37,692 bases of DNA from Dimorphilus gyrociliatus (lineage: Eukaryota; Animalia; Annelida): the NCBI GenBank assembly GCA_904063045.1, contig CAJFCJ010000184.1, positions 10,212 to 47,903 of the forward strand. The letters are read 5' to 3'. Below are positions 1 to 37,692 of this stretch, piece after piece. The notes below the pieces were generated by a model. It did not search any database, was not told the origin of the DNA, and saw only the letters and a list, made by a program, of their open reading frames with translations. Numbering within the stretch: the first letter of the stretch is position 1; each line of letters starts with the position of its first letter. The translations under genes were made by a program, and so were the position numbers.

Positions 1-1392
1 TTATAGAGTTTATGTTTCACGCAATATTGCTCAAGTACATCTATAATTGGAGTTTTTATGAACCATTCAAAAAGTATGAAAATTATTTTATTAGTGATGA
101 TGCTATTTTAGTGAAAACAGAGCCATAACGGATTTAAACACCGACCCCATCTATATTATGATGTGCTATTAAATTTCTATCAATTTTACATTTATTACAT
201 AATGATTTTTTTTAAAATATTAATTCAGTCAACCAAGAAAAAAAAGTACTCGGATCAATCATTTTTCTTGGAATTGTAATCTAGTTATTGATATTAAAGG
301 GAATATAGTCCAGCTCTAAGAGCCTAAAAGCAAATTTTATCAAATTTTTTTTCTGTTTATTCAAATTACCAAGCGGCAAGTTGCTATACATCATGATTAG
401 TATTTAGATGTAGTATATCTATAAAAATATGAAAACTTTAAAATACTATATTTTACAACATACAATGAAATATCAGACAGCTGAGTGTTAATTATAAAAA
501 ATATAACAATTATAACTCAGTTACATGAATTACCATTATTATTAAACAAGGTACAATAAAGGAATAATATCAGAATAGTGATGCTTTATTGCTACAATAG
601 AACATAAGATGCGAAATATATTCTTTTATTCAAGATTTTAATAGAAGAAACTATATAATAATAAATAGTCTCTTAAAAATATATTATAAATAGATAGAGC
701 AAAAAACGACTTATATGAACTCTTAGATTTAAATTGAGACAATTACAAAATAAGCCAGGATAAACCAAAAATTATACACAAAAAAAGTGAATATATAACA
801 CCATAAATAGAAATATGAATACTGTAAATACTTACGGATATTTTTCCTTTTATAACATGTTAAATTTTAATTCAGTAAATTAAAGACTAAATAAAACACT
901 CATTCTGTCATCAAGTAATGATTATAAAGATTAATTTTACGATACCAATAAAATTTTTTCTATTATTCCTTAGGAAATTTGAAACACATGAATTTTTTCA
1001 AAAATCAAAAAGAATCTACATTAAGTTGATGAATGGTAGATAGAATAATTCTGGTATTCTTAAAAATGACTATAATATGTCTTCTATTATACTTACTCTT
1101 TGAATAAATTAATGTGAATATAATTTTATAGATAACACGTTCATTGAATATATAGTTTTGGTAATATAAATTTGGTTCTTAATACAAAATTATTATGATT
1201 TTATATTAAATAAGGAGGATTGAAGGGGCTCATTATTAATGGAACATTTCGTAAAACTAACAAGTATCCTAAATCCGACTTTTCAATACCTTTAAACTGT
1301 TTTTAAATAACAAAGTAAAAAAAATGTAGAGCTAAATTGTAAAATATTCTATAATTATTTAAATAACTTTTAAAACAAATCATACCCCCTTT

Positions 1393-1995
1393 ATGACAAT
1401 ATTATATACTCAGATACTAGAAACACCTAATTTAAACTATTTGAATAATGTTTATTCAAAACATGGAAGCTTCCTTACGCAAAGTTCAAAAATAACATCA
1501 AATTTAAGAACATTTGTCTCTACAAATAAATTTGATAATTCCAAACTTTATTCTCACAAATTTAAAGAATATTTGTATTATTTTATGAAAACAGAAAGTC
1601 ATTTAATCTGTTTTATTAGTGATGACTCTACTAATAAAAGCATTGCGGATGTTTTCATGAAAAAAATAATTGATAACATCCGAATGAATCCTCATTATGT
1701 CACAAATAACAAAGAATTAAAGAGTTTAATGGATAGTTTTAATGATTACTATAATGATGAGGAAATAAAAGTCGAAATAATGAAAGCTAGAAACGTTGCA
1801 GTAGAATCTCTTAATAAATTACAAGGAAGAGGCGAGGTTCTTGAAAATTTAACAAATATTGCTGACGAATGGAGTACAAAGATTAAAAGATTCAAAAAGG
1901 ATGTAGAAAAGACACAAAATGGAAACTATTTTGTTATGGGAGGTGTTCTTTTATTTGTAATTTTTGTTTTCTATTTAATTTACTTAAGATTTTAG
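1393..1995 (+). CDS. Longin-domain R-SNARE (VAMP7/Sec22-like synaptobrevin)
   Basis: 200 aa ORF with an N-terminal longin-like region, an R-SNARE motif (ESLNKLQGRGEVLENL) and a C-terminal transmembrane helix (FVMGGVLLFVIFVFYLIYL). A CCCCC motif precedes the ATG. Confidence 0.85.
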   Translation: MTILYTQILETPNLNYLNNVYSKHGSFLTQSSKITSNLRTFVSTNKFDNSKLYSHKFKEYLYYFMKTESHLICFISDDSTNKSIADVFMKKIIDNIRMNPHYVTNNKELKSLMDSFNDYYNDEEIKVEIMKARNVAVESLNKLQGRGEVLENLTNIADEWSTKIKRFKKDVEKTQNGNYFVMGGVLLFVIFVFYLIYLRF

Positions 1996-3301
1996 TAATT
2001 TAACTATCTTGACCATTTTTTATATTGACTGTTCATCTTAAATCTAAATTTATTAAATAAAAGGGATATAAGGGGAATCTTCTCTTAATTCGTATAATTT
2101 ATACTTAAAGAGCCTCAATTATAAATAAATCTAGTTCATAGATATTATGATAGTATTTATAAATTGCGATGGCTTCCTATTTTTCCTTATACCTATACAT
2201 TACAAAAGATTAATATTTTAAGATTATTCTAATTTTATTAAACCTTTTTTCTTTCATTTTTGTATCCATATAAATTCTACTAAGTATAAATACAGCTCCC
2301 CCTTATTAAAACACCATTAATTTTTGAAATAACACTTTGATTTCGTAAAAATTCATTGATGGCTGTGTATAAATTCTTGAATCTGTAAAGGAATGTCTGT
2401 AATTTATGCGATAATAATCAAATATAATATCATTGCCTATATTAGGACTTTTTATAACAGCCTTAAGTGTTTTTAACTTGTAGTGATGGTGCAAATTACA
2501 GTAACAAGTATAAAAATAACTAAGCCCTCCTTATCTTGTGATTTTTCTCATAAGTATACAGTTTCTGCCTTCTAAATTGAACATTATCACAAAAAATAGT
2601 ACTATTTAAATCATATAAACTGAATTACTGCTATTAAAAAAAGTAAAAATATCAACAAGATAAACTGATGCGCCATCTAAAATAAATAAAACTTCCAAAT
2701 TTTATCTTTCATCCTTAAAATCAGTTTATTAAGCTAATTACTGGAAATTAATGAAGATTAGTCCAGGATTTCTACTATTATACTCTGAATTCTGTGTTTT
2801 CATTCCTTGTTTTTGAATGAATCTGAGGGCCGAGCTTTTCCTATGACTTATAGTGAAAGTATATCTTTATTGATGCCTACATATAATAAGCTTGTTATCA
2901 CCTGTCTCGCTGTTTTGGTTAAAAAGTGATCTTATCAGTAAAATATCTCACAAATAATCTTATTTTCATCACATTTATATATTTTTCGTAATAAATATAA
3001 AGTCGAATAATACAACGTCCTTATAAAAATAACACAAAACTCTTAAAATGATAAATAATAATAATAAAATTTTTGAACTTTTTGTCAAATCTTGACGAAA
3101 GAGATATTCCTACCAAATGACCATAAAATAATTCGTGTTAAATTGATATAAAGTTTTTCAACTAATATTTTTAATTATCAACATTCTAAAATTTTTAAGA
3201 GTATTTTGTCTACGATTTTTGATTGACTGGTTTACTTTTAATCGTGATATTATAATTAGAAATGTAAATAACCAATAACTTTCACGGTGATGTAGTGAAA
3301 C

Positions 3302-3880
3302 TTAGGGATGGCGTCTTGTATGATTATTTTTAGCAAAACCTATATTAGGAATATATGTATCTCCTATAATTAGTTTTATATTATCGTTAATGCGAAAATT
3401 ATGTAACTCTGTATATATTCTAATAAAATTTTTGTATATTTCTCTTGGTTGCTGTAGAGTATTTATACGTTCAAAGTTGACATTTTTTTGTTTAGTTTCT
3501 CTAAACAACACAAAAGTTTAAAGGTTTTAGCATTGTGGATTGTATTTTTATGCTGATATCGTATATCATCATTTAACTTAGTCCATTATCTGTTCCTTCC
3601 AATCCCTTTCTTAACATCGGGCTTTAAAGTTCTATTTAATCTCTTTATTAGTCCCCGAGATCGAGGACTCCTTGATTTTCCTGTTATATGGGATGCAATA
3701 AGTCTACTACATAACTCATTTATACTATTCTTAAAAAATTCATTGTTATTATTAGTATTTAGTATGACCCATGACCCTTCAATTCCATATACAGTGTGAA
3801 AAAAGGGATCTCCCATTTTTTTGTTGAATCATAAATAGCTTGGTTGTTTTATTTTGGATAACTATATATCAAATCTTTTA
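3302..3880 (-). pseudogene. Degenerate rve-type integrase remnant (Ginger/GIN-like or LTR-derived)
   Basis: ORF 3586..3816 reads ILNTNNNNEFFKNSINELC..HITGKSRSPRSRGLIKRLNRTLK, a decayed TDNGxEF...PQSQGxxERxNRTLK core. Downstream fragments (NTIHNAKTFKL; GDTYI..FAKNNHTRRHP) resemble integrase C-terminal regions. Catalytic residues are eroded. Confidence 0.6.
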
Positions 3881-4019
3881 TAACTCAATATTAACCCTTT
3901 TCTATATGTTTAATTTTCCTATTGATTTTTTTTCTAATTATCTTAATAAAGGACGTCTTTAAGACTGTAAAGATAGTGTTCGCTATCATTTATTTCAAAA
4001 TATGTCTTCTCTTTACTCT

Positions 4020-4660
4020 ATAAAGTAAAAAACAAACTATTTTTTTAAAAAAGCCAGTTTCTGACATGTTTCTACTGATGTTTTATTCCAATTATCTTTT
4101 ATAGCAACTTTTAATTTTTTTCTTATTTTAAATATTTTATTTCGGCCTTAATTATTGCTCACAAGTTTTCTATAGAGGTACAATCAGGAGATTGAGCAAG
4201 TTAGCTTTCAACTTTGATATCACACTCTTTATAAAATTTCTTTGCTAGCTTACATGTATGCTTGGGATCGTATCTTGTACAAAAATAAAATCGACTAATT
4301 AGATTTTATAGACTCGGTTAACAAACAAGCGCCTAGCATGTTGCAATAATACGGTGCATTTATTTTTATGTCGATAAATTTCAGTTCTCCAACACCATGA
4401 TATGAAAAACAGCCCCAAACCATCACAGAACCACCTCAAAATTTTATAGTCTTCTTGATATTTTGAATATCAAGTTTAGAAAACTTTGTACGCCATACTT
4501 TTAGACTTCTATCGGAAAATATAATAGTTTTTAGCGTGCGTTATGGTATTTACACCCACCTCATATTTGCATTGTATATCTAGCTTCAATATGCCTTGGT
4601 TGTAAGAGGAACTTAAAACATGGTGTAAAGGCTTTGATGTCCATTTTATTCAAGTAATTT
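4020..4660 (-). pseudogene. Old Tc1-family transposase remnant
   Basis: Minus-strand fragments IKAFTPCFKFLLQPRHIEARY, GGSVMVWGCFSYHGVGELKFID, DPKHTCKLA, AQSPDCTSIENL and WNKTSVETCQKL are colinear with the transposase at 5296..6156 and broken by stops and frameshifts. Confidence 0.85.
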
Positions 4661-4737
4661 TTTACAGGTGCATGTAAAATGTTGGTATTACATGCTATTT
4701 GTATTTTTTCTGCTATCTTTTTGTTGATAAAAAACAG

Positions 4738-5088
4738 GGTAAAATTTCTTTCAAGCCCCCCTTAAAATTGAATTATGTTACCCCCCCTAATGTCAATAAC
4801 AAAGTTGCAATTGCAAGAAAAAATGATTGGTTCGAACACTTTTCTTTCTTGGTTGTCTTAATTAAATATTTTGAAAAAAAAATCATTCTGTAAAAATGTA
4901 AAATTGATAGAAATTTAGTAGCACATCATAATATAAATGGTTTGATTTGAATGTGTAAATCAAATAAATGTGTTAAGAGTAAGGTTTCAATTCGTGATAG
5001 CTCTGTTTTCACTAAAATAAAAGCATCATTAAAAAAAATAATTTTTATAATCTTTGAATGGTCCATAAAAACTCCAATAATGGATATA
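4738..5088 (+). mobile_element. Merlin (IS1595/ISXO2-like) 5' fragment, interrupted by the Tc1 insertion
   Basis: Begins GGTAAAA, with an ATG at 4790 after a CCCCCCC run. Broken translation MSITKLQLQEKMIGSNTFLSWL..LKKKSFCKKCKIDRNLVAHHNINGLI*MCKSNKC..VSIRDSSVFTKIKASLKKIIFIIFEWSIKTP aligns to the N-terminus of the Merlin ORF at 7144..7425. It ends at the Tc1 TA site. Confidence 0.75.
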
Positions 5089-5295
5089 CAGTCTGTAAAA
5101 AAAAATGATACACCCCAATTTTTGTCATAAAAATACAAAAAATAGGATCATACAAGATTTATAATGGTATATTTAGAATGTACTTATAAAATTAAACCTT
5201 ATTTTTCAATTATTTTTTTTTGTTATTTGTTTTTTTAACGGTTAACCATAAAAAATAAATTTTGATTGTAAAAAAAAAAATGATACACCTATAAT

Positions 5296-6311
5296 TTATT
5301 TATCAATATGCTTTCCCTTGGCTTTATATAATAAATAGGCTCGTTTTTTAAACGATTTTGAGAGTTTTTGACATTGCTCTATCGTTATTTCGTTCCATAT
5401 CCTTCTAATTTCATCTTTTAGATCATTTTTTGATCGAAAGGTTTTATCACTGATTTTACCTTTTATATAGCCCCATAAGTTTTCAATTGGATTGCAATCT
5501 GGTGATTGTGCTGGCCATGACAATAATTTTACATTGTTAGTGTGAAAAAACTCCTTTGCTAGCTTGCTAGTATGCTTAGGATCGTTATCTTGCATGAAAA
5601 TGTAATCTGAAATGCCCATTTTATCGATCGAACTAAACAGGGAGCCTGACAACATATTACAATAATATGCAGCATCCATTCTTTGATCAATAAACACAAG
5701 TTCTCCCACCCCATAATAGGAAAAACAGCCCCACACCATTACTGAGCCTCCACCAAACTTCAACGTCTGATTGATATTCTCTGATTTTAACCTCTCATCA
5801 GGCTTTCTCCATACTTTAACCTTTCCATCGTGATTATAAAGGTTAAATTTGCTTTCATCGGAAAAAATTATCTTCTTACAGTCCTTTTCCTTCATCATAA
5901 TCCAGTCTCGAGCATGGCTAAATCTAGAAATAATGTGATGAGGCCTCAAAAGGGGCTTTTTTGTGGGACTATAGGCATGTATATTATATAAATTTAAATA
6001 TTTCTTTATACACGAGTGACTTATGGTGATAGCCAATTTATTTTGTATAGATTCAGCTTTTTTCCGTAAAGATAATTTTCCATTTTTAGAATTTTCTGAT
6101 AACAAAGTCTCCTCAAGATCATTATTCAGTTTGCTCGGTCTACCATTCTCCTTCATATGATCTATACACCCATTTTGTTATACTTTCCAATTACTTTCTG
6201 AGCTGTAGAGACAGGAATTTGTAATTTTTTAGCAATTTGTCTTATACTAAATCCACTACTCCGTAAGCCAATCACTTTTGCTTTAAGCTCTAATATATAA
6301 TGTTTACCCAT
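5296..6311 (-). CDS. Tc1 DD34E transposase with one frameshift near 6170
   Basis: Motifs IIFSDESKF, MQDNDPKH and SPDCNPIENLW, with 34 residues counted between D and E. The N-terminal HTH (MGKHYILELKAKVIGLRSSGFSIRQIAKKLQIP) starts at 6311 in a different frame from ORF 5296..6156. Confidence 0.9.
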
Positions 6312-6551
6312 AATGGGGGTAGTTTCTCAGGTTCTTATATACCTTTTTGGAGGGAAAATGAGGTGTATCATTTTTTTTTTACAATCAAAATTTATTTTTT
6401 ATGATTAACCGTTAAAAAAACAAATACCAAAAAAAAATAATCAAAAAATAAGGTTTAATTTTGTAAGCCCATTATAAATATATCATTATCAATCTTTTAT
6501 GATACTATTTTTTGTATTTTTATGACAAAAATAGGGGTATATCAATTTTTT

Positions 6552-7538
6552 GGTAAAAAGGATTTTTGGGGTACAGCTATATTTGCTTCTTAAAAAAAAT
6601 AAACATATTTTTAGATTTAAAACGTTTTTTTATTAATTTTCATCCGAGCCAAAATTTTTAAAAAAGGATTTTCCGTTTTTAGAAATAGATAATCTTTGAT
6701 ATAGGATTTTATATTTGGTTTTATGTTGCTCCCTCTTGTTTTTAAATAGTATTTGAGCCATTTCCATTGATTTTCTATATTCTGAGTGTGTTTTTCTTTG
6801 TTTTTAGGGTCTACAAATACATCCTTGTGTTAATAGTAAAGTGACCATATTCAAGTAACTTCACTCTATTATAGCCTTTCCACTCGTCAGTTATAATAAC
6901 GGAATATTCTTCTACATTCTTTATTATTATTTTAGATAGTGTTTCTTCATCTCTTTTTGTGACAGGCTCAAAGAAACACTCTTTTGTAGCTCTAAAGAAA
7001 AACCACCTACTACCCATATCTACTCTATTAGTCTTCCTTTGTTATTTTCCCTTTTACTAACGGAACTCTCATCAATTTCAACGATTCTACTGCCGCCGCT
7101 ATTTTCTTTTCTGAAAAGTCATTATATCGTCTGCGAATGATTTTTAAATACTATTATATAATGTTTTAGTGATATTATATTTATTATAAATTTGAATTGG
7201 CGACGTTTTTATACTCCATTCGTATATTATAAAAATAATGTTTTTTATCGACGATTTAATATTGTCGAAATAAGACATCTTACATATTGAAACTCTTATA
7301 TTATTACATTTTCTCGTTTCACATAGCCAAATGAAACCATATATATTATGATGTGGTACCAAAACCATCGCTTTTTTACAGCTTTTACACAAAAATTTTT
7401 TCTTCAATAAACCCAAGTCCATCATCCATGATAAAAATCTCTCGGATCAAATGAAATAGTAAATAATTCCAATCTCGAAACCACTATTGGGGTCAAATTT
7501 TAAGCAAATATAGCTGTACCCCAAAAATCCTTTTTACC
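6552..7538 (-). mobile_element. Degenerate Merlin transposon nested in the right TIR of the Tc1
   Basis: 37 bp TIRs GGTAAAAAGGATTTTTGGGGTACAGCTATATTTGCTT (6552-6588 and 7502-7538) and an 8 bp TSD AATTTTTT/CATTTTTT with one mismatch. Broken ORFs carry the zinc-finger region (CKSC..CETRKC), IVEIDES and VIITDEWKGY. Confidence 0.9.
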
Positions 7539-8025
7539 CATTTTTTTCTACAGGCTGTAAATACAAGATCTGTGAATAGAAACTCAAAATATACACTAAT
7601 AAGTAGCTTGATTGTAAAGGGGTAACCAACTAAGTATATATAAACGATATAGTAAATCATGATACTCGTTTTAATCCCTATTTACAAGAGCTACTATACA
7701 GCAAATCGAAGTTACTGGGATTTAATGTAAAATCCTATCCGACATCATCCAAAATACTAAATAACGATAATATTAATTTGTTAGCTGTAAAATTTTTATA
7801 TAAAAAAATCTAGACATGAAGCTTATACTAAGCTATCATCCTAATGATTTATTAAAATGAACTATGCTTTTATTTTCGGATATAATCATTTTTTTTAAGG
7901 ACTGGAAGTCTTCTTTCTCAATTTCTCTATTTTTATAAAAACATTGTTTTTAATTGAAGCAGGTCATATTTTAAAGGCAATGGAAAAATAGTGTCCGAGA
8001 AGTCTAAATTTTAATCCAACAACAT

Positions 8026-8157
8026 TTAAAAAAAAGCATTCAGTTTAAAATCAAGTTACATAAAAAATTCATCAACTAACTATCAAAGAAAATTTTCAGC
8101 AAACATCAACTAAAGCATCTGGGATATATCCCACCTTACCTTTCCAGGTATTGATTT
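8026..8157 (-). mobile_element. Solitary, severely 5'-truncated LINE 3' tail
   Basis: Diverged copy of the 11789-11915 tail (CATCAACTAACTATCAAAGAAAA..CAGCAAACATCAACTAAAGCATCTGGGATATATCCCACCTTACCTTTCCAGG). Confidence 0.85.
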
Positions 8158-8332
8158 TCATTATAACTTCTAGCTTTAATAATTAAAATCGATGAATGTT
8201 ATGACTACAAAAAATAATTATCCCCTTTATTTTTATCTTTATTATCATTCATCTGTTCTTGAAATAGGAATGGCTGTATGTTGTTAAAGTAAAATATTCC
8301 AGATAGTTTATCATCCTCTTTTATCATATTTA

Positions 8333-10378
8333 TTAAATTTTTGTCCATAGTTTTTGTAGAGACGTATATTTTCTCAAATTTATCATACTTTTCGTATAAA
8401 TTATATCCATATGGTTTAAAAACGTATTGTCGATTATAATACGTTCAATACCTTTGATTTTACTGATTGCAAATAGCCTACCAGAACCGATTCCACAAGA
8501 GCTCAAATTTAAAGTTTTAAGGTTTTTTAGTTTAGAAAAATTATGCATATCCATGTCGTGTAATTTATTATTATATCCTAAATTCAGAATCTCTAGACTA
8601 GTAGCACTATCTATTTTAGACACTGATTCCCTATCTAGATTGCAATTCTGTAAAGAAAGACTTTTTAACTTTGGAAGTTTGATTATATGATTTACTATTT
8701 TTGTAAAATGTTCGTTATTTAGACCCACATTAGATATAAATACACAACTGAGGGGTCTAAGCGAAGTGATATTGTTTAACCCATTCTTAATAATACAGTT
8801 ATTTATTCCAACACTTTTGAGCTTATGAAGTTTTGTAATGACATATAAATCCGTTATAATAGTATTACTTATACAATCTAGATATAAAACTTCTATTTCT
8901 TTTAACTCTATAATGTCCCTAATACTATTTCCTTCTACACTAAATCTAGAAATATATAAGTTCTTTAGATTTGGAATCTGTGCTATTAGTTTTAAATCAA
9001 GCTGAGTTAGAGACTTATACAAGGTTAAACTTAAGGACATTAGTGTTTTGGGAATATTTGTAAAAAAATCGTTGTGATTTAGCGAACAAATGATAAAACG
9101 TAAATCTTCAATATTCTTTAACGTTTTTAAATCATCTTGCATAAGAATATTGTAAGATATATTATTAGATTCAAGATTTATACTTTTTAGGTTTAATAGA
9201 GAAACCGTTTTCAAAAAAGGAAGTAATCTTAATAAATTGGTATCTTGAAGGTCCAAAGTTCTGAGAGCAACGAGATATTTTAGGGAGTTGTTATTGTTAG
9301 GTTTATAAAGTCTATCTAAGTAAGGAATATGACACCCTCTCAAGCTCAAATTTTCAAGTTTTTTTAGCTTTCTTACCCCCATAATATTTTCCTCTGTAAA
9401 ACAAAAATTGTAGCTTAAATCTATTGTTACTAAATTCTCAAGCACATAAATATTATCTAAAGCATCAGATTCTGGTAAACTACACTTACTAAGACGCAAA
9501 ATTCTTAACATTTTTAAATTAAGAATCGAATACAAAACTTCAGTAGTAATAGCATTATTCCCGCTCAGGTCTAAATTCACAAGTTTTGTTAAACTAAAAC
9601 AAACCTCCAATAAGAACCCACCAGAATTTATTTCACAATCACGCAAACTGAGACTCTCAAGTTTATCATCTCCTAAAATACTTTCTATTAAAGTATTCTT
9701 TATATCTGCATTTTCATTTAAATTTATCGTTTTAACACTTTTTAAATATAGTAGTACTCCACTCAAGAAGTAAGTAGAAAGGCGACAGTGTGATAGATTT
9801 ATATTTTCCAGCATTTCCAACTTTACAATATCATACAAATCTGCTTGATTTATATTATAATTATGTGATAAATTAAGCACCTTCAAGCTTTTTAGCTTGT
9901 GAATTCCTATTAAACTTCCAGGTTTGAGCTGACAACTAGAAAGATTGAGTGAAATTAAGTTATATAATTGAAATATATTTATCATATCTTTTTTTTCTAA
10001 CTCTGTATTTTTCGAAATTGATAAACCACAGATATTAGATTTTCTCTTTATATTCGATAAAAAGTTCGCTTCTAAAGAAGAGTTGTTTAAAAAAACTATT
10101 CTTATATTCTTTAAGTCGAAAATAGACGTTAAACCATTTTTTGTTAAATTATGTGTATGCAAATGGCAGCTTGTATTATAATAAGATATAAAGTAGTAAA
10201 TACTGCAAATTTTGACAAAACTAAGATTATTAAAAAAACATAAGGGATAAAAACTAGATATTTTTGTTATCCATATATGGAATATTAGAAACGAAATGGC
10301 AGTTATTTCTAACCAACGAGATATAATAACAGGGCAAGTAGAAGTAGGATCCAAAGAGGATTTAATGAATAAAAGCAT
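8333..10378 (-). CDS. Leucine-rich repeat protein; 5' end abuts a retroelement tail
   Basis: 681 aa ORF with more than 20 LxxLxLxxN/C repeats of ~24-25 aa. The annotated ATG (10376-10378) lies inside the retroelement tail sequence, so the true start is uncertain. Confidence 0.85.
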   Translation of the reverse strand: MLLFIKSSLDPTSTCPVIISRWLEITAISFLIFHIWITKISSFYPLCFFNNLSFVKICSIYYFISYYNTSCHLHTHNLTKNGLTSIFDLKNIRIVFLNNSSLEANFLSNIKRKSNICGLSISKNTELEKKDMINIFQLYNLISLNLSSCQLKPGSLIGIHKLKSLKVLNLSHNYNINQADLYDIVKLEMLENINLSHCRLSTYFLSGVLLYLKSVKTINLNENADIKNTLIESILGDDKLESLSLRDCEINSGGFLLEVCFSLTKLVNLDLSGNNAITTEVLYSILNLKMLRILRLSKCSLPESDALDNIYVLENLVTIDLSYNFCFTEENIMGVRKLKKLENLSLRGCHIPYLDRLYKPNNNNSLKYLVALRTLDLQDTNLLRLLPFLKTVSLLNLKSINLESNNISYNILMQDDLKTLKNIEDLRFIICSLNHNDFFTNIPKTLMSLSLTLYKSLTQLDLKLIAQIPNLKNLYISRFSVEGNSIRDIIELKEIEVLYLDCISNTIITDLYVITKLHKLKSVGINNCIIKNGLNNITSLRPLSCVFISNVGLNNEHFTKIVNHIIKLPKLKSLSLQNCNLDRESVSKIDSATSLEILNLGYNNKLHDMDMHNFSKLKNLKTLNLSSCGIGSGRLFAISKIKGIERIIIDNTFLNHMDIIYTKSMINLRKYTSLQKLWTKI

Positions 10379-10485
10379 TTAATTAAACATCAACTTACAT
10401 AAAAAACTCATCAACTAACTATCAAAGAAAAATTTTCAGCAAACATCAACTAAAGCATCTGGGGATATATCCCCACCTTACCTTT
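10368..10485 (-). mobile_element. 5'-truncated LINE tail (type A)
   Basis: Near-identical to 11790-11907, including the GGGGATATATCCCC palindrome and ACCTTACCTTT. Confidence 0.9.
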
Positions 10486-10496
10486 TTAAAATTTTT

Positions 10497-10572
10497 TAAA
10501 ATAAAAGCATTTAATAAACCACATAACCTACATAAAAAACTCCCCACTACTGCTAAGAAAAAGTTTCAGCTA
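10497..10572 (-). mobile_element. 5'-truncated retroelement tail (type B)
   Basis: AATAAAAGCATTTAATAAACCACATAACCTACATAAAAAACTCCCCACTACTG matches the tail variant at 16388-16455. Confidence 0.8.
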
Positions 10573-10604
10573 CACTTAAAAATTTTTTTAAAATATTTTT
10601 TTTT

Positions 10605-11665
10605 AAATAAAAGCATTTAATTAAACATCAACTTACATAAAAAACTCATCAACTAACTATCAAAGAAAAATTTTCAGCAAACATTAACTAAAGCATCTGG
10701 GGATATATCCCTGCCATACCCTTCCGGGCTTCGACTCTCGGAGGTCTTGAGGAGTGGCTATTACCACTCCCCACAGTTTGCGGACAGGCCTGCTCCCTTC
10801 AGAGCTAGCACCCACCCATTCCACATACACCTTGCGGTGCCTGCAGCGCGACACCTGTGCATCTCGAGTTACGGCAACAGCTGCACAGGCCACCGAGGAC
10901 TATCGGCATCCCGTTCCCCTCCTAGGAACACCTCCATCCAGCTACCCGAAGACAGAGGTTTTTGGTTGTTGTCTGACTCTTAGCTACTCATAATCACTGC
11001 TTACTGGACTTAGGTCTCTGCCAGTTATACTCAACATCTACACTTCAATCAGCTTGCCTATCTTCATGGCAAGGAGCTTAATCATTGCATCTCCATTCCT
11101 AACTCGTTCTGGCGAGCGGGTCCAGCTAGGCCATCCAGATACCTCTTCTATTGCCAGACTCCGCTATGATACCTACCTCTACATGGTACTCCTGCCGACC
11201 ACTTCTACTTTGTTTGCGGCGCTGACCTAGGCAGGGTCTAGGGCGTTCCTTTGCTTGGGCAATCCCCGGCCGTGGGTCGTGAGGACTTCGACCCAGTCGT
11301 GCAGATACCTTCCCATCCTGAGTGATCCTACCGTCCCTGTGTCAGGGGTGTCTACTCATACCCAACCACAGGCAGGCTCACTGACTTCCCTGTCTCTGCC
11401 TCATACACAAGCCTTCACTAAGCTCTTCAGCTCATCTGCCTTCGAGTCCCTGCATGGTACTCTGCACACCCCACCTCACTACTAGTCACGCATCCTACTA
11501 CGCTAGTTTTATAGTATCTTACCAAGGAGTATCCTCACAGTATCGACTCAGACCCAGATAGATTGTGGGTATCTGGGGATGCCTAGTATCCATGCTTGCA
11601 CTGTCATTAGCCGTCTCCCGACGTTACCAAGACGAACCACGTGGAGGTTACAGTGCTGTCGTCTC
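10605..11665 (-). mobile_element. Non-autonomous non-LTR element (SIDE/SINE-like), copy 1, with ribozyme head and LINE-shared tail
   Basis: ~1060 bp, GC-rich, near-identical to 16385-17428, with no credible long ORF. It shares with the LINE the 3' tail, CTCGGAGGTC, and the ~40 bp CACCGAGGACTATCGGCATCCCGyTCCCCTCCTAGGA (LGGERDADSPR on the minus strand). Confidence 0.85.
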
Positions 11666-11760
11666 AGCTCTTCAGCTCATCTGCCTTCGAGTCCCTGCAT
11701 GGTACTCTGCACACCCCACCTCACTACTAGTCACGCATCCTACTACGCTAGTTTTATAGT
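11421..11760. repeat. 95 bp direct repeats (11421-11515 and 11666-11760) flanking the ribozyme segment
   Basis: AGCTCTTCAGCTCATCTGCC...CGCTAGTTTTATAGT occurs twice here and once more at 17191-17285. Confidence 0.95.
11598..11665 (-). ncRNA. HDV-like self-cleaving ribozyme, intact copy
   Basis: Minus-strand RNA: GAGACGA(P1) CA GCACUGU(P2) A ACC(P3) UCCACGU(L3) GGU(P3') UCGUCUU(P1') GG(P1.1) UAA CGUC-GGGA-GACG(P4) GCUAAUG(J4/2, catalytic C) ACAGUGC(P2'). A G1-U wobble lies at the predicted cleavage site. Folded by hand. Confidence 0.9.
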
Positions 11761-11937
11761 AAAAAAATTTTTAAAAAAAATTTTTTTTAAAATAAAAGCA
11801 TTTAATTAAACATCAACTTACATAAAAAACTCATCAACTAACTATCAAAGAAAAATTTTCAGCAAACATCAACTAAAGCATCTGGGGATATATCCCCACC
11901 TTACCTTTCCAGGCATTGGTTCTCGGAGGTCGAATAT

Positions 11938-13047
11938 TTAGCTCTCCTGATTAGAAAGGCTATAAGCCCTTCTCTTCAGGATAGCTTGAAGATACCTGGC
12001 TGTTGAGGCCAGGACCAAATAACACCGAGGACTATCGGCATCCCGCTCCCCTCCTAGGAGCACCCCGACTGTGGTATCACGATCGAGGTTTTTGTTAAGT
12101 ATCGAAGAGTATATTTCTATACTCCTCCTATCCTCTTCGTATCCAGGACAATCAAGAAGTAGGTGATAGATATCTTCTTCTACTCCTCTCTTGCACACTA
12201 GACACTTAGAGTAAAATTCACTGGATACCTTTCCTAGCATGACTAGGCGAGGTACAAAGTGGAATGCTCCTGCCCTCAACTTGAGGAGAGCATACCATCC
12301 AGCGCCTCTGTACCTCAAGGATGCTCTGGGCACGTTCACATCAGCGACTCGCCACCTATCTCTCATCCTTGAGATAACGCTAGAGTGTCTAGCGATTTTC
12401 CTACTCTCCAGACTCCGCTTGGCAATAGAAGGAGCTTGCCTTGCCTCACTGTCCAGTGCAGTAGGCGCATACCTTTTGAGCCATCGGGTTGTACGCGTCA
12501 CCCATGTTGTTTTCTTTGCTTTTATAGGATTATCAATGAAGCTACTCATGTATGTACGTGAGTATCTCCACTTCCTATAGGCCCTGGTTCGCATCCTGGC
12601 AGCGAACACATCGACCATCTCAATGCATAAGTCCTTATACATTGATAGTCTGTTGAACATCTTTGAGACATTCATTGCCATTGCTACTCCGTTGTCCATG
12701 ATCCTCTGCAGTCTTCTGCATCGAGTGGAGTTCATACCAATCATTTCTACACCATAGGTTACGATTGGCATGAGCACTCCTCTGAGAACCCTTACCTTGT
12801 GGTACATTCCAATGGAGGGATTACGCAAGAGTGTTTGACACTGGAGCAGTGCCAATCGTCCCTGCTCCACTCTCCTATCCAGATGAGCATCGTCACCAAG
12901 GTCATTGGATATCTGGATACCAAGGTAGGTATAGGACTGCACCATCGGAATCACTTGATTACCATAGTGTATGTCACTATCCACCAGTGGTTGGGACGCT
13001 CCTACTATCATGTAGCCACTCTTTGCGCCATTGACACCCATCCCCAT
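11938..13047 (-). CDS. LINE ORF C-terminus (RT thumb region and CCHC zinc knuckle)
   Basis: SYTYLGIQI, YGVEMIG and the CLVC..H..DC motif, continuing the RT ORF. Confidence 0.9.
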   Translation of the reverse strand: MGMGVNGAKSGYMIVGASQPLVDSDIHYGNQVIPMVQSYTYLGIQISNDLGDDAHLDRRVEQGRLALLQCQTLLRNPSIGMYHKVRVLRGVLMPIVTYGVEMIGMNSTRCRRLQRIMDNGVAMAMNVSKMFNRLSMYKDLCIEMVDVFAARMRTRAYRKWRYSRTYMSSFIDNPIKAKKTTWVTRTTRWLKRYAPTALDSEARQAPSIAKRSLESRKIARHSSVISRMRDRWRVADVNVPRASLRYRGAGWYALLKLRAGAFHFVPRLVMLGKVSSEFYSKCLVCKRGVEEDIYHLLLDCPGYEEDRRSIEIYSSILNKNLDRDTTVGVLLGGERDADSPRCYLVLASTARYLQAILKRRAYSLSNQES

Positions 13048-14252
13048 ATGCTACACCACTGTTGTAGCTTAATGAGGTTGAATGCCATATCCTCAGCGCT
13101 TTCTGCTAGCAGTACGGTGTCGTCGGCGAAGAGCAGTCCAGGTACTCTTTCAGCCAACCCATCTACCTCTACACCTCTCATTCCTGAGAAGATGTCATTA
13201 ATATAGAGATTGAATAGGAGGGGAGAGAGTGGACAACCTTGTCTCAGCCCCACAGTATAGTCGAAGCTATCTGTCATAGAGTCCCCTATTCGTACTCTAC
13301 ATTGCACATTCCTGTACAATCTGCTAACAAATCCGCGGTAGCATGCAGAGACTCCAATATCTGCCATCTTACCAAGCAGTTTGTCGTGAGGCACCATGTC
13401 ATAGGCTTTCTTAAAGTCTATGAATACTACAAAGGTGTCCTTACCTTTTATTTTTCTTCTCTTTAGAAGCTCTGTGAGAGTAGATGCTTGTGTTACGCAT
13501 TCCTCGAGACTTCTGAATCCTGCTTGGTATCTGCCTAGGAGATTATTCTCTTCCACCTCTTGTCTCATTTTTATTTCTACTATCTTAGTAGCAATCTTGA
13601 GCTGGGAAGAGATTAAGGATATCCCCCTGTAGTTGGAAGGATCACTCCTCTCTCCTTTCTTGAAGATAGGAACAATGATGCTAACATTGTCCCTAGAGGG
13701 AATGTCTTGGTTAATCAGTTCATTCATCTGAGAGACCATTGCCTTAGTCATCAGGCTTCTTCCCTCTCTATCACCCTCCAGGAGCTTATAGAACTCTGAT
13801 GGTATCTCGTCTGCTCCTGGCGCCTTGTTTCGCGGTGTTACTTTGATTGCTAAACGTACTTCAGGCCATTTTACGGTGATAGATCCTTGTATTACTGGGA
13901 TGTCCCTATATTGACCTTGTGAGAGTGACTTGAAGTAGCTGTACCAGGAGTTTAGGATTTGATCCTTGGTGACTGCTAACTTATTAGTCTGTGGATCTCT
14001 GATAGCAGCATTACTGACTGCACCTCTTACAGCTCCTCTGAAAGAGTTGATCCACCTCCACATGTCCCGAGACCTGTTGGCAGTCGTAAGGTCTATGCCT
14101 TTCTGGACATACCTATCCCAGTTTTTCTTTCGACAGGCTAGTATGAGTTTTTTGGATCTAGTCCATAGTTCCTCATACTTAGCTTTGTCTTCTTCGGTGT
14201 TCAATCCTGATGCTCTCAGCTTCCTTCGCTGGTCAATGCATCTGATTGTCAC
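13008..14252 (-). CDS. LINE reverse transcriptase domain (fragment of a frameshifted polyprotein)
   Basis: 414 aa ORF containing the non-LTR RT motifs. It joins ORF 11938..13047 by a frameshift at a G-run near 13040 (QQWCSIWG/MGVNGAKS). Confidence 0.95.
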   Translation of the reverse strand: MTIRCIDQRRKLRASGLNTEEDKAKYEELWTRSKKLILACRKKNWDRYVQKGIDLTTANRSRDMWRWINSFRGAVRGAVSNAAIRDPQTNKLAVTKDQILNSWYSYFKSLSQGQYRDIPVIQGSITVKWPEVRLAIKVTPRNKAPGADEIPSEFYKLLEGDREGRSLMTKAMVSQMNELINQDIPSRDNVSIIVPIFKKGERSDPSNYRGISLISSQLKIATKIVEIKMRQEVEENNLLGRYQAGFRSLEECVTQASTLTELLKRRKIKGKDTFVVFIDFKKAYDMVPHDKLLGKMADIGVSACYRGFVSRLYRNVQCRVRIGDSMTDSFDYTVGLRQGCPLSPLLFNLYINDIFSGMRGVEVDGLAERVPGLLFADDTVLLAESAEDMAFNLIKLQQWCSIWGWVSMAQRVAT

Positions 14253-14429
14253 CTTATCAAGGATAACTGTCCTCTTCTCCTCTTTGAAGTCATAGAGGTT
14301 GAGATTATTCAGTATCCTCTTTGCAGTGGTACCATCTCTGGCTCATCTGTCCAGTGCTTATGATGGATGATCCTTTCCCACTGCTGGGCCATTCTCTTCC
14401 TACTTACTATACTCTTTGGCTGTTCAGCA

Positions 14430-15258
14430 GGTACTTGAAGCCCTGTGATCTTGATTAGAACTGGTTTATGATTGGACAGATCCCAGTTCTCGATCACTTG
14501 TTGACTAATAGGGCTTTCACCTTTAGTCTGGACAAGGAAGTCTATAGGAAATCCTCGTCTGTTCCCGTCGACTCTCCATCAAGTCCTCCTTGTCATTGTG
14601 AGGATCTCAGGGTTAGCAAGGGTTATTTGCTCCGCTAATAACCGCTTCTGCACAGTCTCAGGCTTGGAGTTACAGTCCCCTACGGTGACCACCTCGTCAA
14701 ACCGATCCTTGTGCTTCCTCAGCAACGCACCAAGTCTCTTGTATGCCTGCTTGCGGTTATCGAGTCCATGAGGAATGTATACATTGACACACAGTACCTT
14801 CTTAGGTCTTGTGTCAAGAGCAACTGCTATGAAATTGCTATCTACATGGACTAGGGTGACTGGTTCCTAATCCGGTTCCTGACAGCAAGGAATAGTCCTC
14901 GCTTGCCCAGGTCGTCCTCTTTGTCTGAGGAGTATATGGTGTAGCCACCTATCTTAGGTGTTCTGCCTGCCCATAGAGTCTCCTGTATGGCTACAATGTC
15001 AGGCTTCTCGCGCGACAGGTATAGCCATATCTCAGACAATTTGGTTCGGATGCCATTGATGTTATAGCTAAGGATCTTGAGAGTTTCGATCTCTTGCTTA
15101 GGACATCGTGTGGTCTTACTCCGACCTTTGGTGGACTCCTTGATCCACCAATTCTCTCTTCTAGCTAAGGCTTTTAGCCTATCATTGCTAACAAGAGGCT
15201 GTTTGTTGACTATTACATCTAGTCTTTGGCAACCATTTGGTTGCCTTATTCGCTTCAC
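14430..15258 (-). pseudogene. LINE apurinic-like endonuclease domain, frameshifted
   Basis: Motifs are split across ORF 14851..15258, an unlisted frame (VNVYIPHG..VTVGDCNS) and ORF 14309..14497 (WDLSNHKPV). Confidence 0.85.
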
Positions 15259-15791
15259 CTTGGCCTGCTTGAGGCCGAGGTGTTTTCAAGCTTGGAGCTC
15301 ACCAGGTCCCTTTGACCCATGGGAGTCCCCACAAACAATACTTTCTTCCAGTCTCTAGGCTCTTATTCCCAGCCCCTGGTAAGCCAGGCTGGCGGCCATT
15401 CATGATCGTCGGGCTGAGTCAACCTTCTCAGCCCGGTAAAAGAACCTTCTGGGTTCTCTAGAACCCTTCAGGGGTGGCCTTGTCCAACACCCTGGAAAAT
15501 GCTATGTTTGGGCCTCTTTGGCCCATTAAGTAGACATTGTGGCTCCTCGCCCTTCGAGCCACTCCTCGAGCTGGGCCCTTTTGGGTGCCTCAGCATGACG
15601 AAGCCTTCATTGATCAGCGCAGCATAAACCCTCTTTATTGTGAGGTTAGCTGCTCTGATCTCCAGCTTGTCCATCCATGTCCTCACCTGACAGGTCATGG
15701 ATATTCTTATTTTCTTTTTCTTTAGAATCTCCATCACCTGTTCAGGTGAGGTAAAGACTGGTACCTGCAGATATGCATACTTCCAGTATGA

Positions 15792-16384
15792 NNNNNNNNN
15801 NNNNNNNNNNNNNNNNNNNNNNNNNNNNNNNNNNNNNNNNNNNNNNNNNNNNNNNNNNNNNNNNNNNNNNNNNNNNNNNNNNNNNNNNNNNNNNNNNNNN
15901 NNNNNNNNNNNNNNNNNNNNNNNNNNNNNNNNNNNNNNNNNNNNNNNNNNNNNNNNNNNNNNNNNNNNNNNNNNNNNNNNNNNNNNNNNNNNNNNNNNNN
16001 NNNNNNNNNNNNNNNNNNNNNNNNNNNNNNNNNNNNNNNNNNNNNNNNNNNNNNNNNNNNNNNNNNNNNNNNNNNNNNNNNNNNNNNNNNNNNNNNNNNN
16101 NNNNNNNNNNNNNNNNNNNNNNNNNNNNNNNNNNNNNNNNNNNNNNNNNNNNNNNNNNNNNNNNNNNNNNNNNNNNNNNNNNNNNNNNNNNNNNNNNNNN
16201 NNNNNNNNNNNNNNNNNNNNNNNNNNNNNNNNNNNNNNNNNNNNNNNNNNNNNNNNNNNNNNNNNNNNNNNNNNNNNNNNNNNNNNNNNNNNNNNNNNNN
16301 NNNNNNNNNNNNNNNNNNNNNNNNNNNNNNNNNNNNNNNNNNNNNNNNNNNNNNNNNNNNNNNNNNNNNNNNNNNNNNNNNNNN
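15792..16384. other. Assembly gap (593 N)
   Basis: Run of N characters. Confidence 1.
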
Positions 16385-17367
16385 TTTAAAATAAAAGCAT
16401 TTAATAACACATAACCTACATAAAAAACTCACACTACTATAAGAAAAATTTCAGCAAACATCAACTAAAGCATCTGGGATATATCCCTCCATACCTTCCG
16501 GCTTCGACTCTCGGAGGTCTTGAGGAATGGCTATTACCACTCCCCACAGTTTGCGGACAGGTCTGCTCCCTTCAGAGCTAGCACCCACCCATTCCACATA
16601 CACCTTGCGGTGCCTGCAGCGCGACACCTGTGCATCTCGAGTTACGGTAACAGCTGCACAGGCCACCGAGGACTATCGGCATCCCGTTCCCCTCCTAGGA
16701 ACACCTCCATCCAGCTACCCGAAGACAGAGGTTTTGGTTGTTGGTCTGACTCTTAGCTACTCATAATCACTGCTTACTGGACTTAGGTCTCTGCCAGTTA
16801 TACTCAACATCTACACTTCAATCAGCTTGCCTATCTTCATGGCAAGGAGCTTAATCATTGCATCTCCATCCTAACTGTTCTGGCGAGCGGGTCCAGCTAG
16901 GCCATCCAGATACCTCTTCTATTGCCAGACTCCGCTATGATAACTACCTCTACATGGTACTCCTGCCGACCACTTCTACTTTGTTTGCGGCGCTGACCTA
17001 GGCAGGGTCTGGGGCGTTCCTTTGCTTGGGCAATCCCCGGCCGTGGGTCGTGAGGACTTCGACCCAGTCGTGCAGATACCTTCCCATCCTGAGTGATCCT
17101 ACCGTCCCTGTGTCAGGGGTGTCTACTCATACCCAACCACAGGCAGGCTCACTGACTTCCCTGTCTCTGCCCATACACAAGCCTTCACTAAGCTCTTCAG
17201 CTCATCTGCCTTCGAGTCCCTGCATGGTACTCTGCACACCCCACCTCACTACTAGTCACGCATCCTACTACGCTAGTTTTATAGTATCTTACCAAGGAGT
17301 ATCCTCACAGTATGACTCAGACCCAGATAGATTGTGGGTATCTGGGGCGTGCCTAGTATCCATGCTT

Positions 17368-17428
17368 GCACTGTCATTAGCCGTCTCCGACGTTACCAAG
17401 ACGAACCACGTGGAGGTTACAGTGCTGT
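17368..17428 (-). ncRNA. 5'-truncated HDV-like ribozyme lacking the P1 5' strand
   Basis: Same core as 11598-11658, but GAGACG is replaced by A-rich sequence (AAAAAC), so P1 cannot form. Confidence 0.75.
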
Positions 17429-17507
17429 GTTTTTTATATTTCAAGATCCTCACAGTATGAACTCAACCCAGATAGATTGGGTATCTGGGGTGCTAGTATC
17501 CATGCTT

Positions 17508-17574
17508 GCACTGTCATTAGCCGTCTCCCGACGTTACCAAGACGAACCACGTGGAGTTACAGTGCTGTCGTCTC
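17508..17574 (-). ncRNA. HDV-like ribozyme directly downstream of the LSU rRNA
   Basis: Identical to 11598-11665 except for one missing C in P3 (GUAACUCCACG versus GUAACCUCCACG), which may be a homopolymer error. Confidence 0.8.
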
Positions 17575-17629
17575 ACCATGCGTTCATTTTATCTCTCTAG
17601 ATGAGCTTTAATTTCTACAATGTGTAGGA

Positions 17630-17883
17630 TAGAACGACGGTAAGGACTGCGCCGTGCCTCAAATGCTCGCTTGCGCTCGCACCTTACAGCAGGCCGTCCA
17701 TGTCGTGTCGTTTTCACGTCCGCCTTCCGACCTTGGGCCCGGTTTCTAGCTTAGAGGCTTTCAGCTATACTCCGGTAGACGTAGCTCCGCGACATGCCCG
17801 TCCGGACAATCGCTCCACCAGTGGTCTCATAGGTCCTTCCTTTCGTACTACTCCCTACTCCCCGCAGTCGTCTGTAGGTAGGA

Positions 17884-17930
<47 letters not shown>

Positions 17931-18515
17931 ATTAGTGGGTGAACAATCCAACACTTCGGCGCTCCTGCACGCCGATGGTAGGAAGAGCCGACATCGAAGA
18001 ATCAAAAAGCCGCGTCGCTTTCTGCGCTCGACGGCCACAAGCCAGTTATCCCTGCGGTAACTTTTCTGTCACCCACCTCACAACTGCGGTGTCAAGGTGG
18101 GATCCCTAGGCCTGGGTTTCCCCGCACGTACTCATCATCGTACGCTCAAGCACTCTCAAGCCCTTATGCTCCACGCGGGTTTTCCCGTCCCGCTGCGAGT
18201 ACCTTCGGTCAGCTGCGTTCTGCTCCTGCAGCTGTGCCGCCCCAGCCAAACAGTCCATCTAGCATCCATCCCCGAGGGTGTGCCATGAGCTCCGACGCGT
18301 AGTGGTCTTTCACTTCCGCGTTGCCGCTCCCACCTCCCTACATCACGTCGCAGCTCACCGCTCTGCTACACTACTGTGAAGCTCAACAGGGTCTTCTTTC
18401 CCCGCCTACATCGCCAAGCCCGTTCCCTTGGCACGTGGGTTCGCTAGTCTGCAGGTAGGGACAGTGGGAATCTCGTCTTTCCATTCATGCGCGTCACCAA
18501 TTAAGTGACGAGGCG

Positions 18516-18554
<39 letters not shown>

Positions 18555-20270
18555 GACCCGCGCTTAAGAGAGTCTCCTCTCCTTCACGTAACGAGCACCG
18601 GGCAGAAATCACTTCGTATCCCTTCACGAAGCTATGTTTTTATTAAACAGTCAGATTCCCCATGCCACCTTGAGTTCCATAAGAACCAACACTTCTCCCG
18701 AAGTTACGCATCCATTTTGCCGAATTCCCTTACCTGCGTTCAACATACGCCAGAGGCTTCTCACCTTGGAGACCTGTCGCGGTTTAAGTACGGTCCCGGG
18801 GCCCGCTCGCGCGTCCTTTTCACTGCTGGGCCCGGCGGCCGCAGGGTCGCCCCCTGCCAGCGGCCCGCGCCCTTCGCTGACTGACTCATCTCCACGCGCG
18901 CGCCGCACGCACCAGAGCCGGATGCTCTGCGCGGCCGGACGGCCCATGTCGAACGCCCGATCTCCCGTCGCCGCTCGGCCCCGAGGGATAGGACTCTTAA
19001 CCTATTTCTCTTTCGCTACAGACCGTGCTCCGTCGCTTAGCACCGCCTCACTCCCTTCTGATCTACATCGCCAGGGAAAACCTTCTCCTCCTCGGCCTTC
19101 GCCATTCTCAGACGAATTACAACTACTGCCACCAAGATAAGCGCTGCCGGCACCTCCACCGCACCTCGCAGTGCGCCTTCCACAGTCCCGGCACGCCCCC
19201 CTACCCGCGGGCGCGCATCGGTCGACGCGTCAGCACCGTCAATTTTAGGGCCAGCTGAATTCCGTAGGTACGTTGTAACACGTTTCTTACCGGCTGCCGA
19301 CTTTCATGGCCACCGCCCTACCGTCTTCATTCACCTACCGCCTTCCCTCTCTGCCACGCCGTTCGGTACCTTATCGCGCCGCCAGGTTGAATCCTCTTCG
19401 CCAGTCCTGCTTACCAAAACAAGCCCACTACGCTCGTCCAAGTCCGCGCTGCGTATGCCACGCCGCGCTGAGCACGTTCGGAGTTCGTTCGTCGCCTTAA
19501 GGCTAAATGATCCTAGTTCTACCGCACTCCTCTTCCACTCGCGCGCTGTCCTGAGAGACATTTCGGGGGGAACCAGCTACCAGACTGTTCGATTGGTCTT
19601 TCGCCCCTACACCCAGTTGACGTCAAAGAGTTGCATATCATTACGACTCGCCACCTCCAGCGCATTTTCATCCGCCTTCGTAGCCACCAGGCATAGTTCA
19701 CCAGTCTATCGGGTCTTAACCACGCCTCTCCACCGCTCTCGCGCGCGTCCGGGGCTCTCTCCCTTCCACTCGCTGCGTAGTTAAACTCCTTGGTCCGTGT
19801 TTCAAGACGGGACCGACTCTGTCGGCTCCACATGCAATTTCACTTTTTCATCATATTCTGTCTTCGGTCACCCTACTAATACGCTATCGGTGTCCACCTG
19901 TATTTAGCCTTAGATGCGCACTGCCACCTCTTCACGCTGCACTACCGAGCAACGCTACTCACTTCCTAGCGCGGCGTCCCTACGGGGCTAACACCCTCTC
20001 AGGCCGGCCCTTCAAGGCTCGCTCGGGCCGCCGCTCCGCTGACATCTCGCCGGGGCGATTACACCGTCGGGCTCCTTCCTCTTCGCTCGCCGCTACTGGG
20101 GAAATCCTCGTTAGTTTCTTCTCCTCCCTTTACTCATATGCTTAAATCAGAGGGGTTCTCGTCACTACTGACCATTCAGGCACGCGCCGTCCTCGCTGCC
20201 GCTCCGGCGCCTCGCTTCCTGCCGCGCCCTTCCTCGCCAGTGGACCCAAACGATCCCTTGCATGTGGCTC
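17630..20270 (-). rRNA. LSU rRNA with fused 5.8S region (ends approximate)
   Basis: 5.8S-like start CAAGGGATCGTTTGGGTCC..GAGGAAGGGCGCGG, then ACCCCTCTGATTTAAGCATAT, CCCGTCTTGAAACACGGACC, CTCTTAAGGTAGCCAAA, the peptidyl-transferase region and the sarcin-ricin loop. No ITS2 is apparent. Confidence 0.97.
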
Positions 20271-20289
20271 TTCTATCTCCATTCCTCGC

Positions 20290-21639
20290 TGATCCAACGA
20301 CAGGTTCTCCTACCGTTGCCTTGTTACGACTTGTATCAGATCTAGAACCCTGCGCTCACTCACTCGTTGTTCGTTCGCACCTGATTCCATCTTCGATAGC
20401 GACGGGCGGTGTGTACAAAGAACAGGGACTCATTCATCGCTCCATACTGAGACAGCGATTACTAGCAATTCCTCGTTCCTGCGCCCCTTCCAGGGCACAT
20501 TCCCTCTCGATCGCATTTCTCTCTCCTTCCTTCCTCCTGCGACCACTGTAGTGCGCGTGCAGCCCAGTCCATCTAAGGGCATCACTGACCTGTTCTTGAC
20601 CCCTCCTTCCTGCGCTTGGCGCGCCAGTCACTCTCGTCGAGGGTCTCACTAATTACCAGACTTAACCCAAGGATCACTCCATTTGTCGTTAACGGCCATG
20701 CACCACTTTCCGACCTATCGCGTACCACGCTCATCCGGTCGTCGGCACTGGTAAGCTGTCCCGCGTTGAGTCAAATTAAGCCGCACACTCCACTCCTTGT
20801 GGTGTTCTTCCGTCAATTTCCTTTAAATTTATCGCTTGCGCGCGTACTCTCCCCGTAGCTCTACTCTAGATTTCTCGTCCCCGTCACACTCGTAACAGGG
20901 CGTAAGCATCGTTAACTGCTGGAACTACTACGGTATCTAATCGTATTCGATACTCCAGCCTACGTCCTTGATCATCGGACTCGCCCCTGGCCAGCGCTTT
21001 CGCCTCAGTTTCTCCTAGGCAGGTCATCGAATTTCACCTCTAGCTGCCTAATAGACTGGCCCCTGGCCGCTCCTCATCCTCTACCGTTCTGGGACATTCC
21101 ACCCCTTGATCGGATGTTTTATACACCAGTTGGCTAGGCAGACTACGGACCTTTTAATCGCAGCAAAAATCATAGACACCCCTGGAGCTGGTATTACCGC
21201 GGATGCTGGCACCAGACTTGACCTCCAGTTACTAGCATCTTGTTTACAAATCCTTCTAAACAAACGTTTCTTCACTACCGCCCTGCTTGCAGGCTTCGGT
21301 AAGTTTCGTGCCTGCTGCCGTCCTTGGACCTGGTAGCCGTCTCTCAGGCTCCCTCTCCGGAATCAAACCCTAATTCCCCGTACCCGTATTCGTCTAAATA
21401 GGCCTTTACCCTACTTACTAACTGATGGGCTGACTTCTTACTCTCCGCCGCTCCGCTATACCTGTAGCCCACTGGCTACACGCCTTGCGTATTCCCCTCA
21501 GTTTCCCGAGGTTGTCCGCCCGCGCAGATCAAATCAAAGTCCGTTACTGAGCCGTACGCCGCTCCCCCGAAGGTTCGCTTACACATGCATGGCTAAATCT
21601 GTGAAACTAGCGTCCACGTCAGACAGAATCAATCTGATT
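20290..21639 (-). rRNA. SSU rRNA (~1.35 kb, microsporidian-type)
   Basis: 5' ATCAGATTGATTCTGTCTGACGTGG, the 530 loop GTGCCAGCATCCGCGGTAA, GTACACACCGCCCGTC, and 3' AAGTCGTAACAAGG..GTAGGAGAACCTG..GGATCA. Confidence 0.98.
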
Positions 21640-22240
21640 CTCTTCGTAGTTTACACTACACTCTCCGCACTCCGAGCTCCTCACCTTTCACCAAGGCCGT
21701 CCCGCTCACTACACCTATTACCTTCACTTTTACTGCATATTCGTCAATTTAGTATGACACTCGAAAGAGTTTTTGAAAAGTACTTTTTTCCTCCTCATTA
21801 TAGGCGAATTTTTTAGTTACATCTGTCTGCGATTCACTACGAGCATCCCAAATTTCCGAATCCGAGTTTTCGGGTATGAGGTCAGCACCACTACTGATCA
21901 GAACACTCTATATGCCACGATCTAAAAGCTGTCACAAAATTGACAGTATTTTTTGACACAATATGACACATATCGCGCACAATAATAATACACATATGTA
22001 GGTAGTGTATAGTAGATGTTGTGTTGTTGTGTATTTACATTTGTGTAATATGAGGTGGTATACTTAGGTAGATACGTTTTAAAACATAAAAATTTTCAAG
22101 CAAGTAGGGGTTAGAATAATTTTAAAAAATCACAGAATATATCATGTATATCTTGTTTTAGTATATGAAGCTGTATAATTTATATTTTTTAAGGTTAAAG
22201 TATAATAAGAATTTTTAAAATAAATTGAAAATAAAAAACA

Positions 22241-22432
22241 TATATAGTAATTTGGATTGAAAGACATTGATTGATGTCAAATTTTAAAAAAGTAATTTCT
22301 ATGTATTTGAATAGATTAAGTACAGAGAGAATGGATATAGTAATTTAGAATTGAAAGATAGTAATTAAAAGTTGAATTTAAAAAAGTAATTTCTATGTAT
22401 TGAATAGATTAAGTACAGAGAGAATGAATATA
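22241..22432. repeat. Two-copy ~93 bp tandem repeat upstream of the SSU
   Basis: TTTAAAAAAGTAATTTCTATGTATT(T)GAATAGATTAAGTACAGAGAGAATG occurs at ~22283 and ~22377; ATATAGTAATTT(G/A)GA(A)TTGAAAGA occurs at ~22242 and ~22333. Confidence 0.9.
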
Positions 22433-22723
22433 TACTTTTATTTAAAAGTCTGACCCAGAGAAATGTATTAGAGAGGATGATTTAACATGAAAGTGTCTCA
22501 AATAAATAAATAAGTATTTAATGTTATTTTATTAAATATTTTTTCTGTTTCTAGTGGTGGTCCTTACCTTCCATAAAGTCTTCTTTTAGCATTTTTTTCT
22601 TACGTTTAAAGTAAAACATCTTCATCTTTGTAGATTTATAACTATTTACAATTAGGATTGATATACTCATCATATACTTTATTATTACTTTACTGCAATA
22701 GTCATACTTTAATATAAATAGTT

Positions 22724-23014
22724 TTAAACACTTCCTATTTTCTTCTTTTTCATCTTATCCAATAACAGTATTATAAAGCCTATGGATTGTTTGAATAGAA
22801 TAAGACAGATCTTAAACATCTCTATATACATGATTCTCTCATCTATTAAAAGTTTCTCTTTTATAAACAGCTTTTGTTTTGAATGATCTTCGAGTATAAT
22901 TAGATCATTAACTTCTTTTGATTTATCAGTTATACTGATATCTCCTCCGTTGAGCCTTCCTATGAACATGGACATAAGAGTAAACATAGTGATGATTGAT
23001 GGAATGAAAGACAT
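22724..23014 (-). CDS. Small hypothetical protein with a hydrophobic N-terminus
   Basis: 96 aa ORF with a GGG motif just before the ATG and a signal-peptide-like start. No recognisable domain. Confidence 0.35.
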   Translation of the reverse strand: MSFIPSIITMFTLMSMFIGRLNGGDISITDKSKEVNDLIILEDHSKQKLFIKEKLLIDERIMYIEMFKICLILFKQSIGFIILLLDKMKKKKIGSV

Positions 23015-25084
23015 ACCCTTCCTTCTTCAAGTTCTTTTATGCATAATTCTGAAACAGCTATGTTTCAGGTAAAACTCTACTTTAAACTATAATTATAATC
23101 GTATAGAGTAGTATAACACTTTAATTATGTATTTAGATTTAAACTAGTTGTATAGGTATGAATCTTGTACAAGAAAAATATCTTAAGTGGTAAAAAAAAA
23201 CGCTCAACCTCTTAGTTAGAAGTATTGTGTATACACTATAAAACTTTGAATCAGTTTATTCAATAATGTTTCAGCACTTAAAAATGTAAACTGTTTTTTA
23301 TATGTATAGAATATGAATTTTATTTATAAGATGTTTTTTAATGAAGCTAGATTTATGTTGAGTAATAACGACTCTGTTTAAAGTTTCAAAAATCTATCTA
23401 TAATGTCATTTGAGAAAAACAACGATTTGTAAGTTTTTATATTATTCTTTGTATTAAATAATATTAATACTAATTAATTGATTATGTATTATGATGTTCA
23501 TTTATAACCTTATTTAATTTCTATTCTTTATTAATGGTTTTATAGAAGAGTTTAATTTTTTGAATTCAAAATAGTAAAGTTATTTGCAAATGTTTATTAT
23601 CTAACCCCTTTTTTTGAAGTTTTGACATGTTCTTTTTTTATACAATTTACAATCCATTATTGGAGCTTGATTGACACTTTCTCATATATCTACTCCAAAC
23701 TACCATTTTTTAAAGGTGTATACTCTTATAGCTTATTATGATTATCTAGATCGCTAATCGTATATTAATTATGTATTTATATGAGGTTTACTTTAATAAT
23801 GTATTATCTTTCAATTTTTCTTCATGCTTTAAAAAATATATATTGATGACTTAATGTTATCATACGATCTTATAGGCTGTTTAATTATAAAGGAAAGACA
23901 TATCATTATACATATAGCTACAGTTTAGCTATAGAAATCAATAAACTATATCATTAAACTACTACTCACTTTCTTTTATATACTAATAATTTTAGGTTGT
24001 GTTTATGAACACAATCCCTATTATTATATGAATTTTTAGAATTTCATCCGTCTAGATGCTAGACAAATTATTAATAGTGAAAGTCATTGCATATTATACG
24101 AGTACCTAATATTTATGATTTGTTTAAATTCAATTAGTATAATGCATTTCTAGTCTTTATATAATAATAATTTTATAGTTTAGTATTTTTAAAAAATGTA
24201 TCTATCTACATCCAGTATGGATACATTAAAATAACTTTAGAGATATTATGTGATTTATATACCTAGCTTTAGCAAAAAAGCGAACTAGAAGCAATTTTTG
24301 AAGAGATTGATAATATAGAAGTCAAATAAGATAAAAAATGGAACATCAAAAACTAATATGTTCTATCAAATTTACTACTTTTAGTATCTCGAATAACCAT
24401 ATACTAAGATACAGTTTTTATCACCATAATACAATAGATTAACAAAAACAATTTATATCTTAGTTATTTTTATAAAAGTAAATCAAAAGACACTTTTTAC
24501 TTATACAATAAAACCTTGAATACCTTTATTATAAAGTAAACCTTCTAAGTGACTGCTATCTTCATTATATAGTTTTTTTAATTATACAATTTCTCATTTA
24601 ATTTCAAAAAACTTTAATATTGTATATTATATGGATAGTTTAGAATTTTTTTTTCACGAAATTCTAAGAAATGCCTAAATATTTCTTTATTGATAGTATA
24701 ATGAGTTTATAAACAACTATTTGAAGCGAAAATACGAACGATTTAATATTAATAATAAATAAAAAATATATAAAATAAGACCCAGCCCAATTATATATTG
24801 AGTGTTGTATTTGTATGTTTAAACTTCATGGAACATCGTTTTACACTTATATCTTTTTATTAAACATTTATCTACTGGAGTATATTATATTCCTTAAAAC
24901 AATTTAATATTATCTTTTAGTAGTTTAATAAGATATTTTGACTAAATTGTAATTATGTAAACAAAAAAGGTGCTTTGAAACATTTTCATAATATATTATA
25001 ACTCAAGCTCAAGTCTTTGTTTATATATATGACACTTTATGTCTCGACCAAAACTATAAAAAGGATAATGTTTTGTTTAATTCC

Positions 25085-25564
25085 ATGCTTTTAGATTTAA
25101 TTGTTTTGAATTTACTTGGAGAAGTTGAAGATGCAGACTTGTTCTCTGCTATTGCACGCGGCCCTACTTCATGGAATGACCTGGTATACAGTGCACGCTA
25201 TGAAAACACTAATACAAAGCCTATTCAAACTCGTGCAGACATCGAAAGGCGTGAAGCACTTGATTGCTATTATAGAAATCATGGCAAAATGCACAGTAAT
25301 AGCTACAATAGCCAGCCTGCCCTACAGTTGGCTCTAGCCGAACTTGATGCAGAGATGGAAGGGACTGAAATAGCGGAGCAACTTTTAGCCGATTTGACTA
25401 GGCCATGTTGTTTTAGCGATTTGAATGATTCTTGCAGGCTCTATTATGTTAATAAAACAGCAATAGAAGACCAGGCAAGACGAGAAAGACAAAGGCAAAG
25501 GAGATACAAGTATAGACATTGTGGTGTTCCTCTTTATACCCCTATCTCTAACTGGTATGGATGA
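25085..25564 (+). CDS. Hypothetical protein, possibly secreted
   Basis: The ORF is visibly more GC-rich than its flanks and has a hydrophobic N-terminus (MLLDLIVLNLLGEVEDA). The first in-frame ATG is at 25085. Confidence 0.6.
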   Translation: MLLDLIVLNLLGEVEDADLFSAIARGPTSWNDLVYSARYENTNTKPIQTRADIERREALDCYYRNHGKMHSNSYNSQPALQLALAELDAEMEGTEIAEQLLADLTRPCCFSDLNDSCRLYYVNKTAIEDQARRERQRQRRYKYRHCGVPLYTPISNWYG

Positions 25565-27095
25565 TATTATAGCTTAAGGTAAACAATAAATCGGTTTTCC
25601 GTATAATTGTATAGCATCTTTTTATTTTTTTATGTTAGATTAAGTGTTCTTTATTACTTTTAACAGTAAAAAACAAACCTTGTTTTATGAGGAATTATTC
25701 CTTATATAATGATATATGTTTATAATCGGGAAAAGGCTGTTTTTGTAAGCTTTATATTCAAATAATCATATACTTTTACCCATATTATCTCAAGAAAGCT
25801 TTAATCAACTAACCCATAAGCATAAATACATACTCAGATAAAAAAGACTATAAAGCAGATTAAAAGCTCTAAGTCTTATATTAAACTGTGTATTTTTAGA
25901 TATTGTAAGGAAATTCTATATATTAAATTTATAAATAATAGCTTATTAGTGTTTAAAATTCACTTTATCGTTTCAATATACTATTACATGTAAAGAACAT
26001 CTAAATGATACATATCAAGATTTAAAATGGCAGAAGAACATAGTAAGATTTATAAAAAAATATAAGCATTCTTTAAATAACTTTACATCGTTTACTTTGT
26101 TATTTGGTATTAGATGTTTTTATTTAAAAACTAGCGAGAGGGGTGCCAAATTTCCAAAACCTGTATTAAAATCTTTTTAATGATAAAATTAAAATAAAAT
26201 CTTTTGCAATAAAAAAATACGTCAAAGGCCTAGTCAATCTATATATAAAGTTTGTCAACGTTGAAAATGTGGTACTTTATTTCAGCTATAACAAAAACTA
26301 AATCTCATATCTTGTATTTAATTAGTATAAAGAATTCTAATAAAAAAGTAGTAGAATTGTATAATACTACAATAAAAACAGCTTTATTTCCTGATTTAGA
26401 ACTAACAATTGTCTATATGTATACTTCTATTCATATACCTTGACACACTTAAGCTTCTGAAATTACACTAGGAATAAATACAAACATAGAGCATATGATT
26501 TACACATTGTTTTGAAATTCCACAAAAATTGGCATATAATATCTCTAGTTTTGATCTCTGTAAATACCAGCATACTAAAAATAATGTCTTCACTTATTCT
26601 ACTATGAAATCGCTATTTTAGACTAAATTACAATAAAAATGTATATATTACAACTTATTCAAAGAGAATTTCTTGGAAACTCGTACAAAGCTAGGTTTAA
26701 TATAAAATAACCTATATTGTAATTGTGATAACTAAGTGATAGTTTTAAATACAAAATTGTAGTGATAATTATAGACGATGTATTACAGACTGCAACGTCT
26801 ATTCCCTAGAAGCTACATTTTCCACTTCCTCCAGTTTTTATAATCTATAAGTGTAACTGTAAAATATATATTTATGTTGATTTTGCTATATTTTAATAAA
26901 CAATATCTATAGGACTGTAAAAAAGGAGTTCAATATTTTTTATTATACTATAACTACTCTTTGCTCTATGAAACACTAATTTTCATTTTTGGAAGATAAT
27001 GCAAGCTTACTGCATGTTTATACAGATATGTTATTGCATTCTTTACTACTGCTGCCTTTATATAACTTTTAGTATTGAAAAGTTTATTGCATATT

Positions 27096-27920
27096 TTAGA
27101 CTTGATTATGGCCTACAGCCTTTTTCTTTAGGATTGCAACCAAGATATTTAACACAATGAATTTCAACTCTGGTTTTATTATCTGTAAGAGCACATTTGT
27201 TACCTCAGTTGTATGAGTGGGATCGTTGTATTGTAAAAATAAAATAAAATAATTTATCCCAGAAACAGAGCTGGACAAAGAAGGGCTTAGCATGTTAAAT
27301 TATACACAATCCAGTTTTAATTAATAAAAACCAACTAACCACTACCATAAAATGAACCCCTCACCCATTATAAATCCTGCGACAGATTTTATAGTATATT
27401 GAATTTTTTGAATTAATTGGTTCTCATTATATTTTTTATAATTATCTTTCCATCAGGGGTCTATAGATTAAACTCTGGTTCACCACTAAAAAAATTGTTT
27501 TCCCTCATATTTAAGCAGCTTCATCCATCTTACAGTTGCTTCGTAACGAGAAATTATATGATTAGTATTAATAATAGTTTATTTATATTTGAATTTGAAA
27601 TTATGCTTAAATTGTTCGATGTTATTTTTTGTTACATGTGAGCAATTTATATTTTGTTCTATATAAGTATGTTAATTGACTTTCGACAAGATAAAATATT
27701 ATTATTATTTATATATAAGTCTAAATTCCTATTTTTTAATTTTGCGGTCTTCCATTGCCCTCTATACGACCTACATGATTAAAAGCATTAGTCTTTCCAT
27801 TACTTTCTGCATAGATGACTATGGAATCCCATAAAAAATCAAATATTTCTCATTGAAATACCTGCAATTTCCATGCGTTTTTTCATTTTTTATTTTGTGG
27901 GCGTAATGTTGAGCCATGAT
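27096..27920 (-). pseudogene. Highly degenerate Tc1 transposase remnant
   Basis: Fragments MAQHY..GISMRNI..GNGRPQ, HIISRY..RWM..FFSGEPEFNL..PDGK and NMLSPSLSSS..LFLQYNDPTHT are colinear with the transposase at 5296..6311. Confidence 0.75.
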
Positions 27921-29300
27921 GGATATTATTGCCTTTTTAGTTTTTACTAAACTGTAGGGAAGGTATATTCTGATTACACATCACCATGTTCTATTAGTCT
28001 ACAAGATACTTATATTATAATAGTTAGAAAGTAAAATAAAAAAAACTTTATATTCACAAATCAAGAAGAACGTGAGAGAGCACTTTATTTTTATACACTA
28101 TATATTTTTTTATTCGACCCGAATCCTATTAAAATACTGCCTGAATTTTTTTTAGTTGTTAGAATATACATGTATGTTTTGATGATGTATTTATTGATTC
28201 CAGATAGTAGTTATCATTATTACATTTCATTTTATCGATCAAAGAATTACTCTATTTCATCTTGTAAATTATTCCTAAGTGCTTTTTCTAATACTATATT
28301 TTTTTATATACAAAAAACATCTATTTTTGTTATTTTCTTTTAAAAAAAATTAATTTACTGACATGCTATAACATGGTCTAACAAAAGAATACTATGTAAG
28401 AAGTTTATAACTATAACAATATAAGTAAATCAATCTTCAAAAATTTTAGAGTTCACAAAGTAGTTTAAGGTTTTTAGACTCAAATACAACATTTAACAAG
28501 TTTTCATTGGTTTATACTTTATTATCATATAAAATCAATTTATATATTTTATGTCATTTAGTACGAATTGTACATGAAAATTTAAAATAAATTATTAAAT
28601 TTGAAATATAAATTGAAAATCATTTTTTGAATCGAAAACAAACAACTTAAATCAGAAATTATCTACAAACTTAAAAGAAATTCAAAAGTCATATGAAATA
28701 AGATTATAAGAACATACAGAAAGAATTTAGATAATATGTAAGAATAGTCAATAAAGTTAATATTGTTTGTTTTATTTAATTTTTATATCTTTTCAAAAAT
28801 TTCTGAATAACTTTTAAAATTTAAAACTTTTGTTAAAATTTTAACTTACTGTTTTTTTCATAAAAACTGTGTTTTCGTGATAAATTAGGTATTCTCTATT
28901 AAATAAACACAAATTTCAATCTATTTATTGTGACTTTCTTTAAAATATAGCTTCATTTTAGCACCAATTTTTAGGGAGATATTCCATTTATTTTCACTTG
29001 TATATTAGGTTTATAGCTAACTCTTTTCTGGTAGAAATAGTTTGTTAATATGACTTTTTCTAAAGAAATATGAGATATTAGATCATTCATCTATCACTCT
29101 ATATTTGGAATTCTGATTTTATAAGGATTTTTTTTATTTGTTTAGAATTGTAAAATCCATTTTAAGAGCTTAAATCAATTAAAAACAACGAATATGAGTG
29201 TAAAACATCTGTAAAAAGACAAATTTAGTAATATTAAGATCTTAAAAATCAACTTCCAAAAAAAAATTTGAAAACACAAAAACTCGATTTTAAGAACATT

Positions 29301-29502
29301 CTTGCATTTTCAGACAACCTTTTTTTTTTTTGAAAAAAATTTCATTCTCCAAATTTTTTTTCCCTCCATCAAGATATAAATAAAGTGGATTTTAAGCGTT
29401 ATTTTGCATTTTCAAAGAACCTTTTTTTTTGTGAAATTTTTTATTCTCAAAAAATTCTATTTTCCCTCCACTCATCTATAAATAGAGTCGGAAATTGCCC
29501 CT
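29301..29502 (+). promoter_or_regulatory. Tandemly duplicated promoter-like region
   Basis: Two ~100 bp units (TTGCATTTTCA..AACC-polyT..TTCCCTCCA..TATAAATA). The second is followed by AAATT and CCCC directly before the ATG at 29503. Confidence 0.55.
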
Positions 29503-31218
29503 ATGTCTTCACAACGTTTTAAAGATTTACTAAACTTCTTCGAAAATAAGTCAAAGAACAGCTTTTGTAAAAATGAAAAGGAAGGGACAATGCAAGTATT
29601 CAGAAAACAGTTTTATATCTGAAAGTGCTGAGAAAAGTCCAAAGTTACAACCTATTCACGTTAGGAAGGTTGTTTTTGATTTGGAAGCTACTGAGTCTAG
29701 ACAGGTTACAAGAAATCATTTTTCTCTAACAACAGAAGAAGAGAATGAATCTTTGAAGAAAATCATAGTAGTACAACAGTTAAACAAGACTTTAACAAAG
29801 TAGATGAAATACATTTAGATGAGATGAAACTGAAATACCAGCCAAAGAAGGTCTAACTATACAAAATTCTAATTTCGATGAAATTTCTCATGATGTGAAG
29901 AAACTTTAAAGATAGGGCTTCAATAAATACATATGATGAAGAGGAACCTCAGACAAAGAGATCATTATTTTAAATCCAGTAGATATAAAGTTGATGTCCT
30001 GTAAAAAAAATACGAGATGATAAAGAGAATAATGAGGTGCATTCGGAGAAGATTCCATTTTAAATCCAGTAGATGAAGTTGAAGAAACTGTAAAACTATA
30101 ACCAGTCGAGCAGATGATAAAGAGGAATTAATTGAGGTGCATTCGGAAGAAGATTCCATTTTAAATCCAGTAGATGAAGTTGATGAACCTTTAAAACCTA
30201 GTACACCAGTCGAGACAGATGATAAGAGAAATCAGTAGAAAACACCGAAAGCAATTTAACATTCGACTACTCTGAGGAAAAGAAGATTGATGAAAATAAA
30301 ATAGAAGTACTACAAAAAGAAGATGAAAAGAAAACAAAAAGAATTTTTTCAACCAAATATAATACTGATATGGAAGTTATTGCTTATTCGAACCAGGAAA
30401 TAAAGACTGCACTCGAGAAAAGTCCTATAAACAAACTAAAGAACGTATATGCTGATTTAAAATACCAAAAGTATTCACTTCATACTGCCAAAAAATATAG
30501 ACCAAAAAGTTCAATTTTTAAATCTATTAGTAGCAATTTATCTCAGTTTTTTACAGGAAGGAAAGTTATTGAGTTGCCAGAACTTAAAATAACGGCCAAT
30601 TTTGACACACTTAGAGATTTTATTTGTGAAAATTCCTTAGAATCAGAAAAATTGAATTCTTTAAATATGGATATTGTCAAAGATATTGAGCAACAAATCA
30701 ATAACAATCGATGTATAGACAATAGATATACTCCAGAACAATGCTTATACGCATTAATGAATCATATTAGAAATGCTGGAGAGATAATTCCTCGTCTATT
30801 TTTTACTCCTATAAGTCAGATCTTTAGTAACTATAATAAAGAAGTACAAGAAAAAGAAACTAATGAATTGTTTCAAATACTATGTGTTGGACTTGGCGAG
30901 CAACGCTATAACATACTAATCCAAATATTCGAATTATTTTTAAAAATAGAAGAAAAGGCTGTCATTACAGAAGACAAAGAGAAAATAACCTTCTTATCTC
31001 TGCTAAATAGATTTTCACCAATTTTCTTTGGTAGTGTTGATTTAGATAATCCTCGTACTGTAAATTATCAACGTTTAATTTTAGAAGGATTAATCGTAGA
31101 GTCTTTAGAAATGCAACCAGAAAATGAATTTTTAGAAGATGTAAATGAGTGGAACAAGGATTGTGTGAATGGTAAAACCAAATCTCATCTATCAAAACTG
31201 GCATGTGGATGTCTTTAA
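29503..31218 (+). CDS. Frameshifted gene with an acidic repeat N-terminus and a RhoGAP-like C-terminal domain ending in CGCL
   Basis: MSSQRFKDLLNFFENK starts at 29503 and links through ORF 29573..29803 and the repeat region to ORF 30370..31218. Segments ALMNHIRNAGEIIP, RYNILIQIFELF and KITFLSLLNRFSPIFF resemble RhoGAP helices. The resemblance was judged by eye only. Confidence 0.55.
29955..30235 (+). repeat. Three ~90-100 bp coding tandem repeats
   Basis: ATTTTAAATCCAGTAGAT occurs at ~29967, ~30057 and ~30158, with GATGATAA(A)GAG and GAGGTGCATTCGGA also repeated. Confidence 0.9.
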
Positions 31219-32265
31219 TAAATATAAACATAAATGATTTTTAGTTTTTAGGGGAAATCTCCTCTTATTTTATTCTATTTGTTATTTACTATACTTATTA
31301 ATAGGATTATTTAATTTTATGAAACAAATGTAGTGTTATAGTTAAACTTTGATTATTAATTAATTATTATTGAATTTTTGTATTCAATAATATTTTAATA
31401 TGTTATTATACCTTTTTTAAAAAAAAGTTTTATGCTATTTTTCATATAATTCTATAAAATAAATATAATCAAACATTTAAATTATATATTATAAGAGTCT
31501 TTACCATCAAATTCTTTTATCAGGTACTATATTAAAATGTTCTATATTATATAATTATAGGTATCTTCATGTTAGATAGTTTCATATTCAACCACAAAGA
31601 TTTTAGCTCAAAACCTGAATAACTGTGAATAAGGGCACCGTAAAAAAATTAAGAAACTAATTTTTTAAATTCGTCTAAGGGCTTAAAAACAAAACATTTA
31701 TGTGTATGAGATACAAAGTATCATAAATCTAGCATATGATATCATACAACTCGAGGGGTTCCTGATAAAAAATAAACTATAGTTGTGTAAAAAGCAAGTT
31801 CTTTCAGATAGTGTGATTCATCAAAGAAATAGAAGTTTAGTTACATAAAATTGATAAAGAAATCATACCAAGCTGTTTTAGAGGAAAGCCAAGATTAAGA
31901 GTGTATTGTCAATTTTGTAGAGATTTACATTGAGTACTTTTTCTTCCACTAGAAATAAAACAGTAAAAATGTTTAATGAAATACATTATGTATAAATTAA
32001 GCAGATAGTCTAAATAAGCTTAATGATAATCTTTTATTAGTTTACAATATAATTTAAGAATAACTTATTGATAGTTGGCTCAGAAATCTCTAAATGAATG
32101 ATTAAACTAAAAAAAAGAAGTTGAGGTGAAATTCGCTAAACTTAGGACTGAAAACTTAACATTTCACCATATTTATATAAAATAAAAAAAACATTGTAAA
32201 TTAATAGATGAATATGACGAACAAGGAGAATGATGGAAGATAAAGTATAATAAGTGAATATTTTT

Positions 32266-33432
32266 GGTTAATGGGAATTATAAGGGTTTTTTGAAAATTT
32301 TCAAGGACCCTCCCTTAAAAAATGGTTAATATTAAAAATTTTAATTTTATTGTTCCTGAGTCAGAAATATTATCTTTTTCTGAAATAAAATCATATAATT
32401 TAACTGCTGATTATATAGAATCCTTATCTAGGAAAAAGGATATAATTATGTTTATGGCTAGATGGAGATTATTAAACAACAATCAAATATGTCAACCATG
32501 TGACATAAAGATGTATTTACACGAGGATAGAAAAATAACAGATGGTTTCAAATTTATTTGTAGACAGTGCAAGAAAAAACAATCCGTAAGATATGGAAGT
32601 TTTTTTTATAAATCAAGAATGCCATTAAAAATTTTATTAAAAATCATAAGGAAACTACTTTTTGGAATCAACAAATGTGTGATAGGACACAGTTTTAGTA
32701 TATGTAGAAAAACTGTTTCTAAATGGGATAAAATTATTTTAGAGGCTATTGCCTTAAATTTAAATATTACTAGAACACGTATAGGTGGAATTAATGAAGA
32801 GTGTCTACCTAAAATCGTTGAAATTGATGAAAGTTTATTTTTTAAAAGAAAGTATAATCGAGGAAGGCTATTAGAGCAATGCTGGTATGTTGGTGGAATC
32901 GAAAGAGGTACATCAAATATTTTTGTTGTACAGGTACCTGATAAAAAGAAAGAAACTCTTAAAAGAGTTATATTAGATAATGTAGAGATAGGCACCACAA
33001 TTATTACAGATGAGTGGAGTGCTTATAAAGCTGCTCTGGCAGAGACTGATGATTTTGGACATGAGACCGTAAATCATACATACAATTTTGTAAACCCACA
33101 TAATCCTGATGTGCATACTCAAAACATCGAATGTTTTTGGAGTACGAGTAAAAGAGAGATCAGAAAGCATGTCAATTGCAAGGACTTACAATTTCTTTAT
33201 TTATTACAATCAATTTGGTTTAGAAAAGTAGATAAATTTAAAAGATTTAATGAAATAATAGTTCTCTTCTCTAGTAATTCATATGAGGCAGAGTTCAACG
33301 AATTAATAAACTCTAATTTATAGTTATTTTAATAATTCCTCATTTTAACAAAAATTTTTATTTTTTAGTAATTTTTAAAAATTTTCAAAAAACCCTTATA
33401 ATTCCAAAAAACCCTTATAATTCCCATTAACC
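32266..33432 (+). mobile_element. Merlin transposon with intact ORF
   Basis: TIR GGTTAATGGGAATTATAAGGGTTTTTTG at 32266, with its inverse ending at 33432. The flanking 8-mers ATATTTTT/AAATTTTC form only an imperfect TSD. Confidence 0.9.
32322..33323 (+). CDS. Merlin/ISXO2-like DDE transposase
   Basis: CQPC..CRQC zinc finger, IVEIDES, VGGIERG, TIITDEWSAY, HETVNH and HTQNIECFW; 333 aa without interruption. Confidence 0.95.
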   Translation: MVNIKNFNFIVPESEILSFSEIKSYNLTADYIESLSRKKDIIMFMARWRLLNNNQICQPCDIKMYLHEDRKITDGFKFICRQCKKKQSVRYGSFFYKSRMPLKILLKIIRKLLFGINKCVIGHSFSICRKTVSKWDKIILEAIALNLNITRTRIGGINEECLPKIVEIDESLFFKRKYNRGRLLEQCWYVGGIERGTSNIFVVQVPDKKKETLKRVILDNVEIGTTIITDEWSAYKAALAETDDFGHETVNHTYNFVNPHNPDVHTQNIECFWSTSKREIRKHVNCKDLQFLYLLQSIWFRKVDKFKRFNEIIVLFSSNSYEAEFNELINSNL

Positions 33433-35531
33433 AAATTTTCTTTTGTATATATTAATTTATAAGAAAATTGCAAAAAACAGTAAAACAGATTATTATAACA
33501 TTAAACTTTTATCCTTTTTATTTAAAAGTGCAAACATGCTTCTTAATAAATCTAGTGTATTATTATAATCTGTATGATGTAAAAATAGAATTTTTTGAAT
33601 ATTCGAATTCTATATAAACTACTTATTTTATAGTTTTTTACATTTGATTTTCATGTTTCATAATTTGTATAATGATCATTTCAATTTTAATATAAGAAAC
33701 GAGATTGCATAGGCAATAGATTTTTGATGACTTTTTTAATATTCAATCCTTATTTAACTATTTATTACCTTAATTAAATGAGAATAGGGTTACGGATAAA
33801 ATAATAACTTATTTAGATAAAGTAAAATGTTTATATTATACACTTAAATTTTTGTTTGTATATATATTTAAATGACATTAATCTCATAAAACTATATATT
33901 ACTAACAGACCAAGGTTTATAGGATTTTTTATCTAAGTAAATATCCATGCTTATAATGTGTCTGAAACCAGTATTCTTCAATTTAGTCTATTTAACTGAT
34001 TTTTCTAAGTTTATTCTTTGTTATATACTTTATAAATAATAAATTTTAGGTTATTAGGTATTCAAGAGTGTTGGCTAAAAAAAAAGTAGATGAATTCGCT
34101 ATTAACAAAACAACATCCCATTTAATTCTCAGAATTTAGTTTAAGAACACCTCATTGAATAAATAGATTTTGATAATGTTACTTTTTTTGTTTATTTATA
34201 ATGTTTAATATAATTGATTAAAAATATAGAAAATTGATTATTTTAAATGCTAAATACCAATAATCCTTTTTGGCTAAAAATTATTTGTTTTCAATTCTAT
34301 GAAAGAACGATTTGATGTTAGATTCTCCTTTTTTATTATTTTAGAGTTTTTATTAAAATAAAGAGAAGTATATCAAAGGATTAAGTCTGGTGTATTTCTA
34401 TGATATCCTGGTATCCACTTATTTGATGTAAAAAGGTGTATCTGTAATGACTGAATCAAGATCTTATACAGCTTTAAGCATGTATAATCAATAGTTTTAG
34501 GGGTGTATATATATTTAAGTACCATTTTGAGGATCATCAGATAAATGAAGATTAAACTTCGTTTAAAATGGGCATACGAGCTATTTATTCTGTAATAATA
34601 TAATTTTATAGAAGAGATACCATTTATTTTTTTAAATAAGTAATATGAAAGTGTGTATATAAAAAACAAAACTTAATATGTTTGGTACAGATAATAAAAT
34701 AAAAAAATAATATAGGCTGTGTTATAAAACTCTTTAATAGCAAAATAAGTAAGAAAGGAGAATTAACAGGTTTGTAATTGAAATTTGTAAAATTTTGCTC
34801 ATTTCTATCGACAATTTTAAAAAAGAATGTTTGAAATATAAACAGATTAATGATACAAAGTATACTTATGTATAATAAAAGGATAGTTTTTATTCGAAGA
34901 ACTAAGTATTCTAAATCATTTCTAACTTAGGTAACAGCTTATTAGTGACTAAAGAAAAGATGTAAAATATAAAGTTTTAAACTATTGATGATTTACTTAA
35001 TAATTAAAAGATAAACAGGGAAAGACACAAAGATATATCATATTACTCAATTTAGTTTAATTAGAAGACGTAATATCGACGTCTCAGTAAAAAAGAATAT
35101 TTATTAAACATTTAGTGGCATTTCCAATTTTAACATCAAAAAATTATGAGTTTTACTAAAATAAAAAATAGAGAGTTTTATTAAAATTTATATCTATTAT
35201 CAAACATGTCAAATTTATATAATATATTCGAATATATTAGATTATTTTTCATAAGAAATTTGATGTTTTTTATTCGATTTTTCTTGGAAACTGATGTTTC
35301 AAAAAAAAAAAGACTTTTTAAAGAGTTTTATGTTCTTAGAACATTCCCAAATACATTTATAACTTGATTTATAAGCGTTCTATATTCGTAGGTACTTATT
35401 TACTACGTATTTATTTAAACTTTATATATTAGACTAAAATGACGTAAATTGCATTTCCTAAAAAGTTTCTATCAATCTTTATTTCAAAAAACATATTTTC
35501 GGGCCTTATGTTTTTTAATGTGAGCAACAAT

Positions 35532-37692
35532 ATGAGATTTTTTTATGATTTATGTAAACTTTCATTATTCTACGGTTATATCTTCAGTACAAACAATAAT
35601 CATAAAGTAGCTAGAGCTAAAGTACAACATGGAGAATTTTTAATATACAAAGACTGTTCACAATTTATTCGAAGAAAGAGTTTAGTGATATAAAAGAGGA
35701 AATGAAATATGTTCAAGAATTTTATAAACTCAAAACTCTGGTTTTGAATAATTATTACTTACCTGATGGGGTACTAGAGTATATAGGAATACTAAGTGAC
35801 TTAGAAGAGCTTAATTTAAAAAATAACAGACAATTGGGAATAAAGGATTTTAATGGAATTATGTTGTTAAAAAACTTGAAAATGCTTGAAGTAGGCTATT
35901 GCAATATACCAACAGGTGCACTAAGAGGAATCGAAAATTTAAAATATTTGGAAGCACTTGATTTGCAAGGAAATTTTAACATAAGTTGTGAGGACTTCAA
36001 CAACATTTTTATGTTAAAAGGCTTGGAAGTTTTAAACTTGACAAATTGTCGTGTGGCTAGAGGGGCGGTGTCTGGCATCCACAAACTCATTCATCTGAAA
36101 TCTTTATACTTAGGAAGAAATCCATGGCTTGCAGAGGACGATTATATGTCAATTGGTAAAATCATTACTTTAGAAAAATTAGAATTGGGGGGTTGTAGAA
36201 TAAAAAGTGGCTCAGTATTTAGTCATATGAATAAATGCTTTCAAAAATTAATACACCTGGATTTAAGTGGTAACTTAAATTTAACCTTGAATGATACGGA
36301 CTGTATAACAAAATCGTACAATTTAAGAAGTCTAAATCTTTCTGAGTGTGAACTTCGACCAAACTCTTTGAGAAATATAGACAGATTAGGGAACTTAAAA
36401 ACCTTAAAATTATCTAAAAACAACCAATTATCTGAAAAAGACACTAATGCTATATTTTCACTTTTATCCCTTGATGCTCTATATTTAGATGACTGTGAGT
36501 TTGAAAATTATCAATTATGTTATATTCAGCGACTAAAAAATCTGACTTTGTTGAGTTTAAAGAATTTTGGGTTCATAAAACCTGGCAATATTCATAATTT
36601 GACTAAACTTAGAAAACTGAAAGAACTCAATTTAGATGGTTGTAAAGTAAAAGAAATTAATCCAAGACAGTTAGAGATGTTTTCTAAGATGCAAAAGCTT
36701 GATTTAAGAATAAGTTATCACAACCATATGACAGAGGTAAACAGAATGCCTAGATTAAAAAGGCTGGAGGTCTTAAGATTAAGAAAATTCTATACTAAGT
36801 TGCATAAATTATCGAATCTTAAGGTTCTTGATTTAGCATGTATTCTTAATATAAGTGATAACGATATGCAAAAAATTTTCAAATGTAAAAAGCTTGAAGT
36901 GTTGATATTGAGTTACTGTGACTTAAAAGCCAACGCTCTTAAGGGCATTAGTAAGCTTCAGAATTTAAAAAAGCTTCATTTAAATGGTAACAAAAATTTG
37001 TCCTCAGTGGAAGTATCCGAAGTAACAAAACTGATAAATTTATGTTTTCTATCCATGTCAAGTTGTAATTTAAATCCGGGGATTTTTATCGGAGCAAGTG
37101 TTCTTACAAAGTTAAATACACTCTTTTTAAATGGAAACAAGAATTTAATAATAGATGACTTTTCATGGATTTATCAACAAACAATGCTTGAATATTTAGC
37201 CATTGAAAGACCAGGGTCAGAGGTAGATACACTTAGTAACATTTATAAACTCGCAGACTTAATTCATCTTGATATTCAAAACGTTGAGAATCTAACAGAT
37301 TTGGAATTTAATGCTATCTTTAATCTTAAAAATCTAAGAACACTTAATCTCGCTAATTGTAATTTAAATCCAGGTAGGTTAGTAAACGTTGATAAGATGG
37401 AGAAACTCGAGGTTCTAGATTTACATTCTAATATGAGACTTGCTAAAGAGGACTATTTAAGTATTTTTAGGTTACAAAATCTATTATCATTAAGACTATC
37501 AAGATGTGGATTGAAAAAAGGTATTCTAAAAGAAGTTAGTTTTCCTAAAAACCTAAGATGTCTTTATTTAAGCTTACAGCAAACTCTAGAAACAGATGAT
37601 TTCTCAAAGATATATAAATTTCCAGTGCTAGAAAAAGTTTTTATTGAAGAGGGAGATGAGGATAGCATGGCAGAAAGAAGATTTGTTGCTGA
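35532..37692 (+). CDS. Secreted-type leucine-rich repeat protein (3' partial, 5' frameshift)
   Basis: This long frame is missing from the supplied ORF track because it has no stop in the window. It is open from 35621 (ATG at 35702) to the window end with continuous LRRs (LKTLVLNN, LEELNLKNN, LEALDLQGN, LEVLNLTNC and so on). A signal-peptide-like MRFFYDLCKLSLFYGYIFS starts at 35532 in another frame. Confidence 0.9.

Follow-up and report, generated by a model that had tools for sequence, protein, structure and literature searches.

A retrotransposon pair, composed of a LINE and a short non-autonomous element, is found in the region 3' of a microsporidian rDNA unit, and on balance we favour, by a modest degree of belief, the reading that it is expressed from the rRNA genes through read-through RNA released by a ribozyme. 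The rDNA is that of a microsporidian parasite and is located inside the assembly of a marine worm (Dimorphilus gyrociliatus). The window, i.e. the whole stretch of DNA analysed, comprises 37,692 nucleotides of one contig (C184). Module mapping together with direct reading gave the following order on the minus strand: SSU, LSU, spacer, ribozyme, non-autonomous element, gap, LINE, a second element headed by a ribozyme, and 5'-truncated tails. Both the order of the parts and their shared orientation had been proposed in a first-pass annotation and were borne out. The features are:

21640-22147, minus: candidate promoter/5' ETS, about 508 nt upstream of the SSU, common to the rDNA units
20287-21639, minus: SSU rRNA, microsporidia type (Rfam RF02542, 1178 bits, full model)
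17634-20178, minus: LSU rRNA, complete (Rfam RF02543, 1490 bits, model positions 1-3401)
17575-17633, minus: spacer of 59 nt from the LSU 3' end to the ribozyme cut site, kept in contigs C222 and C137
17508-17574, minus: LSU-proximal HDV-like ribozyme copy, G1 at 17574, 98.5% identical to the intact copy
17429-17507, minus: partial post-ribozyme segment (68 of 81 nt), then the A-rich filler cttgaaatataaaaaac (read from the sequence)
17368-17428, minus: second ribozyme copy (Rfam HDV-F-prausnitzii, 19.2 bits)
16385-17367, minus: non-autonomous element 1, with 5' segment, X segment, body and B-type tail, ending at the gap
15792-16384, no strand: assembly gap (paralog stretch 684-723 nt)
11790-15791, minus: L1/Tx1-like LINE, readable part, frameshifted (ORFs, Pfam, homologs)
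15468-15791, minus: LINE ORF1 remnant (ORFs)
14851-15258 and 14309-14497, minus: LINE APE pieces (ORFs, Pfam)
13008-14252, minus: LINE RT (ORFs, Pfam)
11938-13047, minus: LINE C-terminal part with Cys/His knuckle (ORFs, Pfam)
11790-11931, minus: LINE 3' tail (module mapping)
11670-11761, minus: internal copy of the X segment, 92 nt, 100% identical to 11425-11517
11598-11665, minus: intact HDV-like ribozyme, 68 nt (descriptor match; Rfam 25.9 and 25.6 bits)
10602-11597, minus: non-autonomous element 2, with 5' segment, X, body and A-type LINE-like tail
10570-10496 (B-type) and 10485-10368 (A-type), minus: two 5'-truncated tails (module mapping)
8025-8159, minus: 5'-truncated orphan tail, beyond the stop of an LRR ORF by about 170 nt and outside 10368-21639

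The R2 target of the LSU, TTAAGGTAGCCAAACGCCTCG, was found by pattern match to run uninterrupted through 18509-18529, in agreement with the earlier statement that this site is empty. The cut site, claimed to lie about 55-65 nt past the LSU, was measured at 59 nt. The spacer between them is matched in C222 at 59/59 positions with one indel, while in C137 its first 42 nt are conserved. The homology of C184 and C222 has its boundary upstream of the SSU, at 22147 and 12331, respectively.

The only intact ribozyme within the window is that with G1 at 11665. Its P1 pairs positions 1-7 with 31-37 (7 bp, with a G1-U37 wobble at the cut site), P2 10-16 with 62-68, P3 18-20 with 28-30 (3 bp), P1.1 G38G39 with C22C23 (2 bp) and P4 43-46 with 51-54; L3 is UCCACGU, and J4/2, GCUAAUG at 55-61, contains the catalytic C (C-U-A-A) as read from the sequence. 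The nested double pseudoknot is complete and the helices stand in canonical order, which points to an HDV-like ribozyme whose self-cleavage is predicted. A descriptor requiring P1, P1.1, P2, P3, P4 and C-N-R-A in J4/2 matched once in the window, at this copy, and also at C222:7756, C137:27060 and C137:26898; the matches were confined to element heads, and none occurred in 300 random sequences of 10.7 kb searched on both strands (about 6.4 Mb). The Rfam scores of this copy are below gathering (25.9 bits against 44 for RF02682, 25.6 against 50 for RF00094), both models ignoring the P2 and P1.1 pseudoknots in scoring. No difference among the ribozyme copies occurs at positions 9-67; the lack of any change across these 59 nt is not significant, and since the copies are near-invariant no covariation support can be drawn from them. 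Minimum free energy folding (z = -0.21, 0.04 and -1.12) is uninformative here because pseudoknots are beyond the method. An exact-pattern scan of JGI metagenome contigs with the ribozyme core gave no match.

At 17574, where a ribozyme cut site had been placed, an HDV-like copy is indeed present, but it is damaged: one C is missing in P3/L3, the descriptor fails, and the copy is probably impaired unless the missing C is an assembly error. The copy at 17428-17368 begins at ribozyme position 7 and thus is devoid of the 5' strand of P1; with a further 1-nt deletion in the P4 loop it is, judged from its sequence, unable to cut. The known LSU-proximal ribozymes are defective in two of four cases, the one in C184 (minus C) and the one in the independent run X4 (minus the P1 strand).

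The short element has a full length of about 1.07-1.1 kb and matches the LINE only in its 3' ~330 nt, consisting of a 42-nt block and the tail, the 5' ~740 nt showing no match to the LINE. The earlier description of it as a SIDE, an internally deleted LINE, was consequently abandoned; it resembles instead an R2/R1 hybrid SIDE. The tail of element 2 is 93% identical to that of the LINE. Elements 1 and 2 are 98.5% identical in the body and 88% in the tail, and the occurrence of two tail subfamilies on near-identical bodies indicates tail swapping. The 5' junctions of the ribozyme-headed elements are different in every copy: a single unit in C222; a unit, 12 nt of X and a second unit in C137; a truncated unit, A-rich filler and a unit from position 7 in C184; and 92 nt of X ahead of element 2. 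Such varied junctions form a pattern typical of template jumps, and the 92-nt copy of X upstream of the 11665 ribozyme looks like a template-jump product. In run X6, ribozymes headed by GAGACG are preceded by the internal positions 17239 and 17318. A 15-20-nt target duplication of A/T runs around element 2 was considered and rejected, its complexity being too low to count. An exact scan of JGI metagenome contigs with a 23-mer common to the LINE and the element gave no match.

The ribozyme and the GC-rich body could also be native rDNA, namely the 3' external spacer with a host signal for pre-rRNA 3' processing, the short element being then a retro-copy of spacer RNA with an acquired LINE tail. 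This we hold to be unlikely. The ribozyme is equidistant from the LSU in all three units, the LINE is devoid of it, and heads captured from target genes have a precedent (PMC4494074). The body has a GC content of 45-60%, like the rDNA and against roughly 25% in the genome; however, the LINE is equally GC-rich, and no similarity of the short element to the rDNA unit was found. Moreover, half of the four LSU-proximal copies are defective, the partial duplications and filler at the junctions are typical of insertions, and the unit recurs elsewhere with its start exactly at the ribozyme.

The LINE is of the APE type, as had been claimed: Pfam detected Exo_endo_phos on the C222 copy (1.3e-14) and RVT_1 (1.7e-29), together with a weak zf-RVT (0.005). 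No ribozyme was found on any of the LINE copies; it is confined to the short element. The best named matches were 'Tx1' and 'LINE-1' of Smittium at 34-38% identity, and these names point to an L1/Tx1-like LINE; a PDB search did not separate L1 and R2. No relative above 38% identity was found among the best-scoring full-length matches of the protein search, and exact-protein look-ups gave no contig for either of the two longest LINE ORFs. A relative with 30% identity is separated by 317 nt from a 5S rRNA gene; on the contigs of three distant relatives no ribozyme was detected, a 5S gene being nearby in one. A LINE fossil with 72% identity is present on contig C228, without rDNA. All four LINE copies are frameshifted, each at different places, and since the assembled copies are all broken, activity of the system may by now have ceased in this strain.

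The edges of the gap at 15792-16384 are joined by 723 nt in C137 (25835-25111) and by 684 nt in C222 (6717-6032), both stretches being gap-free. The matching paralog stretch contains a second partial tail and, for the LINE, its 5' UTR together with the beginning of the Lys-rich ORF1; the A-rich, Lys-rich LINE 5' region begins with gagtaatgcaatgc. These paralogs show that the gap in the window would hide about 680-720 nt, that is, a partial tail and the LINE 5' end. As the gap is unreadable in C184 and joined in C137 and C222, continuity across it is taken from the paralogs.

A mis-join of the assembly, at the LSU-to-element junction or within the train, was given hardly any weight. Gaps do occur within the trains (15792-16384 of the window, C222 2006-2037 and C181 70172-73711), but the junction is present on three contigs and C137 is gap-free over the entire train. 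An independent public run, X4, filed under another organism code, has its own junction, in which the LSU end (17613) is joined to the element (17428) through 25 different nucleotides. Since the LSU 3' end is joined to the element there too, the suspicion of a chimera, raised in the first-pass annotation, is removed. No telomere repeats were found on the contig parts examined.

The same train stands behind all three microsporidian rDNA units of the assembly (C184, C222 and C137), and in the whole 78-Mb assembly matches to ribozyme, element and tail occurred only on these contigs and on C181. Every copy found is either downstream of an rDNA unit, at a distance of up to about 10 kb, or located on C181 beside a gap that hides the sequence upstream of the train parts. 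The proposed linkage to rDNA thus holds for three of the four contigs with matches. The parasite is partly assembled, so that the copy counts are lower bounds, and run X4 suggests that many more copies exist. Part of the element was found in four marine metatranscriptome runs and was absent from two small DNA runs of the same samples; the single RNA contig spans only 16417-17246, inside the element, and is possibly DNA-derived.

Copies of the short element diverge by 1.1-2.3%, against 3.4-3.95% for the adjoining LINE copies (Fisher p 0.002, 0.04 and 0.0004). Element 2, which lies beyond the LINE, is only 1.1-1.8% from the other copies; being as young as these in that position, it indicates that movement of the short element postdates the divergence of the LINE copies. 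The divergence of the rDNA 5' flank was about 1.6% by eye, similar to that of the element, and therefore an rDNA-centred conversion gradient could mimic the youth of the LSU-proximal copies.

This bears on the main alternative. In it, element and LINE would have been inserted once, long ago, beside an ancestral rDNA unit; segmental duplication would have multiplied the insertion along with the unit and gene conversion centred on the rDNA would have kept the copies alike, later differences being local rearrangements, with no expression from the rDNA or with a promoter of its own. We regard this scenario as possible, though doubtful. A block from 508 nt upstream of the SSU through the LINE tail is common to every unit, the element-to-LINE order is identical in three of three, and C222 and C181 have 2.1 kb of downstream flank in common (94% identity); the shared flank and order indicate that the pattern is due in part to duplication or gene conversion. 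All LINE copies being broken also agrees with it, as do their private changes: these form a star-like pattern, number 52-72 in each full-length copy and 20 in the shorter one on C181, and are mildly biased from GC to AT. LINE identity between C137 and C184 drops away from the rDNA, from 98.1% to 93.8%; between C222 and C184 the LINE shows no gradient with distance. The small divergence of element 2 beyond the LINE stands against a single old insertion, and so do the partial tails truncated at positions 45 and 80, the orphan tail at 8159-8025, the four distinct LSU-proximal junctions, one of them from another data set, and the flanks past the trains, which are unrelated among C184, C137 and C222. 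The end of the block at the LINE tail had also suggested that a whole rDNA unit was retro-copied from an uncut read-through transcript; this was rejected, no target-site duplication being seen when the printed flanks of C184 and C222 were compared by eye, and the block including about 508 nt upstream, presumably with the promoter.

Expression of the retrotransposon pair by rDNA read-through fits the anatomy: the row begins with a predicted self-cutting RNA, by which the elements probably exploit transcription of the ribosomal RNA while the gene stays unbroken. The autonomous partner would be the LINE with APE and RT, whose nearest named relatives are L1/Tx1-like, and the dependent partner the ~1.07-kb element with a 5' HDV-like ribozyme and a last ~150-330 nt copying the LINE 3' end. 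Transcription of the rDNA would continue beyond the LSU 3' end into the train, and the ribozyme would cleave on the 5' side of G1, at 59 nt from the LSU, releasing an element RNA whose 5'-OH end is defined and keeping the rRNA gene intact. The shared tail may then be recognised by the LINE reverse transcriptase, and the RNA copied by target-primed reverse transcription at A/T-run sites where resident copies end. Co-oriented head-to-tail trains, 5'-truncated tails and template-jump 5' junctions would be the outcome. A more far-reaching version, to which we assign quite a small chance, is that the host has taken over the ribozyme as the cut ending its pre-rRNA, about 60 nt after the LSU in all units. 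This organism has lost a large part of its RNA-processing machinery; if this version were true, the rRNA 3' end of every unit would be freed by a ribozyme borne by a retroelement, and the train tolerated for supplying the cut.

Retrotransposons of rDNA studied so far, such as R1 and R2, lie within the rRNA gene itself and disable whichever copy they enter. An element pair placed after the LSU would represent a new niche for rDNA elements, in which strong transcription is used and no host gene is lost. A full-text literature search combining 'microsporidia' and 'HDV-like ribozyme' gave no paper, and a review of rDNA transposons lists for microsporidia only MITEs, in Nosema bombycis; the element would then be the first ribozyme-headed retroelement reported for Microsporidia. 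It would also be a second, independent fusion of a ribozyme head with an APE-LINE tail, and bears on the birth of non-autonomous retroelements. The ribozyme, of 68 nt, is small and easily tested.

Among known systems, Mutsu is a Tx1-group LINE targeting 5S rRNA, and no member of this group is known to us from an rDNA 3' spacer or with a ribozyme-headed element as partner. The Tx1 group, with Keno in U2 snRNA genes and Tx1-Mar with SINEU (PMC4494074, PMC4640811), has in common with the present system an APE LINE, insertion tied to multicopy RNA genes and a short partner with a foreign head; the likeness of the LINE described here follows from the names of its best matches. L1Tc and NARTc of the ingi clade in trypanosomatids (PMC3185411, PMC4035085) likewise combine an APE-type LINE, non-autonomous partners and an HDV-like ribozyme, located at the RNA 5' end and acting on co-transcripts. 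There the ribozyme is common to the LINE and its partners, whereas here only the partner has one, and the elements, instead of being tied to rDNA, are scattered through polycistronic Pol II units.

R2 and its SIDEs (PMC3414825, PMC3774820) share residence in rDNA, co-orientation and a 5' HDV-like ribozyme, which would free the element from the rRNA co-transcript. R2 has a restriction-like endonuclease, a fixed 28S site that it splits and a ribozyme of its own. In the present system the endonuclease is of the APE type, the R2 site is empty, the gene is whole and the LINE is without ribozyme; neither the restriction-like enzyme nor an insertion at TTAAGG/TAGCCA of 28S was found. The R2/R1 hybrid SIDE of Drosophila (Eickbush & Eickbush 2012, PMC3414825) differs in lying inside the gene instead of after the LSU, in its host, here a microsporidian, and in its partner, R1 instead of an L1/Tx1-like LINE; moreover, an R2-type element that could have donated the ribozyme is not known from this genome, and about 740 nt of the 5' part are without known source. 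It is, like the element described here, a non-autonomous resident of rDNA that combines a 5' HDV-like ribozyme with the 3' end of an APE-type LINE, shows template-jump 5' junctions and is thought to use the machinery of an APE LINE, as would be the case here.

The order of the modules behind the rRNA genes was established by direct reading of the minus strand together with BLAST mapping, and all parts of the train proved to be co-oriented. Features in order of transcription (minus strand throughout; assignments by sequence reading and BLAST except where noted):

20287-21639, minus, SSU of microsporidia type (Rfam)
17634-20178, minus, complete LSU (Rfam)
17633-17575, minus, 59-nt spacer after the LSU
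first base 17574, minus, LSU-proximal ribozyme copy
after ribozyme 17574, minus, 68 nt of the post-ribozyme segment and A-rich filler
17428, minus, second ribozyme copy, beginning at its own position 7
down to 16385, minus, first element body and tail
15791-11790, minus, LINE, beyond the assembly gap and followed by an A/T run
11761-11670, minus, 92-nt duplicate of a segment from within the element
11665-11598, minus, intact ribozyme
down to 10602, minus, second full element
down to 10368, minus, two 5'-truncated tails
8159-8025, minus, further tail, beyond the LRR ORF

The succession SSU>LSU>ribozyme>SIDE>LINE>ribozyme>SIDE>tails of the first-pass annotation was borne out in order and orientation, and the first base at 17574 agrees with a cut site placed about 55-65 nt past the LSU. 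The R2 target in the LSU, described there as empty, is uninterrupted at 18509-18529 (pattern match). The contents of the gap (15792-16384) are unreadable in the window contig; contig C137 is gap-free through the whole train and C222 in the matching stretch, therefore the element-then-LINE order across the gap is supported by these paralogs and not by the window contig. The two edges lie 723 nt apart in C137 and 684 nt in C222, and the paralog stretch contains a second, partial tail, then gagtaatgcaatgc... and an A-rich region reading as a Lys-rich ORF1 start that continues into the GC-rich LINE.

The window spans C184:10212-47903 within an assembly of 78 Mb. This assembly also includes a second rDNA type, tandemly arranged in units of about 9.1 kb (contigs C5, C164 and C223), which shares only 81-86% identity with the window rDNA in conserved cores. 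The tandem type is presumably that of the host animal, and the window contig would thus come from a different organism, a parasite, a reading consistent with the type of its rRNA and with flanks rich in LRRs and in AT. The GC content is 55-59% in the rDNA, 44-48% in the stretch 10.4-17.6 kb and 21-30% in the surrounding DNA. The listed ATG of a 681-aa LRR ORF (8333-10378, minus; LRR_4 2e-17, LRR_8 2.5e-13) falls within the last retroelement tail, and the true start of this gene may therefore have been severed or displaced by the train; the far end of the window likewise reads as LRR coding sequence.

Every part of the HDV fold has its counterpart in the 68-nt sequence 11665-11598. P1 is formed by GAGACGA and UCGUCUU and includes a G-U pair at the predicted cut site, P2 by GCACUGU and ACAGUGC, P3 by ACC and GGU, and P4 by CGUC and GACG; the CC of L3 (UCCACGU) and the GG following P1 give P1.1, and J4/2 (GCUAAUG) bears the candidate catalytic C. 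The two HDV models of Rfam, which leave out P2 and P1.1, scored 25.9 and 25.6 bits, both below threshold. A descriptor requiring every helix and C-N-R-A matched once in the window and, on the other contigs, at C222:7756 and twice in C137 (27060 and 26898), with zero matches in 300 random 10.7-kb sequences on both strands. Ribozymes had been claimed at 17574 and before the second element; the latter stands, whereas the LSU-adjacent copy lacks one C and fails the descriptor. The next copy (17428) is without its P1 strand. The LSU-proximal ribozymes of C222 and C137 are intact, about 60 nt past the LSU. All copies are identical across positions 9-67, leaving no variation from which to assess covariation.

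The claimed APE-type nature of the LINE was confirmed by an Exo_endo_phos domain (1.3e-14, whole profile, C222 copy), and an RT domain is recognised as well (RVT_1, 1.7e-29); zf-RVT matches weakly towards the C-terminus. The 5' region of the LINE yielded no ribozyme. In a protein search the best relatives reach only 34-38% identity; among them are proteins annotated as Tx1 or LINE-1-like in Smittium, and others from the microsporidia Amphiamblys and Nucleospora and from brown algae. In an unrelated public assembly (L011), a 30%-identical APE+RT LINE (493-4472) stops 317 nt short of a complete 5S rRNA gene (4789-4906); this relative is possibly a 5S-targeting element. All four LINE copies (on C222, C137, C181 and the window contig C184) carry frameshifts at different places, and their substitution differences amount to 2.3-4.5%, with transitions making up about 70%; private changes lean mildly from GC to AT (110 vs 73). 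The elements (10368-17633) have 44-60% GC, against about 25% in the genome around them. This contrast and the lean of the private changes would both fit elements that arrived fairly recently, or GC-biased conversion beside the rDNA. Contig C228 (24508-25556) carries a 1-kb related fragment, truncated at both ends and AT-decayed (72% identical in nucleotides, 45-60% in amino acids); a search for rDNA gave no match on that contig. The ORF1 region of the LINE also contains a nearly perfect hairpin (15678-15754, minus), whose stem measures about 30 bp and which all three copies retain (others L007:1-75 and L001:5921-5995); it reaches 37-41 bits with mir-392 of Rfam against a threshold of 62, and is probably not a miRNA.

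The train was found behind all three microsporidian rDNA units of the assembly (C184, C222, C137), and every ribozyme (six), element and tail match (15) falls on these contigs or on C181, in line with a linkage to rDNA; the parasite is partly assembled and these counts are lower bounds. On C181 the LINE adjoins a 3.5-kb gap. Parts of the stretch are present in 20 public runs from 12 studies, many marine, and four runs were aligned to 16385-17700. In X4, filed under another organism code, one contig follows the LSU 3' end as far as 17613 and, after 25 nucleotides of different sequence, enters the element at 17428, a junction differing from that of the window; the depths of the 164 element contigs in X4 add up to several times that at the LSU end. 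In X6, the sequence in front of GAGACG-headed ribozymes is internal to the element (positions 17239 and 17318). X8, a marine metatranscriptome, gave one 848-nt contig (16417-17246) reaching neither ribozyme nor LSU. In its study four RNA runs contain the element and two small DNA runs made from those samples do not, which hints weakly at expression; the data are contigs, from which RNA ends and strands are not readable.

The short element had been labelled a SIDE, a short internally deleted element. LINE homology is confined to its 3' 330 nt or so, namely a 42-nt block (95% identity) within the end of ORF2 and a tail of about 145 nt, and the 5' part of about 740 nt, ribozyme included, matched neither LINE nor rDNA; an internally deleted LINE is therefore ruled out. 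Near-identical bodies carry two tail types, B on the three LSU-proximal copies and A on the LINE and element 2 (headed by ribozyme 11665), which indicates that tails have been exchanged.

The units are homologous over a block that begins 508 nt ahead of the SSU and stops where the LINE tail ends, and the flanks beyond are unrelated except for C222 and C181. Block duplication or gene conversion is indicated by the common element-to-LINE order and by this shared flank. The shared flank comprises 2.1 kb downstream of the LINE (C181 65724-67864, C222 1-2097; 94% identity), the two LINEs being the closest pair (2.3%); this reflects either haplotypes that have diverged or a segmental duplication of recent date. 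Real retrotransposition is in turn suggested because no two LSU-proximal junctions are alike, each looking as template jumps or short insertions would leave it, truncation points vary among partial tails, and element copies diverge by 1.1-2.3% vs 3.4-3.95% for the adjacent LINEs (Fisher tests, p 0.002, 0.04 and 0.0004). Element 2 is separated from the rDNA by the LINE and yet resembles the other copies as closely as they resemble one another; its position rules out an rDNA-centred conversion gradient as the cause. From these comparisons we conclude that both duplication or conversion and retrotransposition have acted, the short element having moved after the LINE copies diverged. Since even dead tails are strictly co-oriented, the A/T runs in which resident copies end are suggested to act as a polar target.

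Ribozyme-headed APE LINEs and hybrid SIDEs are already known; the literature search found no description of such an element directly after an intact LSU or in a microsporidian host, of a ribozyme only on the dependent partner, or of trains at every rDNA unit. The anatomy, together with R2, SIDE and L1Tc as precedents for this mode of expression (PMC3414825, PMC3774820, PMC3185411), suggests that rDNA read-through, ribozyme cleavage and use of the enzyme of the LINE may take place. The relative close to a 5S rRNA gene offers a lead that the LINE may belong to the Tx1 group, L1-like elements targeting multicopy RNA genes (PMC4494074, PMC4640811). The junction forms resemble those of template-jump or short-insertion type described for R2, and the closest precedent for the short element is the Drosophila R2/R1 hybrid SIDE, which combines an R2 ribozyme with the 3' end of R1, an APE-type element (PMC3414825).

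Follow-up and report, generated by a model that had tools for sequence, protein, structure and literature searches.

HDV-like ribozymes are established at the 5′ ends of non-LTR retrotransposons, both in animals (R2, RTE, and Baggins) and in trypanosomatids (L1Tc/NARTc). In R2 and its SIDEs, an HDV-like double pseudoknot heads a non-LTR element that is lodged in rDNA and co-oriented with the rRNA genes (PMC3774820, PMC3414825, PMC6765202), and the element is released from a Pol I co-transcript; the ORF-less R2 SIDEs keep the ribozyme head and the 3′ end of their partner, and their 5′ junctions are variable. In the L1Tc/NARTc system, the same ribozyme (Pr77) lies at the 5′ end of the RNAs of an APE-bearing LINE and of its non-autonomous partner, and it releases the element from long co-transcripts (PMC3185411, PMC3383444, PMC4035085). 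The locus described here resembles both systems in these respects, with release from the co-transcript being predicted rather than observed. Specifically, the minus strand from 11665 to 11598 is, with high probability, a genuine HDV-like self-cleaving ribozyme that occupies the first 68 nt of a SIDE-like microsporidian retroelement, which is ~1.06 kb long, lacks an ORF, and is non-autonomous, as judged from the sequence comparisons presented below.

The window, by which we mean the whole 37,692-nucleotide stretch of DNA that was analyzed, lies on one contig (C184) of a 77.9-Mb assembly of 349 contigs. Two sister rDNA loci are present in the same assembly, on contigs C222 (L011) and C137 (L012). 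The initial annotation had assigned the motif to a microsporidian, and this assignment is confirmed by an SSU rRNA gene at 21639-20287 on the minus strand that scores 1178 bits against the SSU_rRNA_microsporidia model (RF02542). If the assembly is that of Dimorphilus gyrociliatus, the contig would derive from a microsporidian that is associated with that host. The layout of the locus (Table 1) was derived from self-comparison of the window together with comparison to the C222 and C137 rDNA loci. Along the minus strand, the LSU gene is followed by a 59-nt spacer, a partial unit with ribozyme copy A, unit B, a stretch of Ns, and the body of a LINE. Behind the LINE body lie a 96-nt piece of the unit, ribozyme copy C with unit C, and several tail fragments.

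Table 1. Coordinates of the predicted ribozymes, the units that they head, and neighboring features in the window.
Feature	Position	Strand	Basis
Predicted HDV-like ribozyme, copy C, intact, 68 nt	11598..11665	-	Direct reading; full-length Rfam matches below threshold; descriptor match; family geometry
P1 5′ strand GAGACGA, partner UCGUCUU at 11629-11635, G1·U37	11659..11665	-	Direct reading; duplex -7.7 kcal/mol
P2 5′ strand GCACUGU, partner ACAGUGC at 11598-11604, pseudoknot across P1	11650..11656	-	Direct reading; duplex -9.5 kcal/mol
P3 (ACC/GGU), L3 UCCACGU, P1 3′ strand, and P1.1 GG	11627..11648	-	Direct reading; Rfam consensus; metagenomic core
P4 hairpin CGUC-GGGA-GACG, followed by J4/2 GCUAAUG	11605..11623	-	Direct reading; GGCUAA and NAAC lead-in found family-wide
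Microsporidian LSU rRNA gene, co-oriented with the elements and directly upstream	17634..20178	-	Rfam
Ribozyme copy A, 59 nt beyond the 3′ end of the LSU gene, one C missing in the CC run of P3/L3	17510..17574	-	Copy comparison
Ribozyme copy B, without the P1 5′ strand (starts at +8) and without one G of the P4 loop; heads unit B	17370..17433	-	Copy comparison
SIDE-like non-coding unit C, ~1.06 kb: ribozyme head, ORF-less body, LINE-like 3′ tail	10601..11665	-	Self-comparison
Copy of unit positions ~+150 to +245, fused directly to G1	11666..11761	-	100% identical to 11516-11421
LINE body: APE endonuclease, RT, C-terminal zinc-binding motif, 3′ tail at 11931-11763	11763..15791	-	Pfam; copy comparison
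N-masked stretch between the unit B tail and the LINE body, covering the LINE 5′ end	15792..16384	.	Same gap in L011 and L012

Bases of the ribozyme were numbered on the minus strand such that n equals 11666 minus the coordinate (G1 = 11665). Direct reading of this strand showed that every element of the nested double pseudoknot listed in the initial annotation was present at the coordinate given for it. P1 joins G1-A7 (11665-11659) to U31-U37 (11635-11629), with seven of seven positions paired and a G1·U37 pair at its base, and the dinucleotide CA (J1/2) lies between its 5′ strand and that of P2. P2 joins G10-U16 (11656-11650) to A62-C68 (11604-11598) through seven Watson-Crick pairs; its 5′ strand is separated by the unpaired A17 from P3, which comprises three pairs between ACC (11648-11646) and GGU (11638-11636). 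C22 and C23 of the L3 loop (UCCACGU, 11645-11639) are complementary to G38 and G39 (11628-11627), which accounts for P1.1, and P1.1 is directly followed by the linker UAA. P4 is a hairpin of four pairs (CGUC/GACG) capped by a GGGA loop of the GNRA type (11623-11612). J4/2 reads GCUAAUG, and its C56 (11610) is the candidate catalytic base, a role that we infer from its place in the fold. Two additional bases (UG) separate GCUAA from the 3′ strand of P2, which is the commonest spacing in the wider metagenomic family discussed below. From this arrangement, cleavage is predicted 5′ of G1, between U-1 (11666) and G1 (11665).

The two nested halves of the structure are both stable in terms of calculated folding energy (-14.0 and -15.4 kcal/mol). 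The minimum free energy of the plain, pseudoknot-free fold was not better than that of shuffled sequences (z = 0.22), a comparison that is uninformative because the fold is pseudoknotted. Collectively, all of the features by which the HDV-like class is recognized at the sequence level (P1, the P2 pseudoknot, P3/L3/P1.1, and P4 with J4/2) were found, both by direct reading and by comparison with the family.

The Infernal and descriptor searches that had been proposed as a check gave a divided result. When a segment of 261 nt was searched, RF02682 (HDV-F-prausnitzii) aligned over its full model length with a start at 11665 (25.9 bits, E = 0.0048), and RF00094 (HDV_ribozyme) aligned over its full model length at 11667-11598, with a start 2 nt upstream of G1 (25.6 bits). 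However, both scores fall below the gathering scores of the models (25.9 vs 44 bits for RF02682 and 25.6 vs 50 bits for RF00094). The P3-L3-P3 core differs from the Rfam HDV consensus at a single base of L3 (C for U in RF02682; A for U in RF00094), and the two covariance models score neither P2 nor P1.1. At gathering thresholds, Rfam recognized only rRNAs in the whole window, and a genome-wide search of the 78-Mb assembly with RF02682 returned no match at E ≤ 10, such that covariance model scores alone are insufficient at this scale.

Since the Rfam models ignore P2 and P1.1 and their scores are insignificant at the scale of the assembly, a pseudoknot-aware descriptor was written that comprised seven of seven P1 pairs, at least 5 bp of P2 in place, a 3-bp P3, the L3 pattern, P1.1, and C-N-A-A. 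Within the window, the descriptor matched at 11665 only, and it also matched the intact copies in the sister loci; shuffled windows yielded 0.003 matches each. Across the 78-Mb assembly, the core pattern has five occurrences, all of them in rDNA-linked units, with zero occurrences for a reversed control. A genome-wide search for copies and their covariation had also been proposed. The six copies in the assembly are nearly identical, so covariation within this lineage is unobtainable, and covariation support comes instead from the wider family.

To define this family, metagenome contigs were scanned for the exact pattern ACCTCCACGTGGT-N7-GG-N6..36-GGCTAA, in which P1 and P2 were left unconstrained. 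At least 120 metagenomic loci carry a P3-L3-P3 ... GG ... GGCUAA core identical to that of the ribozyme described here. Among the matches listed, a perfect 7-bp P1 was present in 92 of 122, relative to an estimated ~4% by chance, and a P2 of at least 5 bp was present at the canonical place in 66 of 74 unique sequences, relative to 9.5% of mismatched controls in which the two strands were drawn from different sequences. The P1 strands were themselves diverse, with 49 different ones among the matches listed. Among these listed matches, P1 starts with G in 61 of 74 sequences and its 3′ strand ends with U in 57 of 74, and the G1·U wobble, which is also found in the ribozyme here, therefore occurs in at most 57 of 74. 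The motif NAAC after P1.1, which the pattern did not demand, was present in 70 of 74 of the matches listed and is present here too. The microsporidian sequence has the spacing that is commonest among the matches listed, with 1 nt ahead of P3 and 2 nt behind GGCUAA.

Twelve family sequences, one of them the ribozyme here, were aligned. In this alignment, 95% of cells pair, compared with 65% when shuffled and at most 45% when partners were slid. Thirteen of the 14 P1/P2 pairs vary on both sides and the 14th (G1·U/G-C) varies on one side, a pattern equaled by none of 500 shuffles, whereas C22, C23, G38, and G39 are invariant in the same 12 sequences. Because the rows of the alignment were pre-selected for pairing, the unfiltered counts given above are the fairer measure. 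The covariation of the family falls in the same geometry as the helices and junctions read here, and the HDV-like fold proposed in the initial annotation is upheld. Among the matches listed, some family members start at the base after a tRNA, and one after a tmRNA, which is the arrangement of theta ribozymes, and other members are found a short way upstream of long ORFs for LINE-like RTs, which share 24-30% identity with the RT in the window. The candidate therefore fits a covariation-supported HDV-like class that is used by phages and by eukaryotic LINEs.

The initial annotation described the ribozyme as heading a retroelement. This holds for a SIDE-like unit of ~1.06 kb without an ORF (11665 to 10601), but not for an ORF-bearing LINE, with which the unit has only a ~170-nt tail in common. 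Self-comparison showed that unit C is 97% identical to unit B (17428 to 16385). No ORF of at least 100 aa was identified on the minus strand of unit C, and with a minimum of 40 aa the only one was a 69-aa ORF with a GTG start. The unit tail contains a GGGGAUAUAUCCCC hairpin and an A/T-rich end. The ~170-nt 3′ tails of the units share 86-92% identity with the corresponding tail of the APE+RT LINE, and the figure for unit C (10746-10578) is 92% by self-comparison.

The unit is present at each of the three rDNA loci, where it follows the LSU gene in the same orientation with its ribozyme 59-60 nt past the LSU end; the intact copy C sits 6 kb from the LSU and on the far side of the LINE. The C that is missing from ribozyme copy A could be a homopolymer error of the assembly. 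LSU-proximal 5′ junctions are of two kinds among the three of three rDNA loci that are occupied; these loci are 95-97% alike and no empty target site was found in the assembly for comparison. Because the loci are so alike and may be segmental duplicates, they do not prove site-specific insertion. No target-site duplication was found, and the spacer flank TAAAATGAACGCATGG occurs only upstream.

The LINE has the domain order Exo_endo_phos + RVT_1 + zf-RVT-like, with a complete APE domain according to Pfam, and our characterization of it rests on this order. Its RT resembles the solved R2 and L1 ORF2p structures about equally, and sources name its relatives L1- or Tx1-like. The nearest named relatives are LINEs of Smittium culicis (37-44% identity), and no close microsporidian protein relative was found in the database searched. 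In the Smittium culicis LINE locus and an ENA contig that encode the nearest protein relatives, the descriptor detected no HDV-like motif. The reading frame of the LINE is interrupted in all three copies, which makes its present mobility doubtful. Several of the differences between copies are changes in homopolymer length, and the interruptions may be assembly indels.

It had been proposed that cleavage between U-1 at 11666 and G1 at 11665 makes the 5′ end of the element, and the predicted site indeed coincides to the base with the boundary of the element. Four different upstream flanks were identified at the three rDNA loci, and all of them diverge exactly at G1; three of the four are pieces of the element itself. 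The flank in copy A of C184 and in C222 is rDNA spacer that ends in ...GCATGGT(G). The first copy of C137 is preceded by unit positions ~+272 to +287, ending in ...GTCAGTGAG, and the second by the unit up to ~+163, ending in ...CTATAAAACTA (...AAAACTA). Copy C is preceded by unit positions +150 to +245, ending in ...GAAGAGCT. In a contig from a different sample, similarity likewise stops at G1 and the 30 letters upstream are unlike; a further contig joins the spacer to unit position +50, which represents a 5′-truncated copy. In two other samples, the ribozyme is without variants while the neighboring bases vary.

Template jumping by the R2 reverse transcriptase at the 5′ end of its RNA is documented. 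Related discussion is available for R2 (PMC3774820), and the element pieces fused to G1 look like the footprint of such a jump. The junctions thereby support the placement of an RNA 5′ end at the site where cleavage is predicted, although either cleavage or a transcription start could account for such an end. Unequal recombination was also considered as the source of the junctions and was rejected, as it would not put three breakpoints on one base.

Transcript data from the region are sparse. One metatranscriptome contig covers the body of the unit and ends at ~+189, 120 nt short of the ribozyme, although assembled contigs cannot show RNA ends, and no contig from a second RNA run matched the region. 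In a deep unlabelled run (X3), a drop in depth was seen across the bin containing G1; this was not counted as evidence.

Three other explanations of these observations were weighed. The motif might be a chance look-alike or a dead relic, in which case the G1 end would be set by an internal promoter or transcription start. The Rfam scores below gathering and the empty genome-wide search at E ≤ 10 are in line with this, as is our estimate that a descriptor this loose would yield a handful of chance matches in 78 Mb. Moreover, ribozyme and internal promoter coincide in the first 77 nt of L1Tc (PMC3383444), and a 5′ end located at G1 is therefore no proof of cleavage on its own. However, features that the descriptor did not ask for are present (G1·U, NAAC, GGCUAA, a GNRA-capped P4, and the exact spacing of the family), and the site equals, to the base, an element boundary that was set independently by four junctions. 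The invariance of the ribozyme in other samples where neighboring bases are variable, together with the co-orientation of all units just behind a heavily transcribed gene, likewise argues against chance, and we consider such an origin very unlikely. It is less easy to dismiss the notion that the ribozyme belongs to the full-length LINE, with the 1.06-kb units being internally deleted copies and an identical ribozyme lying in the N-masked 5′ region of the LINE; we regard this as possible but doubtful. The unit and the LINE 3′ end share a 42-nt patch (95%) in addition to the ~170-nt tail (86-92%), and this two-patch pattern resembles that of R2 SIDEs, themselves products of internal deletion (PMC3414825). 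Ns do cover the LINE 5′ end, yet the visible LINE body (15791 to 11932) is otherwise unlike the ~750-nt body of the unit. Two further LINE copies, on C181 (5′-truncated) and C228 (a 72% fragment), have no ribozyme in the stretches compared, both copies being truncated at the 5′ end or fragmentary. Derivation from the LINE would in any case alter the history of the element and not the working of the ribozyme.

A host role must also be weighed, in which the ribozyme serves mainly as a signal for pre-rRNA 3′ processing or release ~59 nt after the LSU and its role in the retroelement is secondary or extinct. This is suggested by the presence of a ribozyme 59-60 nt behind the LSU in three of three rDNA units, with no empty site, and by the interrupted frames of the partner LINE copies. 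In addition, HDV-like theta ribozymes trim the 3′ ends of phage tRNAs (PMC10879173), and the same arrangement was found in metagenomic members of the family. Nevertheless, the rDNA-proximal copy in the window has a 1-nt deletion in P3/L3, and a contig of another sample that runs from the LSU to the unit is without the first ribozyme bases, which indicates that not all units carry a competent ribozyme. The intact copy C lies beyond the LINE, at a distance of 6 kb from the LSU, and the variety of junctions points to repeated retrotransposition and not to a fixed host signal. We therefore consider a mainly host-directed function unlikely. Because every assembled rDNA unit has a ribozyme ~59 nt behind the LSU, it can further be proposed that the ribozyme is now part of microsporidian ribosome biogenesis, with LSU-proximal self-cleavage making the primary 3′ end of the pre-rRNA and the second copy trimming the 3′ end of the LINE RNA. 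This proposal, too, is improbable in our estimation. If true, it would mean that a retroelement ribozyme was domesticated as a device for rRNA 3′ processing or termination in a lineage with stripped-down RNA-processing machinery.

Our preferred reading remains that of a self-cleaving ribozyme at the head of a non-autonomous retroelement, and it suggests the following mechanism. Because the units are always in the rRNA orientation behind the LSU or the LINE, a unit ~59 nt behind the LSU, and again behind the LINE, would be transcribed by read-through and not from a promoter of its own. The nascent RNA would fold into the nested double pseudoknot, and C56 with Mg2+ would cleave 5′ of G1, as the fold, the family, and the junctions all suggest. 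On the same grounds, cleavage would free a unit RNA with G1 as its first base and a 5′-OH. The reverse transcriptase of the LINE would recognize the ~170-nt tail and use the unit RNA as a template in trans for target-primed reverse transcription, and the enzyme, on reaching the G1 terminus, may sometimes jump template and leave internal pieces fused to G1. Such read-through followed by self-release would parallel that of R2. The logic of release and copying in trans is that described for R2 and its SIDEs (PMC3414825, PMC6765202) and for L1Tc/NARTc (PMC3185411).

The initial annotation was aware of no description of such a ribozyme in microsporidia, and our full-text literature searches agree, in that no publication connecting microsporidia with self-cleaving ribozymes, HDV-like or other, emerged from them. 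For microsporidia, MITEs are the only elements given in a 2024 review on rDNA transposable elements. On sequence grounds, the locus is an example of the known ribozyme-headed non-LTR element within a co-transcript, here in a new organism group and in a new kind of element. The known kind would thereby be extended to the Microsporidia, to a pair formed by an APE-type LINE and a SIDE, and to the 3′ spacer of the rDNA instead of the interior of the 28S gene. This suggests that the R2-style lifestyle, in which an element rides the rRNA transcript and excises itself, arose convergently. Furthermore, the junctions fused to G1 would represent genomic footprints of template jumping from an RNA end made by a ribozyme. 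One very specific HDV-like core (ACCUCCACGUGGU...GGCUAA) is common, in environmental DNA, to phage tRNA-trailer ribozymes and to the heads of eukaryotic LINEs. At 68 nt, the candidate ribozyme is compact and readily testable.

Comparison with the individual systems shows where the locus departs from them. The unit is partnered by a LINE of the APE type (Exo_endo_phos + RVT_1 + zf-RVT), whereas R2 has a restriction-like endonuclease, and the element lies in the spacer ~59 nt behind the LSU 3′ end, whereas R2 lies inside the 28S gene. The ribozyme is also minimal (68 nt, with a 4-bp P4) when compared to that of R2, which is contained within the first ~184 nt, and the host is a microsporidian, whereas R2 is hosted by Drosophila and other animals. 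L1Tc is a dispersed element with an internal promoter in the same first 77 nt, whereas the few copies here are rDNA-linked and have no sign of promoter function; in addition, the core sequences of L1Tc/NARTc are unlike that of the unit. HDV itself (genomic and antigenomic) and CPEB3 (RF00094) share the topology, and L3 and J4/2 here resemble their consensus (CCUCCuCG..., GGCuAA), although P4 is much shorter here and the biology is different. In terms of sequence, the best Rfam match is drz-Fpra (RF02682), which has a near-identical core (ACCUC[C/U]ACGUGGU ... GG-NAAC ... GGCUAA) and likewise a short P4. Metagenomic members with exactly the core found here abut tRNA 3′ ends in the manner of theta ribozymes (PMC10879173). 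However, drz-Fpra and the theta ribozymes serve in tRNA or mRNA processing in prokaryotes and phages, whereas the ribozyme predicted here would form the head of a eukaryotic retroelement.

In the window and at the two other rDNA loci of the assembly that carry the same unit (L011 and L012), a run of N of approximately 593-600 nt fits exactly between the tail of the short, ribozyme-headed, ORF-less SIDE-like unit and the visible body of its partner LINE. The Ns mask withheld sequence and do not mark a scaffold gap; the LINE 5' end is hidden beneath them at all three loci.

Comparison of the window (positions 17370-17574) with L011 and L012 revealed that copy differences are mainly single-base losses within homopolymer runs, which among ribozyme copies include CC to C in P3/L3 and GGG to GG in the P4 loop. 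The LINE reading frame is interrupted in a different way in each of the three loci. Long-read assembly error seems as good an account of these differences as decay.

Features of the rDNA loci and of the window
Feature	Locus	Position	Strand	Domains
N run	Window	15792-16384		
N run	L011	about 6033-6631		
N run	L012	about 5113-5710		
LRR-protein ORF	Window	8333-10378	minus	LRR_4 + LRR_8
LINE 3' tail copy, upstream of LRR ORF	Window	10485-10368		
LINE 3' tail copy, downstream of LRR ORF	Window	8142-8025		
LRR ORF with both tail copies	Window	8025-10485		
Tc1/mariner-type transposase	Window	5296-6156	minus	DDE_3
Weak DDE match	Window	1393-1995	plus	
ISXO2-like (IS1595) transposase domain	Window	32322-33323	plus	

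Word depth in the unlabelled sequencing run X3 reached thousands to tens of thousands over the unit (L011 6650-7900), and was roughly six-fold lower in the bin containing G1, the first ribozyme base. If X3 is RNA, this pattern would suit abundant processed unit RNA, but depths taken from contigs are unreliable.

Copies of the LINE 3' tail bracket an LRR-protein ORF, which could be a gene carried by, or flanked by, LINE-tail insertions. The ATG listed for this ORF falls within the upstream copy, and the downstream copy lies about 190 nt past the stop. The contig holds three further mobile-element genes, given in the last rows of the table.

The ribozyme core ACCUCCACGUGGU...GGCUAA was identified in metagenome contigs L128, L039, L047, L022/L080, L062, and L131, upstream of and on the same strand as long ORFs of 600-1700 aa for LINE-like RTs, some of which include APE. 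The arrangement points to environmental eukaryotic LINEs headed by this ribozyme. A further contig of 1031 nt (L021) contains two near-identical, co-oriented ribozymes 872 nt apart (61-132 and 933-1004), which suggests that a short unit with a ribozyme at its head is repeated there in tandem. In contig Ga0182744_1000022 (L084, region 3680-4128), an HDV-like ribozyme that shares this core (4053-4128) directly adjoins the end of a tmRNA gene (3680-4052), with no base between them. The layout resembles that of theta ribozymes, which adjoin tRNAs, yet the neighbor here is a tmRNA.

Follow-up and report, generated by a model that had tools for sequence, protein, structure and literature searches.

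The nearest described analogues of the element reported here are the R2/R1 hybrid SIDEs of Drosophila (Eickbush and Eickbush, 2012, PMC3414825). These are short, rare elements without a reverse transcriptase (RT), in which an HDV-like ribozyme is followed by the 3' end of another LINE, of the APE type; they reside in the rDNA, show variable 5' junctions, are presumed to use the machinery of the LINE that donated the 3' end and are excised from an rRNA co-transcript. The element is alike in these respects and would, in our reading, also be excised from such a co-transcript; here, too, a ribozyme head that is absent from the donor of the 3' end is combined with that donor's 3' end. Unlike the hybrid SIDEs, however, it has a microsporidian host, sits in the 3' flank of the LSU rRNA gene, which it leaves undisrupted, and carries a 630-nt body, whereas in the former the ribozyme is fused directly to the 3' end. 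Further, the assembly holds no ribozyme-bearing autonomous donor, and no clear target-site duplication was found.

R2 and the R2 SIDEs also resemble the model proposed below, in that the ribozyme sets the 5' end of an RNA derived from the rRNA co-transcript and cleavage at the exact 5' end is accompanied by junctions varying via microhomology and template jumps (PMC3414825, PMC3774820). For R2 ribozymes that cleave at the exact 5' end, the variable 5' junctions have been ascribed to chance microhomologies priming second-strand synthesis (PMC3774820), and template jumps by the R2 reverse transcriptase are documented in vivo (PMC3414825). R2 itself differs in having a restriction-like endonuclease and in inserting inside the 28S gene, whereas the partner LINE at our locus is of the APE type and lacks a ribozyme. 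Strictly defined, a SIDE is what an internal deletion leaves of its own partner: the element does share its 3' end with the LINE, but not its ribozyme. NARTc and L1Tc of Trypanosoma cruzi likewise pair a non-autonomous element with an APE-type LINE, and the first ~70-77 nt of NARTc are an HDV-like ribozyme (PMC3185411, PMC3383444). However, L1Tc and NARTc have this head in common, and it is also a promoter (Pr77), whereas here the LINE is headless and transcription presumably comes from the rDNA. Given that the partner LINE has no ribozyme head, the element is neither a strict SIDE nor NARTc-like. As in stringent LINE/SINE pairs, its last ~140 nt and an upstream hairpin block are shared with the LINE, but its copy number is four, as opposed to hundreds or more, and it lacks a Pol III head, for which reason it is not a SINE. 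Host phylum, position behind the LSU and the 630-nt body set it apart from R2, the hybrid SIDEs, NARTc and SINEs alike.

The strategy of a ribozyme-headed retroelement that rides rRNA transcription is known from insects and trypanosomes, and we found no report of it for microsporidia. The sole microsporidian entries in a 2024 review of rDNA transposons are MITEs, in the rDNA of Nosema (PMC10946416), and a full-text literature search found no paper mentioning both microsporidia and HDV-like ribozymes.

The locus and the copies of the element

The window, by which we mean the whole analyzed stretch of 37,692 nt (C184:10212-47903 of a 78-Mb assembly), is AT-rich (~25% GC) apart from one GC-rich island (10.6-21.7 kb). 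It is scaffolded, with an N gap between the second element copy (E2) and the LINE at 15793-16384. The main features of the array are:

17634-21639, minus strand: microsporidian-type rDNA unit, LSU and SSU by Rfam
20287-21639, minus strand: microsporidian-type SSU rRNA (Rfam, 1178 bits)
17634-20178, minus strand: LSU rRNA (Rfam, 1490 bits; LSU 3' end checked)
17446-17574, minus strand: partial element head, first ~129 nt, directly behind the LSU; 94% identical to 11531-11666
17429-17445: A/T filler between the partial head and E2
16385-17428, minus strand: element copy E2, first 6 nt missing, so that its own P1 strand is lost
11787-16384, minus strand: partner LINE with APE, RT and a hint of a C-terminal zinc finger, interrupted by the N gap
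11666-11761, minus strand: internal element fragment, positions ~150-245, 99% identical to 11418-11516 and abutting the first base (G1) of E1
10605-11665, minus strand: element copy E1, full length at 1061 nt, with a ribozyme head, a ~630-nt non-coding body and a LINE-like 3' region and tail
C137:25838-26898: element copy from the genome-wide census
C222:6717-7756: element copy from the genome-wide census

In the order of minus-strand transcription, the SSU and LSU are followed by E2, the LINE, E1 and several tail fragments. The two copies in the window had been noted at the outset as ~1.06-kb units without an RT or a tRNA-like head, and on these points the initial annotation holds: 10601-11659 and 16385-17428 are 97.2% identical over 1061 nt, and a tblastn search with 190 LINE-type proteins recovered no RT relic, its sole match being the already-known relic of the LINE ORF end (element positions 703-789, E 6e-5). 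ARAGORN predicted no tRNA in the element; no Rfam gene reached its gathering score, and a Pol III head (tRNA, 7SL or 5S) was found neither by ARAGORN nor by Rfam even at E up to 10. The only sense ORF of at least 40 aa in the two window copies is one of 69 aa that starts with GTG and lies over the tail region.

That the element might exist only as this pair was excluded by a census of the assembly, which contains four full copies on three contigs (two on C184, one each on C137 and C222), with E1 97-99% identical to the other three. Of these, three stand at the same place behind an LSU rRNA gene; the fourth, E1, is the sole copy not adjoining rDNA and sits just behind the LINE tail, 4.7 kb along the same array. 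No copy was found at an unrelated locus in the 78 Mb. The assembly has three microsporidian rDNA units, and in all three the LSU 3' end is separated by 55-59 nt from the G1 of an element, after which the LINE follows. This setting of the element is absent from the initial annotation.

The candidate ribozyme head

Two HDV-like ribozymes are recognizable in the window:

11598-11665, minus strand: ribozyme of E1; G1 is 11665, and the predicted cleavage lies between 11666 and 11665
17508-17574, minus strand: complete ribozyme of the partial head, matching the descriptor

The initial call of a ribozyme head is borne out in that every helix of an HDV-like ribozyme can be drawn in the first 68 nt of the element (11665 down to 11598) and in that covarying relatives occur in metagenomes. 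P1 comprises 7 bp with G1.U as its first pair, and P2, likewise of 7 bp, closes the fold. P3 has 3 bp and a 7-nt L3, and P1.1 can form between the CC of this loop and the GG after P1'. P4 has 4 bp and a GNRA loop; J4/2 is G-C-U-A-A-U, carrying the cytosine in its usual context. The head is accordingly predicted, from its sequence, to cleave itself just 5' of G1.

A descriptor of this fold, which was composed after the sequence had been seen, found two places in the window and no others, 11665-11598 and 17574-17508, and nothing but element heads in the related contigs; it had no match when the GC-rich 10.8 kb were block-shuffled 300 times (6.5 Mb in total). The Rfam HDV models, which are unable to score pseudoknots, stayed below gathering (RF02682, 25.9 bits against 44; RF00094, 25.6 bits against 50), and a scan of the whole assembly with RF02682 returned no matches, the model being too weak even for the true sites. 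Thermodynamic support is likewise absent, with z-scores near 0 for the ribozyme, the 45-nt block shared with the LINE and the tails, in nested folds that cannot show a pseudoknot. A search of the 78-Mb assembly with the 23-nt core found element heads only, with 5 exact matches and 0 control matches; a sixth element head carries a 1-nt deletion.

As the ribozyme is invariant across the six copies of this genome, covariation evidence comes from distant relatives only. Metagenomes were scanned with the 23 core bases specified and P1' and P4 left unconstrained, which yielded 46 contigs representing 37 distinct sequences. Of these, 27 can form a perfect 7-bp P1, with 24 different P1 sequences, against a mean of 1.85 and a maximum of 6 when the upstream 32 nt were shuffled. 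Next to P3, 35 of the 37 have a P2 of 5 bp or more, against a shuffled mean of 5.0. Among the 27, the first base is G in 20 and its pairing partner U in 24. By these counts, the putative helices P1 and P2 covary among the metagenomic relatives that share the core.

Several of these metagenomic ribozymes sit at the heads of LINEs with APE and RT. Two such LINEs lie in the sense orientation within eukaryotic LSU rRNA genes, and their RTs are 28-30% identical to that of the window LINE; they may constitute an undescribed rDNA-specific LINE lineage. Both have intact-looking ORFs (1610 aa in L045, Ga0307510_10015622; 1733 aa in L065, Ga0307507_10016335), and in L065 ~130 nt of the LSU are missing around the region of the classical R2/R1 site.

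The partner LINE and the shared 3' blocks

The LINE encodes an RT domain (RVT_1, 1.7e-29) with the N-terminus of an endonuclease domain (Exo_endo_phos, 3e-4) and a weak zf-RVT match. Its nearest RT proteins are 38-44% identical and include those of Smittium culicis, which are LINE-1 or Tx1-like by their source names, and Hamiltosporidium magnivora (40%). The assembly contains four copies at ~96% and a 72% relative on C228. Since the reading frames of all assembled copies are broken by frameshifts or stops, activity is probably past. The copy on C181 was considered as an independent insertion, but it shares its downstream flank with C222 at 96%, and hence the two represent one ancestral insertion. 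Identity of no more than 96% over this common flank (C222:1-2005 and C181:65724-67760) suggests that the parasite genome either has diverged haplotypes or has undergone a segmental, subtelomere-like duplication.

In C222 and C137, which have no gap at this point, the 5' end of the LINE is readable and consists of an AT-rich, lysine-rich leader. Neither Rfam at E up to 10 nor a relaxed descriptor found a ribozyme at this end in either contig, and blastn (word 7), tblastx and tblastn with the 190 proteins matched element positions 1-700 to no part of the LINE, its 5' end included. A LINE without a ribozyme head implies that the element is not an internal deletion of it, and the lack of any LINE match over positions 1-700 rules out such a derivation from the adjacent copy; the pairing on the model of SIDEs and NARTc that the initial annotation had proposed is therefore not upheld. 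Its further suggestion of descent from a diverged relative finds no support in the 72% LINE on C228, which offers a 20-nt tail match only; indeed, the 630-nt body matches nothing, this relative included. The LINE also has a near-perfect 75-nt hairpin near its AT-rich 5' part (15678-15754, minus strand; L022 5921-5995, minus strand), which matches the mir-392 model at E 1e-5, below gathering, and is probably merely an inverted repeat of the LINE.

The 3' sequences common to the element and the LINE, and the related fragments, are:

10891-10932, minus strand: ORF-end block in E1, 95% identical to LINE 12023-12064, with unalignable flanks
10605-10746, minus strand: 3' tail of E1, with box (10737-10746), hairpin (10699-10711) and AU-rich end; 92% identical to the LINE tail 11763-11931
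10492-10570, minus strand: 5'-truncated tail-only fragment of type B, the tail type of the C137 and C222 element copies
10361-10485, minus strand: 5'-truncated tail-only fragment of type A (LINE type), 98% identical to the LINE tail
8025-8153, minus strand: tail-only fragment with 92% identity to the LINE tail, which follows an LRR-protein ORF at a distance of 180 nt

The shared tail, hairpin, box and ~40-bp relic of the ORF end were thus correctly picked out in the initial annotation. Over the terminal tail, element positions 920-1057 align with LINE positions 4468-4603 (the last 138 nt, 92%). The ORF-end block is the 42-45-nt core of a 74-nt stretch shared at 80% and corresponds to the last codons of the LINE ORF, with ..LGGERDADSPR.. 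in element and LINE alike. Between this block and the tail, and over the first 700 nt, the element and the LINE do not align. The 45-nt block can form a 6-bp hairpin in both, with one compensatory change from U-A to C-G between the element and the LINE; this single compensatory event is a hint that the block is a common RNA signal.

The tails are mosaic. E1 combines an element-type proximal with a LINE-type (A) distal part, the latter being 99% identical to the tail fragment at 10368-10473, and E2 is mixed; the C137 copy has an element-type part followed by type B, and the C222 copy a LINE-type proximal part followed by type B. The tail-only fragments differ in their truncation points and have counterparts in C137, C222 and C181. 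We take the truncated and mosaic tails to be signs of repeated reverse-transcription events, as far as sequence can tell.

Junctions, proposed propagation and possible dispersal

An alignment of all heads and rDNA flanks shows four different 5' partners joining the element, all at G1. First, in C222 and C184 the rDNA flank meets G1 directly. Second, in C137 the rDNA flank is 17 nt shorter and is followed by element positions 274-289 and then by G1, with AGAGA microhomology between the flank and the element fragment. Third, also in C137, element positions 1-163 precede the G1 of the full copy; a degenerate form of this junction in the window is made up of 17446-17574, the 17-nt A/T filler and E2 from position 7. 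Fourth, at E1 the LINE tail and an A/T run are followed by element positions 150-245 (11666-11761) and then by G1, which we interpret as a template-jump type of 5' junction. As DNA breakage would have no reason to prefer G1, the four junctions favor an RNA intermediate. Variable 5' junctions and 5' truncations are thus combined with a constant 3' end, as in target-primed reverse transcription, in a few events that all lie within rDNA-linked arrays. No target-site duplications are readable in the A/T-rich, low-complexity junctions, where units stand head-to-tail beside A/T runs at the tail ends.

We favor, with moderate confidence, the view that the element is a non-autonomous non-LTR retroelement living in the 3' flank of a microsporidian rRNA gene. 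It most likely rides rRNA transcription and borrows the enzymes of the LINE for its copying. Here, RNA polymerase I, or any read-through transcription, would pass the LSU 3' end into the element, and the HDV-like ribozyme, cutting 5' of G1 just behind the LSU, would free an element RNA whose 5' end is fixed. Within its last ~350 nt, this RNA would present the LINE 3' blocks, namely the 45-nt hairpin block, the box, the GC hairpin and the AU-rich tail, and since these blocks are common to the element RNA and the LINE, the LINE reverse transcriptase could start target-primed reverse transcription on it in trans. New copies would then land next to existing tails or back at the rDNA flank, with their 5' ends sealed through template jumps and microhomology.

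Of the mobile family trans-mobilised by the LINE that was originally envisaged, the mobilisation is backed by the boundaries at G1 and the mosaic and truncated tails. The notion of a family fares less well, with only four full copies, three of them at one site, and no unbroken LINE among the assembled copies, and activity of both element and LINE is now probably past. Also weighing against a retroelement is that target-site duplications are not legible and that E1 and the type-B tail fragment are colinear with their source, as would follow from one-piece copying via read-through RNA or DNA.

If confirmed, our interpretation would extend the strategy of riding rRNA and being released by a ribozyme to a reduced, fungal-related parasite, and would add a new niche, the LSU 3' flank, where the element spares the rRNA gene that it exploits. 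It supplies a compact, testable 68-nt candidate ribozyme, and it would be a natural case, relevant to the template choice of LINE reverse transcriptases, of one lineage's ribozyme united with the 3' end of an unrelated APE-type LINE.

A rather unlikely alternative is that the element is a fixed rDNA spacer (3' external transcribed spacer), no longer or never mobile, with a ribozyme that either is a relic or acts in rRNA processing. In that case, rearrangement at the DNA level, through unequal exchange, slippage or repair in the tail-rich array, would have produced E1 and the duplicated heads. The presence of the element at the same LSU distance in all three rDNA units, the want of copies at unrelated loci, the dead LINEs and the colinearity of E1 plus the type-B fragment with C137 (10492-11665, 95.8%) would all suit such a spacer. 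So would the growth of divergence away from the rDNA: pairwise values are 0.1% for the rDNA, 1.1-2.3% for the element bodies and 3.5-4.1% for the adjoining LINEs, a pattern compatible with turnover of, or constraint on, the element but fitted equally well by gene conversion outward from the rDNA. However, DNA breakage does not favor the meeting of four unrelated partners with the element at G1, and upstream of the head there is no tail or other homology to mediate unequal exchange. Moreover, the C137 rDNA junction differs from those of C222 and C184 by the 17-nt loss from the flank and the internal fragment with microhomology, and the distal tail of E1 is of the LINE type, unlike that of its presumed source.

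It is improbable that the element is instead the 5' leader of a composite RNA of element and LINE that is released by the ribozyme, with its copies being products of early termination or recombination. The LINE does follow the element directly and on the same strand in C184, C137 and C222, has no ribozyme or recognized promoter of its own, and has metagenomic relatives with the same ribozyme class at their 5' ends; but a complete tail, an A/T run and an extra truncated tail precede the LINE 5' end, as would separate insertions, and E1 has no LINE behind it. Finally, although the contig contains scaffolding gaps (Ns at 15793-16384), the region is repetitive and E1 is confined to C184, it is very improbable that E1 is an artefact of assembly or scaffolding that re-uses reads of the rDNA flank, for its own substitutions, different (LINE-type) tail and unique 5' junction are unexpected of a collapsed or misplaced copy.

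Apart from how the retroelement spreads, an intact ribozyme stands 55-59 nt behind the LSU in 3/3 rDNA units, even where the element that follows is truncated or overwritten. We think it unlikely, yet worth stating, that this ribozyme is now part of the host rRNA pathway, where its cleavage would end or 3'-process the pre-rRNA, with the element-LINE train being fed by Pol I read-through.

The rDNA units themselves appear in a larger shared block. C184 and C222 have in common the sequence from 509 nt upstream of the SSU (22148) down to the LINE 3' tail, and upstream of it they are unrelated; beyond the LINE tail, the flanks of C184, C137 and C222/C181 are mutually unrelated. Across loci, the block spans 11790-22148 of the window, C222:2038-12332 and C137 from 21146 to the contig end, and it comprises 509 nt of 5' spacer, SSU, LSU, element and LINE. 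Its end is the LINE 3' tail where this is readable (C184, C137), with a gap at that point in C222, and no target-site duplication was found around it. Whole rDNA units with the LINE may have been dispersed, possibly as read-through retrocopies, a proposal that is more speculative than the recruitment of the ribozyme by the host.

Two further observations were made in the window. Its AT-rich portion upstream of the array contains several pairs of inverted repeats, 47-181 nt long and 70-96% complementary (4892-5279/6371-7385 and 35-193/4894-5089), some of which are also present in C181. The LRR ORF (8333-10378, minus strand; 681 aa; LRR_4, 2e-17) is flanked by the LINE-type tail fragments at 10361-10485 and 8025-8153, and its first ATG falls within the upstream one; possibly the ORF is a gene that the retroelement array has trapped.
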